Shown: piece by piece, positions 1 to 64,000 of the stretch | Layout of the letters: the number at the start of each line of letters is the position of its first letter | Numbering within the stretch: the stretch's first letter is position 1 | Source: Myxococcales bacterium | GTDB taxonomy: Bacteria; Myxococcota_A; UBA9042 | Reading direction: 5' to 3' | Assembly (NCBI GenBank): GCA_009692425.1 | Contig: SHZF01000006.1 | Coordinates: 5,704 to 69,703 of the forward strand | DNA length: 64,000 bases | Notes under the pieces: model-generated | The model's input: only the letters and a program-made list of their open reading frames with translations | What the model was told of the DNA's origin: nothing | The model's database searches: none | Program-made: the position numbers and the translations under genes

Positions 1-1036
1 GCGCCGTGCACGCAGGCTTGCCGTCGAGCCCGCACTTGATGACGGCCGCGTTCAGCGGCGCACCATCGGGACACTTCGGCAGCTCGACTGCGCAGGGGTT
101 GCATGCGCCGCCGACGGGCGTCTTGCCTTGCCACACGAACCCTTCGTCGGTGGTGCCGTCACAATCGTCGTCCAGCGCGTTGCACGCTTCGGCCACCGCG
201 CCGGCCGCGGGCGTCTTGCAGATCGTGGCGCCGGCGGCGTCGCACGAGACCAGGCCCGACTCCTTGCCGCAGATGCCGGCGACGACCGTGCACTGTGCTG
301 CCAGCGGCAGGCCTTGGAATTGCAGGCCGTCGTCGACGCTGCCGTTGCAGTCGTTGTCGATGCCGTCGCAGGACTTTTCCGGCGCCTCGAAGCCAGCCAA
401 CGTCGGTGCCTTGCAGGCGCAGCCGATGCAGCCGAACGCCGGAAACTTCGCGGCTGACGTCTTGTCGCAGACGACCTCGACCGCGTCGAGCTTGCCCTGG
501 CACACGCCGTGGTCGCATAGCGGCTTGAGGTCTTGCTTGGCGCCGTCGAAGGCATCGACGATGCAGTTTCCGTCGCTGTCGATGGCGTTGGACTGCACGG
601 CGTCGATCGTGCCATCGCCGTTCGTATCCTTCGGCTGTTTGGGGTCGCCGATTTCGACGCCGTCTGCAATGCCGTCGTCGTCGCTGTCGGCCAGCGCGAC
701 ATTGGTGCCGAGCGTCTTTTCGAGGCCGTTTGCGAGCCCGTCGCCGTCGAGGTCCGAGTCGAGCGGCTGGCAATGGTTTTCCGTGCAGATGCCGCCCGCG
801 CAATCGCCGTCGCCAGAGCACTGCGATGAGCAGCGGCCGAGGTGGCACTCGCCGGAGTCGCAATGGCTGCCTATTCCGCAACTTGCGCCGAACTTGCGCT
901 TCTTGCGGCCAAACAGATCGGCGCACCCGACAACGAGCGGCAGCGCCAGCGCAAGCACGAGCAAGCCGCAGATCCCGTGCGTCCCCGCGCGCACCGACCA
1001 GAGGGCCACTCCTAGAGCCGGGTGCGCGCGAACCAT
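1..1036 (-). CDS. Cys-rich secreted lipoprotein, 3' end cut by the window edge. Hand-translated minus frame begins MVRAHPALGVALWSVRAGTHGICGLLVLALALPLVVGCAD... It carries thrombospondin-type-3-like Ca-binding Asp repeats (DSDLDGDGLANG, DSDDDGIADGVEIGDP, DTNGDGTIDAV, DSDGNCIVD) and C-x-D-N/D-D-C-N/D-G units (CDGIDNDCNGSVDDG, CNALDDDCDGTTDEG).
   Basis: Minus-strand ATG at 1036..1034, then a signal peptide with lipobox (LVVGC). The ORF runs off the window edge, which is why it is absent from the ORF track. Acidic Ca-binding repeats and regularly spaced Cys are seen directly in translation. The repeat style resembles the Myxococcales cysteine-rich repeat. Confidence 0.6.
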   Translation of the reverse strand, partial: MVRAHPALGVALWSVRAGTHGICGLLVLALALPLVVGCADLFGRKKRKFGASCGIGSHCDSGECHLGRCSSQCSGDGDCAGGICTENHCQPLDSDLDGDGLANGLEKTLGTNVALADSDDDGIADGVEIGDPKQPKDTNGDGTIDAVQSNAIDSDGNCIVDAFDGAKQDLKPLCDHGVCQGKLDAVEVVCDKTSAAKFPAFGCIGCACKAPTLAGFEAPEKSCDGIDNDCNGSVDDGLQFQGLPLAAQCTVVAGICGKESGLVSCDAAGATICKTPAAGAVAEACNALDDDCDGTTDEGFVWQGKTPVGGACNPCAVELPKCPDGAPLNAAVIKCGLDGKPACTA

Positions 1037-1294
1037 TACGACCTCTGTGCGACTAGAGCGCGGCCCGCAATCTAGCAGAGCGGCGGGTTGGGCGGGAAGG
1101 CACCGGGTCGGCCTGACGTCGGCCTGACGCTGCGTTGAGGACAATGGCGAGCGCTGCCGTCGTCGTTTGGCGTCTCACCCCCTGGCAGTTTCGCGAGACG
1201 CCTCGGATCGGAAACCGGGGGTGGACGGGGAGGCTGTGCGCCTCTGACGCCAAAAACCGATGCTATGTTCAGATCATACGATCGAGGAGCCAAC

Positions 1295-1310
1295 TGGCAC
1301 GCACCTTGCT
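1295..1310 (+). promoter_or_regulatory. Candidate sigma-54 (RpoN) promoter, TGGCAC-gcacc-TTGCT, 49 nt upstream of the comM ATG
   Basis: Exact -24 TGGCAC at 1295-1300, 5-nt spacer, -12 TTGCT at 1306-1310. An unusually AT-rich patch (1262-1285, ctatgttcagatcatacgatcg) lies just upstream in a ~70% GC background. A GGGAG RBS sits 7 nt before the ATG at 1359. Confidence 0.5.
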
Positions 1311-1358
1311 CCCTAGGTCTGCGCCGGCCGCAACCAAGTGGCCTGCGTGGGAGCCCGC

Positions 1359-2903
1359 ATGCAGTCCAGGATCCTGAGCGCCGCGGTCGTCGGTGTCGAT
1401 GCGCGGCTGGTCGAAGTGGAATGCGACGTCTCCGGCGCCGTGATGGCTTTCGATACCGTCGGGCTACCCGAACTGTCGGTGCGCGAGGCGCGCTACCGGG
1501 TGCGCTCGGCGATGCGGGCTTCGGGCCTGAAGTTCCCCGGCCGCAGCGTCCTGATCAACCTGGCGCCCGCCGACCTGCGCAAGGACGGGACCTGCTACGA
1601 CCTGCCGCTGGCGCTCGCCCTGCTGGCGGCCGATGGGACCCTGCCGCCGGGCGTGCTGGACGGCTTCGTGGTCGTCGGCGAGCTGTCGCTGATGGGCGGC
1701 GTGCGGCCCGCGGTCGGCGTCCTCGCGATGGCCCAGTTGGTGCGCGACCTCGGCTTGCGCGGCATCCTCTGCCCTGCGGACAACGTCGCCGAGGCCCGCG
1801 CAGTCCACGGCATCGAGGTGCGTGCGGCCCAGATGCTGGCCGGCGTCGTCGACTGCCTGCGCAGCGGTGCCGCATGGCCGGAGCCCGCGTGTATGCCGCG
1901 ACCTGTGGCACCGCGCTCCCACGACCTGTGCTGGTCCGACATCCGCGGTCACGCTGTCGCCAAACGTGCGCTTGAGGTGGCGGCGGCGGGCGGGCACAAC
2001 GCCGTGATGGTCGGCACGCCGGGCACCGGCAAGACGATGCTGGCCCGTCGCCTGCCGTCGATCCTGCCGCCGCTCGACGCCAACGAGGCCGTCGAGGTGA
2101 CGAAGGTGCACTCCGTGGCTGGCTTGCTCCACTCCGGCGCGGGCCTCCTGACCGAGCGGCCCTTCCGCGCGCCGCACCACACCATCAGTGCGGCTGCGCT
2201 CGTGGGCGGTGGGTCGATCCCCAAGCCGGGCGAGGTGTCGCTGGCCCACCGCGGTGTGTTGTTCCTCGATGAGTTGGCTGAGTACCCGCGCTACGTGCTG
2301 GAGACCCTGCGGCAGCCGCTCGAAGACGGCACGGTCACGGTGACGCGCGCCCGCCAAGTCGCCCGGTTTCCGTCGCAGGTCATGCTCGTCGCCGCCCTGA
2401 ACCCGTGCCCGTGCGGCCGCCAAGGCTCAGCTACCCATGCGTGCACGTGCTCGCCGGTCGCGCTCAATCGGTACCGCGGCCGGCTGTCGGGTCCCTTGCT
2501 CGACCGCATCGACCTGCAGGTGCGGGTACCGGCGCTCGAAGCGGGCGCGCTGCGCGGGGGCCCCGATGGCGATACGTCCGACACGGTCCGAGGTCGGGTG
2601 TGTGCCGCACGGCGTGTGCAGTACGACCGGTTCGGGCCCGGCGTGACGAACGCCACCGTGCCTATGCCACGCCTGCGCAACATGAGCCCGCTCGCGACGC
2701 CCGTCCACGACGTCCTGCTGCGCGCACTCGAAATGTTCGGCCTGTCGCCGCGTGCCCACGACCGCATCTGGCGCGTGGCGCGCACGATCGCGGACCTCGG
2801 CGGGGTGCATGCCGTCGAGATTGGCCACATTGCCGAAGCCTTGCAATACCGCTGCTTCGACGAACCCTGCGCGCCCTTGGCGACCCGCGCCGCAGCCGCA
2901 TAG
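1359..2903 (+). CDS. comM: ComM/YifB-family Mg-chelatase-like AAA+ ATPase (competence protein ComM homolog)
   Basis: Translation [25 protein letters not shown]..., Walker A GTPGTGKT, and the C-terminal Zn-ribbon-like CPCGRQ....CTCS of YifB/ComM. Start chosen at 1359 (RBS) rather than 1338. Confidence 0.85.
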
Positions 2904-2989
2904 CCACCCCTCGATACCCTGACCGGCCGCCGGGCGTTCTGGCGGACCGGATTTTTCAAGGGCGACATCTCCGTCGCCCCGGAGGCACC

Positions 2990-4009
2990 ATGGCAGACAA
3001 GACCAACGTTCCGCTCCTCGACGACCTCGTTCGCTCCATCGAGAAGGCATTTGGCAAGGGCATCGTGATGGCAGCGGACGGGCCCGCCGTCGATCAGGAC
3101 ATCGAGCCGCTTCCCACCGGTTCGTTCGCGCTGGACCGGGCCCTCGGCATCGGCGGCCTCCCGAAGGGGCGCATCATCGAGATCTTCGGGCCCGAGTCGT
3201 CGGGCAAGACCACGATGGCGCTCTCGGCATTGGCCCAGGCGCAACGCCAGGGCCTCGTGGCGGCCTTCATCGACGCGGAGCACGCGCTCGACCTGAAGTA
3301 CGCCCGCGACCTCGGATGCGACTGCAGCCGGCTGCTGTTGAGCCAGCCCGACTGCGGCGAGCAGGCCATGGATGTCGTCGAGGCGCTCGTGCGCTCTGGC
3401 GAGGTCGGCCTGATCGTGATCGACTCCGTGGCGGCGCTCACCCCCAAGGCGGAAATCGACGGCGAGATGGGCGACAACCACGTCGGCCTGCACGCCCGCC
3501 TGATGTCGCGGGCGATGCGCAAGCTGGCGGCGCTGGCGCACCAGACGGGCACGACGCTCATCTTCATCAACCAGATCCGCATGAAGATCGGCGTCACGAT
3601 GGGGAGCCCGGAGACGACGACCGGCGGCAACGCGTTGAAGTTCTACGCGTCGGTGCGGCTCGACGTGCGGCGTATCGGCTCGCTCAAGCGTGACGAGGCG
3701 ATCTACGGCAACCGGCTCAAGATCAAGGTGCAGAAGAACAAGGTCGCGCCGCCGTTCCGGCAGTGCGAGATCGACCTGCTGTTCGGCCAGGGCTTCTGCC
3801 GCGAGGCCGAGGTGTTTGACCTCGGCGTGCAGCAGGGCGTCATCCAGCGCTCGGGTGCCTTCTACCGCTGCGGCGACGAGATGGTCGGTCAGGGCCGCGA
3901 CCGCGCCGTGGCCGAACTGAAGGCGCGTGCCGAACTGTGCCGGCGCATCGAAGCCAAGCTCGCGGATGCCCCGGCCGACCTCGCCAGCGACCTCGACGAG
4001 GCCGCGTAG
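2990..4009 (+). CDS. recA: Recombinase RecA
   Basis: [27 protein letters not shown]...GPESSGKTT...[22 protein letters not shown]...[11 protein letters not shown]: a full RecA signature. GGAGG RBS at 2981-2985. Confidence 0.95.
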
Positions 4010-4057
4010 CCATCACCTGTCGGAGGCAGCCGGCACGGTGCCGGCGGTCTCGTTGCA

Positions 4058-4075
4058 GATGCACGCGCGTGCATC
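4058..4075. promoter_or_regulatory. 18-bp perfect palindrome GATGCACGCGCGTGCATC between recA and ssb (candidate operator site, or weak hairpin)
   Basis: Self-complementary sequence seen directly, 16 nt upstream of the ssb ATG. A second imperfect palindrome CCGGCACGGTGCCGG lies at 4030-4044. Confidence 0.3.
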
Positions 4076-4090
4076 CATTCGGAGGAAGTC

Positions 4091-4447
4091 ATGGATTTGA
4101 ACAAGGTACTGCTCATCGGCCGCCTCGGCGGCAAGCCCGAGATCAAGAAGTCCGCCGCTGGCGACCCCGTCGCCCGCATGCGGGTTGCCACCAGTTTCCA
4201 GCGCGAGAAGGACGGCGTGTGGGAGAAGGAGACGGAGTGGCACACGGTGGTCGCGTTCGGGCGCACCGCGGAGAAGTGCGGTGAGTTCCTCGACAAGGGG
4301 CGGCTCGTCTACGTCGAGGGCGCGCTGCGCTCGAACGAGTGGACGGACAAGGAAGGCAAGGCCCGCGTCGACCGCGAGGTACGGGCGCGCGACGTGTACT
4401 TCCTCGACAAGGCACCCGCGGCCCCCACCCAAGCGCTCGCCGTGTAG
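4091..4447 (+). CDS. ssb: Single-stranded DNA-binding protein with OB fold, lacking the acidic C-terminal tail (118 aa)
   Basis: MDLNKVLLIGRLGGKPEIKK....WHTVVAFGRTAE...LVYVEGALRSNEWTDKEGK is the SSB OB fold. It ends ...APAAPTQALAV with no D-D-D-I-P-F tail. GGAGGA RBS at 4081-4086. Confidence 0.9.
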   Translation: MDLNKVLLIGRLGGKPEIKKSAAGDPVARMRVATSFQREKDGVWEKETEWHTVVAFGRTAEKCGEFLDKGRLVYVEGALRSNEWTDKEGKARVDREVRARDVYFLDKAPAAPTQALAV

Positions 4448-4486
4448 GCAGCCTCGGTCGCGGCGGATCGTCGCACAGCCCGCAAG

Positions 4487-4521
4487 GGGGCGGGTCCGGG
4501 CACCAGGCTCGGGCCCGCCCC
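4487..4521. terminator. GC-rich hairpin (12-bp stem GGGGCGGGTCCG / CGGGCCCGCCCC, one mismatch) between the convergent ssb and radical-SAM genes; candidate bidirectional terminator
   Basis: Inverted repeat seen in sequence, between the ssb stop at 4447 and the minus-strand stop at 4551. No T-tract. Confidence 0.4.
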
Positions 4522-4550
4522 GCTCGCCGGATCAGGCCAACCGCGCTGGA

Positions 4551-5915
4551 TCAGGCTGCCGCAGTCGGCGTGGCCGGTGCCCTGGCGCTGGTTTCGAGCG
4601 CGGACCCAAACGCCGCACCGGGCAGCGGGCCCGCCTTGCCCATCTTCGTCCGCGCCGGGTTGAAGTAGCCGAACCGCAAATTCGGATGGCGGCGGCGCAA
4701 TTCATGGACCATCGCGAGCATTCCGATCGGCGCGGCGACCGCGTCGGGGCCGAGCACGCGCAGGTAGAGTTCCGGGTCGATGTTCAGGTTGCGGAGCTGC
4801 ACGAGATGGACCCCACCGCGATCGATGAACTGCGAGAGTGCGTCCACTTCCACTGGCGAGTCGGATACGCCCGGGAACATGAAGGCGTTCAGGCTCACGT
4901 ACTTGCCGCGGCTCGACATCTCCACCGCCGACTGCAGGACGTGGTCGAAGGTGTAGCCGCGCGGCTTGTAGTAGGCCGTGTACAACGCGGCCCGCCCGGA
5001 GTTCAGGCTGATGCGGATGCTGTCGAGTCCGGCGTCGGCCAGTCGCGCCACGACCTTGGGCAACGACGCGTTCGAATTCAGGTTGACCACGCCGTTCGCA
5101 GTGCGCCGTCGGATGCCGCGCACGGTCGCTTCGAGCACCTTCGGCTGCATGAGCGGTTCGCCCTCACAGCCCTGGCCAAAGCTGACGACACCGTTCGGCA
5201 CGCGTTCCAAGTGCTGCACAGCCAGTTCGATCAGGTCGTCGGAGCCCGCCGGCGTCGCGATGCGGTCGTGGTTGGCGGCGAAGCTGGAGCCGGTCTGATC
5301 CGAGATGCAGCCGACGCACGCCGCGTTGCAGGTCGATGCAGCCGGCATCGGCGCTTCCCAGCGGCCCAGGAAGAAGTTCTGCGCGGCCCGGCAGTGGTAG
5401 ACGAGCGCGCAGTGCTCGATGTGCGCGAGCGCCCGGTTCGCCGGCGACGCCTTGCGGATGCGCCGCACTCCGCGCTGCACCGCCGCGATGTCGAAGCGGT
5501 ACGGGTCCTGGCGCGGGTCCGCATCGACGCGCACGGCCGGCACGACGAAGCGGCCGTTCATCCAACCGATGGCCGTGTACGCGTACAGCGGAAGGTCCGG
5601 GGCGCCCGGCGCGGTCTCGAAGGCGGGGTGGAGCAACCGCAGATACGCCGGCGCAACGAAAGCCGCTGCCGCCTGCAGCGGACCCGTGTGTGCATCACCC
5701 TCGACTTCGACCAGTTCGTCGATGCCCGCGTCCACTGCCAGCGGACGGCGGCCCGGCAGCACGAAAACGTCGCTCCCCTTCGGCAACGCGATCATCTCGA
5801 CGGCCAGCGGCCGCCGCAGGCTGTCGCCGTCCCAGCAGACCAATGCAAGGTCGGGGTGGTCGAAGATGCGCCCGGCGGAATCGGCGACCACGGCACGCGG
5901 GAAAAGGTCAGGCAT
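4551..5915 (-). CDS. Radical SAM domain protein (CX3CX2C = CNAACVGC) with an ~190-aa N-terminal domain of unknown function
   Basis: Canonical radical-SAM Cys triad, followed by GQGCEGEPLM (a SAM-binding glycine-rich motif). Confidence 0.75.
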   Translation of the reverse strand: MPDLFPRAVVADSAGRIFDHPDLALVCWDGDSLRRPLAVEMIALPKGSDVFVLPGRRPLAVDAGIDELVEVEGDAHTGPLQAAAAFVAPAYLRLLHPAFETAPGAPDLPLYAYTAIGWMNGRFVVPAVRVDADPRQDPYRFDIAAVQRGVRRIRKASPANRALAHIEHCALVYHCRAAQNFFLGRWEAPMPAASTCNAACVGCISDQTGSSFAANHDRIATPAGSDDLIELAVQHLERVPNGVVSFGQGCEGEPLMQPKVLEATVRGIRRRTANGVVNLNSNASLPKVVARLADAGLDSIRISLNSGRAALYTAYYKPRGYTFDHVLQSAVEMSSRGKYVSLNAFMFPGVSDSPVEVDALSQFIDRGGVHLVQLRNLNIDPELYLRVLGPDAVAAPIGMLAMVHELRRRHPNLRFGYFNPARTKMGKAGPLPGAAFGSALETSARAPATPTAAA

Positions 5916-5924
5916 GGGAACTCG

Positions 5925-7085
5925 CTACAGCGTGACTTGGGCGTTGAGCAGCACGTTGAAGCTTGCGATTTCGCCCAAGTTGGCGCCACTGACGCTGGTC
6001 GAGGCGTCCTTCGCGGACTTCACGAACGGGATTTGCACGGCGGCCCCGATCTGCGCGACCTTGAGGTACGTGCGCAGCCCGAACGTGCCGAGCCACACCC
6101 CCTTGACCATGGGAGCGTTTTCCAGTTCGAACAGGCCATCCAACTCCGCCGCGATGCCGACGATGCCGAGGTCGGCCAGCAGACCTGCGCCCACGTTGGC
6201 GTACCGCATGCGCTTTGCGGCACCAAACAGCTTGTCATCGACGGCCTTCGCCATGGGACGCAGATCGACGTACTCGCCGCGCGCGGTCACCTTGACGAAC
6301 ATCAGGTCCACACCGACGACGGCATACGGCGCGTACGACAGGTAGCTGTGCAGGTAGCGCGGGGTCGCGAGCACGTTAGAAAGCGCGATCGTGTCGGCGT
6401 CGGCAGTGCCCGTGGGTGCGTACACGCTCACGCCGGTCGTCCACCCAAAGCCCAGGCTGCCCGCGCCGTAGGCGTCACCGGTGTGCAGGTCGAGTCCGAG
6501 GTTGCCGAGTTCGAACGAGTCGCCCTTGTCGTTGTGGAAACCGGCAATGGCGATCTGGGCCGTCGCTTCGAGCCAGCGCAGGTTCAGGCGGGCGTACGGC
6601 TCGACCGAAAACGTTGTCGTCTTGGCCGGTTTCGACGCGTTCTGGTAGACCTCGACCAGGGTCGCCATCGTCTTGAGCTTCGACGAGTCGATCGTGGCGA
6701 GGTAGGCCTTCTGCGCCGCGGTCGGCGTCTGACCGTGGGCCTTCATCTGGTCCTCCATGGCCTTCTTGAACTCCTCGGTCTTGCCCGCATCGGCAAACTC
6801 CTTCATCTGCTTGGCGTCCACGTACTTCAGGTACTCGACCATCTTCGCGGCCTCGGGATTCGACTTGGCCTGTTCGTCCACCGCCTTCTTCACCGCCGTC
6901 TGGATGACTGCCTCGACAGGAGCCACCTGGAAGTTGGCGCCCGCCGAAATGAACCGGTCCCTTGCGTCGTGTTTCACGGTGCGGCCGACGAACAGGTCGC
7001 CGTTGTTGAAGGGCCGCGCGTTGGCGACACCTGCGGCGCCGATCAGGCCGCACGCCACCATGACTGGCACTGTCCCCCGCTTCAT
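5925..7085 (-). CDS. Secreted protein of unknown function with signal peptide MKRGTVPVMVACGLIGAAGVANA. 386 aa; Gly/Ala/Val-rich C-terminal half, possibly a beta-barrel.
   Basis: Clear N-terminal signal peptide. No recognizable catalytic motifs. The stop lies 9 nt upstream of the radical-SAM start, so an operon is likely. Confidence 0.55.
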   Translation of the reverse strand: MKRGTVPVMVACGLIGAAGVANARPFNNGDLFVGRTVKHDARDRFISAGANFQVAPVEAVIQTAVKKAVDEQAKSNPEAAKMVEYLKYVDAKQMKEFADAGKTEEFKKAMEDQMKAHGQTPTAAQKAYLATIDSSKLKTMATLVEVYQNASKPAKTTTFSVEPYARLNLRWLEATAQIAIAGFHNDKGDSFELGNLGLDLHTGDAYGAGSLGFGWTTGVSVYAPTGTADADTIALSNVLATPRYLHSYLSYAPYAVVGVDLMFVKVTARGEYVDLRPMAKAVDDKLFGAAKRMRYANVGAGLLADLGIVGIAAELDGLFELENAPMVKGVWLGTFGLRTYLKVAQIGAAVQIPFVKSAKDASTSVSGANLGEIASFNVLLNAQVTL

Positions 7086-7285
7086 GCCGTCCTCCCAGGC
7101 CCGCGCGATGGGCGCGCTGCCACGAACGTGGCGCCGACCGAGGAGGCCAGCGCCGACGCAGCCCCCATGCTACGGGTGCGCGCCCCGACCAGCAACCACG
7201 CGGGCTTTGCGGCTGCGGATCCGGTCGCCTATCATCTGACCACGTCCTCGGGCTCACGCCGTCGCGCCGGGGCCAGACGTGGACG

Positions 7286-9370
7286 ATGCCCCAGCACCAG
7301 GCCCCCGAGCGCTACCGAGGCACCTTCTTCGCCCTTGCCGGGGCGCTGACGCTGCTCGGCATCGCACCCATCTGGGTGACCGACATCCTGCCCGTCGTCG
7401 ATGTCGGCTCGCACCTGCACCTGATCAAGATCCTGCACGAGTACGGCTCCAGCGAACTGTTGCAGCGGCACTACGTCAAGGTCGACGCGATCGTGCCGTA
7501 CCTGACCTACTACAAGGCCGTAGATGTGCTCGCCTATTTCGCCCCCATCGAGGTGGCGAACCGCATCGTCCTGTCCGTGGTCGTCGCGGCAATTCCCTGG
7601 TCGGCCTACGCGCTGATTCGGCGAGCGGGGCATGACCGTTGGCTCTTGTTCGGTGTGCTTCCGTGGATGCTGAACCCAGACTTCTTCATGGGGTTCTTGA
7701 ACTTTCTGATGTCGATTCCGCTGTTCCTCTGGCTGCTGTGGGCGCACCTCGGTCTGCTGCGGCGGCCGACGTGGGGCCGCGCGGCGCTCGTCGCAGGCCT
7801 GCTCTGCCTGATGGCGACGACGCACTACCTGCTGTGGGCGGTGGCGCTCGTACTGTTGCCGCTGCTCGCGCTCGTGCACGGCGGCCGCAACGGCTGGCTC
7901 CGCGGGTTGGGCTGGCCGCTGCGCGAGGCGCTGCTCGGCCTGCCGTCAGTCGGCGTACTGATGCCGTGGTTCCTGACATATTTCGTGCTCGCAGACGGTG
8001 TCGCGACGTCGGATCAGGTCGCCAATGCCGCCCAAGGCAGTCTGTGGACACGGCTCGGCAGCGTGTACTCCGGCGAACACCTCGGCCCGGTAGAGAACCT
8101 GCGCCAGTTGTTCGATCAACTGTTCGACGCCATCGATGCGCCGGCGGCTCCGGCCAACCTCTTGCAGCGCAAAGGAGAGCTGATCAGCACGCTGTGGCTG
8201 GCGGGCCTGCTGCTGTGGTTCATCGGCGCCGCCCGGACGCCGGCCGAGTCGACAGACGCCGCGCAGCCGGACCCGACCGCCCCCCAGGGCCGGCGCGACA
8301 CTCCCGTTATTTCAGGCACATCCTACCTCGGCTGGGTGCTGTTGCTGTGCGCTGCGGCCTATTTCGTGCTGCCCAAGCACATGGTGCGACCGATCTGGTT
8401 GTGGGGCGTGAACTTTCGCCTGGCGGAAGTGCTCGCCATCCTCGCGGTCGTCGCCCTGCCCCTGCGACCGTTGGCCGCCGCTGTGGGCGTGCGGGGCCGC
8501 GTCTGGGTCGGGTCGTGTCTCCTGTTCGTGGCGGCCTGTTGGCTGCCCATCGCGACCATCGAGTCATTCCTGTTGGCTCGCACCGAATTCGGCGACATCC
8601 GCCGCGCGCTGGCCACCATTCCTCCGGGCCACAAGGTGCTCGTGCTGCGCCGCAAGCTGCTCAGCAGGCACATGAAGTACACAATATTCAACAATATCAC
8701 AGAGTACTATGCGGTCCTCGTCGGCGGCTACGTGCCGTATTCGTTTGCCGACACGTCGTCCAAGCCCTTCGTCGTCAACCGCAAGTACGCGGTGCCCGCG
8801 CCGCCGTGGGACACGCCGGACGCTTTCAGTTGGGAAGCGCACGGTCGCTACTACGACTACCTCGTCCTGTTCGGCGAATCGGGTGCGGCCCGCGAGCCCT
8901 ATGAAGACCAACTCCCGGCCACGCTGCACACCGTGTACCAGCGCGCCCAATGGCGGGTTCTGCGCAATCCTGTGCCGGCGCAGTGGCCCGAATGGACGCC
9001 GGCCCAATGGGCGGCGGACGCCGACACCCGCATTGCGCGCCGCGTCGAGCCCCTGTTGGCCTTGCGCGCTGCTGCCGACGCAGGTTTTCGCAACCACCTC
9101 GATGCAACCGACGCCGCCGTGGCGGCGGTGCTCGACGCGCTGCCGTGGCTGGAGAGGCGCTGGTCGATTGCCGCCCGTGTCGGCTGGCCGGTCTCGTCGG
9201 CGGCTCCAGTCCAGACAGACGGGGTGTCAGGTCACGGGCCGGGGGAGCAACCAGAAGCGCTCAAGGGGGCGGCGGAGCCTGCGCTGGAGCGACCCTACGT
9301 GCCTGCGGATCCGGGGCCGGACCCTGCCATGGTACCGCCGGAATTGGGGCGACCGTCGTCGACGCCATGA
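7286..9370 (+). CDS. Polytopic membrane protein (about 12 TM, ~450 aa) with a ~240-aa C-terminal soluble domain; putative GT-C-fold glycosyltransferase
   Basis: Hydrophobic helices through the N-terminal two-thirds (LLGIAPIWV, FLWLLWAHLGLL, LLPLLALVHG, etc.). It sits immediately upstream of a polyprenyl-phosphate-sugar-synthase-like GT2. Confidence 0.55.
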   Translation: MPQHQAPERYRGTFFALAGALTLLGIAPIWVTDILPVVDVGSHLHLIKILHEYGSSELLQRHYVKVDAIVPYLTYYKAVDVLAYFAPIEVANRIVLSVVVAAIPWSAYALIRRAGHDRWLLFGVLPWMLNPDFFMGFLNFLMSIPLFLWLLWAHLGLLRRPTWGRAALVAGLLCLMATTHYLLWAVALVLLPLLALVHGGRNGWLRGLGWPLREALLGLPSVGVLMPWFLTYFVLADGVATSDQVANAAQGSLWTRLGSVYSGEHLGPVENLRQLFDQLFDAIDAPAAPANLLQRKGELISTLWLAGLLLWFIGAARTPAESTDAAQPDPTAPQGRRDTPVISGTSYLGWVLLLCAAAYFVLPKHMVRPIWLWGVNFRLAEVLAILAVVALPLRPLAAAVGVRGRVWVGSCLLFVAACWLPIATIESFLLARTEFGDIRRALATIPPGHKVLVLRRKLLSRHMKYTIFNNITEYYAVLVGGYVPYSFADTSSKPFVVNRKYAVPAPPWDTPDAFSWEAHGRYYDYLVLFGESGAAREPYEDQLPATLHTVYQRAQWRVLRNPVPAQWPEWTPAQWAADADTRIARRVEPLLALRAAADAGFRNHLDATDAAVAAVLDALPWLERRWSIAARVGWPVSSAAPVQTDGVSGHGPGEQPEALKGAAEPALERPYVPADPGPDPAMVPPELGRPSSTP

Positions 9371-9457
9371 CGGGCCGGCGTGTGTGCGTCGGGTTGCGTT
9401 CACGTTGCTGCTGGGTCAGGCTCGCGCCGCCGGACCGCCAAGGACCGCTCGGACCCG

Positions 9458-10210
9458 ATGGTTGCTGCCCGACCGCTCCTGATCGTCGTGCCGTGCTACA
9501 ACGAAGCGGCGCGTCTGGCTCCGGATCAGTTCGTAGCGTTTGCGAACGCGGAGCCCGGCATCGGCTTTGTTTGCGTCGACGATGGCAGCACCGATTCGAC
9601 ACGGCGGGTGCTGCACGATCTCGCGACTGCAGCAGCAGGCGGCGTCCACGTGGTCGAACTCGACCGCAACGGCGGCAAGGCCGAGGCTGTGCGGCGCGGG
9701 TTGCAGCACGCGTGTTCGCTCAACGCAACCATGGTAGGGTACTGGGATGCGGACTTGGCAACGCCGCTGGACGCCATCGTCCGGTTTCGTGAAGCGCTGG
9801 CCGCCCGCCCCGGCCTCCACGTGGTCCTCGGTGCGCGGGTAAAACTGCTGGGCCGCGCCATCGACCGCACGCCGAGCCGCCACGTCGTCGGGCGCGTCTT
9901 TGCGACGCTGGCTTCGATGGCCATCGATCTGCCGGTGTACGACACGCAATGCGGTGCCAAGCTGCTGCGGAACAGCGAAGTCCTGCGCGACGCCCTGGCC
10001 ACGCCGTTCCGCTCCCGCTGGGCATTTGACGTCGAGTTGCTGCTGCGCCTGAAACGAGGCTTCGCGGCGCAGCAAACCGGGTTGGAGGCGGTTTGCTGCG
10101 AACTCCCGCTCGACAGTTGGCGCGACGTGCATGGCTCGAAACTGAAAGCAGCGGACTTGCCACGCTCGCTGGCCGAATTGGGCCGCATCTGGTGGGAGGG
10201 GCGGCGGTGA
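9458..10210 (+). CDS. Family-2 glycosyltransferase of the polyprenyl-phosphate sugar synthase type (DPM1/GtrB/CsbB-like)
   Basis: PLLIVVPCYNEAARL...VCVDDGSTDST...YWDADLATP (the DxD-type motif). Confidence 0.75.
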   Translation: MVAARPLLIVVPCYNEAARLAPDQFVAFANAEPGIGFVCVDDGSTDSTRRVLHDLATAAAGGVHVVELDRNGGKAEAVRRGLQHACSLNATMVGYWDADLATPLDAIVRFREALAARPGLHVVLGARVKLLGRAIDRTPSRHVVGRVFATLASMAIDLPVYDTQCGAKLLRNSEVLRDALATPFRSRWAFDVELLLRLKRGFAAQQTGLEAVCCELPLDSWRDVHGSKLKAADLPRSLAELGRIWWEGRR

Positions 10211-10233
10211 CGGGACGCGTCTTCGGGTTGCCC

Positions 10234-10650
10234 ATGCGGGCCAAGATGTGCGTCCAGGCGCTCAGCCTGTTGCTCCCTGCCCTTGCCGTGGCCGCCATCG
10301 TGCGCAAGGTCCTCGACGTGCCGCCGCCAACCCCTCTCGATGTGCACCTGCAACCGGACGGCCAGCGGCTCGGGCTGACCGAAGCCCGCCGCCGCGAGCT
10401 TTTTGCCCAGATCGCCGACCACGATGCCGAATGGTGGCAACGCACGGAGCGCTTTGCCGACGCCTGGTCGCGCCATGACGACTACCACGTGCACCTGGGT
10501 CGCTTTGTTACCGAACTGGCCGTCGAGCACGGACTCGATGAGACGACGCTGTTTCTCGTATACGACGAAGGCGTACACCGCCAGTGGCCGGGCACTGCAG
10601 GTCGCCCCCTGACGCCGACGTGGGTCGTGCTGAAGCCGCGCACGCAATGA
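10234..10650 (+). CDS. Small protein (138 aa) with an N-terminal signal peptide or membrane anchor, unknown function
   Basis: MRAKMCVQALSLLLPALAVAAIV... The start is 24 nt after the GT2 stop. Its TGA overlaps the next gene's ATG (ATGA at 10647-10650). Confidence 0.4.
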   Translation: MRAKMCVQALSLLLPALAVAAIVRKVLDVPPPTPLDVHLQPDGQRLGLTEARRRELFAQIADHDAEWWQRTERFADAWSRHDDYHVHLGRFVTELAVEHGLDETTLFLVYDEGVHRQWPGTAGRPLTPTWVVLKPRTQ

Positions 10651-12476
10651 CGACGACCAGACCGCCCGGGGTGACCGCCGCAGCGCCCGCGTCGGAGGCA
10701 TGGTTTGCCATCGTCGGGTTGCGCCTGCTCCTCTGGCTGGGCGTCGCCGCATGGTGGCTGTGGCCCTGGCTGAGCGACCCCTGGAAGGTCGGCGTGTCGC
10801 AGGACGCCGCGTATTTCTTGCACCACGCGGAAGCCGCCTGGCGCACGTGGGTCCAGTACCGTGAGCTGCCGGTGTGGGAGCCTTGGTTCTGCGGCGGCAT
10901 TCCCGGGCTGGGCAACATCCAGAACAACGCCATCTCCCCGACGTTTGCGCTCACGTTCAGCTTCGGGTTGATGCCAGGCATCCGTCTCGGCTGGCTGCTC
11001 TACGTCGTCGCCGGCATGGAGGGCTCGTATCAGTATGCGCGACACTTCGGTGTCCGCGGCGCCGGCGCCGCGCTGGCTGGCGTGGTCTTCGCACTGTCGG
11101 GGCGGTTCGCGCAGTCTTTCTACGACGGCCAGCCGGTATTTCTCGGTTTCGAGCTTGCGCCGTGGGTCTTGCTGGGCCAGGTCGCCGGGCTGCATTCGTG
11201 GCGGGCGGCGGCCGGTGGCGCGGTGGCGATGGCGATCGTGTTCCTGGAAGGTGGTGCCGTTGCCACGCCGCTCCTCGGGCTCGCGCTCGCCGTCGGCATG
11301 ATCGGGCACACGGTCGATGCACTCGTGCGCCGCAACGTCGCGTGGTGGCGGCCGCTGGGCGTGCTCGTCTTCATGGCCCTCGTCACCGCCGGGTTGAGTG
11401 CGCTGCGCCTGCTGCCCGTCGCGGAGACGGTGCTGACCCGTCCGCGCCTCTGGGAGGGGCGCGAGTCGTATGACATTGCCCACTTGTGGGCGATGCTTTT
11501 CGAACCCTCGACCTTGGGTGGCTACGAGGGGCCCGGCACGTCGTACATTGGCGTGCTCACTGCGGTCGCGTGCCTGACCGCGCTGGTCCGTGCCGATGGG
11601 CCAGCGTGGCGGCTTGCGGCGTGGGCAGGTGCGCTGGGTTGGCTGGCGATGGGTTCGCAAAAGTTCGGCGCGTGGGATGCGCTGCAGTACCTGCCGGTGC
11701 TCAAGAACCTGCGCTGTCCCTTCCGGCTGACGTTCCTGCTGGGCCTCTTCACCGCCATCGGTGCCGGGCGGGCGCTGTGGTTGTGTGAGCGCGACTTGCG
11801 GGACCGGCTGCAGGCTCCGCTGAGCCTGCGAGCGTGGCGCCGGTTGCGGGTGCCATCGCAGGGGGCGCGGGCCATCGCGGCAGGCGCAGCGGCAACCGTT
11901 GCCGTGGGCCTCGGCTTCGTCGTCGCCCGCCAGTCTGCGCAGTTCAATGCGGCGCGGGTCGCAGCCGTGCCGACAAAGGCGACGTCGCGCTGGGCCGACC
12001 AGCCCTTCCGCCAGTCGCTGGGCAATCGCTGGCACGCCCACGTGTGGCCCGCCGTCCACCTGGGCAGCCTAGGCTGCTTCGAAGAGCAGCCGTTCCCGAC
12101 CAGCCCGGCACTGCGCGCCGACCTCGCCGCCGAGGAGTACCTCGCCGATGCCGACGCCGGCCACGTCGAGCGCCGCTCCTGGAGCCCGCACCGCATCGAG
12201 CTCGCGGTCGACCTGAAGCGTCCCGCGACCTTGATCGTCAACCAGAACGACCACCGCGGGTGGGGTTCCGATGTTGGCGCGAAGGTGAAGCATCAGGGCC
12301 TGCTTGCCGTGCAATTGCCCGCCGGCCGCCGCATCGTGACCCTGCGCCACCGCGACCCGCTCGTGTTCGCCGGACTCGGGATCACGGCCCTGACGACACT
12401 GGGCCTGCTGGCGTGGCCGCTGCGGGGACGCCGCCGCCGCGACCCGGTCCCAGCCGCGGTGCCCGGCGACGCCTGA
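10647..12476 (+). CDS. YfhO-like GT-C-fold membrane glycosyltransferase (610 aa)
   Basis: N-terminal multi-TM region. The C-terminus DHRGWGSDVGAKVKHQGLLAVQLPAGRRIVTLRHRDP matches the characteristic YfhO-family end motif (...GW.A.VDGK.V.....AV.VPAGKH.V.F.YRP). It is translationally coupled (ATGA) to the upstream small ORF. Confidence 0.6.
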   Translation: MTTTRPPGVTAAAPASEAWFAIVGLRLLLWLGVAAWWLWPWLSDPWKVGVSQDAAYFLHHAEAAWRTWVQYRELPVWEPWFCGGIPGLGNIQNNAISPTFALTFSFGLMPGIRLGWLLYVVAGMEGSYQYARHFGVRGAGAALAGVVFALSGRFAQSFYDGQPVFLGFELAPWVLLGQVAGLHSWRAAAGGAVAMAIVFLEGGAVATPLLGLALAVGMIGHTVDALVRRNVAWWRPLGVLVFMALVTAGLSALRLLPVAETVLTRPRLWEGRESYDIAHLWAMLFEPSTLGGYEGPGTSYIGVLTAVACLTALVRADGPAWRLAAWAGALGWLAMGSQKFGAWDALQYLPVLKNLRCPFRLTFLLGLFTAIGAGRALWLCERDLRDRLQAPLSLRAWRRLRVPSQGARAIAAGAAATVAVGLGFVVARQSAQFNAARVAAVPTKATSRWADQPFRQSLGNRWHAHVWPAVHLGSLGCFEEQPFPTSPALRADLAAEEYLADADAGHVERRSWSPHRIELAVDLKRPATLIVNQNDHRGWGSDVGAKVKHQGLLAVQLPAGRRIVTLRHRDPLVFAGLGITALTTLGLLAWPLRGRRRRDPVPAAVPGDA

Positions 12477-12503
12477 CCCTGGCCACGCGCAAGGCGACGA
12501 ACG

Positions 12504-14693
12504 CTACAGCAAGCCCGTGTCGAATCCGGCCGCGCGGTAGACCTTGCCCGCGTTCTTGCACTCCTGGCGCGCCGCGAACTCAAAGTGGCGAAAGTGGACC
12601 ATCGTGCCTTCTGCCGCGGCCTGGTACGCGCCGCGCAGTACCGCGTTCTTGATGTGGCCGCCGGACAGTTCGAAGCGCCGGCCGAGTTCGTCCCAGTCCA
12701 TGGCCGCATCGACCGGACAGGTCCGGGGCACCAGCGTCTTCCAGATGCGCCCGCGCAGATCCGCTTCGGGGAACGGGAAGTGCACCTTGAAGTTGATGCG
12801 CCGCTGGAACGCTTTGTCGATGTTCTTCTCCAGGTTCGTCGTCAGGATCACGATGCCTTCGAAGTTCTCGATCTCCTGCAACAGCATGTTCGTCGCCATG
12901 TTGCTGTAGCGGTCCACGCTCGAATCGACCTTCGTGCGGCTTGCGAACAGCGAATCGGCCTCATCGAACAGTAGGATGCCGTGGCTGGCGCGCGCGGTCT
13001 GGAAGATTTTCTCGATGTTCTTCTCGGTCTCGCCGATCCACTTCGACACGACGCGCGGGATCGCGATCTGGAAAAGCTGCTGGTCCATCTCGTTGGCCAG
13101 GATCGTCGCACACAGCGTCTTGCCGGTGCCAGGGTCGCCCGAAAACAGCGCGACGAGGCCCTTGCCGGTCGTCAGTTTGGCGCCGAAGCCCCAGTTGTGG
13201 ATCACGTGGAGCCGCTGCTTGGCCGCCGTGAACATCTCGCCGATGTCCTCGACCGTCTCCTTGGGCACGATCAGGTCGGCCAGCTTGAGTCCCGCGCGGC
13301 GCCGCACCGCATACTCGTCGAGGCTGGCCCGAATCTGTTCGTGGCACGCGGTGCGCAACATCTCGTGCGAGATCACCGGCGCTTCGGGGTTGGCGGCGAA
13401 GGCACGGTTGACCGCCACCTGCATCGCATTGCGCAGCAGCGCGCCGGGGAACTGGTACTGGCCCGCGGTCGACGCCACGTCGCAGTCCGGCGCAAACGCC
13501 ACCCCTTCGGGCTTGTGCAGTTCGAGGATGCGGCGGCGCTCGTCGGCCCCCGGCGTCTCGAGCACGAGTCGCTGCAGCACGAAGCGGTCGAGGTTGCTGT
13601 CCAGCGCGGAACTGTCGAGCGACGTGAGCACCGTGATGCCCGGGTGGCGCTGCAGCATCTCCTGCACGTCGCCGACGCGCGCCGAGCCCTTGCCGAGCAC
13701 GCCATCGACGCCATCGAGCACGGTCACGGCGTCCAGCAGCCGCGCCTGGTCGAGCGAACTGAGCAGCGTGCGCCGAAAGTCGGGCTCGGGCATTTCCGTC
13801 AGCTTCGTCGCGTCGAGTTCCAGCAGCGGCTTGCCGAGGAACTTGCAGATGCCGTGCACGACCATCGTCTTGCCGGTGCCGGGCGGCCCCGACACTTCGA
13901 CGACGATGCCGAGCGGCAACGCGAACGGCGACGATTCGAGCCGAAACGCCTGGCGGCGCGCCTGGATGTCGAGCAGCGTGACCAGCGGCGCCAGCGTGCC
14001 CTCCGGCAGCACGACGTCTTCGAGCCGTGTCGTAGGACGGTGGAACGTCGCAAAACTGCTCATGGTCGTATCGAGCAGGCCGACCTCGCCGAGCAGCAAC
14101 TGCAGCGTGCGCGGTGCCGGCAACACCTCGTAGCCCAGCAGGTTTTCGCCGCCCTGATCGCGCGGTCGCTCGATTTGCACCAGCCGGCTGCGGCGCAGAT
14201 CGGACTCCGGCAAGAAGCGCCCACGCAGCCCCAACCGCTCGACCGGGTCGTGGACCAGGAACTCCAGGCATAGCCGCACATCGACGTAGTTCGCCAGCAG
14301 GTTGTCGTTGAAGCGGGCGATGGCGTCGCGCACATCCACATCGACATGCGGTGCCACGCTGAGCAGCAGGATAAGACGGTCGATGTCGTCGAGTTCGGCC
14401 TGCTGCGCCAGTTGATCGATCGGCAGTTGGATGCCGCGCGTCGCCGCTGCCTCGGCAATCGCCTGCAACGCGTTCGCGTGGGATTGCACTTCCACCTGCG
14501 TCGGCTCGACGGAAAGCACGGCTTCGTCTTCGTTGAGCCCGGCCGCGCGCGCCTGGCGCACCTGGGTCGCCATCACGAGGCGGGCGCGCAGGTGTTGGCA
14601 AGCGGTTGCCAGCCATTGCCGACACAACCGCAGGCGCACGGCGGGGTCGACAGGGACCTCGGTCTTGGCGGGGACGAGCTTCAGGCGGGCCAT
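12504..14693 (-). CDS. Tandem AAA+ ATPase (729 aa): N-terminal ~270-aa domain, a degenerate first AAA module (GPPGTGKT, weak Walker B) and an intact second AAA module (GDPGTGKT / LLFDEADSL)
   Basis: Both P-loops are seen in translation. Sensor-like residues (TTN...) follow the second domain. The gene is monocistronic: divergent from ccmF and convergent with the glycosyltransferase operon. Confidence 0.8.
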   Translation of the reverse strand: MARLKLVPAKTEVPVDPAVRLRLCRQWLATACQHLRARLVMATQVRQARAAGLNEDEAVLSVEPTQVEVQSHANALQAIAEAAATRGIQLPIDQLAQQAELDDIDRLILLLSVAPHVDVDVRDAIARFNDNLLANYVDVRLCLEFLVHDPVERLGLRGRFLPESDLRRSRLVQIERPRDQGGENLLGYEVLPAPRTLQLLLGEVGLLDTTMSSFATFHRPTTRLEDVVLPEGTLAPLVTLLDIQARRQAFRLESSPFALPLGIVVEVSGPPGTGKTMVVHGICKFLGKPLLELDATKLTEMPEPDFRRTLLSSLDQARLLDAVTVLDGVDGVLGKGSARVGDVQEMLQRHPGITVLTSLDSSALDSNLDRFVLQRLVLETPGADERRRILELHKPEGVAFAPDCDVASTAGQYQFPGALLRNAMQVAVNRAFAANPEAPVISHEMLRTACHEQIRASLDEYAVRRRAGLKLADLIVPKETVEDIGEMFTAAKQRLHVIHNWGFGAKLTTGKGLVALFSGDPGTGKTLCATILANEMDQQLFQIAIPRVVSKWIGETEKNIEKIFQTARASHGILLFDEADSLFASRTKVDSSVDRYSNMATNMLLQEIENFEGIVILTTNLEKNIDKAFQRRINFKVHFPFPEADLRGRIWKTLVPRTCPVDAAMDWDELGRRFELSGGHIKNAVLRGAYQAAAEGTMVHFRHFEFAARQECKNAGKVYRAAGFDTGLL

Positions 14694-14872
14694 GGCGTGC
14701 TCCCTCGTAGGCGGCGAGTGTACACAGAATCGTCAGCGCGGCGGTACCGGCTGCGGTGGTCGCGGTGGTCGCAGTGGCCGTGGCCCGCCGTGGCCCGACA
14801 GGCTCGTAGGCGACCGCGAGCGGGTGCGCTACACTCCTGCCGCCCGGCCACTTGGCGGCGGGACGGCACTCC

Positions 14873-17599
14873 ATGCACGACGTCGGCACAGCGCTCCTTT
14901 ATGTGACGTTTGTCGCGATGCTCGGCACGACGCTGACTGCATTCGCGGGTGCGGCCCTGCGCTCGCCAGGCTGGCTGCAGGCGGCGCGCCACGGCCTCAT
15001 GGCGACGTGGCTGCTCATCCTCGCGATGTCGGCGTGCCTGGTCGTGGGCCTGGTGACGCACGATTTTCGCAACCAATACATCGCCGCCTACACCGACGTC
15101 GACATGCCGTTGCCGTACCTGCTCTCGGGATTCTGGGGCGGCGAGAAGGGCGCGCTGCTTTTCTGGGTCACGGCCCTGACGACGTTCGGCGTCTTTGCCA
15201 TCTTGCGCAACCGCAGCCAGACGCCCGTTTTTTTGGGCTGGGTCACGGGCTTCCTCGGGTCGGCGATCGCGTTCTTCGTGATGCTGATGGTGTTCGAGTC
15301 CAACCCGTTCGAGACGTTTGCCGCCGGGCTCGGTCCCGCCGACGGCAAGGGCATGAATCCGCTGCTGCAGAATCCGCTGATGGCCGTGCACCCGCCAAGC
15401 CTGCTGACGGGGTACATCGCGTTTACGTTGCCCTACGCCTTCGGCATGGCCGCGCTGGCGACGGGCCAACTCGACGCCCAGTGGCTGCGCGATACCCGCA
15501 AGTGGACGCTCGTGTCGTGGCTTTTCCTGTCTCTGGGCCTGATCCTCGGCGGCGCATGGGCCTACAACGAACTCGGCTGGGGCGGGTTCTGGATGTGGGA
15601 CCCGGTCGAGAACGCCGGCCTGATCCCATGGTTCACCGCCACCGCGTTCCTGCACTCGGTGATGATCCAGGAACGCCGCAACATGCTGAAGCGCTGGAAC
15701 GTGGTACTCGTGTGCCTGACCTTCCTGCTCACCGTGTTTGGCACGTTCTTGACGCGCAGCCAGTTGATCGATTCCGTGCACGCGTTTGCCGACTCGACGC
15801 TGGCGAGCTACTTCTTGTGGTACATGGCGGCGATTATCGTCGTGTCGACGGCCCTGATCGCGTGGCGCTGGGGTCAATTGCGCGCCGAGGCGTCGCTCGA
15901 CTCGCTGCTCAGCCGAGAAGCCTTCTTCGTGTTCAACAACGTGCTGCTTGTCGGGTGCGCTTTTGTGGTGCTGTGGGGCACCGTCTTCGGCCAGATCAGC
16001 GAGGCCAAGCCGGTGCAGGCGCTGCACAATGCCTTTGCCGACGCGCTGGCGACGATCGGCGTACACATCGAACCGCTGGCCGGCAAGGTCCAACTCGGCG
16101 AGCCGTGGTTCAATCGCGTGATGACGCCGCTCGGCCTTGGCCTCCTGTTGATGACCGGCGTCGGTCCGCTCATTGCGTGGCGGCGCGCAACCCGGCGCAA
16201 TTTCGAGCGCAACTTCGCCCGGCCGATCGTGTGGAGCGCGCTGGTGACGCTGTTCGTGTCCGTGGGCTGGCTGGCGCGCGATGTCGTCCAGACCCGCGAC
16301 GGTGGGCCGTGGGGCGCCGCCTGGACCCGCACGGTCGATGCACTCGATGGCTCGCACGCCTGGGGAATCGCCTGCATCGGGCTGTCGGCGTTCGTGATCG
16401 TGGCGATCGCCCGCGAGTTCCACGTTGCCGCCCGCGCCCGCCAGCGGGGCCACGGCGACAGCTACGGGCTCGCGCTCGTGTTGCTGACGCTCAAGAACAA
16501 GCGGCGCTACGGCGGCTACGTCGTCCACATCGGCGTGGTGTTCTGCTTCCTGGCGTTCGCGGGCAATGCATTCCGGACGTACCAGCCCGAGATCGCGCTG
16601 CATCCCGGTGAGTCCGTCGCAGTCGGTGGCTACGGTCTGACGTTTGCCGGTGGCGAAGACGTGTGGGAAGCCGACGGTGCCTACGTCTCGAGCCGCGCCC
16701 GCATTGTCGTGACGGCCCGCGACGGCACCGTTGCCCCGGAGTTGGTGGCCACGGTGCTGGCCACAGTGCGCCGCTTCGACGCGGCGGCGACGGCTGTCGC
16801 ACGTCCGGGAAGTGCGGCGCTCGCGATCGATTTCGCCGACGCCGCAGCCGGGCGGCGCTTTGCGGCAGCGTGGACCGTGCCGCGGTTGGGCCGCCTGGCG
16901 ACGCCCGCCCACGTCCCTGCCGCCGATGCGCGCGTGCTGGCGCTCGAATTGTCGTCGGCGATGATGGAAGTGGCCGCCGTCGCGCCGCAGGCCGTGATGA
17001 AGGCGTTTGCCGAGGTGCGCAGCGCCGTTGGCCAGTACCCGGTCCCAGTCGAAGTGCGCACGACACCGGGCCAGACGCGCTTCGAACTCGCATTCGGGGA
17101 TGCCGCCGCGCGCAGCCAGTTCGCCGCCGACTTGCGCCGAATCCCGTTGGCCGGCTTCGAATTCGTCGCAGTCGATGCCGACGCCAACCTTGCCGCTGGG
17201 GTGCGGGTTCAAGCCGTCCCGCTTGGTGCCGGCGCAGTCTTGGTGCCCGAGGTCCGCAACTACAAGAAACACCAGAGCCCCACCACCGAAGTCGCCATCC
17301 AGTCTGCGTTCGATCACGACCTGTACCTGGCGATGCGCCCGGCCCAGGCGGCGCGTTCGGTCAGCTTGCTCGCCGTGGTGTTCCCGTTCATCGGCCTGCT
17401 GTGGTTGGGCGCGATTACGCTGCTCGTGGGCGGGGCGATCTGCTTGCTGCCGGCCCAGCGGACGGCGGCGGCGACCGAGTCCGATCCTGAGTCCTCCCCA
17501 TTGACCGGCCACGGCGGACATTCCCAGCCACCGCCGGCTTCCGGCCTCGGCGACGGAATGCCTGCGCCGGCGGTTGCGCTCGCGGTGGAAGGGTCGTGA
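14873..17599 (+). CDS. ccmF: Cytochrome c-type biogenesis heme lyase CcmF with a ~200-aa insertion in the C-terminal periplasmic region
   Basis: WWD domain (WGGFWMWDPVENAGLIPW), conserved His-containing TM helices, the C-terminal PEVRNYKKHQSPTTEVAIQSAFDHDLYLAM block and a final TM helix. Start chosen at MHDVGTALLY (14873). The in-frame ATG at 14852 is also possible. Confidence 0.85.
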   Translation: MHDVGTALLYVTFVAMLGTTLTAFAGAALRSPGWLQAARHGLMATWLLILAMSACLVVGLVTHDFRNQYIAAYTDVDMPLPYLLSGFWGGEKGALLFWVTALTTFGVFAILRNRSQTPVFLGWVTGFLGSAIAFFVMLMVFESNPFETFAAGLGPADGKGMNPLLQNPLMAVHPPSLLTGYIAFTLPYAFGMAALATGQLDAQWLRDTRKWTLVSWLFLSLGLILGGAWAYNELGWGGFWMWDPVENAGLIPWFTATAFLHSVMIQERRNMLKRWNVVLVCLTFLLTVFGTFLTRSQLIDSVHAFADSTLASYFLWYMAAIIVVSTALIAWRWGQLRAEASLDSLLSREAFFVFNNVLLVGCAFVVLWGTVFGQISEAKPVQALHNAFADALATIGVHIEPLAGKVQLGEPWFNRVMTPLGLGLLLMTGVGPLIAWRRATRRNFERNFARPIVWSALVTLFVSVGWLARDVVQTRDGGPWGAAWTRTVDALDGSHAWGIACIGLSAFVIVAIAREFHVAARARQRGHGDSYGLALVLLTLKNKRRYGGYVVHIGVVFCFLAFAGNAFRTYQPEIALHPGESVAVGGYGLTFAGGEDVWEADGAYVSSRARIVVTARDGTVAPELVATVLATVRRFDAAATAVARPGSAALAIDFADAAAGRRFAAAWTVPRLGRLATPAHVPAADARVLALELSSAMMEVAAVAPQAVMKAFAEVRSAVGQYPVPVEVRTTPGQTRFELAFGDAAARSQFAADLRRIPLAGFEFVAVDADANLAAGVRVQAVPLGAGAVLVPEVRNYKKHQSPTTEVAIQSAFDHDLYLAMRPAQAARSVSLLAVVFPFIGLLWLGAITLLVGGAICLLPAQRTAAATESDPESSPLTGHGGHSQPPPASGLGDGMPAPAVALAVEGS

Positions 17600-18183
17600 G
17601 CGCGTTGGTGCTCGGCATCGACCCCGGCTCGCGCAAGATGGGATGGGGACTCGTCGCCGGCAGCGCCGAACGCCCGCGCCGCGTCGATGGCGGCACGCTG
17701 CGGCCGGACGTGCGCGCGGCCCTGCCAGACCGGCTCGGTTGGCTGCTGACGCAACTGCAGGCCTTGTACGCGGCCCATCCCGTAACCGCGCTGGCGGTCG
17801 AATCGGCGTTCGTGCGCGACAATGCCCGCACCGCCCTCGTGCTGGGTCAAGCCCGCGGCCTGCCGATCGCGCTCGCCGCCGCCCGCGGCCTGCCGGTGCA
17901 CGAGTACGCGCCGGCGCAGGTGAAGCGGCGCATCGTCGGGCAGGGCCGCGCCGACAAGCACCAGATGCGCGAAATGGTGAAAGTGCTGCTGAATCTGCCC
18001 AGTCCTCCACCCGAAGACGAAGCGGATGCGTTGGCAGTCGCGCTCGCCCACCTGCGTGCCGCCCACTGGGCCCAGGCCGTCGCGCCGGCCATCGGCATCC
18101 CGCGTGCGGCGGCACCGGCGCGGACTGCGGCCCAAGACGCGTGGCTGCAAGCGCTCGATGCCACGCGCGGGAGGCGGCCGTGA
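17596..18183 (+). CDS. ruvC: Holliday junction resolvase RuvC
   Basis: LVLGIDPGSRKMGWGLV...ESAFV...ADALAVALAHL. The GTG start overlaps the ccmF TGA (GTGA). Confidence 0.9.
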   Translation: MSALVLGIDPGSRKMGWGLVAGSAERPRRVDGGTLRPDVRAALPDRLGWLLTQLQALYAAHPVTALAVESAFVRDNARTALVLGQARGLPIALAAARGLPVHEYAPAQVKRRIVGQGRADKHQMREMVKVLLNLPSPPPEDEADALAVALAHLRAAHWAQAVAPAIGIPRAAAPARTAAQDAWLQALDATRGRRP

Positions 18184-18788
18184 TCGGGTTCCTGCGCGGC
18201 ACCTGCCAACACGTCGGAGACGACCACGTCGTACTCGATGTCGCGGGCGTCGGCTACGAAGTGTTCGTGACCGAGCGTTTGCGCGGCGCGGCGGCCCTGG
18301 GCGTCGCGCTGGAGGTGCGCGTGCACACCGAAGTGCGTGAAGACGCGATCATCCTGTTCGGGTTCGAGCACGCCGCCGAAAAGACGCTATTCCGGTTGCT
18401 GCTGTCGGTCAGCGGGGTCGGGCCGCGCGGCGCCTTGGCCCTGCTGGGCGCGCTGCCACCCGGAGAACTCGCCGTGGCCGTGCGCGACGGCAAGGTGGCG
18501 GCGCTGACGAAGGCGAAGGGCATCGGCAAGAAGACGGCGGAGACGATCATCATCAAGCTGCGCGACCGACTGCCCGCCGACCTGCTGTGGACGTCCGGGC
18601 CGACGCCGCCCGGTCTCACCTCTGTGCTCCCGCCCGGTACACGCGACGTGCTCAGCGCGCTCCAGAACCTCGGCTATCGGCCCGCGCTCGCCGAGCACGC
18701 GCTGGCCGAGGCGCACAAGGCGCATCCGGAGGCCGATTTCGACGGCCTGTTGCGGTCCGCGCTGGCAATGCTCCGGCGGCCCGGCTAA
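18180..18788 (+). CDS. ruvA: Holliday junction branch-migration protein RuvA
   Basis: [30 protein letters not shown]...[17 protein letters not shown]...[13 protein letters not shown]. The GTG start overlaps the ruvC TGA. Confidence 0.9.
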
Positions 18789-18975
18789 AGGCGCCATCGG
18801 AATTGGCCGGGTGTCCCGTGCGGTCCTTTGGGGCGCCATTTTCCTAGTTGGGGCGCCAAGCTCGCGACTTGCCCGACTCGACGGCGCCGGCAGAGGGATC
18901 GACTTGTTGGAGTCGGTATCCTACCTTCGGCCGCCGCCCCCGCTCACGCTACAGGCTGCCACCCGAGACCCGCCG

Positions 18976-20031
<1,056 letters not shown>

Positions 20032-20047
20032 ACGCGGCCGGTTCGTT

Positions 20048-20080
20048 GGAGGCGTTCGCAGTCGTTGTCGCGACGCCTCT
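20048..20080 (+). terminator. Hairpin (GGAGGCGT...ACGCCTCT) downstream of ruvB; weak terminator candidate
   Basis: A 7/8-bp inverted repeat with a 17-nt loop, seen in sequence. No U-tract. Confidence 0.25.
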
Positions 20081-20241
20081 GGCCTGGGTGCGCTCCTGCA
20101 TTGCGCCGGGGCTCGCAGTTACAGTAGGCTGATACCGGGACGGGACTCCCGGCAACTCACCGAACTGGACCGCCCGCCTTGTCGCGTGCGGCCCGTTGCC
20201 CTACATTCGGCCGCCTTCGCGCTCCGCCGGAAACCCCCTCC

Positions 20242-23200
20242 ATGGCCGCCGCTTCCCACTCCCTGCGCCCCGACGCCGACGAACTCGACGCTTCGTCGCT
20301 CGTCGACAACAGCTACCGCATCGTGCGCCTGATCGGCCGCGGCGGCATGGGTTCCGTCTACGAAGCAGAAGACATCCGGCTCGGCCGCTCCGTCGCGCTC
20401 AAGGTGTTGCGTTCCGACCTCGCCAAGGCGCTGCAGGCCGACGAGCGCTTCATGCAGGAAGCGAAGATCCTCGCGCGGATCCGATCGCCGTTCGTCGCCA
20501 CGGTGTACTCGGTCGGCGCAACCGAGGCCGGCCGCACCTACATCGCGATGGAGTACATCGACGGCGAATCGCTCGGCGATCTGCTCGACCGCGAGCGCTG
20601 GCTGCCGCTGCAGCGCGGGGTCCGCATCGCCCAGCGCTGCTGCGAGGCGCTGATGGAAGCCCACAAATTGGGCATCATCCACCGCGACCTCAAACCCGAC
20701 AACGTGCTGCTGACGCGCATCGGCTCCGTCGAGGACTACGTCAAGGTCGTGGACCTCGGCCTTGCCAAGCACGTGCACCCGGCTGGCAACACGTTCAACC
20801 CACGCCTGACGCAGGCCCGGTTGGTCGTCGGCACGCCGGCCTACATGAGTCCGGAACAGGCCGCCGGCCAGGAAGTTGGCCTGCCATCGGACCTCTACTC
20901 GCTCGGCGTGATCCTGTACGAGATGATTACGGGATACCTGCCCGTCGATGGCGAGTCGCCGCAGGACTTCCTGCGCGCCCACCAATTGCAGGCGCCACTG
21001 TCGGTCAACCAGCGCCGCCAGGACCTGGTGTTCCCGCCGGTCGTCGACGCTTTTTTCAAGAAGGTGCTGGCAAAGGCTCCCGGCGACCGACCCCAGGATG
21101 CGCGCGCGTTCGCGCGGGAACTCGAAAAGTTCGAGGGAATCTCCGCGGAATCGCGCACCACGCGCCAGACCGCGCCGGCCCATGGTGCGCGCACCCCACG
21201 CAAGCACGCCTCGTCGGTGGCCCCGACGATCGATCTGCTCGAAGAGCGCCTGGACCGGGCGAAGGACCGCGTCCGCCTCGAAGTGATCGGTGTGGTGTCG
21301 TGCACCCGCGCCATGCTCTACGAGACGATCGACACCTTTGTCGGCCAGGTCGCCGAGCGCGCGGACGCGCCGGTGGTGATGCGGATCCGCGTGCCGCCGC
21401 CGGGGCGGCGCTTGCCGCTGGCGTGCCTTTTCGAAGAAATCCGAATTCGTGCCGGGTTGTTCGACGACGACGCGCCATCTGCTGCACGGCGCAAGTTGCT
21501 CGGCTGGGTCCAGGCGCTCATGCCAGACCGGCCCGACCGTGCGAGTCAGGTCGCACACCTGATTGGCCTTTTTCTGCGCGTGGAGTTCCCCGATTCGCCG
21601 CACCTGTCGCACGCGCGCGCCGTGCCAGAGGTCGCGCGCATGGCGGGCGGGGCGGCGTTGGTCGATGCCCTGCGCGGAATCGCTGGTCGATCCACGCTCG
21701 TGCTGATCCTCGAACGGTCGGATCACTTCAGCGAGACGGAGACGGTGTTCCTGCGCCGGTTGGTGCGCCAACTCGGTGCCACGCCCGTGCTGCTGATCGG
21801 TGCGTGGGTCAGTCGCGGCGACGACGTGCCCGCCGGGCTGGCCGGCCTGTTCCTGCCGGGTTCGGTGGCGCGGGTGCCCGCCAAGGACGCGTTGCAATTC
21901 GACCGACTGCTCGACGCGCCAGCCCGCCGCGCGCTGGCGACCGTCGTGAGGTTGGGCGCGCCGGTGTGGCCGGACCTGCTGGAGGCCGCCTTGGGCGTGC
22001 CGGCCGCCCCGAGCCTGGCCCGGCTGATGGCGGCAGGCGCCGTGCGGTCGATGCCCGCGAGCCGACTGGCGTCACAGGTCGAGTATTCGCTCGGCGATTT
22101 TCCCGATGCCGTGGCGGCGGAATCGGAACAGGTCGAGATCGACTACGTGCGTGTGCTCGCCTGGATTCACGCCCAGGCCGTCGTGCGGCCCGAACTCTGG
22201 GTCGGCCGTCTCTCCACGATCGAGGCGCAAGCCGGCGACCTCGTGATGGCCGGCGCCCACGCGCGCCAGGCCGCCGAACTGATGCGGGGGCTGGGTGCCC
22301 TGCCTGAGGCGCTCCAGCAGTTTGAGGTCGCTCGCCAGCACGCGCTCGACCTGCGCACGGCCGGCAAGATGACCGAGGGCGCCATCGGCCTGGCTGAGGC
22401 CGCTTCGAGCCTGGCGTCCTGCCTGGCCGAGCGCGGCGATCACGAAGCCGCGGCGGACCGCACCCGCGAGGCCATTGAAGCGCTGCGGCAGTTGCCGGGC
22501 TTGCGCGAAGAGGACTGGTACCGGCTCGGCGTGCCCCTGCTGGCTGCCTGGGCGACGAGTGAGACTGCGTGCGGGCGGGCGGCGGGCGCGGTGCCTCCGC
22601 TGGAGACGCAGGTCACGCTCCTGCTGAAGTCACAACTTCCGCGCGCGGCGGAACAACTGCCGTTCGTGCGCCTCGCGTTGGGCAAGGCGCTGGGCGCGAC
22701 GAGCAACGTCCGCAAGGGCCTCGAGGTCTGGACGGCCGCGCTCAACAGCCTGCCGGCGCAGCCGTTGCCCACATTGTCGGCGGAACTGTCGATGCGGATC
22801 GCCGACGCCTACCGCACGCTCGGGGACGGTGACCGCGCCGTTGCCCACGCCCGCAAGGCATTGGCGGCGGCCCGCGATGCCCGCAATCTGGTCGTCGAGG
22901 TGGAAGCGCTCCGGGCACTCGCACTGGCCTTGCGCGACATCGGGGAATTGGACGACGCCGAGGCCCAACTCGGTGAGGCCCTCAATGCCCTCGGTCGGCT
23001 CGACCGTCAGCGCCTGGCCGCGGAAATCTCGGTGCTGCTGGCAGACATCCTGCAGGCGCGCGGGGCCGTCGACGAGGCCGACGCCGCGCTCGCCAAGGCC
23101 TGCCGAGCGTTCGCCGCGCTGCCCGATCTGGTCGGGCTGTCGGATGCCCTGCGGCGGCGCGGCGAAATCCAGATGGCGCACGGCATCTACACGCGCGCCC

Positions 23201-23538
23201 AGGCCTTCGCCGAAGAGGCGGCGCGCCAAGGGCAACTCGCCAGCCATGTGCCGCTGCGCATCAAGGCCCTGTTGTTGGCGGCGCGAGCCTGCGCGGCCGG
23301 CGGCGATTCGAAGCCCGCTCACACGGTCATGGAAGAGGCATTTTCGCTGGTTGCACCCGACGTGCCCACCGTGGAGCGCGCCGACTGCATGGTCGTGCTG
23401 GCCGACCTGCTGGAGGCTGCGGTGCTCACGTCGGATCGCATGCCGCGCTCGTTGCTCGAAGAGGCCAAGGACATCTACCTGCAGGTCGATGCGACGCCCG
23501 AGGCCGAACGCATCGGCCGCCGTCTGCGCGCCATGTAG
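20242..23538 (+). CDS. Ser/Thr protein kinase (1098 aa) with a central NTPase/NB-ARC-like region and C-terminal TPR repeats
   Basis: Kinase subdomains GRGGMGSVYEA, VALKVL, HRDLKPDN, DLGLAK, GTPAYMSPE. The long C-terminal half is Ala/Leu-rich with TPR-like periodicity. Confidence 0.85.
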   Translation: MAAASHSLRPDADELDASSLVDNSYRIVRLIGRGGMGSVYEAEDIRLGRSVALKVLRSDLAKALQADERFMQEAKILARIRSPFVATVYSVGATEAGRTYIAMEYIDGESLGDLLDRERWLPLQRGVRIAQRCCEALMEAHKLGIIHRDLKPDNVLLTRIGSVEDYVKVVDLGLAKHVHPAGNTFNPRLTQARLVVGTPAYMSPEQAAGQEVGLPSDLYSLGVILYEMITGYLPVDGESPQDFLRAHQLQAPLSVNQRRQDLVFPPVVDAFFKKVLAKAPGDRPQDARAFARELEKFEGISAESRTTRQTAPAHGARTPRKHASSVAPTIDLLEERLDRAKDRVRLEVIGVVSCTRAMLYETIDTFVGQVAERADAPVVMRIRVPPPGRRLPLACLFEEIRIRAGLFDDDAPSAARRKLLGWVQALMPDRPDRASQVAHLIGLFLRVEFPDSPHLSHARAVPEVARMAGGAALVDALRGIAGRSTLVLILERSDHFSETETVFLRRLVRQLGATPVLLIGAWVSRGDDVPAGLAGLFLPGSVARVPAKDALQFDRLLDAPARRALATVVRLGAPVWPDLLEAALGVPAAPSLARLMAAGAVRSMPASRLASQVEYSLGDFPDAVAAESEQVEIDYVRVLAWIHAQAVVRPELWVGRLSTIEAQAGDLVMAGAHARQAAELMRGLGALPEALQQFEVARQHALDLRTAGKMTEGAIGLAEAASSLASCLAERGDHEAAADRTREAIEALRQLPGLREEDWYRLGVPLLAAWATSETACGRAAGAVPPLETQVTLLLKSQLPRAAEQLPFVRLALGKALGATSNVRKGLEVWTAALNSLPAQPLPTLSAELSMRIADAYRTLGDGDRAVAHARKALAAARDARNLVVEVEALRALALALRDIGELDDAEAQLGEALNALGRLDRQRLAAEISVLLADILQARGAVDEADAALAKACRAFAALPDLVGLSDALRRRGEIQMAHGIYTRAQAFAEEAARQGQLASHVPLRIKALLLAARACAAGGDSKPAHTVMEEAFSLVAPDVPTVERADCMVVLADLLEAAVLTSDRMPRSLLEEAKDIYLQVDATPEAERIGRRLRAM

Positions 23539-23575
23539 CCCGGCCCGACTGAACACGCGCACCGTCGACCGACTG

Positions 23576-24172
23576 CTACGCGCGCCGCGCTCCCATCACC
23601 AACTTCATCAACTCGTCGCGCGTCGCGGGCTGATCCCGGAATGCGCCAAACATCGCACTCGTCACCGTCACCGCGTTCGGCTTGCGCACCCCACGCATCA
23701 CCATGCACATGTGGGTCGCTTCGATGATCACCGCGACACCCGATGGCTGCAGCGCGTTCTGGAGCGCCTGTGCCACCTGCGTCGTCATGCGTTCCTGCAC
23801 CTGCAGTCGGCGCGCAAAGACATCGACGACGCGCGCAAGCTTCGACAGCCCGACCACCTTGCCGCGCGGCAGGTAGGCGACGTGCGCCCGCCCGATGAAC
23901 GGTAGCAGGTGGTGCTCGCACAAGCTCGAAAAGTCGATGTCGCGCACGAGCACGATCTCTTCGTTGTCGACCTCGAAAATCGCCGAGCGCACGATGGCTT
24001 CGGCGTCCTCCTGGTAGCCCGCCGTCATCGCACGCATGGCGGCGGCCACACGCTGCGGCGTCCTGACGAGGCCTTCGCGCGCAGGGTCTTCGCCGACGTG
24101 CAGCAGCAGGTCGTGCACGAGGTCTTCCATAGGCGTCACGGGCGGCATGGGCTCCTTGCGTGCGGCGCTCAC
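23576..24172 (-). CDS. folE: GTP cyclohydrolase I
   Basis: ...[20 protein letters not shown]...[15 protein letters not shown]...: the FolE active-site Cys/His motifs. Confidence 0.9.
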
Positions 24173-25140
24173 AGCGGCGGCGCGATGGACTCGAGAATCT
24201 GGTGCAACACGGCATCGACTGCGGCCCGGCCCGACGACGACCCGCCGCCGGCTGCCACGACGCGGTGGCTTGCGATCGGCAGGAACATGCGCTGCACGTC
24301 GTCCGGGGTCGCATAGGAGCGGCCCGTCACCAGCGCGCGCGCCTGCACAGCCCGATAGAATCCGATCGCGGCGCGGGTCGACAGGCCCAACTCCAGGGCG
24401 CGATGGCCCCGCGTCGCATGGGCCAAGGCGTGCAGGTAGGCGAGCACCTCGCGCGCCACGTGAACCGACTCCGCAGCTCGCTGCAAGCTCTCGACACCGC
24501 TGCGGTGCGCGACCGGCGCGGGAGGGTCAGTTGGCGCACCATGGGCGGCGATCAGCGCGAGTTCCTGCTCCGCTTCGAGGTAGCCGACCGAGACCCGCAG
24601 CAAGAACCGATCGAGCTGCGACTCCGGCAACGGGTACGTTCCGTGGAATTCCCTTGGGTTCTGCGTGGCCAGCACGACGAACGGCGCAGGCAGCGTGTGC
24701 GTGTGGCCATCGACGGTCACGCGCCCTTCGGCCATCGCTTCGAGCAGGGCGGACTGCGTGCGCGGCGTGGTGCGGTTGATCTCGTCGGCCAGCAGGACGT
24801 TGCAGAACACGGGTCCCGGCTTGAACTCGAACTGCCGCGCCTGGCCGTCCCAGATGCTGACGCCCACGATGTCGGCCGGCAGCAGGTCCGACGCGAACTG
24901 GATGCGGTGGTGGCTCAGCCCGAGCGCATGCGCGAACGCCCGCGCCAAGGTCGTCTTGCCAACCCCGGGCACGTCTTCGAACAGCACGTGGCCGCGGGCC
25001 AAGATTGCGACGAGCACTTCTTCGACCACGTCGCGCTTGCCCACGAACACGCGCTCGACCGCGGCGACAATGTCGCGACACAGCGCCTCGGGACGTGAGT
25101 CACCGCCGCCCTCGATCATTTCCACTGCTGCGCCGCTCAT
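24169..25140 (-). CDS. MoxR-family AAA+ ATPase
   Basis: [18 protein letters not shown]...VLLADEINR...VLATQNP: the MoxR signature. A 4-nt overlap with folE downstream and with the TPR gene upstream. Confidence 0.85.
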
Positions 25141-26381
25141 GGTGCTGCCTTGGCGGGCTGAGGGCAGTACGCCGTCGCCGCCCGCGCGTGGGCGAGCCCG
25201 GCTTCGCCAGCGCGCGCCTGCTGTTCGGGAGATGCGGCCAAACCATGGACCTGCAGTTCCCGGTCGACGGCACGCTGCAGCGCCGCCGCGTCGCGATCGT
25301 GCCGGCAGTGGTGGTCCGCCAGGCGCCCCACGACGATGCTGCGCAACACGAGATCGTCGGCAGTTGCCAATTCGTCATCGCCGGCACGGCGCTTCCGCAG
25401 CGCTTCGCGGGCAGCGAGGGCTCCCATCAACGCCACGTCGGGTCGTCCCGCATCGAGCGCGATCTCGGCGCGGTTGCGGTGCAGACCGGGTTCGTCGGGG
25501 GCTGCGGCAACGGCCTGGTCCAGCGCCTGGAGTGCGCCGTCGAAGTCCTGCTCCTTGTGGCGGGCGGCGGCAAGGGCATTCCAGGCCGGCGCACTCGCAG
25601 GTGCAACCCTGACCGCGCGCAGCAGAACGGTGGCAGCGCGCTTGGCCTCGCCGGTCTCGACGAGCAACGTGCCCAATTTGCGCAAGGCGTCGGCGTGCTG
25701 TGGGTCCAGTTCGAGACACCGCGTCAGGGCGGCTTCTGCCTTGGCCGCTTCGCCCGCCACGAGGTGTACGTCCGCCAGGATCAGCCAGGCTTCGGGCAGC
25801 AGGGGCGCCAGTTCGGTGCTGCGGCGCGCGGCATCCAGCGCCTGAGGCAGACGGCCGCGCCCCAGCAACGCGCGCGCCGCCTGGATCTGCAAGGCCGGGT
25901 CGGCCGGATGGAGCGCGAGGCCCGCCTCGGCGACCTGGCCCGCCCGCACGTACTCGCGCTGTTGCACGAGCAGGGCCGCCAGCCGCGCCGCAGCGACCGC
26001 GTCACGTGGCACCAAGGCAAGCCGCCGCGCGTAGGCACGGACCGCAAGGTCGGGCTTGCCTGCGCCATCGAGCGCCTTCGCGTGCAGCCCGGCTGCGTCG
26101 GCGTCGGCGGCGTCCTGTTGCAGGCGCGGCTCCAGCAGCGCGACGGCCGCGGCATGGTGGCCGCGCAGGATGTGAGTCTCGGCCAGCGCGAGGATGGCCG
26201 TTCGATCGCCCGCGGCCGCAGCGGGTTCCAGGGTCGCTGCGGCCTCGATCAGACGGCCCTCGTCGCGCAGCGAGACGCCGCGCTCGACCGGCGACCGCGC
26301 ATCGGTGCGTTCGGGCGCCCCACAGGCGACGACGCACAAGGCGCTACTGTACAGCAATCGGGCGTCGCCCCAGCGCATCAC
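25137..26381 (-). CDS. TPR-repeat lipoprotein (lipobox LCVVACG); GTG start followed by ATG
   Basis: Repeated 34-residue Ala/Leu-rich helical units. Signal peptide with lipobox Cys. It overlaps the moxR start (ATGA). Confidence 0.7.
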   Translation of the reverse strand: MMRWGDARLLYSSALCVVACGAPERTDARSPVERGVSLRDEGRLIEAAATLEPAAAAGDRTAILALAETHILRGHHAAAVALLEPRLQQDAADADAAGLHAKALDGAGKPDLAVRAYARRLALVPRDAVAAARLAALLVQQREYVRAGQVAEAGLALHPADPALQIQAARALLGRGRLPQALDAARRSTELAPLLPEAWLILADVHLVAGEAAKAEAALTRCLELDPQHADALRKLGTLLVETGEAKRAATVLLRAVRVAPASAPAWNALAAARHKEQDFDGALQALDQAVAAAPDEPGLHRNRAEIALDAGRPDVALMGALAAREALRKRRAGDDELATADDLVLRSIVVGRLADHHCRHDRDAAALQRAVDRELQVHGLAASPEQQARAGEAGLAHARAATAYCPQPAKAAP

Positions 26382-26410
26382 TTCACGCCCCAGCGCATCA
26401 CTTCACGCCC
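26371..26410. repeat. Perfect 20-bp tandem duplication (CAGCGCATCACTTCACGCCC x2) spanning the ferredoxin stop codon and the start codon of the TPR-lipoprotein gene
   Basis: Counted directly: copies at 26371-26390 and 26391-26410, with a third partial copy CAGCGCGACC following. Each copy encodes R-W-G on the minus strand, so both flanking proteins share the RWG tripeptide. Confidence 0.9.
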
Positions 26411-26772
26411 CAGCGCGACCGGTTCGCGGCGACGGCGGGCACGCTCGGGCGCGACTTGCGGATGATCTGGCCAGTAGCGTCGCGAACGGGTACCGCGACG
26501 GCAAACGCCGACGGATGCTCTTCGCAGAGGACGTTGATTGCTGCGTCGGCCTGCAGCAGATCGGGAAGTTCACGGTCCTCGTAGATCGCACCCCACGGGC
26601 ATTCCGGTTCGCACGCGCCGCAGCTGATGCACTGTGTCGGGTGGATGTAGAGCATCGCCGGACGCTCGGGCGGTGCAGCGTGGAGCGGCTCGTAGATGCA
26701 CTCGACCGGACAGACCTCGACGCAGCCGCGGTCCACGCAGTCGATGCAGAGGCGGGTGATCACGTAGGTCAT
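26398..26772 (-). CDS. fdxA: 7Fe/2x[4Fe-4S]-type ferredoxin (FdxA-like)
   Basis: [27 protein letters not shown]...[17 protein letters not shown]: two ferredoxin Cys clusters. Confidence 0.85.
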
Positions 26773-26997
26773 GCAAGCAGGGAGGGCCGGTCGGCCCGCG
26801 CGGGGACCCGTATCCTCGCCCAAGCCGCTGCAAAGCTCAAAGCGTAGGCTGCAACTGCGTGCAATCCATCCGGACCCCGTGCAAACTCAAGGTCCTCGCT
26901 CCCGCCGCGGACCCGTGCTTGAATGCTCCGGTGGGTTCGGGCGTTGCAGCGTTCGAGCCGCCGACAGACGCGTCGCCGCCGCCAGAAGGAGTCAGAG

Positions 26998-28797
26998 ATG
27001 CACACCTTGTCGCCCCCCAGCGCACGCTTCGCCCCGCCCGCCGGGGTCCGCGTGACGCTTGCCGCCGTCGTCGCGGCGTTCGTGTTGGTCGCGTGCGGTC
27101 CGGTGTATGTTCAGGATCGCGATGACGGCTACTACGGATACAATCCACCGCCCTACGGTGCCGCGTCGCAGCCGTACGGCGGGGCCGCAGGCACGCAGCA
27201 GACGGGACCTGACGAGCACTTCGGCGACCTCTCTGCCCACGGCACCTGGGTGTGGACGGCCGACCACGGACGCGTGTGGGTGCCGTATGCCAACCGGACC
27301 GCCGGGTGGCGCCCCTACTTCTATGGCCGCTGGGTCTTCACTGACTACGGCTGGACCTGGGAATCCGACGAGGCGTGGGGCGCCGGACCGTATCACTACG
27401 GCCGCTGGGTCTGGGCGTCGGCGTACCGTTGGGCGTGGGTCCCCGGCTACACCTGGGCGCCGGCGTGGGTCGTCTGGCGTCATGGTGGCGGGTGCGTCGG
27501 CTGGGCGCCGATGCCCCCGGAGGGTGGTGGGCACGCGTCGGTCCACTTCTCGTACTGGGTCTTCGTGCCGCAGGGCCACATGCACAGTCACCGCGTGCAG
27601 CAGGTCGTCGTGCAGCCTGCCGAAGTCGAGCGCGTGTACCAGCAGACGGTGGTCATTCAAAACCAGGCCCAGATTCGCGGGGCGAGCGGCCAGGCGGTCG
27701 TGTACCAGACGGGCCCCGCGCCGGAGCAGGCGCAGCAGTGGACCAACCAGCCCACGCAGACGCGTGCGGTCGACTCCGTACCGAGCGCGGCGCCGCGCGG
27801 GATTCCTGCCGGGACGCGCGAACCGACACCGGGCCGCGGCCCGCCGGCATCGGCGCGCGACGGCGGGCGCAGCGGCCTCGACACGGGGCCGCTGCCGGGG
27901 CGCGGCGTGGGGCCAGACCCCGCTGGTGGCGCACCGTCTCGCGGCGGGGTTGCGCCTGGCGAAGCGCCGCCGGAGCGCTCGGGCACGGCCGGCGAGATTC
28001 CGGACCGCCGCGCCGACACCGGCCACTGGCCGACAGGAACGCTGTCTGGTCAGGAACAGCCACCGGGCGTACGCACGCCGCCCGGGTACGCGCCTCCGCC
28101 CGCCCGCGAAGCGCCCGGCTATGCCCCTCCGCCTGCTCGTGAGCCTCCCGCCTACCAGCCACCGCCCGCGCGCGAGGCGCCCGGGTACGCGCCGCCTGCC
28201 GGTCGCCAACCTCCGCCTGCCTACACGCCGCCCGCCCGCGAGGCGCCCGGGTACGCGCCGCCTGCCGGTCGCGAACCTCCGCCTGCCTACACGCCGCCCG
28301 CCCGCGAGGCACCCGGGTACGCGCCGCCTGCCGGTCGCGAACCTCCACCTGCCTACACGCCGCCCGCCCGCGAGGCGCCGCCGCCTGCCCCGACACGCCC
28401 TGGGTCCAGCTACGAAGCGCCGGCGCGCGGGCGCGAGCCTCCCCCCGCAGCGCCCGCCGCTCCGCCCAGCCGGCCTGGCGCCGGGTACGAGCCGCCGCCC
28501 GCTCCGGCCGCGCCGCCGAGTCGGCCCGGTGCCGGCTACGAGCCGCCGCCCGCTCCGGCCGCGCCGCCGAGTCGGCCCGGCGCCGGCTACGAGCCTCCCA
28601 CGCGGCGTGGCGATCCGCCGCCGAACACGGAAGACGAGTACCACAAGGGTTTCAGCGATAAGCCGACGCGTGGCGCGCCGCCGCCACCGCCGCCGACCGC
28701 GCCGCCCACGAACACGCGCCGGCCCGCTCCCCCTCCGGCTCCCGACCGCGACGCCGAGCCTGCCCCGGCCCCGGTGCCGGCACCGCGCTCACGCTGA
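26998..28797 (+). CDS. Lipoprotein (LVACG) with a Trp/Tyr-rich N-terminal domain (GRWVF / GRWVW / YxWxPGYTWAPAWVVW motifs) and a ~330-aa Pro-rich tandem-repeat tail
   Basis: AGGAG RBS plus a signal peptide. Pro/Ala/Tyr low-complexity repeats (PPAREAPGYAPPAGREPPPAYT x ~5; PPPAPAAPPSRPGAGYE x3) are seen in translation. Confidence 0.7.
   Translation: MHTLSPPSARFAPPAGVRVTLAAVVAAFVLVACGPVYVQDRDDGYYGYNPPPYGAASQPYGGAAGTQQTGPDEHFGDLSAHGTWVWTADHGRVWVPYANRTAGWRPYFYGRWVFTDYGWTWESDEAWGAGPYHYGRWVWASAYRWAWVPGYTWAPAWVVWRHGGGCVGWAPMPPEGGGHASVHFSYWVFVPQGHMHSHRVQQVVVQPAEVERVYQQTVVIQNQAQIRGASGQAVVYQTGPAPEQAQQWTNQPTQTRAVDSVPSAAPRGIPAGTREPTPGRGPPASARDGGRSGLDTGPLPGRGVGPDPAGGAPSRGGVAPGEAPPERSGTAGEIPDRRADTGHWPTGTLSGQEQPPGVRTPPGYAPPPAREAPGYAPPPAREPPAYQPPPAREAPGYAPPAGRQPPPAYTPPAREAPGYAPPAGREPPPAYTPPAREAPGYAPPAGREPPPAYTPPAREAPPPAPTRPGSSYEAPARGREPPPAAPAAPPSRPGAGYEPPPAPAAPPSRPGAGYEPPPAPAAPPSRPGAGYEPPTRRGDPPPNTEDEYHKGFSDKPTRGAPPPPPPTAPPTNTRRPAPPPAPDRDAEPAPAPVPAPRSR
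28176..28373 (+). repeat. 66-bp in-frame tandem repeat, about 3 near-perfect copies plus degenerate flanking copies from ~28080, encoding PPAREAPGYAPPAGREPPPAYT
   Basis: Seen directly in nucleotide lines 28141-28380, with single-base differences between copies. Confidence 0.85.
28440..28591 (+). repeat. 51-bp in-frame tandem repeat, about 3 copies, encoding EPPPAPAAPPSRPGAGY
   Basis: Seen directly in nucleotide lines 28441-28600. Confidence 0.8.
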
Positions 28798-28857
28798 ACT
28801 TCCCGCCACCCGTCACTTCAGCTACGCTTGCGGCCGCGTTCGCGCGACGGAGGAGCC

Positions 28858-29883
28858 ATGGCCGAAATCATGACGCTGGCGCGGCACATCCTGCAGCGCA
28901 AGCGCAAGTACGATGCGGCCACCGGCGACTTCACGCTGCTGCTCAACCACCTCGCGCTCGCCACCAAGGTCGTGTCGCGCCAGGTCGCGCGCGCCGGGTT
29001 GCTCGACGTGCTGGGCAAGACGGGCACCGAAAACGTCCAAGGTGAGGAGGTCAAGAAACTCGACCTCATCGCCAACGAACTCCTGATCGAGTTGCTGAAC
29101 GACCTGCCGATGGTGTGTGCGATCGCATCGGAAGAGGACGAACACATCCGCCACACCGAGGCCGGCCGCCTCACCGGCCGCTATCTCGTCTGTTTCGATC
29201 CTCTCGACGGTTCTTCGAACATCGACGTGAACATCACGATCGGGACGATCTTTTCGATCCGGCGGCGCGCCGACACCGGATGCGAAGCCGTCGCCGAAGA
29301 CTTCTTGAAGCCCGGCACGGAGCAGGTCGCGGCCGGGTACTGCATCTACGGCTCGTCGTCGCTTTTCGTGTACTCGACGGGCGACGGCGTCGACGGCTTC
29401 ACCTTGGACCCGAGCGTCGGCGAATTCGTGCTGTCGCATCCGGGCATCCGCATTCCCGACGAGGTGGCCTGCTTCAGTGTCAACGCCGCCAACCGCCGCA
29501 ACTGGTACCCGGAGACGGTTGCCTACGTGGACCACCTCGGGCTCGGGTCCGACGTTCGCTACAAAAAGACGAGCCTGCGCTACGTGGGCACGCTGGTCGC
29601 CGATGTCCACCGCAATCTGTTGGTCGGCGGGGTGTTCCTGTATCCCGGCGACCGCAAGGCGCCCCACGGCAAGCTGCGCCTGCTGTACGAGGCGCACCCG
29701 CTTGCCTACCTCGTCGAGCAGGCGGGAGGCGCGGCGACTGACGGCGTGGGCCGCATTCTCGACATCGTGCCGACCGGCCTGCACATGCGTGTGCCCCTTG
29801 TGATCGGCAACCGCCGCGAGGTCGACCTGTATGCCGAATTCACCCACCGCTACGCCGCGATCCCTCCCGACGCCACCACCTGA
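28858..29883 (+). CDS. fbp: Fructose-1,6-bisphosphatase class 1
   Basis: MAEIMTLARHIL...DPLDGSSNIDVN...GYCIYGSSS...YEAHPLAYLVEQAGG. AGGAG RBS. Confidence 0.9.
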   Translation: MAEIMTLARHILQRKRKYDAATGDFTLLLNHLALATKVVSRQVARAGLLDVLGKTGTENVQGEEVKKLDLIANELLIELLNDLPMVCAIASEEDEHIRHTEAGRLTGRYLVCFDPLDGSSNIDVNITIGTIFSIRRRADTGCEAVAEDFLKPGTEQVAAGYCIYGSSSLFVYSTGDGVDGFTLDPSVGEFVLSHPGIRIPDEVACFSVNAANRRNWYPETVAYVDHLGLGSDVRYKKTSLRYVGTLVADVHRNLLVGGVFLYPGDRKAPHGKLRLLYEAHPLAYLVEQAGGAATDGVGRILDIVPTGLHMRVPLVIGNRREVDLYAEFTHRYAAIPPDATT

Positions 29884-29884
29884 T

Positions 29885-30367
29885 ATGGTGGCCGAACGCC
29901 TGACCCACCTCGACACCGGTGGCCACGCCCACATGGTGGCCGTCGAGGCCAAACCCGAAACCCACCGGACTGCGACGGCCGAAGCCATCGTGAAGTTGGG
30001 GCCGGCCGCCCTGGCCGCCGTGCGCGCCGGCACCCCGAAAGGCGACGCGCTCCAAGTGGCGCGCCTTGCCGGCATCCAGGCGGCCAAGCGAACCGCGGAA
30101 CTCATCCCCCTGTGCCACCCCTTGCGGTTGACGCACGTTGCGGTGCAGGCGCAGGTGGACGATGCGGCCGGCGTTGTGCGGATATCGGCTCGCGTCGAAG
30201 CCATCGACCGCACGGGCGTAGAGATGGAAGCGCTGGTGGCCGCCAGCGTCGCCGCGTTGGCGCTGTACGACATGATCAAGGCGATCGACCGTGCGGCCAG
30301 CATCGAGCGCGTGGTCGTGGTCGAAAAAACCGGCGGCCGTAGCGGGCATGTCAGGCCGCACGGGTGA
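29885..30367 (+). CDS. moaC: Cyclic pyranopterin monophosphate synthase MoaC
   Basis: LTHLDTGGHAHMVAV..KPETHRTA...IPLCHPL....ALYDMIKA...VVEKTGG. The ATG is 2 nt after the fbp stop. Confidence 0.88.
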   Translation: MVAERLTHLDTGGHAHMVAVEAKPETHRTATAEAIVKLGPAALAAVRAGTPKGDALQVARLAGIQAAKRTAELIPLCHPLRLTHVAVQAQVDDAAGVVRISARVEAIDRTGVEMEALVAASVAALALYDMIKAIDRAASIERVVVVEKTGGRSGHVRPHG

Positions 30368-31362
30368 GTGGGGCCGCGCCGCCGCGTGACTGGGAGGCGA
30401 CTGCCCGCGCCGACCTGCGCGTGCCCCTGCGCTCGCTGCGCACCGAGGTTCGCCACCTCGAACGCCTGCTGGGCCGGTTGCAGGAGGACGCCAAGCAGGC
30501 CGCCGACGCTCCGGTGCTGCGCGCCGAGGCCGAACTCCTCAAGTTCAACCTGCGCACGGTGCCCAACGGTGCAACGCGCGTGCGACTCGCCCTGCCGTGG
30601 GACCCTGCGGCGGCCCGCGACGTGGCGCTGCGCCCAACCGAGTCTCCGCTTCATGCCATGGAGCGTCGCTTTCGCCGGGCCCGCGGCATGGAGGCGGGGG
30701 CCCGTGAGATTGCGCGGCGGGTCGAAGTGGCGACGGCAAGGCTGGCGACGGTCGTCAGTTTGCGCACGGAGTTGGACGGCTGGCTGGCCACGGTGACCGC
30801 CTCCTGCGCCGCGGCGGCGGAGCACCCAGTGCGTGGGGCGTTCGAGTCGTTGGTGGCGGCCCTGTGCGATCGCGTGCGTGCGCTCGGCCTGCGCGTGACC
30901 GACGACCCGATCGCCGCACCTGACGTCCAGCGCGCCGCAAGGGCCACCGGAGGCAAGCTGCCGCCAGGTGTCGACGCCTTCACCTCTCCGTCGGGCCGCG
31001 CCGTACTCGCGGGACGCAATGCCGCCGCGAACGACCGGCTGGTGGCGACCTTGCTGCGAGGACGCGATGCCTGGTTCCACGTGAAGGACCGCCCCGGCGC
31101 CCACGTCGTGCTGCGCGTCGACGCGGGAGCGGAGCCTGCGGAAGGCGACCTGTTCGCCTGCGCTGCACTGGCTGCACACCTGGCCGGCGTGCCAAAGGGG
31201 GAGGCGGTCGATGTGGCGTGGGCGCGCGGCAAGAGTGTGCGCAAGGCCAAGGGCGCTCCGGCCGGCACCGTCTACCTCGCCGCTCCCCATACCGTGCGGG
31301 TGCGGGTCGACGCGGCCGTCGTCGATGCGTTCTACCAGCGCCGGGCGTCCCAGCCCGTATGA
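30364..31362 (+). CDS. NFACT-R (DUF814) domain protein: a short RqcH/FbpA-like protein that lacks the N-terminal NFACT-N domain
   Basis: C-terminal FHVKDRPGAHVVLRVD...VDVAWARGKSVRKAKGAPAGTVYL is the DUF814/NFACT-R signature. The GTG start overlaps the moaC TGA. Confidence 0.6.
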   Translation: MSGAAPPRDWEATARADLRVPLRSLRTEVRHLERLLGRLQEDAKQAADAPVLRAEAELLKFNLRTVPNGATRVRLALPWDPAAARDVALRPTESPLHAMERRFRRARGMEAGAREIARRVEVATARLATVVSLRTELDGWLATVTASCAAAAEHPVRGAFESLVAALCDRVRALGLRVTDDPIAAPDVQRAARATGGKLPPGVDAFTSPSGRAVLAGRNAAANDRLVATLLRGRDAWFHVKDRPGAHVVLRVDAGAEPAEGDLFACAALAAHLAGVPKGEAVDVAWARGKSVRKAKGAPAGTVYLAAPHTVRVRVDAAVVDAFYQRRASQPV

Positions 31363-31405
31363 CGCTGGCGTGGTGACAAGTCGGGTTGCGCGGCGAGGGT
31401 GGGCA

Positions 31406-34400
31406 TCAGGGCGTGCCGAGCTTGGCGCACAGGCGGTTGCGCAGCAGCGTAACACCCAGCTTCGAACGCACCGCCAGGTCGAAACAGCCGTCGCCGTCGA
31501 CGTCGGCGCGCGCGAGCGCTAGGGGCGTGTTCGCCGTGCGCAGCTTGCCCTCGTAGTGAATGAAGGCCGCCGACCCCGGCCCAGTCGCGTCGCTGACTGG
31601 CGCGCCGGTGCCCAGGTAGAATTCGACGACCGCCGCCTGGCGGTCGATGTAGGCGATGTCGGGCACGTCATCCTTGTTCACATCGACGGACAGCAGCGCA
31701 CCCACGTCGGCCTCCAGGTCCTCGGTCAGCGTCTGCTTGGGCTTGAACAAGGTGCCGTCGCCGCGAATGAAGCCGATGCTCGACGGCAGCGCACACAGCA
31801 GGTCCATCCACGCATCGCCGTCGAAGTCGTCGCACACGCAGGTCTTGTTGCCGGCGCCGATCACGAACTCCTTGGCCACGTCGGTGCCCAGGTTGCCGAC
31901 CGACCGGACGACCGAGACGTGGCCGAGCTTGCCGTTGATCGTGAACACGCTCGGCAGCTTCAGGCCCGGCCCCCACGGTGCCACGCACACATCGAAGGGG
32001 TCTTGCTCGACCTTGCGGTAGGTGACATCGATGTTCTTGGCCCACAGGCCGGATTTCGGGTCGATCCACTTCCACTGGTCCTTCTGCGGCACGTGTTTGA
32101 ACGTCTGTACGGTCAGCTTGCCGCCGGCCAATTCGCTCCGGAAGTAGCGGACGCGCGCCTCCAGGTACTGCTGCTTTTCGTTCGAGACGGAGCCACTGGA
32201 CTTCATCACCGTCGCGAGGTCGATCCGCTTGTCGCTGTCGAAGTCGCCGGTCGCGATGCCGATCGGGTTCCGACCGGCGGCGAGTGCCACCTGTGGCTTG
32301 ATGACGCACGGCTGCGATACCGAGCAGGCGGGCCCGACGGCAAACGGGTCCTTGTCTGTGCCCTGGAACAGGAAAAGGGAGGCTCGCTGGAGCGGCGCGC
32401 CGCTGCCGTAGCCCGACAGTGGCTTGGTCTTCTTTTCGTCGCCGGCAAAAAAGTTCTTGCAACAGAGTTGTTTGGGCAATTCCGGCTCGCCCGCTGCAGG
32501 TGCTGGCGGCGAATCGACACCGAACAGGTTGTCGACCTCGTTCGTAGCGGCCCACTCGCACGGTCCGCAGGCCGGCGACGAAACTGTGTCGTCGCCGATG
32601 TCGTAGTCCGCGTTATCACGGGTGAGCGCCAAGTCCGCGATTTTGTCGTCGGTCAGGTCGACCGCTCGGAGCGCAGACACGCTACCGAAGGAGGAAATTG
32701 TCCCTTGGCCGCAGTCCGCCGAGGCGCCGGACTGGGCGGCGTGGGCGTAGGGGGCGAACTCGCCCCCGCGCGGCGTCGGAAGAAGTTTCTTGTTGAAATT
32801 CATGTAGATGCTGATCGGCCATGCCGGCTTGTGGATTACCCCGCCGCCTTCGAGCACGCAAGTGCCCTGCGAGCCGGGCTGCATCGACCAGCTCGACTTA
32901 CCTATCACCAACAATTCAGGAAACTTGTCCGTGCCGAGGTCGATAAAACTGAAGTCCGCCAGTTCGGACGGAGCCAGGGCGTTCGTGTTCTCCGGCCGCG
33001 CGCACAGGTGGTAGGCGTTGGGCGCCGCGTATTCGCCGTCCGGCAGGCCCCACGCGACGTTGACTCCGTTCGGCGCAGCGTCGATCGAGACGATGTCCTG
33101 GGCGCCGTTGCCATCGAGGTCGACCGCTTTCGCCGCGCCTACCGCGCCTCCCAGCACCCACGACCGGAAACACATTGCCATATGGCTGCTGTCCGAGGCC
33201 AGCACCGGCAAGACGGTCACCTCGCGCCCCGCCGCCGTCACGATGAGGTACGGAGAGCCCTTGGGGCCGATCGGTGCGACCTGTACGGCCGTCGCGTTGA
33301 CTCCGACGATCTGGCGATAGGACCCGGGATCATAGAAGAACGTGCCGTCGTGCTTGCCTTTCAACCACCGCAACCCCTTCGTTGTGGCGACGATGAGGTC
33401 CGGTCCGTCGTTCGTACCGGGAGCGCTCCACTCGACCGGTACGATGAGCGTCGTGTCTGCGTAGTCGGGCAACACGAGACCGTCCTGGGCTTGTTCCAGG
33501 CGCCCGTCGACGCCGGCATTGCGATAGCAACTGATCACGGGGCGGGTGCCTTCGCCCACGCACACGTCCGGCAGCGACTTGTCGTCCTTGTAGTAGTCAC
33601 CCACCGCGATGGAAGTGACCTGGGTGACGCCCTTGTTGACGACGGGTGCTTCCAACTCCTTGAAAATCGTTCCGATCGTGATCGTCGCGAGGTCGAGTTC
33701 GCCACACGGGACGGCAGCGTCCGCTTTTTTCGCCTTGCAGGTCGGTTGCGGCTGCAGGCGCACGACCGAGAGCCCGAAGTTGTCAGACTTGGCACCCACG
33801 ATCAGGTCCTTCGCGCCGTCCTTGTCGAGGTCTGCAAAGGCCGCCGACAGCGGTTCCTCGGGCAACGACCGCTTGTCGAGCACCTTGAACGTGCGCACGG
33901 TCTTCTCGCCATCCTTCGTCTTGACCGTCTTGTCCCACGCCAGCAGCGCCCATGCGGTGGGCCCCGTCACGGCATCGATGCCGACCGCGATGACGTCGAG
34001 GTCCGCGTCGCCGTCCAGGTCTTCGACGAACAGGCGTTTGACGTTGCCGACCAGAATCCGGTAGGGCGCTTGGTGCAACTCCGCGTTATCAACAATCTTT
34101 CCGTCTTTTCCGAGAAGTGGCGCGCCCGTCGCATCCAGTGCGATGTCTGGCGCCAGCGGGTCGAACGCTCCGCCATGCACGGCGGGATCGTCGGCCCGCG
34201 GCAGGCCACGGCGTAGCACGAGGCCCTCGGGCGTGGCGACCAGTGCGTCGAGCAGCGTGTCCTCAGGGTCGAACTGATCGATCGCGAAATCGTTGATTTT
34301 CTGTAAGAACTTGTCCGATTCGTCCGAATTGCCCAGGAACGTGGGTTGCCGCACGATGCGCACTCTTGCCTCGACGCGGCTCCCATTGCCTACGGCGTCG

Positions 34401-35140
34401 GTGCTGTCGAGCGCGACGATCCAATGCGCGCTGCCGTCGAAGCGCCGGTCGATGGTGTGCTTGAAGGCGCCGGGCTTGGTCAGCTTCAACAGTTCCACCG
34501 GTTCGGCGCCCTCCTGGTCAAGGCGCACGGTGAGGCTCGCGCTGCCGAAGTTCTTCTCGGCTACCGACCCGATCACGTCGAACTTGCCGATGTACACGCG
34601 CCCGTCGAGTTTCTGCTTCTGTGGGTCTGTCAGCGCCAACGTCGGACCGCAATTGTCGACCTCGACATCGACGGACGCCTGGCCCGTCGTGCCGGTCGGC
34701 TTGCCATCGGCCGTCACGATCAACGACACCGAGGAGCCACACTTGAAGAGGAACGTTTTTTCATTCGGCTTCTTCGGGTCGTCCTGCTTCGTGTCGGTGG
34801 CGAACGTACACGAGAAGGTGGTGCCCGTGCGTGTGCACGCGCCCTTCGTGTCCGCCGCCGCGATCGCCATCGCAGACACCGACGCGCCGTTCTTCGTGGT
34901 GACGGAGCCGGACACCGTGACGGTCTTCGAGACGATTGCGGTCGGCTGCGCACTCGGAGATTTGATCTGGACCACGATTTCGGCCGTCGGCGTCGTCGAG
35001 CCCGCGCTGCCCTCACCGCCTGCGGTGCTACAGCCGACCCCGGTACCGGCGCACCAGAGCGCAGCGAACGCGGCGTGCATTGCCAGGTGAGAACGCAGCC
35101 GAGAGGTGTCCCGTCCCGGTCGAAAGACCTTGCTTGCCAT
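31406..35140 (-). CDS. Large FG-GAP/VCBS-type repeat lipoprotein (about 1225-1244 aa), secreted or outer-membrane
   Basis: Multiple Ca-binding loop motifs typical of integrin-alpha/FG-GAP repeats (DLDGDADLDV, DLDKDGAKDL, VDLDGNGAQDIV, DFDSDKRIDL, DFDGDAWMDL, DVDGDGCFDL). Lipobox WCAGTGVGCST. The true start may be the internal Met at 35083. Confidence 0.75.
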   Translation of the reverse strand: MASKVFRPGRDTSRLRSHLAMHAAFAALWCAGTGVGCSTAGGEGSAGSTTPTAEIVVQIKSPSAQPTAIVSKTVTVSGSVTTKNGASVSAMAIAAADTKGACTRTGTTFSCTFATDTKQDDPKKPNEKTFLFKCGSSVSLIVTADGKPTGTTGQASVDVEVDNCGPTLALTDPQKQKLDGRVYIGKFDVIGSVAEKNFGSASLTVRLDQEGAEPVELLKLTKPGAFKHTIDRRFDGSAHWIVALDSTDAVGNGSRVEARVRIVRQPTFLGNSDESDKFLQKINDFAIDQFDPEDTLLDALVATPEGLVLRRGLPRADDPAVHGGAFDPLAPDIALDATGAPLLGKDGKIVDNAELHQAPYRILVGNVKRLFVEDLDGDADLDVIAVGIDAVTGPTAWALLAWDKTVKTKDGEKTVRTFKVLDKRSLPEEPLSAAFADLDKDGAKDLIVGAKSDNFGLSVVRLQPQPTCKAKKADAAVPCGELDLATITIGTIFKELEAPVVNKGVTQVTSIAVGDYYKDDKSLPDVCVGEGTRPVISCYRNAGVDGRLEQAQDGLVLPDYADTTLIVPVEWSAPGTNDGPDLIVATTKGLRWLKGKHDGTFFYDPGSYRQIVGVNATAVQVAPIGPKGSPYLIVTAAGREVTVLPVLASDSSHMAMCFRSWVLGGAVGAAKAVDLDGNGAQDIVSIDAAPNGVNVAWGLPDGEYAAPNAYHLCARPENTNALAPSELADFSFIDLGTDKFPELLVIGKSSWSMQPGSQGTCVLEGGGVIHKPAWPISIYMNFNKKLLPTPRGGEFAPYAHAAQSGASADCGQGTISSFGSVSALRAVDLTDDKIADLALTRDNADYDIGDDTVSSPACGPCEWAATNEVDNLFGVDSPPAPAAGEPELPKQLCCKNFFAGDEKKTKPLSGYGSGAPLQRASLFLFQGTDKDPFAVGPACSVSQPCVIKPQVALAAGRNPIGIATGDFDSDKRIDLATVMKSSGSVSNEKQQYLEARVRYFRSELAGGKLTVQTFKHVPQKDQWKWIDPKSGLWAKNIDVTYRKVEQDPFDVCVAPWGPGLKLPSVFTINGKLGHVSVVRSVGNLGTDVAKEFVIGAGNKTCVCDDFDGDAWMDLLCALPSSIGFIRGDGTLFKPKQTLTEDLEADVGALLSVDVNKDDVPDIAYIDRQAAVVEFYLGTGAPVSDATGPGSAAFIHYEGKLRTANTPLALARADVDGDGCFDLAVRSKLGVTLLRNRLCAKLGTP

Positions 35141-35385
35141 GCTTCATCCCGTGGCGGTGCCCTGGCTGCCGCACTGCCGCACCCTGCATTTTCCCGTACG
35201 GCCCTGCCGGGTCAAGGAAAACCGCGTGGGTCGGCAGATCGCGTCCACTTTGGTCGGCGGTCCGCCTCGCCCCCAACCTGGGTGAGACCGTGACTGAGAC
35301 GGGGACCGAGACCGAGACCGCCCCAGTCGCCTGGAATCTCTCGTGACCTGTGAATCGGAAATAAGGATTCGCATTCGCGGCTCGT

Positions 35386-35401
35386 TGGCACGCTCGTTGC
35401 A
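35386..35401 (+). promoter_or_regulatory. Candidate sigma-54 promoter, TGGCAC-gctcg-TTGCA (perfect consensus), 45 nt upstream of the radC ATG
   Basis: -24 TGGCAC at 35386-35391 and -12 TTGCA at 35397-35401. An AT-rich patch (35351-35375, gaatcggaaataaggattcgcattcg) lies immediately upstream. A GAGGAA RBS precedes the ATG at 35446. Confidence 0.55.
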
Positions 35402-35445
35402 TCCCTGCATGGCACGCCGGCTGGACGCGGCGGCGAGGAACTGTC

Positions 35446-36084
35446 ATGGCGCAGTTGTGCACATACTTGGCGCCGCGGAGCGCCGCGGGTTCCGGATCCG
35501 TCCAAACACTCTCCGATGTCGACCTTGTCGCGGTCTTGATCGGGCCGACGCCAGACGACCGGTGGCGGGCCTGCGCCCTGGTGGCCCGCCAGGCGAGCCT
35601 CGCCGCGCTCGGGGTGACCCTCCGCGCGCCGGGCCACGATCTCGATGGCGCGTCGCACAGGCGGTTGCTTGCCGCTGTCGAGTTGGGGTGCCGCGCGCTG
35701 GCCGACAAGTGCGATGCGGCGCAATTGCGGCGGGTCCAGGACCTCGTGGCGCGCTACCGGGACCTCGCCCTGTCCGACGCCGAACAACTCGTCGTCGTAT
35801 GCCTCGATGCAGGCCGACATCTGGTGGCTGAGTATCGATTTCACGGCGGACTCGACAGCGTCACGGCGCCGCTGCCCCTGCTGCTGCGCCGCGTGCTGGA
35901 GTCGGGCGCTCCCGGCTTTGCGCTGGTCCACAACCATCCGAGCGGCGACCCGCGGCCGAGCGCGGCCGACCGTGCGTTTACGGAGCGGGTCGCCGCGGCG
36001 GCGCGCCTGTGCGATCTGCGCCTTTTCGAGCACGTCGTGGTGGCTGCCCGTGGCTGGGCGCGGGTACCCGGCGGTACGTCGTGA
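35446..36084 (+). CDS. radC: RadC-family JAB/MPN domain protein
   Basis: N-terminal LSDVDLVAVLIG, plus the JAMM motif HNHPSGDPRPSAAD. Confidence 0.85.
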   Translation: MAQLCTYLAPRSAAGSGSVQTLSDVDLVAVLIGPTPDDRWRACALVARQASLAALGVTLRAPGHDLDGASHRRLLAAVELGCRALADKCDAAQLRRVQDLVARYRDLALSDAEQLVVVCLDAGRHLVAEYRFHGGLDSVTAPLPLLLRRVLESGAPGFALVHNHPSGDPRPSAADRAFTERVAAAARLCDLRLFEHVVVAARGWARVPGGTS

Positions 36085-36632
36085 GCGCTTGTGCGACCGC
36101 GGCGTCGGCGCGAACGAGGCACGGGCCTTCGACCGTGCTGGGACCGGTCGTCGGCTGGGCCTTGTTGCTGGCCGTCGCCGGGCTGCGTGCCGTGGTGCCT
36201 GCGCCCGATTTTGCAGGGGCCACGGCAGAGCCGCGCGCGAACGAGACCCGCCTTGCCGCCCGAGGTTGCCTCGACCCCGTCACTGCGACCGCCCCGCAAT
36301 GGCAGGCGCTGCCCGGCGTGCGCCGCAAGCTGGCCGAAGCCCTCGCGACGCGCTGCCGCGGCACGCTCGACTGCCGAGCAGGCGCTTTGCCGGACGGTGT
36401 GGGCGGCCTGGGCCCCGTGCTGCGCGCGCGGGTTGGTCCTTGGCTATGCCAGCGCGGTCCCGCCGGGCACCTTCTCGAGTTCGAAGGCGTCGTGAAGCAC
36501 GCGCACGGCCAGTTCCGTGTACCGATCATCGATCACGACGGAAATCTTGATCTCGCTGGTCGAGATCAAAAGGATGTTGATCCCTGCGTCGCCGAGAGCC
36601 TGGAACATGCGCAACGCCACGCCGGGCTGTGA
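36081..36632 (+). CDS. ComEA-like helix-hairpin-helix protein. The 3' extent is uncertain: the ORF as read overlaps the convergent lysC by 189 nt.
   Basis: The GTG start overlaps the radC TGA (GTGA). An N-terminal hydrophobic segment ([13 protein letters not shown]) is followed by [20 protein letters not shown], which resembles the ComEA HhH motif (LNTA..EEL..LPGIG...A..I). The first in-frame stop is at 36632. Confidence 0.35.
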
Positions 36633-37706
36633 CCGCATGCCGGCGCCGACGACCGAAACCTTGGCGACGCCCTTGTTACAGTCCAGCGTCGTGAAGCCGA
36701 TCGCGTCGTGCTGCGCGTTCATCAGTTCAACCGCGCGGTCGGCGACGTTGCCCGCCACCGTGAAGCAGACATCGGTGCGGCCGTGGATCGCCGGGTTCTG
36801 GATGATCACGTCGACGTTGATGTGATCGTTCGCGAGCGCGCGAAACAGTGCGGCGGCCTTGCCCGGCTGGTCCGGTACGCCGTGCACCGTGAGCCACGCC
36901 GTGTTGCGGTCGTGGGCGATGCCGATGACGACCGCCCCTTCCATCCCGCTCTGCATCGCTGCCTCCTGTGGATCGGCGTCCGGCACGACCCAACTGCCCG
37001 GGCCGTCCACGAATGTGGACAGGCAATGGATGCGGACCCTGTATTTCAAGGCGAATTCAACTGATCGCGCCTGCAGCACCTTGGCGCCGAGACTGGCGAG
37101 TTCGAGCATCTCCTCGCACGAGATCACGTCGATGCGGCGTGCCTTGGCGTACACATTGGGGTCGGTCGTGTAGATGCCGTCGACGTCGCTGTAGATTTCG
37201 CAGGCATCGGCCTGCACCGCCGCCGCCAACGCAACCGCCGACAAGTCGCTGCCGCCGCGGCCGAGCGTGGTGATGTTGCCTGCCGCATCGACGCCCTGGA
37301 AGCCGGCCACGACCACGATCGCCCCGTCCGCCAGCGCTTCTTGCACCGGCTCGGCGTCGATCGTCTGGATGCGAGCCTGGCCATGGGAGCTGTCGGTTTC
37401 GATCCGCACCTGGTGGCCCAGAAAGCTGCGCGCGTCGGCCCCTTGCTCCTGCAGCGCCAAGGCCAGCAGCGCGATCGATACCTGCTCTCCGGTCGCAAGC
37501 AGCACGTCGATTTCGCGATCGTGTGGCTTCTTCGTCAGCTGGCTGGCGAGTTGGAGCAGGCGGTCGGTTTCACCGGCCATCGCCGACACCACGACGACGA
37601 CGCGGTGGCCGGCGCGGTGCGTTGCCAGCGCGCGGCGGGCGACGAGTTGGATGCGTTCGGCGCTGGCCATGGAGCTGCCGCCGAATTTCTGGACGATCAA
37701 GGACAT
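36444..37706 (-). CDS. lysC: Aspartate kinase
   Basis: [14 protein letters not shown]...[15 protein letters not shown]...two C-terminal ACT domains. Confidence 0.9.
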
Positions 37707-37722
37707 GTGGCGGTCGAAGGGT

Positions 37723-38697
37723 TCAGGGCCTGGCGGGCTGGACTTCGCTGAGCACCGCGAACTTCACGGTGGCGGGATGCGGCGTGATCGACAGGCCCTT
37801 GCTGACCGCTGCCGTCAGGCGTGCGGTGCGTTCGCTGCGGGCGATCGGCCCACCGACCTCGGCCACGACGAGGAACTGTGGAGGCTGGCGCACGAACGTC
37901 GCCACGGCGCGAGCGAGGCCTTCAACGCGCACGGCGACGTCCGCAGGGTCCACAATGCAGCGGCTGCCATCGGGGCAACCGCGCACCGAAACCGGCACGC
38001 CCGGCAGCGTGCGCTCGACGTCGCCTTCGTCGAGGTGCACCGACACAGTCACTTGATCCGCTCCCAAGCGCACAAGGTGTTCTGCCGGCGGCAACAGGCT
38101 CGCGACGACGCGCAGGTCTACCTCGGTGCCGGCGAGATCGACGGGAGTGGCACGCACGGACGCCACGCGGCGGACCGCCGACGCCGGTCCCGACAGGCGC
38201 ACCCGGTCGGGGTCGACCCGCAGGCTGCGCGGTCCCGCGCGAAAGCCTGGCGCCGCTTCGCCGGTGGTCGACGCCTCGACAAGGACCATCCGCTCCTCCA
38301 GTTTCTCCAGCCGCACGTCGAACGCCGTCGGCGTTGCCGACACCACGTCGATGTGCCGAACCGGAAGCTGCTGTTCGATCGCGCGCGCCTCGAAGATGTA
38401 GCGCTCCCCGTTGCGGTACGCGCCGAGGTCCACGACCAGCCGCAAGCTTGGGTCGCCGAGCAACTCGCGCACCCCCGCCCAGCGGCCCCGTACGCGGATG
38501 CGCAGGCGCTCTGGTGCCGTGCCCGTGAACACCTCGCCACGCCGCTGGTTTGTCAATACGACCGGCACGTCGAAGTCGGCCTCGCGCACGCTGTCGCGCT
38601 GGACGACGAGGTGGACCAGCACCGCCAACAGGACCGCCAGCGCCTTCAACCCGAAGTTGTGCACAGCCAATTCGCGCAGGCGATGGAGTAGCTCCAT
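37723..38697 (-). CDS. cdaR: YbbR-domain protein (CdaR-like regulator of diadenylate cyclase)
   Basis: An N-terminal TM helix ([14 protein letters not shown]) followed by repeated YbbR-like beta-rich segments. The ATG overlaps the cdaA stop (TGATG). Start taken at MELLHRL. The upstream in-frame extension is Arg-rich junk. Confidence 0.65.
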
Positions 38698-39692
38698 CAC
38701 GGCAAGCCTCCTTCGTCGCCGGCGGGCGCGGTCGGTTCGTGGGTTGCAACGGCCGGCACTTGGCTCGCCTGGGCCGGCTCCGGACCCGATTCGACGCGCG
38801 GCAGCTGCTGCGTCGGGCGCGCCGGTCGCGGTGCCGTGGCGGCGGGCCCGTGCACGTGGATGCGGCGGCGCCACGCCCGCTGCCATGGCGCCTGAGTGTC
38901 CGACTGGTCGCCGAATAGCAGGCGAAAGCGTTCGCGCAGGTCGGCCGGCGTCAGGTTCAGGTCGAGTTGGCCCATGTATGCCAGCGAACAGGTGCTCGTC
39001 TCTTCCGACACGATCACCACGACGGCATCGGTCTCGTCCGCCAGGCCCAATGCGGCCCGGTGGCGCGACCCGAGCGTGCCGGGGATGCCCGCGCCACCGG
39101 CAAGCGGCAAGAAGCACGCCGCCGCCGCCACACGCCCCTTCTGGATGATGACTGCGCCATCATGCGTCGCATTCGTGTGCTCGGGGATGAAAAGTGCCAG
39201 CAGCAGCTGCCACGAGACGTTGGCCTGCACCTTGACCCCGTCCTCGACGAACCGATCCAGCGGCGCCTCCTGCTCGATGACGATCAGCGCGCCGAGTTGG
39301 CGGCGGCTGAGTTCGGTCGTGGCGCGCAACACCTCTTCGAGCATCTCGCTGGCGGCCGGGTTGCTCGTCGAGAACACGATCGGCGCCCGGATGAACGATG
39401 TCAGCGCGCGGCGGATGTCGTCTTGGAACAAGATCGCCAGCAGCACGACGATCGAGGTGATGAAGCGGTCGAGCAACCAGTTGACCGTTGGCAGGTCGAG
39501 CACCTGATCCTGGCTCACCCAATACACGCCGAACAGCATCGCGATCGCGACCAGCATCGCGCCGGAGCGGGAGCCGCGCAGCAACCGCAGCAACTGGTAG
39601 ATGAGGATCGCGACCAGCGTGATGTCGAGCAGCCAACGCCAGCTCAGCAGCTTGGGCAGCAGCAGCTCGAAGCTTGTCACGCTACCTCCCAA
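38697..39692 (-). CDS. cdaA: Diadenylate cyclase (DisA_N domain), membrane-anchored CdaA type
   Basis: Three N-terminal TM helices, then HDGAVIIQKGRVAAAACFLPL....GSRHRAALG....VVVIVSEETS, the DAC-domain motifs (DGA, RHRAA). Confidence 0.8.
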   Translation of the reverse strand: MGGSVTSFELLLPKLLSWRWLLDITLVAILIYQLLRLLRGSRSGAMLVAIAMLFGVYWVSQDQVLDLPTVNWLLDRFITSIVVLLAILFQDDIRRALTSFIRAPIVFSTSNPAASEMLEEVLRATTELSRRQLGALIVIEQEAPLDRFVEDGVKVQANVSWQLLLALFIPEHTNATHDGAVIIQKGRVAAAACFLPLAGGAGIPGTLGSRHRAALGLADETDAVVVIVSEETSTCSLAYMGQLDLNLTPADLRERFRLLFGDQSDTQAPWQRAWRRRIHVHGPAATAPRPARPTQQLPRVESGPEPAQASQVPAVATHEPTAPAGDEGGLP

Positions 39693-39704
39693 CAGGCTGC
39701 TGCG

Positions 39705-40568
39705 TCAGCCGGCGTCGCGAATCGCCTTAGCCACATCGACGACCTCTCGCAGTGCGGCGACGTCGTGCACGCGCACGAACGCGGCTCCGGCGAGTACGGC
39801 GGCCGTCACCGCGGCGGCCGTAGCGAAGAGCCGGTCACGCGGCCCCGGCGCGGGCCGTCCGGCGGCGGCAACCACACCACCGAGAAACGACTTGCGCGAG
39901 GGACCCAGATACAGCGGCAGCCCGAGGGATTCAAGGGCTGGTTGACGCCGCAACAGCGCGAGGTTCTGGGCCAGGCTCTTGCCGAAGCCGAGACCGGGAT
40001 CGATCGAGAGCTGCGTGCGCGCCACGCCGGCGGCCTGCGCCCGGGCCACGGCTCCGGCCAGCCCCGCCGCGATGACGTGCACCGCGCCTTCGACGTCGTC
40101 TGGCAACGCTTCGGCGCGGGTCGTCCAGCCCATCGCAGCCGGCGCAATCGGACAATGCATGAGAACCCACGCGGCGCCCGCAGCCGCGACGACCGCGCCC
40201 ATCGCGGGGTCGCCGAAGCCGCTCCCGTCGTTGACCATGACGGCACCCGCCCGCAGCGCGGCGGCGGCGACCGCTGCGTGGCGCGTGTCGACCGCGATCG
40301 GCACGGATACGCGCTGCCGCAAGGCCAAGATGGCGGGCACGACGCGTGCCAACTCCAACTCGACGCTCACAGGTGCCGCGCCCGGCCGGGTCGACTCGCC
40401 GCCCACATCCAGCAGGTCGGCTCCTGCCAGCGCCAGTTCCGCCCCGCGCGCCGCCACCGCGGCGGGGTCTGCCAATTCGCCGCCGTCGGAGAACGAGTCG
40501 GGCGTGGCGTTGAGGATGCCCACGAGGTACGGGCGCCTGAGGTCCAAGGTGGTGTCGCCCAAGTGCAT
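39705..40568 (-). CDS. folP: Dihydropteroate synthase
   Basis: LVGILNATPDSFSDGG....DLLDVGGESTRPGA...VPISVDT...MVNDGSGF (pterin-binding motifs). Start at MHLGDTT. The upstream ORF extension is repeat-derived junk. Confidence 0.85.
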   Translation of the reverse strand: MHLGDTTLDLRRPYLVGILNATPDSFSDGGELADPAAVAARGAELALAGADLLDVGGESTRPGAAPVSVELELARVVPAILALRQRVSVPIAVDTRHAAVAAAALRAGAVMVNDGSGFGDPAMGAVVAAAGAAWVLMHCPIAPAAMGWTTRAEALPDDVEGAVHVIAAGLAGAVARAQAAGVARTQLSIDPGLGFGKSLAQNLALLRRQPALESLGLPLYLGPSRKSFLGGVVAAAGRPAPGPRDRLFATAAAVTAAVLAGAAFVRVHDVAALREVVDVAKAIRDAG

Positions 40569-40613
40569 CGCGCTTCCTTGCCCGGAGCGGACGCCAGCGC
40601 CCCGAGCGCACCC

Positions 40614-40685
40614 CGTGCCCCGATCGCCTCCCGTGCCCCGATCGCCTCCCGTGCCCCGATCGCCTCCCGTGCCCCGATCACCCGG
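40614..40685. repeat. 18-bp tandem repeat CGTGCCCCGATCGCCTCC, about 3.7 copies, in the ftsH-folP intergenic spacer
   Basis: Counted directly in lines 40561-40690. Three perfect copies, and a fourth ending ...GATCAC. Confidence 0.9.
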
Positions 40686-40695
40686 GCCGACGCCG

Positions 40696-42609
<1,914 letters not shown>

Positions 42610-42706
42610 GGACTTGTAGTGTTTCAACGCGCGCTCCGTCGGCCGGGGGCAGTCGCCCACGCTTGGCTGCAGCGGGCCTGTTGCGCAAACACCGCCGTCC
42701 TGCAAG

Positions 42707-43753
42707 TTAGTCCGCAGGGGCGGGGTCCGCAACGTCGCGGGCGACGATTCGCCACCCGGTGCCCGCCGTCGTGACAAGCAACCCATGAACATAACATGGA
42801 GTTCGTCGGCCCCGTTGGTGCCAGCGCCACACGTTGTCGAGCGCGCGCAAGCTCGGCGCCGCTGTGCCCAATCGGGACGCCAGGTGGCGCACCAGCGCGA
42901 GCGCGCAGGGCCGGTCGAGCGCAACCCCAGCAAGATCGACGACCATGGACCTGTGGGCCGGATCCTCGACGATGCGGGTCCCGAGCGCGAGCCGAATCCA
43001 CCCGTCGAGCGCGCCATCGTGCTGCGCCAGGGCGTCGGCGGTGCGCGCCAGTCCGCGGACGGCACCCGGCAGGGCCCGTTCAAGTGCCGGCAGGGCATCG
43101 CTGCGCACCCGCGTTCGCGCATGGCGAGCATCGCGATTCATCGGGTCGAGGTCGGCCGTCGCAAGCCAACCCGCCCACCGTGCCCACGCGGCGAGTTGGG
43201 AACGGTCGAGATCGAGGGCCGGTCGCACGACCCCGTCTTCGCGCATCCGACGTATCCCGGCCAGCGCGTCGGGCCCCGCTCCGCGCGCCATCCGCAACAG
43301 CAACGTCTCTGCGAGGTCGTCTGTGTGGTGCGCAGTCGCTGCGCACGCGCAACCGAGGTCGCCGCGCACGCGAGCCAGCGCCCGGTAGCGTTCATCGCGT
43401 GCTCGCGCCTCCACCTGCGCCCCCGGCGTCAGGACGACACGTACAACGGCAACGGGCAGCGCGAGCGACTCGGCCAGCAAGCGGACTTGGGCAGCCACGG
43501 CGCCGCTTTCGGGCCGCAGTCCGTGGTCCACGTGCGCCACCGCAAGGGTGTGCCCGAGCGAAGGCTGCAGCGCCACCAGCAGCGCGAGCAGGCCCATCGA
43601 ATCCGGGCCGCCGCTGCACGCGACCAGCACGCGGTCGCCCGGATGCCACAAGCCATGGCTGCGGACCGCTCGCCGCACCATGTCGAGCGACTGGCGCAAG
43701 GGCCGCGCGTGTGGCAGGTCGGCGGGAGTTGCGGGCGTGCGATCCGGTTCCAT
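42707..43753 (-). CDS. tilS: tRNA(Ile)-lysidine synthetase
   Basis: PP-loop [15 protein letters not shown]...[10 protein letters not shown]. It sits in the conserved tilS-ftsH order. It occupies the lower part of the long minus ORF 42707-45628, whose upper part is an antisense artefact. Confidence 0.8.
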
Positions 43754-43843
43754 GGCGACCGCGACTGGCGAAGGTGGGAATCTCATTGCACCGCATGCGC
43801 GCCGCGGCGTACACTTTTTGCCCTTGCCGCCGAGGCCTCTCCG

Positions 43844-45595
43844 ATGCCGAACAACCTGCTGCCCGTGCCAGACGCGGTCGTTGCTCCCCCTGCGCCGCTG
43901 CGTCGCTGGCCGAAACTGCCCGCGACGCCCCACGCTGTCGCATCGGCCCAGTTGCCGGCGGACGCGGACCCCCGCCTGACTGCCTATGCCGCGGCCGTCC
44001 ATGCCAGCGGCGCGCCAACGCGGCACCTGTCGCTCGACGGACGGCCGATCGACGCCTGCTACCTGCCTGCCCGCCCCGACGTGGGCCACTTCGAGCAGGT
44101 CGGCGTGCCCGGCCAGTACCCGTACACGCGCGGCGTCCACGGCGACATGTACCGCGGCAAGCCTTGGACGATGCGCATGTTCGCCGGGTTCGGCACGCCT
44201 GAAGACACGAACCGGCGCTTCAAGTTCCTGCTCGCCCAGGGCCAGACCGGCCTGTCGACCGCATTCGACATGCCGACGCTGATGGGCTACGACCCCGACC
44301 ATCCGATGAGCGAGGGCGAAGTGGGGCGCGAAGGCGTGTCGGTGGCCCACCTCGGCGACATGGACCGGCTGTTTGCCGACATCCCGCTGGGAGACGTGAC
44401 CACGTCGATGACGATCAACGCGCCTGCGGTGGTGCTGTTGGCCCTGTACGTCGCGGTTGGCGAGCGCCGCGGCGTGCCCCACCACCGCATTGCGGGTACG
44501 CTCCAGAACGACATCCTGAAGGAATTCATCGCCCAAAAAGAGTGGATCAGCCCGCCGCGTCCGTCGATGCGCATCATTCGCGACATGCTGGCGTACTGCA
44601 CGCGCGAACTGCCGCGTTGGAACACGATCAGCATCAGCGGCTACCACATCCGCGAAGCCGGCGCGACGGCCGTGCAGGAACTCGCGTTCACGCTGGCCGA
44701 TGGCATCGGCTACGTGGAAGCGGGCCTCGAAGCCGGACTCGACGTCGATGCGTTCGCTCCGCGCCTGTCGTTCTTCTTCGACATCCATGACGATTTCTTC
44801 GAGGAGATCGCAAAGTTGCGCGCGGCGCGGCGGCTGTGGGCCCGGCTCATGAAGGAGCGCTACGGCGCCAAGAACCCGCGCTCGATGATGCTCCGCACGC
44901 ACTGCCAGACCGCCGGCGTGTCCCTGACGGCCCAGCAACCACTGAACAATGTCGTGCGCACGACCTGGCAGGCGCTCGCGGCCGTGCTCGGCGGTACGCA
45001 GTCGCTGCACACGAACAGCCTCGACGAGACCTACGCCTTGCCGACCGAAGACACCGCGAAGTTGGCATTGCGCACGCAGCAACTGCTGCTCGACGAGTCG
45101 GGCGTGGCCAACACGGTCGATCCCTTGGGTGGCTCGTGGTTCGTCGAGCACCTGACGGACCAGATGGAGGCCGAAGCGCTCGTCATCTTGAAGAAGATCG
45201 ACGACATGGGTGGTATCGTCCACGCGGTCGAAATCGGCTATCCGCAGCGCGAAATCGCCGAGTCCGCGTTCCGTTTCCAGCAGCGCGTGGAGTCGGGCGA
45301 GCGCGGCATCGTGGGCGTGAACCGCCATGTCGAGTCGGCGTCTGCCTCGATTCCGCTGCTGCACATCGACGCAGAAGTCGAGCGGGGTCAGTTGGCGCGC
45401 TGCCTGCAGTGGAAGCGCGACCGCAACGCGGCGGCCGCCCAAGCTGCCCTCGACGCCGTCAAGCGTGCGTGTGCATGCACCGAAAACGTCGTGCCGCCGA
45501 TTCTCGCCGCCGTGCACGCTGGGGTCACGGTCGGCGAGGTCAGCGACGCCTTTCGCCAAGTGTTCGGCGTGTACCGCGACCCGGCTTTCCTGTAG
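43844..45595 (+). CDS. Methylmalonyl-CoA mutase family protein, catalytic (substrate-binding TIM-barrel) domain only (584 aa), with no B12-binding domain
   Basis: [52 protein letters not shown]....HTNSLDE: the acyl-CoA mutase core. The protein ends right after the barrel plus linker, with no DxHxxG domain. Confidence 0.8.
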
Positions 45596-45670
45596 CCAGA
45601 ACAGTGGGTCGACGCCGTGTTTCCGCACGACGCCGTCTCCTGCCGCGTTCGTGCCCGGGTGCCCACGGGA

Positions 45671-47398
45671 TCAGTCGCCGACGAGCACGACGACCGCGAT
45701 CTGGCCGGCGCGGGTGCCGTGATCCTGCACCACGTGGAGACCGAGCCGCCGACCTTCCGGTGCCGTCACGATATCGGGCAATTGCAGCCGGCGCAGTTCG
45801 GGCAGCGACGCAGCCCACGCCCGGAGCCGGCCACGCAGCAAGCCCCGATCGCGCGCGGCGTCGAGCGCCTGGGCCGATGCGCCCTCGAGTTCTCCTTCGA
45901 GCACTCGTTCGGCAGCGAGCCGGGCGACGGCATCGAGCGACAGGTCAGGGTCCAGCCGGGGGAGCCCTTTTTCCGAGCGCTGCCGCTCGATTTCCGAATG
46001 CAATCGAGCCGCTTCCACCGACTCATCGATGTCGATGACCGGCCGCGAGAAGAGCTGTGTCAACCACCAGCGGCGCCGGCCCCCGTCCTGTTCCTCGCCC
46101 GCAACGCCCAGTCCGACATGCGTGAGGTCGGGGTCGAGCAGGTTGCGGCGGTGCCCCAGACTGTGCAGCAGGCCGAGTTCCGCCTCCCAGATCGACGTGT
46201 TGTGTGCCAGGTTCTCGGCCGACGCCACGGCGCGGTAGTTGGCCGCTTCCAGGCGCTGCACGTGCAGGCCGGTCGTGGGCGAGCGGTGGCCAAAGAAGCC
46301 GCGGTCGCGCATGTCGACGCTGTGGTTGCGCGCCACTGCTGCCAGCCCGTCGTCCCAACGCAACAGGGGCACCCCGTGGGCAACGCGGTCGCGGTTCAGG
46401 AGATCGAACGCCCAGCGCGCCGCCTCGTCGGCGCTCGTGAGATGCCCCTCATCCGGAGCCTGACGCGCAATCAAGCGGCGCGGAGGGGCCTGCCCGACGT
46501 AGACCCGGACCTGGACGACCTTGCCCGGTCCATCGGGCCCGGTGCCAACCAACTGCATCTCGAGTGCGCCGACGTGTGCGCCGACGTCTACTTCGACCGC
46601 GATCCGATCGCCGGAGCGCTCGAACCGGCCGTGATCGAAGCGACCGTCTGGCCACAATACGAGCGCTTGCAGATCGCTCCAGGTCTCGAGCAGGCGGCCG
46701 CGCATCGACCACGTACCGCCCAGCGCCGCCGTGGCGGGAAATGGCGCCAACTCGACCGGCATGCGCGTGCCGAGCACGCCGACGTGGCGCGGCAGGCGTT
46801 CCGCCGGGTTCCACACCTCGCCGACCCCGACCCGCAGGGGACCGGACCCCGAAGGTGGCTCTTGCAGCACGGCCGCAATCGCCTTGCGCAGCGATGCTTC
46901 GTCGTCGGTCGTCGTGCGCAGGTGCTGGAACACCGTGTCGCCTGCGATCGCTCCGCTGCCGGCAACCAGAAAGTCGCGGGCGTCGGCGGGCGACTCGGCG
47001 GCCGACTCCGAGGCCTGCACGACCAGTTCGCGCGCGGCGCGGCCAAGGTGGCGGTCGTACGTGGCGCGTCCCCGGGACAGTTCGCGCACGAGCGCGTCGT
47101 AGTGGTGGTCCGTCTCGTTGGCCGGCGCTGCCAGGTACGTCGATGCCGGCGGCTCGGACAGCACGACTTCGACGTCGCGCGTCGGCTCCGCGCGGCTCTC
47201 AGCGAGGGCGGGAGCCGCCGGTTCGCGCGCGACCGCCGTCGAAGCCTTGCGCGCCGAAGCCAGGCGCGGTGCCGATGGGGTCGGCTGGTGCCAAGCCAAA
47301 CCCGCGCGGGCGTTGTCGGGCGCGCGCGCGGCTCCCCACGCCGCCGCAGCAAGCACCGCCAGTGTCCCCGCGATCAAGAGGCGTCGGCCAGCACCCAT
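45671..47398 (-). CDS. Secreted protein with CAP/SCP/PR-1-like domain(s) (576 aa)
   Basis: Signal peptide MGAGRRLLIAGTLAVLAAAAWGAARA. CAP-like block GLAAVARNHSVDMRDRGFFGHRSP....AENLAHN. The start is the internal Met at 47398. The 45617-47863 plus ORF is an antisense artefact. Confidence 0.6.
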   Translation of the reverse strand: MGAGRRLLIAGTLAVLAAAAWGAARAPDNARAGLAWHQPTPSAPRLASARKASTAVAREPAAPALAESRAEPTRDVEVVLSEPPASTYLAAPANETDHHYDALVRELSRGRATYDRHLGRAARELVVQASESAAESPADARDFLVAGSGAIAGDTVFQHLRTTTDDEASLRKAIAAVLQEPPSGSGPLRVGVGEVWNPAERLPRHVGVLGTRMPVELAPFPATAALGGTWSMRGRLLETWSDLQALVLWPDGRFDHGRFERSGDRIAVEVDVGAHVGALEMQLVGTGPDGPGKVVQVRVYVGQAPPRRLIARQAPDEGHLTSADEAARWAFDLLNRDRVAHGVPLLRWDDGLAAVARNHSVDMRDRGFFGHRSPTTGLHVQRLEAANYRAVASAENLAHNTSIWEAELGLLHSLGHRRNLLDPDLTHVGLGVAGEEQDGGRRRWWLTQLFSRPVIDIDESVEAARLHSEIERQRSEKGLPRLDPDLSLDAVARLAAERVLEGELEGASAQALDAARDRGLLRGRLRAWAASLPELRRLQLPDIVTAPEGRRLGLHVVQDHGTRAGQIAVVVLVGD

Positions 47399-47477
47399 GC
47401 AGCCACGGTAGGGCTGCCGCGCGGCCGATGCAACCATTTTGGCGTGTGCAGAGGCGCCGCGGGCACAGGCGGGCCCC

Positions 47478-49454
47478 TCAATCGGCGTCGGCTACCGCCA
47501 CCGGCGTCGCTGCGGCGCGCGCGACGGACGCGGTCAGCAGCACGGCGATCGCCTGGTCGAGGCCGCCATCTTCGACCGTCACGACGCAGGTCACGCCCAG
47601 CGCGAGCAACCGGGCGCGGTCCGCAGCAGGGATGGTGCCGCCGACAATCACCGCAATGTCGGTGCCGCCCCGCGCTGCGAGTTCTGCCAGCGTCGCCGCC
47701 GCGAAAGCGAGGTGCGCGCCCGACAGGCTCGACAGGCCGATGGCGTCGACGGCCTCGGCGATGGCGGTCGCGGCGACGTCTGCCGGCGTGGTGCCGGGAC
47801 CCAGCCACACCACCTCGGCGCCGGCATCGCGCAAGCCCAGGGCGAGCAACCGCAGCGCGTTGATGTGGCCGTCGAGGCCGGCCTTGGCCAGCACGATGCG
47901 CCGGCGCGGCTGCGGCATCGCAGGGCCACCGGCTCCGCGGGCCGTGGGGCTGCGCGCCAGGCCATCGACGCCGAGTGGGGCGCGCCAGCGCGGCCCGGCA
48001 CTGGCCAGCAGCACGTGGGTCCATTCGCCCGTCGTGCCGCCGGCCGCCGCGAACGCCACCGAAGCCGCCAACACGCTGGTGCCTGCCCGCGCCGCTTCGG
48101 CGAGACCCGACTTCGCGTGCTCCCATGTCGCCGCGTCGCGCGCCATGCGCCAGTCGTGCAGATCGGCCGCCCGCCGCTGTCCCGCGGCACCATCATCCGG
48201 GTCGCTCCCCGTGCCGTCGCCCGGGCCCGTCGCGAGCCCCAGGAAGGGCACCACGTCTTCGAAACAGTTCACGCCGACCCACGGCCGCGTCCCGGTCTCG
48301 ACACCCGTTCGCCACTGCGCCATGCGCTGCGCCAGCGTGGTCGCCAACTCCTCGATGGCGCGGCCATACCCCATCGCCGGTACCCGCAGCGCGATCTGCC
48401 GTGCGGCCGCTTCGATGCGCGCCGTCTCCGCCTCGATCACGTGCGAACCGGCAAAGATGTCGGGCCAGTCCGCGATGCCCGTCTCATGCAGGAGCACCTG
48501 TTGCGTGCGCAGGGCCAGCGTCTGTTCGGCTGCGTCCGGCAGGGCGAGGGCCTCGCGGAATCCCGGCAACTGGAGCGCGCCCACACGGGCGGATGCCGAC
48601 AGCACCGCCGGCAACGCCTGCAGGGCGATGCGGACGATGTTGAGTTCAGGCTGTTGCGCCGCCAGCGTCAGCGACCGGACCTGGCAGCCCGCGCGAAATC
48701 GCGGCGTGCACCCGTAGCGTTCCTGACACAGTGCCGGCCACAGGCGCGCGTACGCCCGCACCTTGCAGATTTCGGGCACAAGTTCGAGCCCGGAATTGAT
48801 GAAAAAGCTCACCGTATCGACAACGCGGGCAAAAGTCGCGCCGTCGAGCCGCGGCCGTACCGTATCGAGCAGCAGCAGGGCGCCGCCGAGGGCCCAGCCG
48901 ACTTCGTCCACGGGACCCGCGCCCGATTCCATCAGGTGATACCCACAGGCATTCATCGGGTTCCATCGCGGTGTCCACTGCGCCGACGTCACCACGAGGT
49001 CCGCCTGCAGCCGCAGCGACATGGCGGGGTCGAAGATGTAGGTGCCGCGAGCGACGAATTCCTTGAGCAGATCGTTCTGGGTCGTGCCGCGGAGTCGCTC
49101 GCGGGCCACGCCCTGCCGATCCGCGAGCGCGAGGTACAGCGCGTACAGCCAGGGTGCCGTCGCGTTGATCGTCATCGACGTGTTGGCGGTAGCGAGATCG
49201 ATGCCGTCGAAAAGAGCCGCCATGTCGCCAAGGTGGGCGACCGACACGCCGGCGCGGCCGACCTCGGGCAACGCGAGCGGGTCGTCGGGGTCGTAGCCGC
49301 ACTGCGTCGGCAGGTCGAACGCCACCGATAGGCCGGTCTGACCGCGCGCGAGGTTGTCGCGGAAGCGGCGGTTCGTTGCAACCGCGTCGCCGAAACCCGC
49401 GTAGGTCCGGACGATCCACGCAGGCTTGGAGAGAGTGGCGGGCAAGGGCGTCAC
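47478..49454 (-). CDS. Methylmalonyl-CoA mutase family protein, fused catalytic and B12-binding domains (658 aa; Ecm/MeaA-like size)
   Basis: The core IVRTYAGFGDAVATNRRFRDNLARGQTGLSVAFDLPT is paralogous to the 43844 gene. The C-terminal Rossmann domain has a B12 motif variant AKAGLDGHINA (DxHxxA instead of DxHxxG) plus SxL and GG motifs. It lacks the N-terminal arm present in the paralog. Confidence 0.8.
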   Translation of the reverse strand: MTPLPATLSKPAWIVRTYAGFGDAVATNRRFRDNLARGQTGLSVAFDLPTQCGYDPDDPLALPEVGRAGVSVAHLGDMAALFDGIDLATANTSMTINATAPWLYALYLALADRQGVARERLRGTTQNDLLKEFVARGTYIFDPAMSLRLQADLVVTSAQWTPRWNPMNACGYHLMESGAGPVDEVGWALGGALLLLDTVRPRLDGATFARVVDTVSFFINSGLELVPEICKVRAYARLWPALCQERYGCTPRFRAGCQVRSLTLAAQQPELNIVRIALQALPAVLSASARVGALQLPGFREALALPDAAEQTLALRTQQVLLHETGIADWPDIFAGSHVIEAETARIEAAARQIALRVPAMGYGRAIEELATTLAQRMAQWRTGVETGTRPWVGVNCFEDVVPFLGLATGPGDGTGSDPDDGAAGQRRAADLHDWRMARDAATWEHAKSGLAEAARAGTSVLAASVAFAAAGGTTGEWTHVLLASAGPRWRAPLGVDGLARSPTARGAGGPAMPQPRRRIVLAKAGLDGHINALRLLALGLRDAGAEVVWLGPGTTPADVAATAIAEAVDAIGLSSLSGAHLAFAAATLAELAARGGTDIAVIVGGTIPAADRARLLALGVTCVVTVEDGGLDQAIAVLLTASVARAAATPVAVADAD

Positions 49455-49475
49455 GTCATCGGCGCCATGCGCGCG

Positions 49476-49526
49476 TTGCGCAGCGTGTCGTTCCGCAGCG
49501 TGTTCTTCCGCAGCGTGTTCTTCCGC
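49476..49526. repeat. 15-bp direct repeat TTCCGCAGCGTGTTC, 3.3 copies (two identical, one with 2 mismatches), in the 78-bp spacer between the rplS stop and the mutase start
   Basis: Counted directly in lines 49441-49530. Confidence 0.9.
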
Positions 49527-49532
49527 GGGGCC

Positions 49533-49907
49533 CTATTCGGCCGCGTCAGATTCGTTCGCACCGCGCGGGTCGATCTTGCGCAGGCGGGCCGCGCGGCCCT
49601 GCAGGTCGCGCAGGTAGTAGATGCGGCTGCGGCGCACCTTGCCCGACGACATCACCTCGAGCTTCAGGATGCGCGGGCTGTGGAGCGGAAAGATGCGCTC
49701 GACACCGATGCCGTTCGAGATCTTGCGCACCGTGAACGTCGAGTCGACGCCCGAGCCCGTGCGGCGCAAGACGACGCCCTCGTAGACCTGGATGCGCTCT
49801 TTTTCGCCCTCGATGATGCGGCCGTGTACGCGGACGGTGTCGCCGGTGCGGAAGTTAGGCAAGTCGAAGCGAAGGTGGGCGCGCTGCACGGTGTGAACAA
49901 GGCTCAT
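49533..49907 (-). CDS. rplS: 50S ribosomal protein L19
   Basis: ...[28 protein letters not shown]...[21 protein letters not shown].....G.VRR..IYYLR. Confidence 0.92.
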
Positions 49908-49978
49908 CTCAGGTCTCCCTGCCGGTCCCTCGCGGGTGGTCGGCTTCTCGCGGCTGGCGGCGTGCGGGCTGCACGCCG

Positions 49979-50572
49979 TCAGTGGTCCCCGGTCAGGCGG
50001 TCGAGCACGATGGCTGCGGCCGCGCGGACGGACAAGTGGTTGTAGCGCGGGCCGGCGGGGCTGCCGTCGAGCGCGTCGAATGCGGGCGCACGGCCCACGG
50101 GCGGCAGGCGCAAGTCGGCGGTCGCGACGACCGAGGGTGCCAAGCCCCAGCCCGTGCCGAACACGACCACAATGGGTGCTCCGTTCGGGTCGCCCAGTCG
50201 TTCGCGCAGTTCCGCAAACGGCGTCGTATCGCGTTGCATGCGGGCGCCCGTCATCACCAGCACCGGCGCGCGGCCGGTGCGTTCGCGTACGTCAACGCGC
50301 ACGGCGTCGAGCGACGGCAGGGTGCACAGCCGCCGCATGGCGTCGGCGCGCCGCTCATGGCGGCTGCCTTGGCCTTGGGTCCAATGCCCCACGACCTCGT
50401 CCACCATGCGCTGTTGCAGCGTGACCGGAGTCACGATGTAGACCGCGCTCGCACCAAACGTTCGGCCAGACCGAGCCAGGTCGTGCAGGTCGACGTTCGT
50501 GATGGCTGTCGCCACCACCTCCCCGCGCCGGTTGAGCACGGGGTGGTGAACGAGGGCGAGAAAGATAGCCAT
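49979..50572 (-). CDS. Conserved hypothetical protein in the trmD-rplS cluster, possibly with a SPOUT-like fold
   Basis: N-terminal [36 protein letters not shown] and C-terminal [11 protein letters not shown]....[16 protein letters not shown] resemble SPOUT methyltransferase motifs. There is no firm family call. Confidence 0.45.
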
Positions 50573-50585
50573 GTGCTCCTGGAAG

Positions 50586-51401
50586 TCAACCGCTTTCTGT
50601 CGGTTTCGCGAGTCCTGTGGTCATTTCGTCGACCACCGGTGCCGCCGACAAGCCTGCCAACTGGGCCCGATCGTCGGGCGACAGCGGCGCGCTGGCAAGC
50701 AGATCGGGCCGCCAGCGCGCGGTCCGTGCCAACGACTGTGCGCGGCGCCAACGCACGATCGCCGCGTGATCGCCCGACAGCAACACCGCGGGCACGTCGC
50801 GGCCCTGCCACTGCCGCGGCCGCGTATAGTGCGGGTGCTCGACGAGGCCATCGGCGTGCGATTCTGCCGACAGTGACGCCGCGTTGCCGACCACGCCCGG
50901 CAGCAGGCGGGCGACCGCTTCGACGACCGCCATCGCGGCGACTTCGCCCCCTTGCAGCACGAAGTCGCCGAGCGACAGGACCTCATCGCAGAGGTCTTCA
51001 ATGCGCGCGTCGAAGCCCTCATAGCGTCCGCACAGCAGCACGAGGCCACCCGCTTCGGCGTACTGCTCGGCCCTGCGCTGGTCGAAACGGGCCCCGGCCG
51101 GCGACAGCAGCACGGTACGGATCCCGGCCGGCCGCCCCACGCACACCGCCGCGAGGCACGCGGCGATCGGCTCCGGTTTCAACACCATGCCCGCCCCGCC
51201 ACCGAACGGGGCGTCGTCGACCGTGTGGTGCCGGTCCATCGCAAACGCGCGCCAGTCGTGGACCGCAAGGTCGATGCGCCCGGCCGCGATCGCCTTGCCG
51301 ATCAGGCTCTCCCGGCGCAGCGACTCGAAAAGCCCGGGAAACAGCGTGAGCACGTCGAACCGATAGCACGGCGGCACGGCGGCCGCGGCGGGGGCTTGCA
51401 T
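50586..51401 (-). CDS. trmD: tRNA (guanine37-N1)-methyltransferase
   Basis: RFDVLTLFPGLFE.....GKAIAAGRIDLAVHDWR.FA.DRHHTVDDAPFGGGAGMVLK...LLCGRYEGFD.R.....DEVLSLGDFVLQGGE. Confidence 0.9.
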   Translation of the reverse strand: MQAPAAAAVPPCYRFDVLTLFPGLFESLRRESLIGKAIAAGRIDLAVHDWRAFAMDRHHTVDDAPFGGGAGMVLKPEPIAACLAAVCVGRPAGIRTVLLSPAGARFDQRRAEQYAEAGGLVLLCGRYEGFDARIEDLCDEVLSLGDFVLQGGEVAAMAVVEAVARLLPGVVGNAASLSAESHADGLVEHPHYTRPRQWQGRDVPAVLLSGDHAAIVRWRRAQSLARTARWRPDLLASAPLSPDDRAQLAGLSAAPVVDEMTTGLAKPTESG

Positions 51402-51407
51402 GGCGGC

Positions 51408-51932
51408 CTACTCGCTGCGCCAGTCGTGGATGTCGCGCACGACGATCTCGCCGGCCACGCGGCCGAGTTCCTCGATGGCGGGACTGCCCGGCGGCAGCAG
51501 GACGCTGCCGCCCGCGTCAAGCGTCAGGTGCAGCATGTCGTGCCCGCCGGCCACCACGATGCCGCGCACGACGCCGACGCGCGCCCGCGTATCCGCATCG
51601 AGCACGGCGGCCCCGACAAGGTCGGCGAGCCAGATCTCGTCGGCACCCGGTGGCGGCAGTTGGTCGGCATCGACCTGGAGCGTGCCGTGCGTGAGCCTGG
51701 CCGCCGCTTCGCGATCGTCGATGCCGCGCAACGCCAAGATCGGTCCGCCGGTGGCGCCGCGCACACTGTGGATCGCGAACGTGCGTGCAGGTTGCCCTGG
51801 CACGTGGACGTCGATGGCCTCGACGGCGTCCAACACGGTCGAACCGGGGTCGTGCAGGTGCACCCGCAGTTCGCCATGCACGCCGTGGGGCCGTCCGATG
51901 CGCCCGACCTCGATGCGGCGCGGTTCCGCCAT
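51408..51932 (-). CDS. rimM: Ribosome maturation factor RimM
   Basis: MAEPRRIEVGRIGRPHGVHGELRV... and the C-terminal PRC barrel. The upstream in-frame extension to 52289 is Arg-rich junk. Confidence 0.8.
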   Translation of the reverse strand: MAEPRRIEVGRIGRPHGVHGELRVHLHDPGSTVLDAVEAIDVHVPGQPARTFAIHSVRGATGGPILALRGIDDREAAARLTHGTLQVDADQLPPPGADEIWLADLVGAAVLDADTRARVGVVRGIVVAGGHDMLHLTLDAGGSVLLPPGSPAIEELGRVAGEIVVRDIHDWRSE

Positions 51933-52027
51933 CGGTCTGGCCGCTGCGCGGGTGGGAGCGCGCGGGCGGCCAGCGGGCGCGGGTCCAGGCGAGGGCACAT
52001 CTAGGCCAGTTGCGGGCACGGGTGTTT

Positions 52028-53074
52028 TCACAGGGTGATCTCGTCTTTCAACTCGCGGCCCATCAGGTTGCGCAGCGCGTCCAGCGGCGCCAGGCCCTCG
52101 TGCAGCACGCGGTAGGTCTGCTCCAGGATGGGCGCTTCGACGCCGAGTTCCTGCGTCAGGCGCCACGCGGAACGGCTGGTGAGCACGCCTTCGGCCACGG
52201 CCGTCATCGACGCGAGGATGGCGCCGATCGACTCCCCGCGTCCCAGCCGCAGCCCCACCGTGCGGTTGCGCGACAGGTCGCCGGTGCACGTCAACACGAG
52301 GTCGCCGATGCCGGAAAGCCCTTGCAACGTAAGTGGATTTGCGCCCTTGCGTACTGCGATCCGGGTGATTTCAGCGAGCCCGCGCGTGATGAGGCCGGCG
52401 CGCGCGTTGTGGCCGAAGCCGAGGCCATCGGCGGCCCCGACTGCGATCGCGATCACGTTTTTCAGGGCGCCACCGACTTCGACGCCCTCGACATCGTTGG
52501 ACGCGTAGCAACGAAAACGGTTGCCCGACAGTTCCTTCTGCAGCCAGCGCGCCAGCCGTGCGCTGCGGGCCGCCACCGTGACAGCGGTCGGGCTGTTGAT
52601 GGCCACTTCGGCCGCAAAGGACGGCCCGGACAGGTAGGCGAGCCCCGCGTGCATACGGCGCGGCAGCACGCGCTCGTAGATTTCGCTGATGAGCTCGAGT
52701 GATTCGTTGTCGATCCCCTTGGAACAACTGACGATTACGTGTTCGTCCGTCAGCCATGGTTCCATCCGGCGCGCCAGCCCGGCCACGTGCGGAGTTGGCA
52801 TCACGGTGAGCAGCACGCGCGAGCGGCGCACGCACGCTTCGAGGTCCGCGGTCGCGTGCAGGGCCTCGGGCACCAAGTGGCCGGGGAGGTAGCGCACATT
52901 CTCACGGCCGTCTTGGATCTGTACCGCGACGCTCGGATTGTGTGCCCACAGCAGCGTCGGCTTGCCGCAGCGTGCGGTGTGGATGGCGAGTGCTGTGCCC
53001 CAGGCACCGGCGCCGACCACGCCGATCGGGTAGGCGTCGCGCAGCGGGAGTCCCGTGGGCAGCGCGGCGGTCAT
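52028..53074 (-). CDS. gpsA: NAD(P)H-dependent glycerol-3-phosphate dehydrogenase
   Basis: IGVVGAGAWGTALAIHTA.....SCSKGI...LSGPSFAAEVA....GALKNVIAIAVG. Start at MTAALPTGL. The upstream part of the 52028-53887 ORF is junk. Confidence 0.9.
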   Translation of the reverse strand: MTAALPTGLPLRDAYPIGVVGAGAWGTALAIHTARCGKPTLLWAHNPSVAVQIQDGRENVRYLPGHLVPEALHATADLEACVRRSRVLLTVMPTPHVAGLARRMEPWLTDEHVIVSCSKGIDNESLELISEIYERVLPRRMHAGLAYLSGPSFAAEVAINSPTAVTVAARSARLARWLQKELSGNRFRCYASNDVEGVEVGGALKNVIAIAVGAADGLGFGHNARAGLITRGLAEITRIAVRKGANPLTLQGLSGIGDLVLTCTGDLSRNRTVGLRLGRGESIGAILASMTAVAEGVLTSRSAWRLTQELGVEAPILEQTYRVLHEGLAPLDALRNLMGRELKDEITL

Positions 53075-54549
53075 GGACGGCCTCCGGGGCGCGGTTCGTG
53101 GGCCCGCGCGGCGTGGTACAGGTCGTGCAAGCTGCGGTCGAACGCGGCCGGGCGGCAGCGGCGACGGGCCCAATCGCGCAAGGCGCGCACCTGCTCCGCG
53201 TAGGTTTCCACGAGCGGCACCGATTTGGAAAGCACCGCCTCGACGTCGTCGGTCGTCAACGCGCGCCCTTCGCTGAAGGCAACGGCCAGCGCTTCGACCA
53301 GCGCTTCGGCCACCTCGGCGCCGGTCAGCTTGTCCGCGGCATCGGCGAGGCGGCCCGTATCGAAGTCCGCCGCAGCGCGGCCCGAGGCCCGCAGGTGGAT
53401 GGCGACGATCTCTTCGCGCACGCGGCGGTCGGGCAGGTCGACAAAAAACGTCTCGTCGAAGCGGCCCTTGCGCAGCAGTTCCGCCGGCAGGTGGTCGGCC
53501 CGGTTCGCCGTCGCCGCCACGAACACGCCGGGCCGCGGGCGGTCGAGCCAGGTGAGCAGCGCGCCGAACAGTCGGGCACCCGACTCCGACGGCGCATCGC
53601 CGACGGTGGCGAAAGCCTTGTCGATCTCGTCGATCCACAGCACGCACGGTGCCATGGCTTCGGCGACCTGCAGCGCCCGCCGCAGGTGCTCGTCGGGCGA
53701 CCCGTGCTCGGCGTAGAGGCGTGCGAGGTCGAGGCGCGCCAACGGCAGCCCCAGTGCGCCGGCAGACGCCTTTGCAATCAGGGATTTGCCGCAGCCCTGC
53801 ACGCCGACCATGAACGCCCCGCGCGGCGGCGGCAGGCCATAGGCGCGGGCGGCGGGTGTCAGGGCCTCGCGCCGCCGCAGCAGCCACGCCTTGAGCGCAT
53901 CGAGCCCCCCCACGCGGTCCAGTTGCGGCACGTCGTCGACCACTTCGAGCACGCTCGACCGGGCCACAAGATCGCGTTTTTCGTGCTGGAGTTCGGCGAC
54001 TGCCACCGGCCCGGCCAGCCCCGCCTGGCGCACGCGCTTGAGCGCCCGCCGCGCCTGACCAAGCGTCAGCCCGGCCAGCGCCGCGACCGCCGCGTCGGTG
54101 TGTCCGGCGTCGGCGCCAGCAAAGGCGGCTTGCGCGAGTGGCGCCAGTTCCGGTGGGCCGGGCAGGGGCAACTCCACCACGGCCAGGTCACGGTCGAGGT
54201 CGGTCGGTGGCCACGGTCGGGCGGCCAGCAGGACGACCGCATGGCCGGCACGCTCGATCGCGTCGAGGTGTTCGAGCAACAGGCGCGCGAACCCGGCGTC
54301 GCCCAGCAGTCGATCCGCCTGCGGCAGCGCGAGCACGGTGGGCCGCTCCTGCTGGACCAGTCGTTCGAGGAGTTCCCGCGCCACACCGGCAGGCTCGAGA
54401 GCGCCGAAAGTCGCCACTTGGACCGTCAGCGGCGACCCCTGTGCAGCGACGCCGAGCACGCGCACCGCGTCCCGTTCGTCGCTATGGAGCACCCCGACCA
54501 GCGGGTAGCGGGCGCGCAGCCGATCGCGCAGCGGGGTGGCCCGGTCCAT
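53071..54549 (-). CDS. AAA+ ATPase (492 aa): N-terminal ~215-aa degenerate nucleotide-binding-like domain plus a classical AAA module (GVQGCGKS / VLWIDEIDKAF / TANRADHLP..LLRKGRFDE)
   Basis: Walker A, Walker B, sensor-1 Asn and Arg-finger seen in translation. A 4-nt start overlap with gpsA downstream. The start lies 4 nt after the stop of the NtrC-family regulator upstream. Confidence 0.75.
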   Translation of the reverse strand: MDRATPLRDRLRARYPLVGVLHSDERDAVRVLGVAAQGSPLTVQVATFGALEPAGVARELLERLVQQERPTVLALPQADRLLGDAGFARLLLEHLDAIERAGHAVVLLAARPWPPTDLDRDLAVVELPLPGPPELAPLAQAAFAGADAGHTDAAVAALAGLTLGQARRALKRVRQAGLAGPVAVAELQHEKRDLVARSSVLEVVDDVPQLDRVGGLDALKAWLLRRREALTPAARAYGLPPPRGAFMVGVQGCGKSLIAKASAGALGLPLARLDLARLYAEHGSPDEHLRRALQVAEAMAPCVLWIDEIDKAFATVGDAPSESGARLFGALLTWLDRPRPGVFVAATANRADHLPAELLRKGRFDETFFVDLPDRRVREEIVAIHLRASGRAAADFDTGRLADAADKLTGAEVAEALVEALAVAFSEGRALTTDDVEAVLSKSVPLVETYAEQVRALRDWARRRCRPAAFDRSLHDLYHAARAHEPRPGGRP

Positions 54550-54552
54550 GGC

Positions 54553-56019
54553 CTACCCGCCCGGCCGCGGCGGTCTGCCGACCGGCGCAGGCACATCGAT
54601 GGCGTACTGCTTGATCTTGTACTGCAGGTTGCGCGGCGAAATGGCCAGCAGGTCGGCCGCGTGCGTGCGGTTGCCGGCCGTCTGCTGGAGCGCCGCGAGG
54701 ATCAGCGCGCGCTCCGTCGCCTCGACTGCGTCGGGGATCGACAGCGTGTCGCGCGCGGGCAATGCGACGGCCTCGTGCCCACCCGGGCTGCGATCCAGGC
54801 GCACGAGTTCCGCCGTCAGGACGCCCCCATCGGCCAGCACGCAGGCCTGCTCGATCACGTTGCACAGTTCGCGCACGTTGCCCGGCCAGTGGTGGGCGAT
54901 CAGCTTGGCGCGGGCCGCGGGCTGCACCGCGCGAATCTGCGTGCCGAGTCGTTGGTTCGTCTTCTCGACGAAGTGTTCGATCATCATGTCGATGTCGTCG
55001 CGCCGCTCGCGCAACGGCGGCACGGCGAGTTCGATCACGCTCAGCCGGTAGTACAGGTCTTCGCGGAACCCACCGTCGCGCACCCGGAGGCGCGGGTTCA
55101 CCGCCGCCGCCGCCAGCACGCGCACATCGACTGCGATCGGCCGGTTCGAACCAACGCGGCGCACCTCGGATTCCTGCAGCACGCGCAGCAGCTTCACCTG
55201 GAGCGAGAGGGGCAGGTCGATGATCTCGTCGAGGAAAAGCGTGCCCCCGTGGGCCTCCTCGAACAAGCCACGGCGATCCTGGTGGGCATCGGTAAAGGCG
55301 CCGCGCACGTGGCCGAACAGCTCCGATTCCAGCAAGTTCGGCTGGATGGCGCCGCAGTTCACCGCGACGAACGGCTGGCGCGCCCGCGGGCTGGCGAGAT
55401 GCAGCGCGCGGGCGACGAGTTCCTTGCCACTGCCCGACTCGCCCGTGATCAGCACCGTCGAGGCAAACCGCGCGATGCGTTCCACCTGGCGGAACAGCGC
55501 GAGGATGGGCGCCGTCTGGCCGACCATGCCGTAGAAGCTACGCCCCTGCGGAATCACGTCCTCTTCTCTCACGGTCGCTGCGTCGTCCGCCGCCACATCG
55601 ACGACCAATGGCGGCGGCGCGAGCGCGTGCTGGCGAGCCTTCTCCACCGCGAGCCGCACCTTGAGTTCGGCTTCGGCGAGGCGGAACGGTTTCGACAGGT
55701 AGTCGACGGCGCCCAGCCGAATCGCTTCGAGCGCCGTTTCGAGGCTGCCATACGCGCTCATCACGACGGTCGGTGGCAGGCGCTCCTGACGGGCCAGCAC
55801 TTCGATGACTTCGAGGCCGGTCATGCGCGGCATCTGGAGGTCCATCAACAGCAAGTCCGGCATGCGTTGGCGCAAGGCGAGCAGGGCCTGGGCGCCGTCA
55901 TGGGCGCACTGGGTCTCGATGCCTGCCCGCTCGAGGTGGTCGGCCACCAACGCAGCGAACGGCACCTCGTCATCCACGATCAGCACGAAAAGTGGCTGCT
56001 TGCCGACGGGAATCGCCAT
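54553..56019 (-). CDS. Sigma-54-dependent response regulator (NtrC family): receiver domain, AAA+ sigma-54 activator domain and Fis-type HTH
   Basis: Receiver LIVDDE...DLLLMDLQMP. EBP core VLITGESGSGKELVARALH, the GAFTGA motif variant GAFTDA, ESELFGH. C-terminal HTH AGNRTHAADLLAISPRNLQYKIKQY. Confidence 0.9.
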   Translation of the reverse strand: MAIPVGKQPLFVLIVDDEVPFAALVADHLERAGIETQCAHDGAQALLALRQRMPDLLLMDLQMPRMTGLEVIEVLARQERLPPTVVMSAYGSLETALEAIRLGAVDYLSKPFRLAEAELKVRLAVEKARQHALAPPPLVVDVAADDAATVREEDVIPQGRSFYGMVGQTAPILALFRQVERIARFASTVLITGESGSGKELVARALHLASPRARQPFVAVNCGAIQPNLLESELFGHVRGAFTDAHQDRRGLFEEAHGGTLFLDEIIDLPLSLQVKLLRVLQESEVRRVGSNRPIAVDVRVLAAAAVNPRLRVRDGGFREDLYYRLSVIELAVPPLRERRDDIDMMIEHFVEKTNQRLGTQIRAVQPAARAKLIAHHWPGNVRELCNVIEQACVLADGGVLTAELVRLDRSPGGHEAVALPARDTLSIPDAVEATERALILAALQQTAGNRTHAADLLAISPRNLQYKIKQYAIDVPAPVGRPPRPGG

Positions 56020-56096
56020 CCTTGGTTGCGCCTCACGAGACTGCGCTTTGTGTTCACCGCGCCGCAGGCGTGGCACTCAATTGGCACGCCAATGTA

Positions 56097-56372
56097 CTAG
56101 GAAGCCTGCTTGCGCGCCTCGTCCAAGAAGGCCACCCGCGTGTCGTGCAGGAGCCGATCGAGCAGCGCCGCCTCCTCGGGGGTCAAGTTGCCGTGCGTCT
56201 TGGCGCGCAGCATGACGAGCATGTCGATCGACTGGCGCGCCATCTCGATGTTCGAGTCGCCGTGGTGGCCGGTGGGGTCGGGCACGCGACCCAAGTGCAC
56301 CATCGTGGAGCCCGCCAGGGACAAGATGAAGGTCGAGAAGTCGATGCTGCCCGGAGCGTTCGTCGAGGTCAT
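56097..56372 (-). CDS. Small conserved protein (91 aa), DUF1844-like
   Basis: IDFSTFILSLAGSTMVHLG....MARQSIDMLVMLRAKTHGNLTPEEAALLDRLL matches the pattern I recall for DUF1844 family proteins. Same strand, 77 nt upstream of the regulator. Confidence 0.55.
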   Translation of the reverse strand: MTSTNAPGSIDFSTFILSLAGSTMVHLGRVPDPTGHHGDSNIEMARQSIDMLVMLRAKTHGNLTPEEAALLDRLLHDTRVAFLDEARKQAS

Positions 56373-56600
56373 GGCCGGCCTTTCCGCGTGCGCGTTGGAA
56401 TGTCGGCGCGTGGTCGGCGGTTGTCAAGGTGCGCGCCAAGCCTCGGCGCGCCCTCCTCGACGGGATACGGGAGCCGCGCTACGATGCTGCACGCCCACGG
56501 ACCGGCGCTCACGCCCGCTGCGCCAGTAGCGGGCGCCCGCGTCCCCCACACGTCCTTTGCCTCTGGCGCCTGCCGCGTGCGCCCTGCGAGCCCGCCGCGC

Positions 56601-57617
<1,017 letters not shown>

Positions 57618-57740
57618 CCCGGATCCGCCGGCCCGGGGAGGTCCGCCGGCACATCGACCCTGGATGGCCAGTTATTTCGAGATGTTGCCAGCTTCGCAGC
57701 TGGGGCACCAACCCGCCGCTGCTTGGTCGCCAACCCCCCT

Positions 57741-60700
57741 CTACGCAGGCGCCGTTGGGCCGGGGCGCCGCACGATGCGGGCGGCCTGGATCACGGGTGC
57801 GGCGGCGACGGGTTCCGGGGCCAGTCGAGACCTGGCTGCGGTCGTGGTGGCGGCTGACTTTGCCTTTGGCGAGTTCTTGGCTGCAACAGTCTTCGCCGGC
57901 GCCGCCTGCTTGGCCGTGCGTTTGCCGGTCTGGGCCCCGGTCCGAGGACCCGTCGCAGCGCGCTTGGTCCCCCGCCGCGGCTTGGCTTTGGGTGGCTTGC
58001 CGAAATGACGCAGCCTGTCGAGCGCTCCTTCGAGCGTGAGATCGTCGGGCTGCGTGCCCCGCGCCAGCGACGCGTTCAGGGTGCCGTTCGTCACATACGG
58101 GCCAAAGCGTCCATCGAGCAGACGTACCTCGCCGCCCCCGTCCGGATCCTTGCCCAACGTGCGGCCGGCCTTCTGCGCTGCGGCCCCGTCGAGCAATGCC
58201 AGGGCGTGGGCCAGCGTCACGCCGTCGACCGCGGTGCCTTTGGGCAGCGTCTTGTTCGCGGCGCCATCCGTGACGTACGGGCCATAGCGACCGTTCCACA
58301 GTTCGATCGCCTTGTCCGCGTGGGTGCCGAGGGCGCGCAGCATCGCGCGTTGACCCGCCTTGGGTTGGCGTAGTGCCGCCAAGGCTTCCGTCAGCGTGAT
58401 CCGCGCGGCCAGCACGCCGACATCAAGGCTGCGCGTCTGGCCGTCACTTTCCACGAAATCGCCGAAGCGGCCCGTCTTGGCAACGACCGCCTTGCCCGTG
58501 CGCGGGTCGTCGCCGAGTTCGCGAGGCAGTGCCAACTGTGCCAGCGCCGTCTCGAGGTCGAGGGCCCCCGGTTCCATGCCTTTCGACAGGCTGACCCGTC
58601 GCGGCTCCTTGGCGCCGTCTTCGGTTTTCGCTGACCCGTTGGCCGGCCCGCCCAACTGTAGGTACCAGCCGAAGCGACCGTTGCGCAGGTAGACCGCTTC
58701 GCCCGTGGTCGGATCGGTTCCCAACGGGGCGTCGCCTTTCTGGCGTGCCTCGATCATCTCGACGGCGCGCGCCACCGTCAGTTCATCGGGCGCCTGCTCT
58801 TCGGGCACGCTGGCGGTGCGATCGCCGATCTTCACGAAGGCGCCAAACCGGCCAATCCGCACGACCACCGCCTCCCCGCTCGGCGCGCTTCCGATCGGCA
58901 CGGCACTTGCCTCAGCAGGGTCGATGCGATCGCGCACGGTCTCGAGCAACTTCGACAGACCCGGCACCGGTCCAGAATCGCCGACCTGGGCAAAGCCGTC
59001 CTCGTAGAACGCACGCAGGTATGCGCCGGCCTTGGCCTCCCCACGCGCGACCGCATCGAGTCGGCTCTCCATCTCGGCGGTGAAGCCGTAGTCCACGAGG
59101 TGGGGCATGTGCTTTTCGAGCATGGCGACCACCGCCATGCCGAGAAACGTCGGCACGAGCGCCTGGCCCTTGCGGAACGCGTACTCCTTGTCGAGCAGGT
59201 TCTGGAGGATGGCCGCATACGTGCTGGGGCGACCGATACCTTGCTCTTCCAATGACTTGACGAGTGATGCGTCGGTGAGCCGGGCCGGCGGCCGGGTCTC
59301 GTGACCATCGACGCGCACGGGCGGCTGGCCCCAGATCAAGGCATCGCCGGCCTCCAGCGCCGGCAGGGGCCGATCGCGGGCGTCGAGCGCGGCCTCCGGA
59401 TCATCGGAACCCTCGACGTACGCGAGTAGGAATCCAGGGTTGCGCGTCACGCGGCCGGTCGCGCGAAACACGGCATCGTCGACCGCGATGTCGAGCGTCG
59501 TCTGCTCCACCTGCGCATCGACCATCTGGCTGGCGACCGTGCGCTTCCAGATCAGGTCGTACAGGCGCGCCGCGTCGCGCCCCATCGCGCTCGCCACGGC
59601 GTCGACCGGCTGGAAATGGGTACCTGCCGGCCGGATTGCCTCGTGGGCCTCCTGGGCGTTGGCCGACTTCGTCTGGTAGCGCCGCGGCTTCGGCGGCAGG
59701 TTGGCTGGCCCGTACTGGTCGGAGATCAGCGTGCGCGCGGCCTGCAGCGCCTGCTCCGAGAGCGTAGTCGAATCGGTACGCATGTAGGTGATGAAGCCCG
59801 ACTCGTAGAGTTGCTGCGCCACCCGCATCGCGTCGCGTGCCGACATGCGCAGCTTGCGGTTGGCCTCCTGTTGCAGCGTCGAGGTCGTGAACGGCGGGTA
59901 GGGCCGCAGCGTCTGCGGGCGCACGTCCTTGCTCTTGACGCGGGCGGGCCGGCCGGCCAGACGCTCGGCCAACGCGCGGGCGCCCGCCTCGTCGAGTTGG
60001 AGGACGCGCGGGTCCTTCAATTGTCCGGTGACGTCGTCGAAATCGCGGCCATCGGCAAGCTTGCGATCGCCGACACGCAGCAGCCCGGCGTCGAATGCCG
60101 TGGCGTCGCGTTGCGGCGCAAAGCGGCCGGTCACATCCCACCAGGCCGCCGTGACGAACGCGATGCGCTGCCGTTCGCGCTCGACCAACATGCGCAGCGC
60201 CACCGACTGCACCCGGCCCGCAGACAACGACGGCTTGATCTTGCCCCACAACAGGCGGCTCACGTCCCACCCGTACAGGCGGTCGACGATGCGGCGGGCC
60301 CGCTGGGCCACGACGAGGTGCTCGTCGAGGGGGCGTGGGTGGGCGATCGCGTGATCGATCGCTTCCTTGGTGATTTCGTGGAACACCAATCGCGACGTCG
60401 GAACCTTTCGTTTCGGATCGAGGACTTCGCGCAGGTGCCAACTGATCGCCTCGCCTTCGCGGTCATCGTCCGTCGCGAGGTAGAGTTGACCGGCCGTCTT
60501 GAGCGCCGCCTTCAGCGTGTCGATCTGGCGCTTCTTGTCGGGCGGAACGAAGTAGATTTCCTCCAGCGGCTCAAAATGGTTGTCGAGGTTGACCCCATAG
60601 TTGACCCAGCGCGCGCTGCGGCGCTCGTCGCCCTCGGCCAGGTCCGCCTTGCGCTCGACGAGGTCGCGCACGTGGCCGACGCTCGCCTCGACGATGTACG

Positions 60701-60803
60701 GCTTGCCGAGGAACCGGCCCAGGGTGCGCGCCTTCGTCGGAGACTCGACGATGACGAGCACGGGCCCGAGGGGCGCTGCGCCGTGCGAAGTCTTGCTTGC
60801 CAT
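57741..60803 (-). CDS. topA: DNA topoisomerase I with C-terminal Zn-ribbon-like / RFG(P/A)Y repeats and a Lys/Ala-rich basic tail
   Basis: TOPRIM VIVESPTKARTL, active-site Tyr region GFITYMRTDS, repeated GRFGAFVK / GRFGWYLQ / GRFGDFV / GRYGPYVT / GRFGPYVT motifs, then the tail KPPKAKPRRGTKRAATGPRTGAQTGKRTAKQAAPAKTVAAK... Start at MASKTSHG. The upstream ORF extension is rejected. Confidence 0.9.
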   Translation of the reverse strand: MASKTSHGAAPLGPVLVIVESPTKARTLGRFLGKPYIVEASVGHVRDLVERKADLAEGDERRSARWVNYGVNLDNHFEPLEEIYFVPPDKKRQIDTLKAALKTAGQLYLATDDDREGEAISWHLREVLDPKRKVPTSRLVFHEITKEAIDHAIAHPRPLDEHLVVAQRARRIVDRLYGWDVSRLLWGKIKPSLSAGRVQSVALRMLVERERQRIAFVTAAWWDVTGRFAPQRDATAFDAGLLRVGDRKLADGRDFDDVTGQLKDPRVLQLDEAGARALAERLAGRPARVKSKDVRPQTLRPYPPFTTSTLQQEANRKLRMSARDAMRVAQQLYESGFITYMRTDSTTLSEQALQAARTLISDQYGPANLPPKPRRYQTKSANAQEAHEAIRPAGTHFQPVDAVASAMGRDAARLYDLIWKRTVASQMVDAQVEQTTLDIAVDDAVFRATGRVTRNPGFLLAYVEGSDDPEAALDARDRPLPALEAGDALIWGQPPVRVDGHETRPPARLTDASLVKSLEEQGIGRPSTYAAILQNLLDKEYAFRKGQALVPTFLGMAVVAMLEKHMPHLVDYGFTAEMESRLDAVARGEAKAGAYLRAFYEDGFAQVGDSGPVPGLSKLLETVRDRIDPAEASAVPIGSAPSGEAVVVRIGRFGAFVKIGDRTASVPEEQAPDELTVARAVEMIEARQKGDAPLGTDPTTGEAVYLRNGRFGWYLQLGGPANGSAKTEDGAKEPRRVSLSKGMEPGALDLETALAQLALPRELGDDPRTGKAVVAKTGRFGDFVESDGQTRSLDVGVLAARITLTEALAALRQPKAGQRAMLRALGTHADKAIELWNGRYGPYVTDGAANKTLPKGTAVDGVTLAHALALLDGAAAQKAGRTLGKDPDGGGEVRLLDGRFGPYVTNGTLNASLARGTQPDDLTLEGALDRLRHFGKPPKAKPRRGTKRAATGPRTGAQTGKRTAKQAAPAKTVAAKNSPKAKSAATTTAARSRLAPEPVAAAPVIQAARIVRRPGPTAPA

Positions 60804-60921
60804 GGTTGCCCTTGCCTTGCCGCGCAGTGCGGCCAGCCGATCCCGCTCGCTATGACTCTCGAAGCCCCGCGACAACGCGCTGTGCGGGCGCCGTTGGGCT
60901 CTGCTCTGTGTCGGCCACGGC

Positions 60922-61902
60922 TCAGCGCCGGAACGCTCCACCGGGCAAGCGCTGGATGCGCCCCGCCAAGCATGCCGCCAGCAGCGTCGCCGCCGTGGCG
61001 CTGCGGTCCAGCCCGGTGGCTGCCGCCAAGGCCTCGACCGACGCCCCCGCCGCGCCGGCTTCGGCCAGCGCCATCTCGAGGCGCGCGCGCTCCAGAGCCG
61101 ACCAGCCGGCGACGTCTGGCAGGGCTTGCGGCGGGACCGCAGGGGGCGCGTAGCATGGCGGGGCGGTTGGCGGCTCGTCAATCGGCAATCGCGGCGGGCG
61201 CCCGACAGCAGGGCCTTCGCGCGGTGGCTCCGGATCGCGTCGCAGCCAGTCAGCGCAACGTCCGGCCGCCAGTCCTGCGACGAGTTGGCGCGCATCATCC
61301 GGTGTTGCAAGTGCCCGGGCTCCGGATGCCAGCAACCTGTTCGTGCCCGCGCTGTTCTCCGTGCCCGGGGTCCACGGGGTCGCCAGAACGGGTCGCTGCA
61401 AGCGCCAGGCGTGGCGGCAGGCATGCAGCGAGCCGCTGCGGACCTCGGCGCACACGGCGACCACCGCATCGACCAGGCGCGCGACCAGCAGGTTGCGGAT
61501 CAGGAAGCGTGCCGGTGGCGCCGCGGCGCCCGGCGGCTGGCACGACAGTACAGCGCCGAGCCGGGCGATGGCCTCGAACAACTGGGCATTCTCGCGCGGA
61601 AACGGCACGTCGATGCCACCCGGCAACACCGCACACGGCGAGCCACCCGCCTCGAGCGCCCCTTGCAAGGCGGCCGTATCGACGCCGACCGCGCCGCCGC
61701 TCCACACGTCTGCCCCTGCCGTGGTGAGCCATGTGCCGATCGCGCGCGCCAGATCGTTCTGATCGCGTGTCGCCGCCCGTGCCCCGATCACGGCGACCCG
61801 CACCCGCCCGGCGGCGGGCAGCGAACCTGCCACCCACAGCGTGGCGTGGCCGGACGGTCGGCCGCACGCGTCTCCCGCCACGGCCTCGATCGACATCGCC
61901 AT
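60922..61902 (-). CDS. dprA: DNA processing protein DprA/Smf
   Basis: Rossmann-like VAVIGARAATRDQNDLARAIGTWLTTAGADVWSGGAVGVDTAALQGALEAGG...AVLP.GID; conserved dprA-topA adjacency. Start at MAMSIEAV. Confidence 0.78.
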   Translation of the reverse strand: MAMSIEAVAGDACGRPSGHATLWVAGSLPAAGRVRVAVIGARAATRDQNDLARAIGTWLTTAGADVWSGGAVGVDTAALQGALEAGGSPCAVLPGGIDVPFPRENAQLFEAIARLGAVLSCQPPGAAAPPARFLIRNLLVARLVDAVVAVCAEVRSGSLHACRHAWRLQRPVLATPWTPGTENSAGTNRLLASGARALATPDDARQLVAGLAAGRCADWLRRDPEPPREGPAVGRPPRLPIDEPPTAPPCYAPPAVPPQALPDVAGWSALERARLEMALAEAGAAGASVEALAAATGLDRSATAATLLAACLAGRIQRLPGGAFRR

Positions 61903-62061
61903 GAATCCTCCCTGCTTGGTGGCCTGCCGCCCGCCATGGTGGGCCGAGCGCGCGAAAAGCCCGCCCACAAACAGGTTCGCTCCGGGCGGCCACGTGACGC
62001 GGGTACACTCCGCCAGGGTGGGGTCAGTCCGCCCCAAGGTCCGATTCGCCTGGCGGCGGCT

Positions 62062-63423
62062 TCAGTGGCTGCGCTGCAGGCGGGCAGCGTAGAAAGCGTC
62101 CATGCCCGCCAGCAAGGGGTGTGTGCGGAGATCGCCCGCGGCGTCGAGCAGGGGGCGCACCCACGTCGCGCCGCCCGGGTCGCGGACGAAACCGGGGTGG
62201 GCTGCCAGGAAGCGTCCGACGACGAGTGGCCCCTCTTCTTCGGCAAACGAGCACACGGCGTACACGAGGTGGCCCCCGGGACGCACCAGGTCGGAGGCCG
62301 CCGCGAGCATCCGTGCTTGCAGGGCGTGGTGGCGCGGCAGGTCCGCAGCGCGACGCCGGTGGCGGATTTCGGGGCGGCGCCGCAGCGTGCCCAGCCCAGA
62401 GCACGGCGCGTCGACCAGCACCGCGTCCCAAGCCTCCCGGTCGAGGCCGAGATCGGTCGAGGCGTCCCCGGCGATCGTCGCGTCGAGCGGGTGGCCGGCC
62501 TGGCGGGCCAGCGCGGCGGCATCGGCCAGCTTGGGTCCATCGAGGTCGATCGCCGTCACGCGGGCCCCGGCTGCCGCGAGCGCCAGGGCCTTCACGCCCG
62601 CTCCGGCCGCCACATCGGCGGTGCGAGCACCGGGTGCCGGAGCCAGCCACCGCACGACGGCAGCGCTCGCGGCATCCTGCGCCAGCACCGCCCGGCGCGC
62701 GAACGCCGACGTCGCGAACACCCCGCCGCCATCGGCGCAGCGCACGCCGGGTACCGCCACTCCGTCGAGTTCCGCCACGGCGACGCCTGCCGCGGCCAGT
62801 TCCGCCCACACGAGCTCCGCGTCGCCTGCAGGGACATGCAGGTGCAGTGGCGCCGGCTGATCAAATGCGGCGTGGAGCGCATCGGCATCGAGTCCACAGA
62901 TGGCAGCCAACCGGCGCGAGCGCAGCGCGATCCAGTCGGGGAGCGAAGTTGGGGACCCTGCTTGCGGCAACGTGGCACCGGGCTCCGGCCGCCGCCGCGC
63001 GAGGCCGCGCAGCACCCCATGCACGAAGCCGACCGCGCGCCCCGCGACGAGACCCTTGGCGGCCTCGACCGTCGCATCGACCGCGGCGAAGGCCGGCACG
63101 CGCGGCAGGTACGCGAGTTGGCACGCGCCGACGCGCAACGCGATCAGCACCTCCGTGTCGAGGCCACAGAGCCCGTGGGCGCAAGCGTGTGCGAGCCAGC
63201 GGTCGAGCACGCGCTGGTGCCGCAGGGTCGCGTAGACGAGTTCCGTCACCAGCCCGCGGTCTGGCCCGGCCAACTCCGGCGGAGTGCCCAGCGCCTCGCG
63301 GACGGCGATCTGGCTGCCTGCCGTGCCGTCTTCGACCGCAAGCAGAGCGACGATGGCGCGGCGCCGCACGGACACGCCAGGCGGCAGGCTGTGTTCAGGC
63401 GTCGGGTTGGGCGACAGCGGCAT
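62062..63423 (-). CDS. rsmB: 16S rRNA (cytosine-C5)-methyltransferase RsmB/Sun family (NusB-like N-terminal domain plus NOL1/NOP2/Sun methyltransferase)
   Basis: SAM motifs VLVDAPCSGLGTLRRRPE, AVCSFAEEEG, and the catalytic PC/C pair. Start at MPLSPNPT. The upstream extension is rejected. Confidence 0.82.
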   Translation of the reverse strand: MPLSPNPTPEHSLPPGVSVRRRAIVALLAVEDGTAGSQIAVREALGTPPELAGPDRGLVTELVYATLRHQRVLDRWLAHACAHGLCGLDTEVLIALRVGACQLAYLPRVPAFAAVDATVEAAKGLVAGRAVGFVHGVLRGLARRRPEPGATLPQAGSPTSLPDWIALRSRRLAAICGLDADALHAAFDQPAPLHLHVPAGDAELVWAELAAAGVAVAELDGVAVPGVRCADGGGVFATSAFARRAVLAQDAASAAVVRWLAPAPGARTADVAAGAGVKALALAAAGARVTAIDLDGPKLADAAALARQAGHPLDATIAGDASTDLGLDREAWDAVLVDAPCSGLGTLRRRPEIRHRRRAADLPRHHALQARMLAAASDLVRPGGHLVYAVCSFAEEEGPLVVGRFLAAHPGFVRDPGGATWVRPLLDAAGDLRTHPLLAGMDAFYAARLQRSH

Positions 63424-63505
63424 GCGTGGTAGGTTCAGCGTCCTGCCAGCGGGTCCGGCGCGGTCGGCACTTTCCGCTCCCAGCGCGCCGCCCGTCAAGT
63501 TGCCC

Positions 63506-64000
63506 ATGACCCTGCCCGCCCGCCGATCGTGGAGAACCCTGCTGCCGCTCATCGGCACGGTCGTGCTCGTCGGCTGGTTTGTCCATTCGATGGACCGCGC
63601 GGGCTTCGTCCATGCCCTGCAGCTCTGCGACGTGCCGATGCTGGTCGGTGGTCTGGCCGTCGCGGGGCTCATCGCGTGGCTCTATGACAGCTGGACGCTG
63701 ACCTGGCTCGTGCATGCGACGCTGGGGCACCGCGGCCGCCCCGAGCCGGTCGGCTTGCGCGAACTTGCGCCGGTCAAGGCCGCCTCCTACGTGCTCAACA
63801 TCGCGAACTACCACGCCGCGACGTTGGGCATTGCCTGGGTGATCGCGCGCCGCAAGCAGGTGCCGTTCCTCGAAGGGGCCGGCGCGGTGGCTGCGCTGTC
63901 GTGGATCGACCTGGTGGCGGTGACGACCATGGCGACGATCGGCCTGCAGATCGCCCCGGATGTCGTCGGCGGGGCGCCCGCACTGCAGGGGTGGTTGCAA
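63506..64000 (+). CDS. Integral membrane protein, 5' partial at the window end (UPF0104 / lysylphosphatidylglycerol-synthase-TM-region-like flippase family?)
   Basis: MTLPARRSWRTLLPLIGTVVLVGWFV... with successive TM helices. The ORF runs off the window, so it is absent from the ORF track. Confidence 0.4.
   Translation, partial: MTLPARRSWRTLLPLIGTVVLVGWFVHSMDRAGFVHALQLCDVPMLVGGLAVAGLIAWLYDSWTLTWLVHATLGHRGRPEPVGLRELAPVKAASYVLNIANYHAATLGIAWVIARRKQVPFLEGAGAVAALSWIDLVAVTTMATIGLQIAPDVVGGAPALQGWLQ

Follow-up and report, generated by a model that had tools for sequence, protein, structure and literature searches.

Upstream of comM, the element at 1295–1310 is very likely a working sigma-54 promoter that drives comM and probably the whole of comM-recA-ssb, its putative activator probably also driving a twin promoter in front of radC and a small ComEA-like gene. 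Both promoters lie in the window, the 64,000-nucleotide stretch of DNA from a Myxococcales bacterium that we analysed. On sequence grounds, we judge the comM promoter very likely to be genuine because it is conserved in all relatives examined, has upstream repeats of its own and has a counterpart at radC. The initial annotation had proposed a functional sigma-54 promoter controlled by a dedicated enhancer-binding protein (EBP); this proposal is supported by the conservation among orthologs and by TGAGAC half-sites and an AT-rich trough in the expected positions (Table 1).

Textbook accounts assign recA and ssb to sigma-70 and to control by LexA. Sigma-54 promoters depend on an activator to fire at all, an arrangement usual for nitrogen, flagellar, stress and developmental genes. 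The recombinase, helicase and SSB encoded here would accordingly stay completely silent until a particular signal is received. Our literature searches returned no published work that places comM, recA or radC under sigma-54. Given the shared promoter type, the clade appears to use a single dedicated activator for genes of DNA uptake and recombination. With the same promoter and candidate enhancer in front of radC and the ComEA-like gene, a single motif becomes a putative regulon with a defined site, the TGAGAC repeats. This site can be used to seek the activator and further targets in whole genomes, and the regulon would help to establish if, and under what circumstances, these myxobacteria import foreign DNA and recombine it.

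Table 1 Features of the comM and radC loci and the EBP gene in the window
Feature	Position	Strand	Description
Candidate enhancer (UAS)	1169–1202		Perfect 8-bp inverted repeat, GGCGTCTC-N18-GAGACGCC
AT-rich trough	1250–1290		Between candidate enhancer and core promoter
Predicted sigma-54 core promoter	1295–1310	+	TGGCACgcaccTTGCT; GG 1296–1297 = −24, GC 1308–1309 = −12
Predicted transcription start site (TSS)	1320–1322	+	~11–12 nt past the −12 GC; standard sigma-54 promoter geometry
comM/yifB	1359–2903	+	Mg-chelatase-like AAA+ helicase, 514 aa; TIGR00368, 515 bits
Intrinsic-terminator-like hairpin	2923–2956	+	GC-rich hairpin 2923–2950, then AUUUUU
recA	2990–4009	+	339 aa; TIGR02012; Shine-Dalgarno GGAGG at 2981–2985
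Short ssb	4091–4447	+	118 aa; TIGR00621, 114 bits, profile positions 3–110 of 165
Strong hairpin	4485–4523		17 bp; between ssb and convergent radical-SAM gene
Candidate twin enhancer	35283–35318		Six tandem hexamers: TGAGAC, CGTGAC, TGAGAC, GGGGAC, CGAGAC, CGAGAC
Second predicted sigma-54 core	35386–35401	+	TGGCACgctcgTTGCA; 46 nt before radC ATG
radC	35446–36084	+	RadC-like JAB domain protein, 212 aa; Pfam PF04002, 2.9e-22
Small ComEA-like gene	36081–36467	+	N-terminal transmembrane helix, then two helix-hairpin-helix motifs
NtrC-type EBP	54553–56076	−	REC + Sigma54_activat + HTH_8; loop motif GAFTDA

The core promoter element

The initial annotation had described TGGCAC-N5-TTGCT 49 nt ahead of comM. 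The sequence at 1295–1310 indeed reads TGGCACGCACCTTGCT, and the distance is correct when counted from T1310 to the ATG at 1359. The GG and GC dinucleotides are exactly 10 nt apart, as in sigma-54 promoters, and the slightly longer cTGGCACGcaccTTGCT (1294–1310) fits the extended consensus YTGGCACGrNNNTTGCW with a mismatch at the weak 'r' position only. The background rate of the motif was estimated on the 64-kb window, where TGGCAC-N5-TTGC has two exact matches over both strands together against 0.16 expected, and at least two matches arose in 2 of 100 shuffles. Neither match is intragenic: both are intergenic and correctly oriented, with a start codon 46–49 nt downstream. The comM start is backed by an N-terminal alignment with relatives (MLAKV.SAAVVG). 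The predicted 5′ UTR measures ~38 nt and contains a Shine-Dalgarno sequence, GGGAG, at 1349–1353.

Other kinds of control were sought in the same region. A promoter scan of 900–4400 gave no sigma-70-like site on the plus strand. No Rfam family matched within 900–4700, and we discount a leader riboswitch on that account. Inspection by eye of 1037–1358 and 2904–2989 revealed no LexA box overlapping the promoter when compared with the M. xanthus box, which we take to be CTRHAMRYBYGTTCAGS and which may not be the box of this lineage. A partial resemblance at GTTCAG (1267–1272) was rejected, as the remainder of the box is absent and the relatives do not share the hexamer.

Conservation upstream of comM orthologs

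Close relatives were gathered by protein search and exact-protein look-ups, and all sequences come from metagenome assemblies. Conservation of the motif upstream of comM orthologs, named at the outset as the decisive test, was confirmed in eight diverged relatives: the −24/−12 element is present in 9/9 clade loci (the window and the eight relatives, with ComM 58–71% identical). In the alignment of the nine upstream sequences, which share a mean identity of 46%, the only invariant columns are TGGCAC and TGC. The distance from the −12 GC to the comM ATG ranges from 28 to 49 nt. In L166, the motif became apparent once the comM start was corrected: the annotated start lies 84 nt upstream of the true ATG (3585), and the promoter is found at 3525. 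Gene order is the same in all relatives, with a Kelch-like lipoprotein gene on the minus strand followed by comM, recA and ssb on the plus strand, and a convergent radical-SAM gene follows ssb in all but L164.

At greater distance, a ComM search of a genome collection returned no relative above 55% identity and gave four distant Myxococcota loci. GG-N10-GC stands directly upstream of comM in all four, and recA lies immediately 3′ of comM in two of them (Polyangiaceae and Labilithrix). A metagenome scan with the clade alignment, which used generic patterns, found none closer than 54% among the matches listed.

The conserved TGGCAC could in principle be read on the opposite strand, where GTGCCA would serve as the −35 hexamer for a sigma-70 promoter of the divergent lipoprotein gene, paired with TATGAT in the AT-rich patch, leaving the sigma-54 match to chance. 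GTGCCA-16-TATGAT (1300 to 1273, 9/12) is the sole match of the promoter scan in 900–4400, and several relatives likewise have an ATCA core within their AT-rich patch. Such a promoter would leave unexplained both the TGC found exactly 6 nt after TGGCAC in 9/9 loci and the fixed spacing of 28–49 nt to the comM ATG. The same bipartite element also precedes radC, whose neighbour differs, and a TSS on the minus strand at this site would imply a leader of ~230 nt. The TATGAT hexamer is not conserved. We therefore rejected the minus-strand site as the cause of the conservation, and we regard a chance or non-sigma-54 origin of the element as very improbable.

Upstream half-sites and the AT-rich trough

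In sigma-54 promoters, activator sites are expected ~70–150 nt upstream of the start; in keeping with this, candidate TGAGAC/GTCTCA half-sites precede 12/12 promoters. Within the inverted repeat upstream of comM, we located the half-sites CGTCTCA (1171) and CGAGACG (1194), centred ~135 nt upstream of the predicted TSS. All 12 promoters carry TGAGAC or GTCTCA at a distance of 40–170 nt ahead of −24, compared with 1.2% of 1043 background chunks. An unbiased test of 807 hexamers gave a binomial p of ~9e-24, a value that overstates independence owing to the kinship of the orthologs. The looser TGRGAC is enriched ~30-fold in the nine comM-upstream regions (−260 to −40). Pairs of YGAGACS no more than 40 bp apart are confined in the 64 kb to two places, each ahead of an exact sigma-54 match. 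The candidate comM enhancer of the window has just two half-sites, and ~1.5 chance pairs per 64 kb are expected by an estimate from site density; taken alone, this pair would be weak evidence.

An AT-rich patch had been noted upstream of the promoter and interpreted as a possible IHF or enhancer site. Its composition is borne out: 100-nt windows over 1201–1350 have 59–60% GC compared with ~70% around them, and the lowest 20-nt stretch (35% GC) lies 43 nt upstream of the comM −24 element. In all 12 promoters, the 20-nt GC minimum falls to 20–50% and is located 20–67 nt upstream of −24. The assignment to IHF fared less well, as the E. coli consensus WATCAANNNNTTR has no match with up to two mismatches in the promoter region of the window, and the trough is conserved by composition only. 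The trough may represent intrinsically bent DNA or be bound by a protein of the IHF/HU type.

A twin promoter upstream of radC

The only other exact sigma-54 match in the window, at 35386, precedes radC and has the same architecture as the comM promoter. Two relatives, L175 (TGGCATgttcaTTGCA) and L177 (TGGCACggcgcTTGCT), retain this promoter in front of radC. Its candidate enhancer, a tandem hexamer array, is the only cluster of at least four GAGAC/GTCTC in the 64 kb; the array is also found in L175, and a palindromic version is found in L177.

The GTG start of the small gene downstream overlaps the radC stop (GTGA), such that the two are translationally coupled; the open reading frame as called in the window extends to 36632. 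Members of the ComEA family are recognized by a membrane anchor and a C-terminal (HhH)2 (Pfam HHH_3 / TIGR00426). Direct Pfam and NCBIfam searches with the window protein gave no match, and a sequence profile search of the PDB returned nothing. The L177 ortholog matches the generic HHH family of Pfam (29 bits), and 41 of the 64 matches in a remote profile search of the ComEA-like protein carry the ComEA-type HHH_3. A fold comparison ranks two ComEA structures (2DUY and 8DSS) first, at a non-significant E of ~1 and from a low-confidence model (pLDDT 57).

Genes and extent of the comM transcription unit

ComM comprises the Pfam domains ChlI, Mg_chelatase and Mg_chelatase_C. The RecA of the window is a bona fide RecA, scoring 471 bits against TIGR02012 (cutoff 325), with RecA and RecA_C domains and E values of ~1e-115 against the E. 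coli and Mycobacterium RecA structures. In L166 and L167, the RecA of the operon falls below this cutoff (224–227 bits) and its C-terminal domain is absent. The SSB consists of the OB fold only, lacking the disordered linker and the acidic C-terminal tip, an SsbB-like architecture, and is similarly short in all relatives (115–124 aa).

All clade loci keep the order and strand of comM, recA and ssb, from which we infer that recA and ssb are probably co-transcribed with comM. The spacers are short (36–133 nt as called), unconserved and devoid of a sigma-54 core throughout the clade loci, and the hairpin after ssb is the probable operon end. A single operon is challenged by the hairpin with U5 at the end of comM, which could stop transcription ahead of recA; the comM-recA spacer has a minimum free energy of −39 kcal/mol (z = −2.5). 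If this hairpin were a true terminator, the sigma-54 promoter would serve comM only, and recA and ssb would be expressed from a promoter or promoters of their own. Similar T-runs in L165 and L173 point in this direction, as does the report that both M. xanthus recA genes have their own promoters and lie outside operons (PMC7029660). The hairpin is absent from most relatives, and only ~33 nt separate the U-tract from the recA ATG, leaving no room for a promoter past the hairpin. Set beside the conserved gene order, the comM-recA adjacency in Polyangiaceae and Labilithrix, the nature of the spacers and the lack of plus-strand sigma-70-like sites in the scan, these features make a comM-only promoter less likely than not. 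In the favoured reading of one comM-recA-ssb unit, the hairpin may act as a partial attenuator between comM and recA.

Candidate activator and proposed mechanism

The initial annotation had placed an EBP gene at 54553–56019. Such a gene exists, but on the minus strand and extending to 56076; the plus-strand frame has no domain match. As judged from gene content, this NtrC-type EBP suggests that the genome uses sigma-54; rpoN was not found within the 64-kb window. The protein is the only EBP in the window, and its loop motif has GAFTDA in place of the canonical GAFTGA. It is a candidate activator only, with nothing linking it to the comM or radC promoter: no EBP gene adjoins comM or radC in any locus examined, and no TGAGAC pair occurs near the EBP gene of the window.

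We propose that sigma-54 RNA polymerase would bind the GG (−24) and GC (−12) as a closed complex, with no unaided start. An NtrC-family EBP would occupy the TGAGAC/GTCTCA half-sites of the inverted repeat, with the AT-rich trough aiding the DNA in looping back. ATP hydrolysis by the activator would then open the promoter, and transcription would start near 1321, the transcript presumably spanning comM, recA and the short ssb as far as the hairpin at ~4485–4523. The same activator would drive the twin promoter and thus radC with the coupled ComEA-like gene. Together, the two promoters would make up a small regulon whose genes serve DNA uptake and the recombination of single-stranded DNA.

Comparison with classical sigma-54 promoters

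The two promoters resemble classical sigma-54 promoters (glnAp2/NtrC, nifH/NifA, pspA/PspF and the targets of Nla-type EBPs in M. xanthus) in their GG-N10-GC core, TGGCACG-N4-TTGCW, in the repeated or inverted candidate half-sites ~60–150 nt upstream, in the AT-rich, bendable segment and in the short 5′ UTR. As in those systems, the genome encodes an NtrC-family activator. They differ in the unmatched E. coli IHF consensus and in their targets, which are recombination and DNA-uptake genes instead of nitrogen, flagellar, envelope-stress or developmental genes. To our knowledge, the TGAGAC half-site matches no known activator site. It is unlike the CT(C/G)CG(C/G)AG recognized by Nla28 (bioRxiv 10.1101/2021.11.28.470282).

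A parallel in function is the RtcR/sigma-54 control of rtcBA, in which a dedicated activator serves nucleic-acid repair and is tied to DNA-damage signalling in Salmonella (PMC9879122). Both cases have a sigma-54 promoter, predicted in ours, controlling nucleic-acid repair functions, with an RNA ligase and a cyclase there and DNA recombination proteins here. The gene for RtcR neighbours the operon that it controls; comM and radC have no activator gene beside them.

Competence or damage response

By analogy, the putative regulon is similar in content to the cytoplasmic portion of the natural-competence regulons known from other bacteria. We compared it with Sxy/CRP-S of gamma-proteobacteria, ComX/sigma-X of streptococci, ComK of Bacillus and RocR/RocC of Legionella. 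A set of comM, radC, ssb, recA and a comEA-type gene overlaps strongly with competence regulons (PMC1635313; PMC12378983), and the short form of SSB, as in SsbB, is a further likeness. The proposed control differs, relying on sigma-54 and an ATP-dependent activator in place of CRP-S/Sxy, an alternative sigma-70-family factor, ComK or an sRNA. So does the position of dprA, which has no promoter of the comM/radC type in the window, making a competence-like regulon here partial at most; no comEC, comF or pilus gene with the shared promoter type was seen in the 64 kb.

Tentatively, these uncultured Myxococcota, and perhaps Polyangia at large, may use sigma-54 and a dedicated TGAGAC-recognizing EBP to control a competence-type programme comprising the ComEA-like protein as DNA receptor, RadC, ComM, a dedicated, fast-evolving RecA paralog and an SsbB-like SSB. 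If so, a class would be added to the known modes of competence master regulation, and no earlier recA operon would have been shown to depend on sigma-54.

A LexA-independent response to DNA damage or replication stress, in which the activator senses damage or starvation and no DNA is taken up, is likewise possible, though we would not call it probable. ComM, RadC, SSB and RecA each have proposed roles at stalled forks, and the position of dprA and the lack of pilus or comEC genes with the shared promoter in the 64 kb fit such a response. In E. coli, comM is UV-induced (PMC1635313), and M. xanthus has LexA-independent damage responses, with several sigma-54 activators shifting in abundance after mitomycin C (PMC12288472). 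Against this reading stand the SSB, short and tail-less like the transformation-specific SsbB, and the gene coupled to radC, whose predicted product is anchored in the membrane and resembles ComEA in its helix-hairpin-helix motifs. ComEA-type proteins are envelope DNA receptors with no obvious role in repair.

Within the same phylum as the window, M. xanthus possesses recA1 and recA2, and recA1 provides a precedent for LexA-independent recA expression (PMC7029660; PMC12288472). The M. xanthus recA genes are described as monocistronic with sigma-70-type −35/−10 promoters (PMC7029660), whereas recA in the window lies between comM and ssb, behind the predicted sigma-54 promoter. Polyangiaceae and Labilithrix share the comM-recA pair and its sigma-54-like element; both include cultured strains, making experiments feasible.

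A conserved, probable sigma-54 promoter upstream of comM

The divergent intergenic region between a lipoprotein gene and comM (322 nt, 1037–1358) contains the sequence ...caacTGGCACgcaccTTGCTccctagg..., with TGGCAC at 1295–1300 and TTGCT at 1306–1310. The initial annotation had placed a sigma-54 promoter here; its coordinates, the 49-nt distance to the comM ATG and the gene names all agree with the sequence and gene calls, and GC composition confirms the AT-rich patch upstream. Exact matches to TGGCAC-N5-TTGC occur twice in the 64 kb (both strands), where dinucleotide shuffles predict 0.16, and both are intergenic, correctly oriented and 46–49 nt ahead of a start codon. Allowing one mismatch gave 10 matches versus 5.8 expected, so the exact matches alone stand out. 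The site at 1295–1310 is very likely a functional sigma-54 promoter, of ordinary mechanism and with an unusual set of target genes.

Features of the window discussed in the text
Feature	Position	Strand	Remarks
Cys-rich Kelch/MopE-type lipoprotein gene	ATG about 1036	minus	borders promoter region, divergent
Core comM promoter	1295–1310	plus	
comM/yifB	1359–2903	plus	TIGR00368, 515 bits
recA	2990–4009	plus	TIGR02012, 471 bits (cutoff 325)
ssb	4091–4447	plus	118 aa; OB fold only, no linker, no acidic tip
Second exact sigma-54 match	35386–35400	plus	before radC
radC	35446–36084	plus	PF04002, 2.9e-22
ComEA-like ORF	36081–36632	plus	165 aa as called
Aspartokinase gene	36444–37706	minus	convergent
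NtrC-type response-regulator EBP gene	54553–56076	minus	REC-AAA-HTH_8
topA	57741–~60900	minus	rsmB-dprA-topA string
dprA	60922–62037	minus	PF02481, 3e-39; in the usual string
rsmB	62062–63672	minus	rsmB-dprA-topA string

The contig was found again in ENA and Logan assemblies. A protein search identified a clade of 'Myxococcales bacterium' ComM proteins with 58–71% identity to the window ComM; genomic context was sought for nine, and DNA was obtained for eight. All eight loci share the order lipoprotein (minus), comM, recA and short ssb (plus), followed in all except L164 by a convergent radical-SAM gene. Motif-anchored comparison located TTGGCACG-N4-nTGC(W) in every clade locus, with 28–49 nt between the -12 GC and the ATG. 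In L166, where the annotated comM start lies too far upstream and the motif at first seemed absent, the true start (MLAKVHSAALVG) is 3585, with the promoter at 3525. When the nine upstream regions, 46% identical on average, are aligned with MAFFT, no columns other than TGGCAC, TGC and the ATG are invariant. A sigma-54 -24/-12 element should leave just this pattern, and a sigma-70 hexamer on the opposite strand would not. Conservation ahead of comM orthologs, proposed as a check in the initial annotation, extends to all nine regions. Elsewhere in the eight clade loci (~68 kb, both strands) the core TGGCA[CT]-N6-TGC occurs three more times, and never in their comM–recA or recA–ssb spacers.

A species-level genome collection yielded 80 more distant ComM loci, of which eight carry a GG-N10-GC element, matching at a minimum of 8 of 10 positions, within 200 nt upstream: all four Myxococcota loci and four from other phyla. 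Two low-GC Myxococcota metagenome-assembled genomes (MAGs) have TGG(C/T)ACaaaaaTTGCT before comM, and the Polyangiaceae and Labilithrix MAGs have CGGCACgcggNTCGCA, again with recA directly after comM. These distant Myxococcota loci have sigma-54-like cores, but their upstream repeats differ from those of the clade: GTTCGTCA/TGACGAAC in the low-GC MAGs (L040/L042, 3700–3990) and two copies of TGGCCnGGCCA in Polyangiaceae and Labilithrix (L044/L046, 3800–3990). In the latter pair the -12 GC lies merely 13–14 nt from the comM ATG, so the mRNA would be leaderless or nearly so. Sigma-54-like elements before comM in Vicinamibacteria/Acidobacteria (L023, L035, L056), TGGCCCgttccTTGC at -28 and CGGCACccgtcTCGC at about -143, may reflect chance in 72% GC DNA.

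Candidate enhancer half-sites and an AT-rich trough

The clade upstream regions hold TGAGAC/GTCTCA repeats and a variant, TGGGAC/GTCCCA, together 30 copies between -260 and -40 (15 per kb), compared with 0.46 per kb elsewhere. An unbiased test of 807 hexamers found GTCTCA/TGAGAC in 12 of 12 zones (-170 to -40) and in 1.2% of 1043 background chunks, for a p of about 9e-24. Because the sequences are orthologous, this value overstates their independence, although the DNA around the sites has diverged. The half-sites always lie upstream of the core promoter and never overlap it, a placement more in keeping with an activator site than with an operator. The candidate comM enhancer in the window is a perfect inverted repeat, GGCGTCTC-N18-GAGACGCC (1169–1202), centred ~135 nt before the predicted start; the window has just two places where YGAGACS sites pair within 40 bp, 1171/1194 and 35283–35313. 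All 12 promoters also have an AT-rich trough (20–50% GC over 20 nt) 20–67 nt upstream of the -24 element. It is conserved by composition, and the window contains no match to the E. coli IHF consensus.

Further upstream, ~190 nt from the comM promoter, lies a tandem direct repeat of GTCGGCCTGAC (two copies, 1107–1128) with an overlapping TGACGTC palindrome, and CTGAC recurs at 1244–1248. They could serve as additional weak activator sites or belong to the divergent gene.

A predicted twin promoter upstream of radC and a ComEA-like gene

The second exact match precedes radC and is itself preceded by six tandem hexamers (TGAGAC CGTGAC TGAGAC GGGGAC CGAGAC CGAGAC; 35283–35318), then an AT-rich stretch. 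This array is the only cluster of at least four GAGAC/GTCTC in the 64 kb. Two radC relatives (77% and 45% identical; L175 and L177) show the same arrangement, with a six-hexamer array and TGGCATgttcaTTGCA upstream of radC in L175 and GGTCTCA-N9-CGAGACCGGTCTCG with TGGCACggcgcTTGCT in L177. A second TGGCACGC lies at 35410–35417 in the window, 24 nt past the -24 of the radC promoter; it has no GC at -12 and would sit in the 5' UTR.

A small conserved ORF follows, its start overlapping the radC stop codon (GTGA); the unit conserved in both relatives (35283–36467, plus strand) comprises enhancer, promoter, radC and a translationally coupled, membrane-anchored helix-hairpin-helix (HHH) gene. The encoded protein carries a hydrophobic helix at its N terminus along with the motifs AARGCLD..ATA..W..(L/V)PGV.RK.A..L and V.G(V/L)GP..RA(R/K). 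The L177 copy matches Pfam HHH above threshold (29 bits), and a profile search of 1.8 billion representatives returned 64 relatives, 41 with a ComEA-type HHH_3 domain and five with an SLBB domain. The two best PDB matches of a low-confidence model (pLDDT 57) are the ComEA structures 2DUY and 8DSS, at a non-significant E of about 1. Given the HHH match, the HHH_3 relatives and these insignificant fold matches, we call the protein ComEA-like and not ComEA. In the window the stop that ends the relatives of this ORF at 114 aa is missing, and the ORF as called runs about 190 nt into the 3' end of the aspartokinase gene; loss of the stop codon or a misassembly could explain the extension.

Fast-evolving recA and short ssb downstream of comM

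The conserved order and strand of recA and ssb, together with short, unconserved spacers and no recognisable promoters, lead us to infer co-transcription with comM. That the comM sigma-54 promoter drives both genes is reasonably likely. After comM, a GC hairpin followed by AUUUUU (2923–2956), absent from most relatives, resembles an intrinsic terminator and could attenuate read-through. Another strong hairpin (4485–4523) lies between ssb and the convergent radical-SAM gene.

Window RecA is closely similar to solved E. coli and mycobacterial RecA structures, and the operon recA diverges unusually fast: relative to the window copy it retains 57–60% identity in L169 and L171 and 45–46% in L166 and L167, compared with 61–65% for ComM. 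The 'recA' genes of L166 (5203–6075) and L167 (5164–6117) score 224–227 bits, below the RecA equivalog cutoff of 325, and lack the C-terminal domain, though ComM identity there stays at 65%. This divergence and the sub-cutoff scores suggest that, for some or all of the clade, the comM-linked recA is an accessory, fast-evolving paralog; genomes with a degenerate operon copy would presumably carry a canonical recA elsewhere.

In every locus the operon SSB is 115–124 aa long, without the canonical acidic tip. Among the ssb genes of the window and L163–L173, that of L171 alone encodes a tip-like end (...DADLPM). The recA–ssb spacer of the window (4029–4075) contains the perfect palindromes GCCGGCACGGTGCCGGC (4029–4045) and GATGCACGCGCGTGCATC (4058–4075), neither followed by a T-run, with a single GGTCTCG half-site (4046) between them; none of these is conserved in relatives.

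A putative two-promoter regulon and its activator

The two promoters have the core, enhancer half-site and AT-rich spacer in common, and both are conserved across relatives. The sigma-54 reading of the initial annotation is supported, and it is extended by a defined enhancer motif and a second regulon member. On sequence grounds, the two promoters would control comM, radC and the ComEA-like gene, and probably recA and the short ssb as well. Most economically, a single NtrC-family activator would bind the TGAGAC repeats and open sigma-54 closed complexes at both.

The window encodes one enhancer-binding protein (EBP), which indicates that the genome uses sigma-54; the initial annotation had its coordinates right, and the gene is on the minus strand, not the plus strand. 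Its sigma-54 contact loop reads GAFTDA instead of GAFTGA. We found nothing linking this EBP to the comM or radC promoter, no EBP gene beside comM or radC in any locus fetched and no rpoN in the 64-kb window. Opposite the 5' end of the EBP gene, TGGCACTCAATTGGCAC (56071–56087, plus strand) contains TGGCAC twice, at a distance of 11 nt, and no gene follows on that strand.

Biologically, the two promoters could serve a competence-type programme or a recombination/repair response independent of LexA. ComM, which acts as a branch-migration helicase during transformation (Nero et al. 2018, cited in PMC12378983), belongs with RadC, SSB and DprA to the CRP-S regulon of gamma-proteobacteria (PMC1635313), and the genes behind the two promoters correspond to the cytoplasmic and DNA-receptor part of competence regulons in other bacteria. 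The two M. xanthus recA genes are described as monocistronic, with sigma-70-type promoters, and recA1 has no LexA box (PMC7029660; PMC12288472). Among cases of sigma-54 control over nucleic-acid repair, RtcR-rtcBA comes closest (PMC9879122); none of the genes considered here is mentioned in the paper on the D. vulgaris sigma-54 regulome. The arrangement was not found in literature on sigma-54/RpoN with comM, recA, radC, Myxococcus or natural transformation, of which coverage was partial, and an earlier report may exist. The ComEA-like envelope protein and tail-less SSB favour a competence-type programme, whereas dprA, with no sigma-54 or TGAGAC element upstream, speaks against a complete competence regulon. 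A competence-like rather than purely repair response is, in our view, a slightly less than even prospect. Within the dprA string, the mechanically called topA ORF of 1242 aa begins within dprA in a different frame, which places the true topA start further downstream.

Follow-up and report, generated by a model that had tools for sequence, protein, structure and literature searches.

[quoted passage not shown] The question is raised by the 64-kb window analysed here (the term denotes the whole stretch of DNA), for which a sequence-only reading had described a contiguous comM–recA–ssb module at 1359–4447. The three genes are indeed found there, head to tail on the same strand, and are followed by two conserved convergent neighbours:

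1359–2903, plus strand: comM, encoding a YifB-family Mg-chelatase-like AAA+ ATPase of 514 aa (TIGR00368 and Pfam)
2938–2951, plus strand: weak terminator-like hairpin followed by the T-run TTTTTC, in the comM–recA spacer
2960–2979, plus strand: hairpin with a 7-bp stem (GGGCGAC/GTCGCCC), just before the recA ribosome-binding site
2990–4009, plus strand: recA, encoding a protein of 339 aa, with a GGAGG ribosome-binding site (TIGR02012, RecA and RecA_C domains)
4023–4051, plus strand: hairpin with 14-nt arms, in the recA–ssb spacer
4058–4075, plus strand: perfect 18-bp palindrome (GATGCACGC/GCGTGCATC), directly followed by the ribosome-binding site of ssb
4091–4447, plus strand: ssb, encoding an OB-fold SSB of 118 aa, with a GGAGGA ribosome-binding site (PF00436, TIGR00621)
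4487–4521, no strand assigned: GC-rich hairpin with 15-nt arms, in the gap that separates ssb from the convergent radical-SAM gene
4551–5915, minus strand: gene for a radical-SAM protein
5925–7085, minus strand: gene for a 386-aa protein without a family match

The identities of the three products are clear (RecA and SSB have the accessions MSP90769.1 and MSP90770.1). ComM scores 515 bits against TIGR00368 (cut-off 362) and contains the ChlI, Mg_chelatase and Mg_chelatase_C domains of Pfam, each with an E value of 1e-24 or better; its role as a branch-migration helicase is putative, the activity and its requirement in transformation being known only for the homologues of Vibrio cholerae, Acinetobacter baylyi and Helicobacter pylori. 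RecA scores 471 bits against TIGR02012 (cut-off 325) and 54 bits against RecA_C, with canonical Walker A (GPESSGKTT), L1 and L2 motifs. The SSB matches PF00436 over residues 3–105 (101.7 bits) and TIGR00621 (113.8 bits, cut-off 54), its best match in the PDB has an E value of 4.5e-25, and, as expected of a bacterial homotetrameric SSB, it has the OB fold together with the aromatic residues and the tetramer-interface Trp-His motif that are conserved in such proteins. The radical-SAM and 386-aa protein genes are syntenic with the trio, a functional tie not being implied.

The SSB ends in ...LDKAPAAPTQALAV (last residues QALAV), and its 13-residue non-acidic tail (…KAPAAPTQALAV) holds no Asp or Glu among the last ten residues (PAAPTQALAV). 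It belongs to a family of about 27 clusters (113–152 aa, 54–67% identity) with 0–2 acidic residues in the last ten of each, in which Trp50, His51, Phe56 and Trp84 are conserved, Cys63 is invariant and the alignment has 23 invariant columns. The D-D-D-[ILV]-P-F acidic tip that characterizes canonical SsbA-type SSBs is absent from the window protein and from all 27 clusters, in line with what the sequence-only reading had noticed for the single protein. The canonical matches checked, at 54% identity or lower, all carry DD[ILV]PF-type tips, including proteins from other Myxococcota MAGs (L080 and L086). A frameshift hiding a normal tail was excluded, since the other two frames past the stop codon encode nothing acidic or PF-terminated, the ssb stop is 103 nt from the radical-SAM gene, a gap that holds the strong hairpin at 4487–4521 (probably a bidirectional terminator), and the lack of a tail is common to the 27 clusters and every syntenic locus. 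Decay into pseudogenes was likewise rejected: dN/dS is 0.04–0.48 for ssb and 0.03–0.2 for recA, below 0.5 for both, and the invariant SSB columns agree with such purifying selection.

The label 'SsbB-like' given earlier to this protein is fair as a functional analogy, because the acidic tip is absent and the gene lies directly behind recA and comM; it does not extend to membership of the Firmicutes SsbB family. Scores against the streptococcal-type (NF005579, 58.6 versus a cut-off of 169) and Bacillus-type (NF005242, 43.6 versus 189) models are far too low, and among solved structures the best matches, at 91 and 80 bits, are to canonical SSBs of the Gram-negative type, with Bacillus subtilis SsbB (3VDY) at 42 bits. 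As the protein lies outside the SsbB subfamily, its tail was lost independently, and what is new here is a clade-specific tail-less SSB of separate origin. Nor is tail loss a general hallmark of SsbB, as had been supposed, since the pneumococcal SsbB keeps its acidic tail (PMC3384303). An origin in a defence system or mobile element was also rejected: PADLOC models gave sub-threshold AAA-type matches only, no member of the short-SSB family was present in IMG/VR or PLSDB, and the best matches there (52% identical in IMG/VR; 55% identical over 74% of the protein in PLSDB) are canonical SSBs. These absences point to a chromosomal, vertically inherited trio.

Could the whole trio be a duplicated set dedicated to competence, expressed only in natural transformation, with housekeeping recA and ssb genes elsewhere in the genome? 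We regard this as unlikely, and the arrangement of the genes is a first argument against it. We defined a 'Myxococcota comM–recA gene pair' as a comM with recA immediately downstream on the same strand. The pair is present in the window, in all 20 loci with a short SSB and in L095, L098 (Anaeromyxobacter oryzae), L099, L100–104, L106–107 and L108. All six of the other lineages examined, among them A. oryzae with its complete genome, have comM immediately upstream of a canonical recA, and in three of these lineages, as well as in a fourth with a frameshifted comM, the two genes share a 4-nt stop–start overlap. Since comM–recA adjacency is thus the ordinary arrangement in Myxococcota, the trio is unlikely to be a duplicated competence set, and the pair in the window is most simply the positional equivalent of the ancestral one; the description of its product as a RecA paralogue, made from the sequence alone, is not supported. 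For the genus Anaeromyxobacter only one recA has been reported (PMC7029660). What sets the window apart is the third gene. None of the six canonical lineages has an ssb after recA, while the order comM–recA–ssb followed by the convergent radical-SAM gene is found in 20 of 20 loci with a short SSB (L001–L018 and L096–L097), which include 12 GTDB species representatives (species-level MAGs) plus other contigs; L005 belongs to assembly GCA_964447285.1.

The rates at which the linked proteins evolve bear on the duplicated set from both sides. ComM is 60–71% identical across all syntenic loci and is about as close to outgroup ComM in the clade with the module (44–47%) as in canonical Myxococcota (45–49%); it therefore evolves at a normal rate and, lacking acceleration, does not resemble a duplicated and specialized copy. 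RecA is accelerated: the module RecAs are 54–58% identical to Escherichia coli RecA (54–57% for that of the window), compared with 61–67% for canonical Myxococcota RecA (against the reference sequence used, ordinary RecAs give the expected 60–73%), and they form one long-branched clade with independent indels in loops L1 and L2. In three species (L011, L013 and L017) the linked RecA is truncated, without RecA_C and below the TIGR02012 cut-off (218 bits in L013 and 121 bits in L017). A RecA that evolves unusually fast and sometimes degenerates, while ComM keeps its normal rate, is a second new feature of the locus and one that favours duplication, being hard to square with a sole housekeeping RecA. 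Two recA genes are, moreover, reported for all sequenced myxobacteria except Anaeromyxobacter (PMC7029660). Against this, the RecA of the window is canonical in all its motifs and subject to purifying selection, and no second copy was found, a weak point as the candidate recA and ssb genes looked up all came from other assemblies and no genome occurred twice among the best 80 SSB loci of the genome-contig scan.

Control regions add a further observation of this kind. Upstream of all three genes, only chance-level matches with two mismatches to the E. coli LexA motif were detected with consensus sets from E. coli, Myxococcus, Geobacter, Bdellovibrio and Gram-positive bacteria, which may not be those of this clade; the lack of a LexA-box-like motif is as reported for M. 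xanthus recA1 and would suit a specialized set. The comM–recA and recA–ssb spacers of the window measure 86 and 81 nt, and their hairpins and one weak terminator-like site leave room for separate control of comM, recA and ssb, a point against the joint production proposed below. Relatives have comparable hairpins at the same place between comM and recA, with no sequence in common, as well as hairpins in recA–ssb spacers of 37–227 nt; no shared motif emerged from the spacers of 15 loci, and Rfam and tRNA scans of the 64-kb window gave no match.

The remaining support for a competence set had been sought in other genes of the window, which proved to lie as follows:

35446–36084: radC, among housekeeping genes
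57741–60875: topA, neighbour of dprA
60922–62037, minus strand: dprA, 56 kb from comM–recA–ssb (Pfam DNA_processg_A, 134.7 bits)
62062–63672: rsmB, neighbour of dprA

RadC is present as described. DprA is also present, although its gene spans 60922–62037 and not 60922–61902 as first given; it has a weak C-terminal DprA_WH domain (20.5 bits) and scores 132.6 bits in the NCBIfam dprA model, below the cut-off of 191, and a place in the same pathway as comM–recA–ssb would be by inference only. The proposed ComEA-like ORF was not recovered: no such Pfam match was obtained in any of the 44 called genes or in two ORFs of the one large gap, the helix–hairpin–helix motifs among the called genes being confined to RuvA, and neither comEC or comEA nor pilus genes were encountered in the 64 kb. 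The suggested competence gene set is accordingly not a cluster, with dprA between rsmB and topA, radC in an equally ordinary housekeeping context and ComEA not found, which counts further against a duplicated set. The presence of ComM says little about competence, because nearly all Gram-negative bacteria have it (PMC6158740), among them species in which transformation has never been demonstrated. The premise that Myxococcales are not classically competent also needs revision, since natural transformation of Myxococcus xanthus has been published, according to a citing article (Wang et al., 2011, cited in PMC11610982). What survives of the competence interpretation is the tail-less SSB and its position behind comM–recA, not a dedicated duplicated set, and the trio does not prove that a system dedicated to DNA uptake exists.

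A bolder variant, to which we give little credence, holds that a clade of uncultured freshwater Myxococcota, independently of Firmicutes, evolved an SsbB-type SSB and hard-wired it into the ancestral comM–recA operon as a self-contained 'transformation recombination' cassette, in which a RecA freed from housekeeping became fast-evolving, remodelled in its DNA-binding loops in some lineages and cut down to a C-terminally truncated core in others. If true, this would mean that RecA has given rise to a new accessory function, exercised jointly with ComM and the SSB.

Alternatively, the tail-less SSB may be an accessory for recombinational repair, fork rescue or chromosome handling during differentiation, unrelated to DNA uptake. 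Such a role would fit the protein if recA is counted as its only fixed partner; ruvCAB is found elsewhere in the 64 kb, uptake genes were not seen nearby, and atypical or tail-less paralogues with functions other than competence are known, such as the Streptomyces coelicolor SsbB in sporulation (PMC3616714). However, the other fixed partner, ComM, is described as specific to transformation, and in V. cholerae it is dispensable for the repair of methyl methanesulfonate (MMS) or mitomycin C damage (PMC6158740, PMC12012524). The failure to detect a LexA-type box also speaks against repair, as far as the consensus sets scanned apply to this clade. On balance, we hold this explanation to be improbable as the whole account of the SSB.

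That the tail-less protein is the sole replicative SSB, its partners having co-evolved with a new non-acidic C-terminus, is very improbable: no other ssb and no ORF ending in a DD[ILV]PF-type tip was found in the window, no other ssb was found in the ±10-kb flanks of the 20 related loci, and the C-terminus of some members is still hydrophobic (-PF or -LF) and might dock on some partners; yet the window amounts to no more than about 1% of a myxobacterial genome, so that the absence of another ssb from it means little, the linker measures only about 10–45 residues, tailed SSBs exist in other Myxococcota MAGs, and the C-termini differ among close relatives (LAV, TLA, VPF, SAA, LALA, KRAA), the opposite of the extreme conservation expected of a hub-docking motif.

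The explanation that we favour, and judge slightly more likely than not, is that a comM–recA pair conserved across the phylum received, in one uncultured and largely freshwater clade, a short SSB paralogue that helps recombination. The paralogue would have been inserted directly downstream of recA and then retained in the clade. Since the aromatic ssDNA-binding residues and the Trp-His tetramer interface are kept, the protein should coat ssDNA as an ordinary tetramer; as the D-D-D-I-P-F tip is absent and the C-terminus varies even between close relatives, it would be unable to act as a hub that recruits RecO, PriA, exonucleases and the replisome. An SSB that cannot recruit partners is most likely to be a passive protector of ssDNA, and it probably assists RecA-dependent recombination in this capacity. 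It would be produced along with RecA and with ComM, the branch-migration helicase, and RecA would be loaded by the DprA encoded elsewhere. The winged-helix domain of DprA is what recruits ComM (PMC6158740, PMC12012524), and the DprA of the window matches that domain weakly. Incoming transforming ssDNA would be the likeliest substrate, given the analogy with B. subtilis SsbB and the fact that no role of ComM other than transformation is established; repair by recombination is to be taken seriously as an alternative. Elsewhere in the genome one would expect a canonical SSB with a tail and, in any case where the linked copy is degenerate, another RecA.

To date, accessory SSBs without a tail are known mainly from work on Firmicutes and Actinobacteria, and an independent one, strictly linked to recA, supports the 'hub-less' SSB as a recurrent protector of recombination substrates. 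The adjacency of comM and recA, often with translational coupling, is genomic evidence for a tight functional link between the two proteins in Myxococcota and offers a handle on the role of ComM, unstudied in this phylum, in bacteria not known as model transformers. The series of RecAs at the locus, from canonical through loop-remodelled to truncated, with ComM and SSB conserved, constitutes natural material for studying what becomes of a duplicated or redundant RecA, be it a new role or disappearance. The locus, from uncultured organisms, is a comparative-genomics lead and does not show competence.

Among known systems, the ComM–DprA–RecA pathway of V. cholerae, A. baylyi and H. pylori has dispersed genes and no known dedicated tail-less SSB, in contrast to the present locus, where comM adjoins recA and an SSB has been added. 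The RecA1 and RecA2 of M. xanthus illustrate the situation common in myxobacteria, two diverged RecAs with divided labour, and are 59–62% identical to E. coli RecA, compared with 54–57% at the present locus. Their genes are described as having a promoter each, outside operons, with no mention of a linked ssb, and recA1 lacks a LexA box, is weakly expressed and is recombination-proficient (PMC7029660). The fast-evolving RecA of the window, without a recognizable LexA box, could correspond to one of these two copies.

Truncated cyanobacterial SSB-like proteins are one group of atypical SSB paralogues. Others are S. coelicolor SsbB and Staphylococcus aureus SsbB/SsbC, second SSBs peculiar to their lineages, in which the tail is altered or missing and the role is specialized and non-replicative (PMC3616714, PMC9084298, PMC5945547). 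All of these belong to other phyla and other gene neighbourhoods, and none is reported as fixed downstream of comM–recA.

The closest parallel is B. subtilis SsbB (113 aa, 3VDY), like the window protein a short OB-fold SSB without an acidic C-terminal tail. To our knowledge, its gene is not located behind recA. It is a paralogue beside the full-length SsbA that shields incoming ssDNA, on which it works with RecA and DprA and not in replication (PMC3384303). The window ssb differs in sitting directly behind recA and in encoding a protein of another SSB subfamily.

The comM-recA-ssb trio described by the sequence-only reading was confirmed by profile matches: they are contiguous plus-strand genes in head-to-tail order, good ribosome-binding sites precede both recA and ssb, and the G+C content is about 69% across the whole window, which stems from a metagenome-assembled genome (MAG) carrying the NCBI name 'Myxococcales bacterium'. 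The module, its spacer elements and the two genes convergent to it are as follows.

1359-2903, plus strand: comM, 514 aa; TIGR00368, 515 bits (cut-off 362); ChlI, Mg_chelatase and Mg_chelatase_C
2990-4009, plus strand: recA, 339 aa; TIGR02012, 471 bits (cut-off 325); RecA and RecA_C domains
4023-4051: hairpin with 14-nt arms in the recA-ssb spacer, preceding the palindrome
4058-4075: perfect 18-bp palindrome (halves GATGCACGC and GCGTGCATC), directly 5' of the ssb ribosome-binding site
4091-4447, plus strand: ssb, 118 aa; PF00436 over residues 3-105
4551-5915, minus strand: radical-SAM protein; N-terminal ~190 aa without family match
5925-7085, minus strand: 386-aa protein without any family match

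The encoded SSB ends in ...KAPAAPTQALAV, without an acidic tail, as had been proposed. Past the ssb stop, both alternative frames are free of peptides that are acidic or end in PF. Between this stop and the convergent radical-SAM gene lie only 103 nt, which include a strong hairpin, and among the ORFs of the 64-kb window none terminates in a tip of the DD[ILV]PF type; the missing tail is therefore real, and a frameshift hiding a normal tail or a sequencing artefact is ruled out.

A search of 5.8 billion proteins placed the window SSB in a family of ~27 clusters, all short (113-152 aa) and 54-67% identical to it, while matches below ~53% identity were ordinary SSBs ending in ...DDDIPF. The last ten positions of the short-family proteins hold 0-2 acidic residues and their C-termini differ even among close relatives (-LAV, -TLA, -SAA, -LALA, -KRAA); a subset ends in -VPF, -APF or -PLF, the hydrophobic part of the canonical tip with the acidic part gone. 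Conservation of the OB-fold core is high: 23 columns are invariant, among them a Trp-His pair and the aromatic residues with which E. coli SSB binds DNA and forms tetramers, and the family-specific Cys63 of the window SSB ('AEKCGEF', in the OB fold), present in 25/25 aligned members. The dN/dS values of 0.04-0.48 in close pairs (dS is near saturation in more distant ones) mark ssb as a functional gene.

Every readable short-SSB locus has comM, recA and ssb in this order and then the convergent radical-SAM gene. These loci are six contigs reached through P0020 and P0006, 12 species-representative MAGs among the best 80 SSB loci of a genome scan, and the closest relative (L096/L097). The MAGs, several of them from lakes, are named Myxococcales, Myxococcota, 'Deltaproteobacteria' and, once, 'Enterobacteriaceae'. 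Across all these loci the syntenic proteins are 60-71% (ComM), 56-67% (SSB) and 63-75% (radical SAM) identical to those of the window. All loci with the adjoining flank retain the radical-SAM gene, and most of those with a long enough flank retain the 386-aa gene. All canonical SSB loci checked in the same scan, including two other Myxococcota MAGs and one Bradymonadales MAG, encode DD[ILV]PF-type tips and lack the module neighbourhood. No short-family member was found in IMG/VR or PLSDB, and PADLOC gave no defence-system match for the module; the tail-less ssb is a chromosomal feature, inherited vertically, of a single clade. The locus titled 'uncultured Enterobacteriaceae bacterium' (L011, CAZPHC010000006.1) has the gene order of the Myxococcales module (identities: ComM 64%, SSB 60%, radical SAM 64%), and its taxonomic label is probably wrong.

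The comM-recA pair has a wider distribution. Outside the module clade, the RecAs most similar to that of the module form the group of P0090, whose named relatives, from Myxococcales MAGs and Anaeromyxobacter, are 73-79% identical to P0090. In all six lineages of this group examined (L095; L098, the complete Anaeromyxobacter oryzae chromosome AP025591.1; L099; L100-104; L106-107; L108), recA lies directly downstream of comM and a Poly_export/SLBB gene upstream of the pair, with cinA a few genes downstream in four; ssb follows recA in none of these canonical lineages. The comM stop and recA start overlap by 4 nt in three lineages, and a fourth (L108) overlaps via a frameshifted comM. About 2 kb downstream of the A. 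oryzae recA, a stand-alone 69-aa ORF (L098:11045-11254) matches the Pfam family RecA_C. ComM is nearly ubiquitous among Gram-negative bacteria (PMC6158740), and one recA per genome is reported for Anaeromyxobacter strains, against two for the other sequenced myxobacteria (PMC7029660). The occurrence of the pair in all six lineages, together with the single recA of Anaeromyxobacter, makes comM-recA the ancestral and usual setting of recA in Myxococcota; no description of this phylum-wide coupling was found in the literature searched.

In a simple neighbour-joining tree, the module RecAs and their relatives form one long-branch clade. Intact module RecAs are 54-58% identical to E. coli RecA, compared with 61-67% for canonical Myxococcota and 60-73% for many other bacteria, while the linked ComM is equally distant from an outgroup in the module clade (44-47% identity) and in canonical lineages (45-49%), so that the acceleration is confined to RecA. 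Independent L2-loop deletions (P0079, P0080) and L1/L2 insertions (P0086, P0088) in otherwise full-length RecAs of this clade suggest repeated remodelling of the DNA-binding surface. The motifs of the window RecA are canonical, and purifying selection acts on its gene. In three species representatives, truncated RecA-like cores lie between comM and the tail-less ssb.

L011:8845-9798: truncated RecA-like core
L013:8923-9792: truncated RecA-like core; TIGR02012, 218 bits
L017:9070-9867: truncated RecA-like core; TIGR02012, 121 bits

These cores (265-317 aa) lack RecA_C and have altered Walker A and L2 motifs, and those of L013 and L017 miss the TIGR02012 cut-off of 325. In all three loci the accompanying ComM and SSB show normal conservation. 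Since such copies cannot serve as a free-living bacterium's sole recombinase, another recA is expected at least in these genomes.

Co-transcription of comM, recA and ssb is plausible. The 86 nt between comM and recA hold two hairpins, one a weak terminator-like structure followed by a T-run and the other right before the recA ribosome-binding site; for the palindrome and hairpin of the recA-ssb spacer (81 nt), a role as operator or as intercistronic RNA structure is conceivable. Relatives have spacers of 37-227 nt, also with hairpins, among which no common sequence motif was found. Known LexA-box consensus sequences gave no match, although the motif of this clade may differ, and the window scan returned no Rfam families or tRNAs.

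The sequence-only reading had placed the trio in a competence gene set with dprA, radC and a ComEA-like ORF. The relevant features are the following.

17596-20031, plus strand: ruvC-ruvA-ruvB, 13 kb from the module
35446-36084: radC, by Pfam scan
60922-62037, minus strand: dprA, between rsmB and topA (rsmB-dprA-topA, 57741-63672)

Both dprA and radC are present, but Pfam scans of all 44 called genes found no ComEA/HhH_3-type protein; RuvA, the sole protein found with helix-hairpin-helix motifs, may be what was taken for it. DprA scores 132.6, below the NCBIfam dprA equivalog cut-off of 191, and its C-terminal DprA_WH match is weak (20.5 versus 22.9 bits); the winged-helix domain of DprA recruits ComM in Gram-negative species (PMC12012524). 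The scans portray an ordinary core-genome region, which also contains folE, fbp, moaC, aspartokinase, cdaA, folP, ftsH, methylmalonyl-CoA mutases, rplS-trmD-rimM, gpsA, a sigma-54 activator and a sigma-70 factor. Rather than a cluster, the supposed set consists of widely conserved genes scattered over 56 kb. The assumption that competence is not ascribed to myxobacteria is out of date, since natural transformation of Myxococcus xanthus has been published, as noted in PMC11610982 (citing Wang et al. 2011).

The best-supported reading is that of an ancestral Myxococcota comM-recA pair joined by a clade-specific accessory SSB without the interaction hub. Because of its gene position and the analogy with B. 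subtilis SsbB, the tail-less SSB would most likely shield ssDNA destined for RecA. Branch migration during transformation is the sole established role of ComM, and V. cholerae did not need ComM to repair MMS or mitomycin C damage (PMC6158740); this tilts the balance towards a transformation-type pathway, but repair or development would still be a credible role for this SSB. The case for a duplicated competence set comprising the whole trio loses strength through the phylum-wide comM-recA order, which deprives the pair in the window of evidential value for such a duplication, and through ComM evolving at a normal rate. The hypervariable C-terminus makes it unlikely that the tail-less protein is the sole replicative SSB.

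As a probable accessory protein, the window SSB invites comparison with SsbB of Firmicutes, to which it had been likened. It lacks the tail, as does B. subtilis SsbB, whereas pneumococcal SsbB keeps its acidic tail (PMC3384303), so that competence SSBs are not universally marked by a missing tail. The likeness holds as an analogy and fails as family membership: the window SSB is far under the NCBIfam cut-offs of both Firmicutes SsbB equivalogs and, with 91 bits to PDB 5ODN, about 80 bits to E. coli SSB and 42 bits to B. subtilis SsbB (3VDY), is nearer in sequence to canonical Gram-negative-type SSBs, its tail thus having been lost independently.

Follow-up and report, generated by a model that had tools for sequence, protein, structure and literature searches.

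The four co-directional genes g1 to g4 raise the question of what they do and whether they do it together. Judged from their sequences and from structural models, their most likely role is to charge a membrane lipid with a sugar, which is then attached to a target outside the inner membrane. We examined the evidence for each component and for their association in the whole 64-kb stretch of DNA analysed, referred to here as the window, and in loci carrying homologues.

Gene structure and the GT2 enzyme

The sequence-only reading of this DNA had described a block of four genes, the last two joined by an ATGA overlap. Checking of the open reading frames and translations bore out the ORFs and their coordinates and placed all four on the + strand, and the overlap, which indicates translational coupling of g3 and g4, was read directly from the sequence (Table 1). 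GC3 lies between 0.79 and 0.87 across g1-g4, the bias of real genes in a genome of 68% GC, and the NCBI protein EXR79_03040 from a Myxococcales MAG is 100% identical to g1. Short gaps separate the co-directional genes, and because the flanking genes are divergent upstream and convergent downstream, g1-g4 form a self-contained co-directional unit. By hydropathy, g1 has about nine or more TM segments, g4 has several and a further one at the C-terminus, g3 has a single N-terminal one, and g2 has none.

Table 1. Coordinates of g1-g4 and of the flanking genes in the window
Feature	Position	Strand	Description
Radical SAM	4551-5915	-	upstream, divergent
u386	5925-7085	-	386-aa unknown; upstream, divergent
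g1	7286-9370	+	694 aa, polytopic membrane protein
g2	9458-10210	+	250 aa from ATG; ORF opens at GTG 9380
g3	10234-10650	+	138 aa, one N-terminal TM/signal-anchor
g4	10647-12476	+	609 aa, GT-C-fold membrane protein
ATGA overlap	10647-10650	+	g3 stop/g4 start (translational coupling); read from sequence
AAA+ ATPase	12504-14693	-	downstream, convergent

The assignment of g2 to GT2, made earlier from the sequence, was confirmed. The protein has a GT-A-fold GT2 domain (PF00535, 7.8e-15), and its closest solved relatives are polyprenyl-phosphate transferases, with ArnC (9hwj, 1.1e-4) and GtrB (5ekp, 2.6e-4) as the best matches among PDB sequences; the DAD motif of g2 (YWDADLATP) aligns with both. 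Matches to NCBIfam models are sub-threshold and fall far below the equivalog cut-offs: PpgS (NF058614) gave 1.4e-10 and 40.9 bits against 370, the ArnC-type PRK10714 gave 1.4e-7 and 30.9 bits against 529, and the Dol-P hexose transferase NF041391 gave 2.5e-6 and 26.6 bits against 375. By sequence, then, g2 is a relative, and not a member, of any named equivalog. It has more than 7,900 homologues, many of which are labelled dolichyl-phosphate beta-glucosyltransferase by JGI. Neither g2 itself nor the in-frame extension upstream of it contains a hydrophobic segment. We predict that g2 is a cytoplasmic polyprenyl-phosphate hexosyltransferase, that is, a synthase of the lipid-linked donor.

Two GT-C proteins and a small partner

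Both g1 and g4 adopt a GT-C fold: their AF2 models are confident, and the structures that they match best are all GT-C enzymes. The earlier reading had expected a transferase-family match for g1 and had called g4 YfhO-like from a C-terminal motif; on HMM evidence neither part stood. Direct scans of g1 returned no Pfam or NCBIfam family, nor did scans of 53 close and 48 distant relatives. For g4 there was no Pfam match at E<=1 and no NCBIfam family, and it falls below the threshold of YfhO (PF09586). Weak matches to YfhO occur in 15 of the 34 members of the g4 family, the best of them (P0006, 25.8 bits) staying under the gathering score of 28.5, and the similarity maps to the central TM region rather than the C-terminus. 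Family profiles of g1 and of g4 likewise found nothing relevant among PDB sequences. The GT-C reading of the two proteins survives these HMM negatives because of the fold evidence, and only because of it.

In g1 the candidate catalytic residue is D39, which lies in the first periplasmic loop nine residues past TM1, together with D33, H43 and H45. D39 is invariant in 54 sequences and reaches 90% conservation or more among 49 distant relatives, and its candidacy derives from this conservation and from its position. A periplasmic alpha/beta domain at about 440-630 carries an invariant GYVPYSFAD motif and is followed by a disordered, Pro-rich tail (636-694). The family is large (over 1,200 clusters at 50% identity), and the superfamily comprises 3,756 representative clusters at E<=1e-3. 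Paralogy of g1 and g4 was considered and rejected, as the sequences are unrelated (hhalign probability 1%).

The corresponding candidate in g4, again on position and conservation, is D53, an invariant aspartate directly after TM1. Further along, g4 contains a periplasmic beta-sandwich (about 455-568), a last TM helix (571-594) and an Arg-rich cytoplasmic tail. The architecture of YfhO proteins is a GT-C TM core with a large extracytoplasmic domain towards the C-terminus and a closing TM helix. We describe g4 as a distantly YfhO/AftD-like GT-C protein. Its family is found at 529 or more metagenomic loci; a 794-aa PMT_2-like GT-C protein encoded at locus L003 was rejected as a g4 orthologue.

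The small anchored protein of the earlier reading is g3, in which a single TM at residues 3-30 precedes a conserved domain of about 100 aa. An alignment of 10 homologues, including those from distant contexts, defines the conserved motifs RFGL, WSxxDD, YDEG and PLRPR; searches of Pfam, NCBIfam and the PDB gave no match. An HDDYHxH sequence in g3 was considered as a metal site and discarded, since its histidines are not kept in the distant homologues. The gene is 41% identical to the one upstream of g4 in L001. Within the close subfamily a g3 gene immediately precedes the g4 homologue at 39 of 44 metagenomic loci, which makes g3-g4 a conserved cassette, and the cassette is kept in all 10 genome loci (10/10). 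Even the distant loci L050 and L051 share the same 4-nt overlap between their g3-like and g4-like genes. These two, with L052, L053, L055 and L068, are independent contexts for the cassette, and its neighbours there encode GT2 enzymes, flippase-like LPG_synthase_TM or EamA proteins, and nucleotide-sugar-modifying enzymes. Most cassettes have no g2-like GT2 within 6 kb (one was present in 5 of 50, with limited detection). Since g3 tracks g4 and not the GT2 across loci, a role for g3 as a membrane anchor of g2, in the manner of DPM3 or GacJ, is disfavoured. The protein is a conserved partner of g4 that has not been described before.

Proposed mechanism and alternatives

On balance, g1-g4 probably constitute a multi-component system for transmembrane, extracytoplasmic glycosylation. 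From homology we infer that g2, a peripheral cytoplasmic enzyme, would take a hexose or N-acetylhexosamine unit from its nucleotide-sugar donor and join it to undecaprenyl or polyprenyl phosphate on the membrane's inner face. The lipid-linked monosaccharide would then be flipped by a flippase encoded elsewhere. A dedicated flippase of the GtrA family or Wzx/MATE type was not encountered with the system within the window: phmmer found no match there to GtrA, LPG_synthase_TM or EamA, no MATE gene is present, and the only multi-TM ORFs are g1, g4, CcmF and a truncated ORF at 63236. Together with its small partner g3, g4 would use the EL1 aspartate D53 to pass the sugar to a periplasmic acceptor, which may be LPS, EPS or a protein. 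As a second, unrelated GT-C protein with its own EL1 aspartate (D39), g1 would most likely take its sugar from that lipid-linked donor or one like it, perhaps the product of g2, and serve another acceptor or another position. Two acceptors for the two GT-C proteins are plausible.

The sequence-only reading had treated the genes as one module, but by their genomic context they are not a fixed unit. The g1 gene sits in a conserved backbone, ComM-SSB-radical SAM-u386-g1-...-AAA-CcmF, and the slot behind it varies: it is empty, with no glycosylation gene adjoining g1, in L014, L017 and L019, holds g3-g4 in seven loci, holds GT2 alone, or holds a GT2 with a PMT_2-like GT-C in four (L003, L007, L015 and L036). 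The g3-g4 cassette in turn usually occurs without g1; a g1-superfamily neighbour was found at 1 of 79 metagenomic loci, and in L090 a g1-superfamily gene lies directly downstream of a g4 homologue. The radical SAM and 386-aa neighbours were set aside as parts of the system, because they are syntenic with g1 in one backbone only and absent from others; we treat this as conserved gene order and not as a functional link. Since g1 is itself syntenic with housekeeping genes and sometimes stands alone, its place beside g2-g4 may reflect no more than position. There is accordingly an appreciable chance, though well below an even one, that the functional unit is g2-g3-g4 or just g3-g4, that g1 is an independent, lineage-conserved GT-C using a donor made elsewhere, and that the slot is a variable insertion site. 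The backbone, the variable slot, the rarity of g1 relatives beside g3-g4 and the lack of relationship between g1 and g4 all agree with such a division. It sits less well with L045, in which g1 shares 4 nt with a g2 orthologue of 62% identity, and with the co-directional, closely spaced arrangement in the window. In addition, wherever the slot is occupied, its occupants are a set of glycosylation genes, a pattern that speaks for a functional association and not a random one. A part for g1 in the system is also favoured by the gene pair of L090 and by L048, where distant g1 relatives lie in a glycan cluster.

Two further alternatives concern the chemistry. We give little credence to g1, and possibly g4, acting like an oligosaccharyltransferase, ligase or polymerase that transfers polyprenyl-diphosphate-linked oligosaccharides to protein, LPS or EPS. 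AglB, STT3 and PglB are indeed among the best structural matches of g1, and in L048 three tandem paralogues, distant relatives of g1, lie by a MurJ/MatE-type (Wzx-like) flippase in a glycan cluster that also has a GT2 and methyltransferases. However, AftA, ALG12, AftB, ArnT and Pmt4, which use Pol-P-monosaccharides, match equally well, the translation of g1 contains no WWDxG-type OST motif, and a Pol-P-type GT2 gene adjoins g1, or is coupled to it, both in the window and in L045. It is similarly very unlikely that g2 is an ordinary cytoplasmic GT2 that acts on a soluble or polymer acceptor and does not feed the GT-C proteins. The missing TM segment would fit such an enzyme, as would equivalog matches that are all far under their cut-offs and include a PgaC-type (8.7e-12) and a GpgS-type (2e-3) model. 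Against this, PpgS and the Dol-P hexose transferase are the best full-length model matches, the solved relatives are ArnC and GtrB, and a homologue with 54% identity (P0202) is fused to a GtrA flippase domain (PF04138). GT-C genes also repeatedly adjoin homologues of g2, as in L047, where one lies beside PTPS_related and GtrII-type GT-C genes, and Pol-P synthases without a TM segment have precedents such as GacI with GacJ (PMC8035078).

We would suggest only tentatively that g3-g4 is an undescribed, obligate two-subunit GT-C enzyme and that g1 is the founder of a large new GT-C family, possibly one without a CAZy family. Were this so, g3, a small single-pass periplasmic protein with WSxxDD and YDEG motifs, would recognise the acceptor or contribute to the active site, and the g1 family would perform an envelope modification conserved in a lineage of uncultured freshwater Myxococcota. 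Extracytoplasmic glycosylation from polyprenyl-phosphate sugars is well established in Gram-negative and Gram-positive bacteria, and no new field is opened here. The system is of a well-known kind; what is new are two GT-C families without a sequence model and the g3 partner. If our reading is correct, two sizeable groups of 'hypothetical proteins', the g1 superfamily and the g4 family, could be annotated as GT-C glycosyltransferases, and g3-g4 would offer a handle on acceptor recognition by GT-C enzymes. In that case the pair would also be, to our knowledge, the first GT-C from bacteria to have a small accessory subunit that is conserved.

Comparison with known systems

The earlier reading had remarked on the Gram-negative host, which is not unusual for such genes: the Gtr, ArnC/ArnT and GT136 systems are all Gram-negative (PMC8035078, PMC11127046). 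Systems of this type may include TM-less GT-A enzymes, extra components, distant flippase genes and more than one GT-C (PMC8035078, PMC11127046). The Gtr systems of Shigella and Salmonella, CsbB-GtcA-YfhO and GtlA-GtcA-GtlB likewise cluster a GT2, the predicted source of a polyprenyl-phosphate sugar, with an outward-facing polytopic GT-C, and the sequence divergence of the GT-C proteins seen here is typical of Gtr/CsbB-type systems (PMC8035078, PMC11127046). The present locus differs from these in that GtrA/GtcA is missing from the operon and from the 64-kb window as a whole, in its two unrelated GT-C proteins, and in the conserved single-TM partner of g4, which is not part of the known systems; compared with CsbB-GtcA-YfhO, g4 also scores below the Pfam YfhO threshold. 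In addition, g2 has no counterpart of the TM hairpin that GtrB, CsbB and ArnC carry at the C-terminus.

This lack of a TM anchor of its own makes g2 a GacI-like variant (PMC8035078). The GacI/GacJ/GacK/GacL system of Streptococcus pyogenes combines a TM-less GT-A enzyme, a small membrane protein, a non-GtrA flippase and a GT-C (PMC8035078). However, GacJ spans the membrane with three TM helices and is the partner of the GT-A enzyme, whereas g3 has one such helix and co-occurs with the GT-C protein g4, not with the GT2.

Mycobacterial AftD and AftA offer a further comparison, in which the PpgS/Rv3779 GalN pathway is the analogue of the donor synthase. There is no sequence-profile match to AftD or AftA here, the proteins are smaller by far and carry no CBM array, the host is a diderm myxobacterium without arabinogalactan, and the donor is probably a hexose and not a decaprenyl-phospho-pentofuranose. 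The ArnC/ArnT pathway of lipid A modification is a Gram-negative route of periplasmic transfer from an Und-P-sugar. Although no ArnA, B, D, E or F genes lie nearby and the matches are far below equivalog scores, this pathway contains both the best solved sequence relative of g2, ArnC, and the top Foldseek match of g1, ArnT.

The gene block and its flanks

The four genes g1 to g4, which the sequence-only reading had described as a three-part membrane glycosylation module, are arranged as claimed: four co-directional plus-strand ORFs, with an ATGA shared by the g3 stop and the g4 start. Their third-position GC of 0.79-0.87 (genome GC 68%) shows the bias of genuine genes, and homologue N-termini agree with the ATG start for g2. 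The block forms a self-contained unit, as a radical-SAM gene and u386, which encodes a 386-aa protein without a family, are divergent on its 5' side and an AAA+ ATPase gene, followed by CcmF, is convergent on its 3' side.

The radical-SAM protein has no named subtype, its best matches being MoaA/BlsE-like and far under cut-offs. Both divergent genes are syntenic with g1 in more than 20 loci and are missing from other g1 contexts, which probably reflects preserved gene order and not a functional connection. The ATPase is a CDC48-like double AAA+ protein with an N-terminal winged-helix variant domain (PF22977) and a partial match to the anti-phage ATPase IteA; its position beside CcmF is kept in the g1 backbone. 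A Ser/Thr protein kinase with C-terminal TPR/MalT-like repeats is a typical Myxococcota protein and is unrelated to the cluster.

Coordinates of the g1-g4 genes, other genes of the window and features of homologous loci
Feature	Sequence	Coordinates	Strand	Length (aa)
g1	window	7286-9370	+	694
g2	window	9458-10210 (ORF opens at GTG 9380)	+	250 (from ATG)
g3	window	10234-10650	+	138
g4	window	10647-12476	+	609
Radical SAM	window	4551-5915	-	
u386	window	5925-7085	-	386
AAA+ ATPase	window	12504-14693	-	729
Ser/Thr kinase	window	20179-23538	+	1119
Peptidase_M50-like	L024	12512-13639		
Peptidase_M50-like	L040	11879-12931		
g4-family paralogues	L050	1444-4389		
g4-family paralogues	L051	7754-9508		
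g4-family paralogues	L068	10682-12988		

g1 and the variable slot behind it

The proposed HMM check gave no Pfam or NCBIfam match for either g1 or g4, and the two proteins have no detectable sequence relationship. GT-C enzymes carry a catalytic acidic residue in the first extracytoplasmic loop; an invariant Asp a few residues past TM1 in each family (D39 in g1, D53 in g4) is a candidate for this residue. The interpretation given in the earlier reading is thereby upheld in part. Its functional assignments appear to be correct, with predicted structure as their support in place of the HMM tests it had proposed.

The g1 protein has a 100%-identical counterpart, annotated as hypothetical, in a Myxococcales MAG, and none of its relatives could be placed in a family. 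These relatives are encoded in 41 loci of GTDB species representatives, all uncultured Myxococcota. One lineage keeps the gene order ComM-SSB-radical SAM-u386-g1-[slot]-AAA-CcmF, in which the slot is empty in three loci (L014, L017, L019), holds g3-g4 without a GT2 in seven, holds a convergent GT2 and a PMT_2-like GT-C in four (L003, L007, L015, L036), and holds GT2-g3-g4 in the window. At locus L045 a g2 orthologue (62% identity) overlaps the g1 stop by 4 nt and g3-g4 is absent. Since the backbone is conserved while the slot content varies, g1 is a core gene and the slot behind it repeatedly gathers glycosylation genes; the idea of a single fixed three-part module is not supported.

A profile search over 1.84 billion cluster representatives returned 3,756 g1 relatives at E<=1e-3 and 1,211 at E<=1e-10, mostly of 500-550 aa and outside any Pfam or NCBIfam family. 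The cluster around one distant relative contains two paralogues in tandem, a GT2, a flippase of MurJ/MatE type, an asparagine synthase and methyltransferases. In other backbones and in a paralogue group 32-36% identical to g1, a Peptidase_M50-like (site-2 protease) gene directly follows the g1 homologue (L024, L025, L028, L040, L041, L042), followed in turn by a HEAT-repeat protein in L024, L025 and L028 and by a UvrA-like protein in L040 and L041. Six of the GTDB MAG records (L015, L016, L019, L024, L027, L029) are titled 'uncultured Enterobacteriaceae' or 'Klebsiella pneumoniae'; their loci are of Myxococcota type at 67-72% GC, some with the ComM-SSB-rSAM-g1-AAA-CcmF backbone, and these labels are almost certainly wrong.

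The g3-g4 cassette

Among the g4 relatives, 15 of 34 matched YfhO weakly across the central TM region, the best at 25.8 bits against a gathering score of 28.5. The g3 protein combines a single TM at its N-terminus with a conserved ~100-aa domain, and nothing in Pfam, NCBIfam or PDB sequences matches it. A g3 homologue lies 5' of the g4 homologue in all genome loci examined, including distant contexts such as L050 (UDP-glucose dehydrogenase, g4 paralogue, LPG_synthase_TM, g3, g4, convergent GT2), L051 (GFO_IDH_MocA, hexapeptide transferase, GT2, DegT aminotransferase, LPG_synthase_TM, g3, g4) and L052 (EamA, g3, g4). At least 529 g4 relatives turned up in a scan of metagenomes. Of the 44 close-subfamily loci with room for it, 39 have g3 immediately 5' of g4, against only 3 of 28 loci in the distant subfamily. 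In L053 and L055 the gene directly after g4 is an orthologue-level g2, and in L068 g4 faces a convergent Pfam GT2. On these counts and neighbours, g3-g4 is a conserved cassette that often, though not always, adjoins a GT2. At L090 the gene after g4 belongs to the g1 superfamily.

Two g4-family paralogues are present in many loci (L050, L051, L068, L112, L129), and in some cases each copy is paired with a separate g3. The LPG_synthase_TM (PF03706) genes adjoining the cassette in L050 and L051 are candidate flippases for such systems.

Mechanism and relation to known systems

The predicted GT2 domain of g2 was confirmed by Pfam scan (PF00535, 7.8e-15), and no hydrophobic segment was found by hydropathy. 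Among its best NCBIfam matches, all far under equivalog cut-offs, are PpgS, a model of ArnC type and a Dol-P hexose transferase; ArnC and GtrB are the closest solved sequence relatives, with which the DAD motif aligns. The family is a very large set of ~250-aa GT2s, often labelled dolichyl-phosphate beta-glucosyltransferase by JGI, and one homologue (54% identity) carries a fused GtrA domain. Another homologue, P0167, lies in L047 in a cluster with a membrane protein of the PTPS_related family (PF10131), a glucosyltransferase of GtrII type (PF14264), another GT2 and several methyltransferases, likely a methylated-glycan modification locus in another lineage.

We consider it reasonably probable that g2 links a sugar to polyprenyl phosphate at the cytoplasmic side of the membrane, that this lipid-linked sugar is flipped, and that g4 (with g3) and g1 pass it to periplasmic acceptors. 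The flippase would be encoded elsewhere, as none was located within the 64-kb window. The sugar, the acceptor and the dependence of g1 on g2 in this scheme are inferred. The main rival, in which g1 is functionally independent and linked to g2-g4 by position only, appears rather unlikely; the variable slot speaks for it and the g2 orthologue overlapping g1 in L045 against it. Two minor alternatives are the use of diphosphate-linked oligosaccharides by g1 and the action of g2 on something other than a lipid.

In known systems the GT-A enzyme may lack TM segments, small additional components occur, flippases may be non-GtrA or shared and encoded at another site, and GT-C proteins, sometimes several per system, are weakly similar and recognised mainly by fold (PMC8035078, PMC11127046). 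The TM-less g2, the small g3, a presumed flippase elsewhere and two divergent GT-Cs match the flexibility described there. Occurrence in a Gram-negative organism, which had been presented as a novelty, is nothing unusual, given that Gtr and Arn, the founding systems, belong to Gram-negatives. With g4 under the YfhO threshold, g1 without a family, g2 under all equivalog cut-offs and no flippase in the window, the system falls formally outside every named family. Its new elements are modest but real, namely two unmodelled GT-C families (g1, g4) and g3 as a conserved single-TM partner of g4-type GT-Cs, in a system that would work like Gtr, CsbB-GtcA-YfhO, ArnC-ArnT and GacIJKL.

Follow-up and report, generated by a model that had tools for sequence, protein, structure and literature searches.

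A predicted sigma-54 promoter before radC and a ComEA-like gene shares upstream repeats with a comM–recA–ssb cluster in an uncultured myxobacterium

Here we describe a radC locus in a 64-kb stretch of DNA (hereafter the window) and relate it to a comM–recA–ssb cluster in the same window. The source organism is an uncultured myxobacterium known from a MAG, and the evidence is all computational. The locus comprises an array of short repeats, an A+T-rich spacer, a −24/−12 element of the sigma-54 (RpoN) type, radC and a small open reading frame (ORF) coupled to radC; a gene for a large secreted propeller protein runs divergently from it. The comM–recA–ssb cluster has a comparable arrangement of repeats and −24/−12 element, again beside a divergent gene for a large product. 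Coordinates of all these features are given in Table 1.

Table 1 Features of the radC and comM loci, in window coordinates
Feature	Position	Strand	Details
Large secreted propeller protein (FG-GAP), divergent neighbour of radC	31406–35140		
GAGAC(C)/GGGAC array, three 12-nt units TGAGACCGTGAC, TGAGACGGGGAC, CGAGACCGAGAC	35283–35320	+	Candidate enhancer (UAS)
A+T-rich spacer between repeats and predicted promoter	35341–35385	+	49% A+T versus 31% in the window
Predicted sigma-54 −24/−12 element TGGCACGCTCGTTGCA	35386–35401	+	Exact consensus; GG 35387–88, GC 35399–400
radC (RadC-like JAB/JAMM, 212 aa)	35446–36084	+	Pfam PF04002, 2.9e-22
Small ORF coupled to radC	36081–36632	+	GTG 36081 overlaps radC TGA 36082–84 (GTGA)
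Large lipoprotein gene, divergent neighbour of comM	start 1036	−	
Perfect inverted repeat GGCGTCTC-N18-GAGACGCC	1169–1202	+	100% complementary
Second predicted sigma-54 −24/−12 element TGGCACGCACCTTGCT	1295–1310	+	Exact match; 48 nt before the comM ATG (1359)
comM–recA–ssb cluster	1359–4447	+	Downstream of the second predicted sigma-54 promoter
comM/yifB	1359–2903	+	ComM relatives carry ChlI/Mg_chelatase domains
recA	2991–4009	+	RecA, 1.5e-120
ssb	4091–4447	+	SSB, 2.7e-29

The product of radC matches PF04002 at 79.3 bits (gathering cut-off 22.1). The E..HNHPSGD..PS..D motif is intact, the JAMM residues E113, H162, H164, S172 and D175 are invariant in the RadC alignment, and the gene has a GC3 of 0.82. 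The protein is 100% identical to the NCBI protein EXR79_03135 of a Myxococcales MAG. The NCBIfam RadC models match it at 1e-23, below the equivalog cut-off (83.8 bits against 180 for PRK00024), and the window RadC gave no match to the helix-hairpin-helix domain UPF0758_N (PF20582), unlike most of its homologues. Judged by its sequence, it is a divergent member of the RadC family.

The small ORF had been described in a first-pass annotation as GTGA-coupled to radC. The overlap is as described, and a start/stop overlap between the two genes is also kept in two orthologous loci (TGATG in L001 and ATGA in L003). The encoded protein has a hydrophobic helix (residues 22–38) after Arg-rich residues, which is the core of a predicted anchor or signal peptide (approximately residues 20–38), four invariant Cys and an (HhH)2 region at approximately residues 60–125 (DNA ~36258–36455); the HhH-motif peptide that the annotation had named is indeed encoded in this ORF. 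The first hairpin is degenerate in the window copy (PGVRRK), and the last 52 codons (36477–36632), which run antisense to the 3′ end of an aspartokinase gene, fall outside the conserved protein. A word-indexed search for homologues of the small ORF returned the self match only. An exhaustive search of 1.8 billion representatives retrieved 12 more relatives at E ≤ 0.001, 9 of which (108–152 aa) were aligned. In the source records of six relatives, two are named 'hypothetical protein' and the others are nameless. The coupled ORF is a real gene of an unannotated family.

The same annotation had called this gene ComEA-like and proposed a search against ComEA and HHH_3 models. The window copy has no match in that search, and none to Pfam or NCBIfam above threshold (HHH E = 0.07–0.09). 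Across the family, HHH_3 (PF12836) is found in one of 11 members at 0.0011, which is below threshold, and the NCBIfam ComEA models in none; Pfam HHH is matched by 4 of the 11, the L003 copy scoring 6.7e-7 (29.3 bits, cut-off 24, in two stretches). Curated ComEA models are thus not reached, whereas profile and fold comparisons do lead to ComEA. The best PDB match of the family profile is the ComEA-related entry 2DUY (E = 0.009), and in an AF2 model the (HhH)2 domain is predicted with a pLDDT of 83–94, the two best Foldseek matches being ComEA 2DUY (TM 0.76, r.m.s.d. 1.9 Å, 63 columns) and ComEA 8DSS. Neither a profile limited to three orthologues nor phmmer with one sequence gave a useful PDB match, and single-sequence AlphaFold of the small ORF (pLDDT 56) gave no fold matches.

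As in ComEA of Thermus thermophilus (2DUY) and Geobacillus stearothermophilus (8DSS), a C-terminal (HhH)2 domain follows an N-terminal anchor or signal, which in the small protein is a predicted one. The small protein differs from ComEA in its four invariant Cys and in its first hairpin, which reads PGV[RT]RK instead of PGIG; it is without the oligomerization domain of Firmicute ComEA, and its gene is coupled to radC and not to comEC. The sequence and model comparisons support a small protein with two HhH motifs and a ComEA-type fold and architecture, and we predict that it is membrane-anchored or periplasmic and binds DNA. The gene is absent from the orthologous locus L002, so radC need not be accompanied by it.

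The −24/−12 element in front of radC had been singled out in the first-pass annotation as a perfect sigma-54 promoter, and the exact match is present. TGGCACGCTCGTTGCA reads TGGCAC-gctcg-TTGCA, agrees with the consensus at 16/16 positions and has its GG (−24) and GC (−12) exactly one helical turn apart; its 3′ end lies 44 nt ahead of the radC ATG. Transcription of the radC unit is predicted to start at ~35412, and a Shine–Dalgarno sequence, GAGGA, occupies 35435–39 (−11 to −7 relative to the ATG). Counted over both strands of the window, exact TGGCAC-N5-TTGCW sequences occur twice, against 0.07 expected from dinucleotide shuffles (a count of two was reached in 0/100 shuffles). When sites are scored on a 12-position consensus, 12/12 matches are likewise confined to the radC element and the element at 1295–1310, each of which is intergenic and oriented into the next gene. 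A TGGCACGC copy at 35410–17 was considered as a tandem promoter and rejected because it has no −12 partner, and one-mismatch sites at 30570, 53639 and 56071 were dropped as lying inside genes, overlapping a gene start or having a broken GG. The window also contains a gene for an NtrC-type activator (54553–56076, − strand; Sigma54_activat 5.4e-67; loop motif GAFTDA), and the presence of such a gene, with its sigma-54 interaction domain, suggests that the organism uses sigma-54.

Short motifs arise randomly, and the element might have arisen so in G+C-rich intergenic DNA, with radC transcribed from an ordinary sigma-70-type promoter. The one-mismatch matches, whose number in the window (5 against 1.9 expected; 6/100 shuffles reach 5) shows no enrichment, are in keeping with this. 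Against it stand the excess of exact matches and the result of a search of 35000–36800, which turned up no sigma-70-like promoter directed at radC. What in effect already refutes a chance origin, which we regard as extremely improbable, is the conservation of the site in relatives.

The site is kept in 3/3 orthologous radC loci retrieved, in the right place and on the right strand, as TGGCATGTTCATTGCA in L001, TGGCATGGCGCTTGCT in L002 and TGGCACGGCGCTTGCT in L003, 46–70 nt from the radC start; RadC identity to the window copy is 77%, 52% and 45%, respectively. The comM element is similarly kept in 3/3 orthologous loci retrieved (ComM identity 61–71%), as TGGCACGGCGCTTGCG in L167, TGGCACGGCTCATGCA in L168 and TGGCACCGATGTTGCT in L169, 27–40 nt from the comM ATG. 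The chance of finding TGGCAY-N5-TTGC on the correct strand of a 330-nt spacer is ~5e-4 per locus. The remaining intergenic DNA of both sets of loci is too diverged to align: applied to the four radC intergenic regions, MAFFT aligned nothing except the promoter of the divergent gene and did not bring the L002 and L003 sigma-54 sites into line, so that the regions were anchored by hand on the motif. In a wider sample of 80 diverse radC loci, which were among the matches listed in a contig scan with the RadC alignment and come mostly from unrelated phyla with the close clade absent, sigma-54-like sites lie upstream of radC in 4/8 loci labelled Myxococcota or Deltaproteobacteria versus 2/72 others (Fisher P = 6e-4). 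A metagenome scan with ComM yielded only relatives of ≤54% identity; they have no sigma-54 site facing comM, and these loci are uninformative on conservation within the clade. Phylogenetic footprinting in L001, L002 and L003 thus strongly supports the proposal of an RpoN promoter before radC, and from the sequence comparisons we consider it highly likely that the element at 35386–35401 is a real one.

A second DNA-processing unit with a sigma-54 signature had also been reported for the window. This is the comM–recA–ssb cluster, and its element is an exact match as well. The gene order, with short spacers, recurs in L167, L168, L169 and two more contigs. The comM–recA spacer holds a weak terminator-like hairpin, and recA may accordingly also have separate control of its own.

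Both predicted promoters are preceded by repeats with a GAGAC core. At radC the array sits 66–103 nt upstream of the −24 element (period 6 and 6.2 copies according to TRF; 3 × 12 nt in a repeat search); nowhere else in the 64-kb window does the density of GRGAC/GTCYC pentamers reach four per 60 nt. At comM the core is found in the perfect inverted repeat, 93–126 nt upstream of the −24 element. Considering eight promoters together (those of the window radC and comM, L001, L002, L003, L167, L168 and L169), we found clusters of GRGAC/GTCYC pentamers ~60–145 nt upstream of −24 in 8/8, with per-locus Poisson P values of 4e-8 to 0.01 that are optimistic because the motif came from visual inspection of the radC loci and was checked in the comM loci only afterwards. 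In a relative from JGI 3300045005, the arrangement GTCCCAT ×2 … ATGGGAC ×2–3 is seen upstream of both radC (L002) and comM (L173, which is identical to L167). The repeats therefore co-vary, GTCCCAT/ATGGGAC heptamers replacing GAGAC(C) in one lineage at both genes. The first-pass annotation had suggested comparing the two promoter regions for a shared upstream activator site, and GRGAC-type repeats common to both are what this comparison yields.

Between the repeats and the radC element lies the A+T-rich patch that had been noted earlier, which spans the 45 nt before the motif. It contains an inverted repeat, GAATC (35352–56)/GATTC (35366–70), and is possibly a bend or IHF site. In 6/8 promoters the A+T content of the corresponding spacer exceeds that of its locus by 10 percentage points or more; the difference is +7 in L168, and L003 is not enriched. 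A search for RNA families (Rfam) found none anywhere in the window.

These repeats admit another explanation, in which both sigma-54 promoters are real and controlled independently, the GRGAC sequences then being simple repeats without relation to them or operators of the divergent propeller-protein genes. The 6-nt period of the radC array is microsatellite-like, the layout differs between the loci (the units are repeated directly at radC and inverted at comM), and in the window and in relatives both promoters occupy divergent spacers adjoining very large secreted proteins; moreover, GRGAC clusters are missing from those radC loci of more distant Myxococcota that carry sigma-54-like sites. However, the change from GAGAC(C) to ATGGGAC affects both loci in one lineage, the distance of the repeats from −24 is constant in 8/8 promoters, and the FG-GAP gene is provided with a separate, conserved sigma-70-type promoter farther off. 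Independent control is, in our estimation, improbable. The GRGAC-type repeats instead suggest that one enhancer-binding protein probably serves the radC and comM units, and the combined proposition, that the promoter before radC is a real sigma-54 promoter and shares its activator with the comM operon, also appears likely.

A mechanism can be proposed on this basis. Sigma-54 promoters are silent until an activator fires. The element at 35386–35401 would drive a two-gene operon of radC and the coupled ComEA-type (HhH)2 gene. A candidate AAA+ enhancer-binding protein would bind the GAGAC-type repeats ~65–105 bp upstream, the A+T-rich spacer would permit DNA looping, and ATP hydrolysis by the activator would open the closed RNA polymerase–sigma-54 complex, with a start at ~35412. 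The radC message would have a leader of ~34 nt with GAGGA as its ribosome-binding site, and ribosomes ending radC would restart at the overlapping GTG. Some 34 kb away, comM–recA–ssb would be driven by a like design of GAGAC inverted repeat, A+T-rich spacer and TGGCAC-N5-TTGC. As the promoter design is common to both, the two units may form one activator-controlled regulon. We infer sigma-54 dependence in vivo, the single activator and the operon structure.

Such a regulon would join ComM, RecA, SSB and RadC with an extracytoplasmic ComEA-like protein, and for this reason it may, like late competence genes, function in taking up incoming DNA and recombining it, a competence-like role that we put forward tentatively. 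The first-pass annotation had suggested a co-regulated competence-like regulon, of which the co-regulation is supported by the shared, co-varying repeats and the competence label is not established. The window does contain dprA (60922–61902, − strand; PF02481 2.5e-39), of all competence genes the most diagnostic, in a dprA–topA unit that has neither a sigma-54 site nor a repeat cluster upstream, and ruvC/ruvB (ruvCAB, 17596–20031) have no such promoter in the window. With dprA–topA and ruvCAB lacking the signature, 'competence-like' is plausible yet unproven.

The main rival to the competence reading is a DNA-damage regulon, in which the same promoters and activator would serve a DNA-damage or replication-stress response standing in for LexA-type SOS, with no DNA uptake. 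recA and ssb belong to the classic SOS set and comM is reportedly a core LexA target in Alphaproteobacteria, as in the Caulobacter SOS regulon, so that comM, recA and ssb would fit a damage regulon equally well. The LexA SOS regulons said to contain this trio likewise place it under one control, and differ in that they act by LexA repression where activation here would be through sigma-54. By eye, we found no convincing match upstream of comM to a LexA box near GTTCAG (a Myxococcus-type motif, which may not be that of this clade), and no LexA-type palindrome was recognized, again by eye and with the proviso that the clade's own motif may differ. A damage response also agrees with the absence of the promoter from dprA, with the failure to see comEC, comF or genes for a type IV pilus in the 64-kb window, and with the link between RadC and recombination at stalled forks (cited in PMC1635313). 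By contrast, an anchored or secreted ComEA-type protein with four conserved Cys, coupled to radC, has no obvious cytoplasmic repair role, and ruvCAB, a typical SOS member, is without the promoter. On balance, we think a damage response somewhat unlikely.

Seen as a promoter, the proposed arrangement resembles known enhancer-dependent sigma-54 systems of Myxococcota and Proteobacteria (such as NtrC–glnAp2, PilR–pilA and the Nla type of Myxococcus xanthus), with which it shares the GG/GC elements and their exact spacing, a repeated upstream site ~70–130 bp away, an A+T-rich spacer between the two and an NtrC-family activator gene in the genome. It differs in the genes concerned, which here are radC with the ComEA-like gene and comM–recA–ssb, and not those of the classical sigma-54 functions (nitrogen, flagella, pili, development and stress). 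We know of no resemblance between the GRGAC repeat and the activator sites of Nla28, Nla6 or NtrC. In the literature on sigma-54 with radC, comM or competence, no experimental precedent was found. We take COG2003 to be RadC. A 2025 cross-phylum survey places COG2003 among the replication and repair COGs enriched for predicted sigma-54 promoters (PMC12316311). Its text on COG2003 calls it solely a DNA repair protein, giving no taxa, sites or operon context, and reports no link to comM–recA–ssb, no enhancer motif and no ComEA-like partner; the supplementary files examined have no entry for COG2003 or COG0606.

Under the competence reading, the comparison is with late competence regulons. These are controlled by ComX in Streptococcus pneumoniae and by ComK in Bacillus subtilis, and Gram-positives co-induce RecA. 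The set proposed here overlaps with these regulons in gene content. In the Sxy/CRP-S regulon of Haemophilus influenzae, RadC, ComM, SSB and a ComEA-type protein are co-induced, and RadC, ComM, SSB and DprA are its cytoplasmic members (PMC1635313). The control here would differ, being by sigma-54 and an AAA+ activator and not by CRP-S/Sxy, sigma factor X or ComK, and dprA, within the window, lies outside the putative regulon. More broadly, and speculatively, an uncultured Myxococcota clade could control its transformation-type genes, for a divergent periplasmic ComEA, RadC, ComM, RecA and SSB, through sigma-54 and a dedicated AAA+ protein that recognizes GRGAC repeats. This is doubtful at present; if true, it would be a competence master switch of an undescribed kind, in place of ComK, ComX or Sxy/CRP-S, and recA itself would be under sigma-54 control.

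With recA, ssb, comM, radC and the ComEA-like gene placed behind predicted activator-dependent sigma-54 promoters, recombination or DNA uptake would be subject to an on/off decision, for which known bacteria rely on regulators of quite another sort (LexA, ComK, ComX and Sxy/CRP). If confirmed, the arrangement would provide three things: a cis-element, GRGAC repeats with TGGCAC-N5-TTGC, that could be used to find the remainder of the regulon and its activator; a name, as a ComEA relative, for a previously unannotated family of small proteins; and, in a large phylum of predators that is for the most part uncultured, a regulatory architecture new to horizontal gene transfer or genome maintenance.

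The TGGCAC-N5-TTGCA site that the first-pass annotation had reported before radC is present on the forward strand, as read directly from the sequence. It is one of two exact matches to TGGCACN5TTGCW in the window with both strands counted; shuffled windows gave a mean of 0.07 and never reached two. On a 12-position consensus score, 12/12 was obtained only at these two sites, both of which lie between genes and are oriented toward the following one, and most of the 10/12 sites in the window scan fall within genes. The radC ATG lies 44 nt beyond the motif end, with GAGGA at -11 to -7. The AT-rich patch that had been described ahead of the promoter was also found (A+T of 49% over 45 nt vs 31% across the window, which has a G+C content of about 69%). 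The radC product is a RadC-like JAB protein (PF04002, 2.9e-22) with intact JAMM residues; NCBI lists the identical protein as EXR79_03135, from a 'Myxococcales bacterium' MAG. The radC ORF displays the codon-position G+C pattern of coding DNA. A second TGGCACGC, at 35410–35417, lies 24 nt 3' of the -24 element within the predicted 5' leader and lacks a -12 partner; the closest orthologous locus, L001, has TGGCAGGG at the equivalent place.

Features of the radC and comM loci (window coordinates; L numbers are orthologous loci of relatives)
Feature	Position	Strand	Remark
Sigma-54 site before comM	1295–1310		Second exact site; 48 nt ahead of comM
comM/yifB	1359–2903	+	
recA	2991–4009	+	After comM
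ssb	4091–4447	+	After recA
FG-GAP repeat protein	31406–35140	-	1244 aa; left neighbour of radC spacer
Spacer, FG-GAP gene to radC			305 nt
radC repeat array, TGAGACCGTGAC / TGAGACGGGGAC / CGAGACCGAGAC	35283–35318		66–103 nt upstream of -24 element
Sigma-54 element before radC, TGGCACGCTCGTTGCA	35386–35401	+	Read directly from sequence
radC	35446–36084	+	PF04002 match
Small ORF	36081–36632	+	Downstream of radC
Aspartokinase	36444–37706	-	Converges on radC/small ORF; YbbR protein and CdaA next
radC sigma-54 element, L001			TGGCATGTTCATTGCA
radC sigma-54 element, L002			TGGCATGGCGCTTGCT
radC sigma-54 element, L003			TGGCACGGCGCTTGCT
comM sigma-54 element, L167			TGGCACGGCGCTTGCG
comM sigma-54 element, L168			TGGCACGGCTCATGCA
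comM sigma-54 element, L169			TGGCACCGATGTTGCT

Orthologous radC loci were obtained through RadC homologues (identity to the window protein 77% for L001, 52% for L002 and 45% for L003, L004 and L005, which are three copies of one sequence). All share the neighbourhood FG-GAP, radC, aspartokinase, YbbR, CdaA and DHPS, and each has a -24/-12 element on the correct strand, 46–70 nt ahead of radC. The remaining spacer is too diverged for MAFFT to bring the three sites into register, and apart from the sigma-54 element only the divergent gene's promoter is conserved. In a 330-nt spacer of like composition, TGGCAY-N5-TTGC would arise by chance on one strand with a probability of about 5e-4; the radC element is a clear phylogenetic footprint. 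The divergent promoter is of sigma-70 type (TTGACC-16-GAAAAT, 35188–35215, reverse strand) and faces the FG-GAP gene; its hexamers (GTCAAGGAAAA and CATTTTC on the forward strand) and the sigma-54 element are the only spacer blocks invariant in all four orthologous loci.

Across 80 diverse radC loci, among the matches listed, a sigma-54-like site lies just upstream of radC in 4 of 8 labelled Myxococcota/Deltaproteobacteria vs 2 of 72 others (Fisher P = 6e-4); those loci, again among the matches listed, have no GRGAC clusters. In one locus each from Myxococcaceae (L170) and Labilithrix (L171), radC occurs in a different context with only weak GGCAT/GGTAC-N5-TTGC elements 12–13 nt ahead of the ATG. 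The sigma-54-like element ends 12–15 nt before the radC ATG in L170 (about 2470–2486), L171 (2473–2488) and a further distant Myxococcota locus (L027, 2437–2452), so that a nearly leaderless transcript would result. We take COG2003 to be RadC. A 2025 survey found COG2003, called DNA repair protein, to be enriched for predicted sigma-54 promoters and gave no more detail (PMC12316311). We found no experimental report in the literature tying sigma-54 to radC, comM, recA or competence genes.

The other exact site gives the window two DNA-processing units with a sigma-54 signature, as the first-pass annotation had stated. ComM homologues of 61–71% identity lie on contigs that share the window's layout, namely a large secreted Kelch-type protein (-), comM-recA-ssb (+) with short intracluster spacers, and a radical-SAM gene (-). 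The element is kept 27–40 nt ahead of comM in all three of these loci with DNA (L167, L168 and L169); more distant ComM loci (identity ≤54%) lack one before comM. The 87-nt comM-recA gap contains a weak hairpin that resembles a terminator, with TTTTT after it (2938–2956), and could attenuate read-through into recA; it is not conserved, being absent from the relatives' shorter gaps. The comM upstream spacer also contains a perfect tandem duplication (GTCGGCCTGAC x2, 1107–1128), about 170–190 nt 5' of the -24 element and near where the divergent lipoprotein gene starts. Each of the two sigma-54 promoters shares a divergent spacer with a gene for a very large secreted protein, a pairing kept in relatives: the FG-GAP protein opposite radC and, opposite comM, a Cys-rich lipoprotein-like gene (1–1036, reverse strand) that runs off the window's left end and is of Kelch type in relatives.

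Comparison of the two promoter regions, which the first-pass annotation had proposed, revealed GAGAC-type repeats upstream of both. The radC array is the only site in the 64-kb window with at least four GRGAC/GTCYC pentamers per 60 nt, and a perfect inverted repeat, GGCGTCTC-N18-GAGACGCC, lies upstream of comM at -126 to -93. GAGAC(C)/GGTCTC clusters occupy the same relative position in L001 and L003 (radC) and L168 (comM). The repeats co-vary in L002 (radC; GTCCCAT-N3-GTCCCAT ... ATGGGAC-N2-ATGGGAC-N3-ATGGGAC) and L167 (comM; GTCCCAT-N2-GTCCCAT ... ATGGGAC-N2-ATGAGAC). A further comM locus, L173, encodes a ComM protein and has an upstream region identical to those of L167, and comes from JGI sample 3300045005, which is also the source of L002; the heptamer-variant radC and comM loci are thus very probably from one organism, a lineage in which the motif change would have affected both loci. 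Enrichment over local background gave Poisson P values of 4e-8 to 0.01 per locus, which are optimistic because the pentamer was defined after the radC loci had been inspected; the comM loci were inspected later and thus provide a partial independent test. Spacer A+T is at least 10 percentage points above that of its own locus in 6 of 8 promoters. The repeat position, A+T-rich spacer and constant geometry are as expected for the enhancer of a sigma-54 activator, which they probably represent. The radC promoter is best described as a conserved, predicted sigma-54 promoter with a probable enhancer, whose motif the comM-recA-ssb sister promoter shares. One NtrC-type activator (receiver, AAA+ and HTH_8; 54553–56076, reverse strand) is encoded in the window, with no tie to the repeat sites. 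Its sigma-54-contact loop reads GAFTDA in place of GAFTGA, and it is flanked by a DUF1844 gene (56097–56372) and an AAA ATPase gene (53071–54549).

The GTGA coupling described for radC and the small ORF is present, the GTG at 36081 overlapping the radC stop codon. The overlap is kept in L001 (TGATG) and L003 (ATGA; uncalled by annotators), the codon-position G+C pattern agrees with the frame, and an exhaustive search of 1.8 billion representatives yielded 12 further relatives at E ≤ 0.001, which together indicate that the small ORF is a gene; with radC it would form an operon. Two of six relatives' source records read 'hypothetical protein' and the others are nameless. The ORF is missing from L002, where radC ends 12 nt from aspartokinase.

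The description of this gene as ComEA-like with an HhH motif holds for fold and architecture and fails for curated models, none of which matched the window copy; a word-indexed homologue search returned only the query itself. Among family members, 4 of 11 reached Pfam HHH (29.3 bits in two stretches for the L003 copy) and one touched HHH_3 at 0.0011. In the family alignment (9 of the 12 relatives, 108–152 aa, 36–48% identical), an N-terminal hydrophobic segment follows basic residues; four Cys and the GxGP hairpin are invariant, and an ATAxDW(R/Q)xVPGVxR motif is conserved. Against all solved structures, the family profile matched best the Thermus ComEA-related 2DUY (E = 0.009), then PsbU and EEPD1, both of which presumably carry ComEA-type HhH domains. 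With the family alignment as input, AlphaFold gave a model (domain pLDDT 83–94) that retrieved 2DUY (target-normalised TM 0.76, r.m.s.d. 1.9 Å, 63 columns) and Geobacillus ComEA 8DSS as the best two Foldseek matches in the PDB, with weak E-values (0.1–0.3) that are usual for a 65-residue domain. Since sequence profile, fold ranking and architecture agree, we call the predicted protein ComEA-like in fold and layout, short of demonstrated ComEA family membership.

The L003 protein ends after 'LCRPA'; the window copy has no stop codon at that point and extends for 52 codons antisense to the conserved aspartokinase 3' end. This is no assembly error, as the sequence is identical in an independent assembly (L006). 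The small ORF and aspartokinase are convergent and overlap by 189 nt (36444–36632). The L003 orthologue ends exactly where aspartokinase has its stop codon; in the window copy and one relative, P0247, the frame stays open across the antisense strand of the ACT domain of aspartokinase.

Streptococcus and Bacillus regulons co-induce RecA, SsbB, RadC and ComEA; in Alphaproteobacteria, recA, ssb and comM also constitute an SOS set, which would fit a damage or stress programme. ComM, SSB, RadC and DprA make up the cytoplasmic part of the Haemophilus influenzae competence regulon (PMC1635313). The co-regulation that had been suggested gains from the repeats shared with comM-recA-ssb, and its competence-like label loses from dprA (60922–61902, reverse strand; PF02481, 2.5e-39; between rsmB and topA), which has neither a sigma-54 site nor a repeat cluster upstream. 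The same is true of ruvC/ruvB, and uptake-machinery genes do not occur within the window; these points speak against uptake. By contrast, the predicted secreted ComEA-type protein coupled to radC moves the balance toward DNA uptake. Both programmes fit the data; we tentatively prefer a competence-like one and consider a damage or stress programme somewhat less likely. ruvC and ruvB, a further unit for DNA recombination, lie at 17596–20031, presumably with ruvA between them. dprA is directly upstream of topA (57741–61902 for the pair, reverse strand), which has no sigma-54 site; in the mechanical ORF list, topA is too long by about 230 aa at its N terminus, and this spurious part overlaps dprA in a different frame.

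The finding is real and has more support than was visible to the first-pass annotation; all evidence for the proposed mechanism is comparative. The predicted target genes are an unusual set for an enhancer-dependent sigma-54 regulon, a type of system that is itself known.
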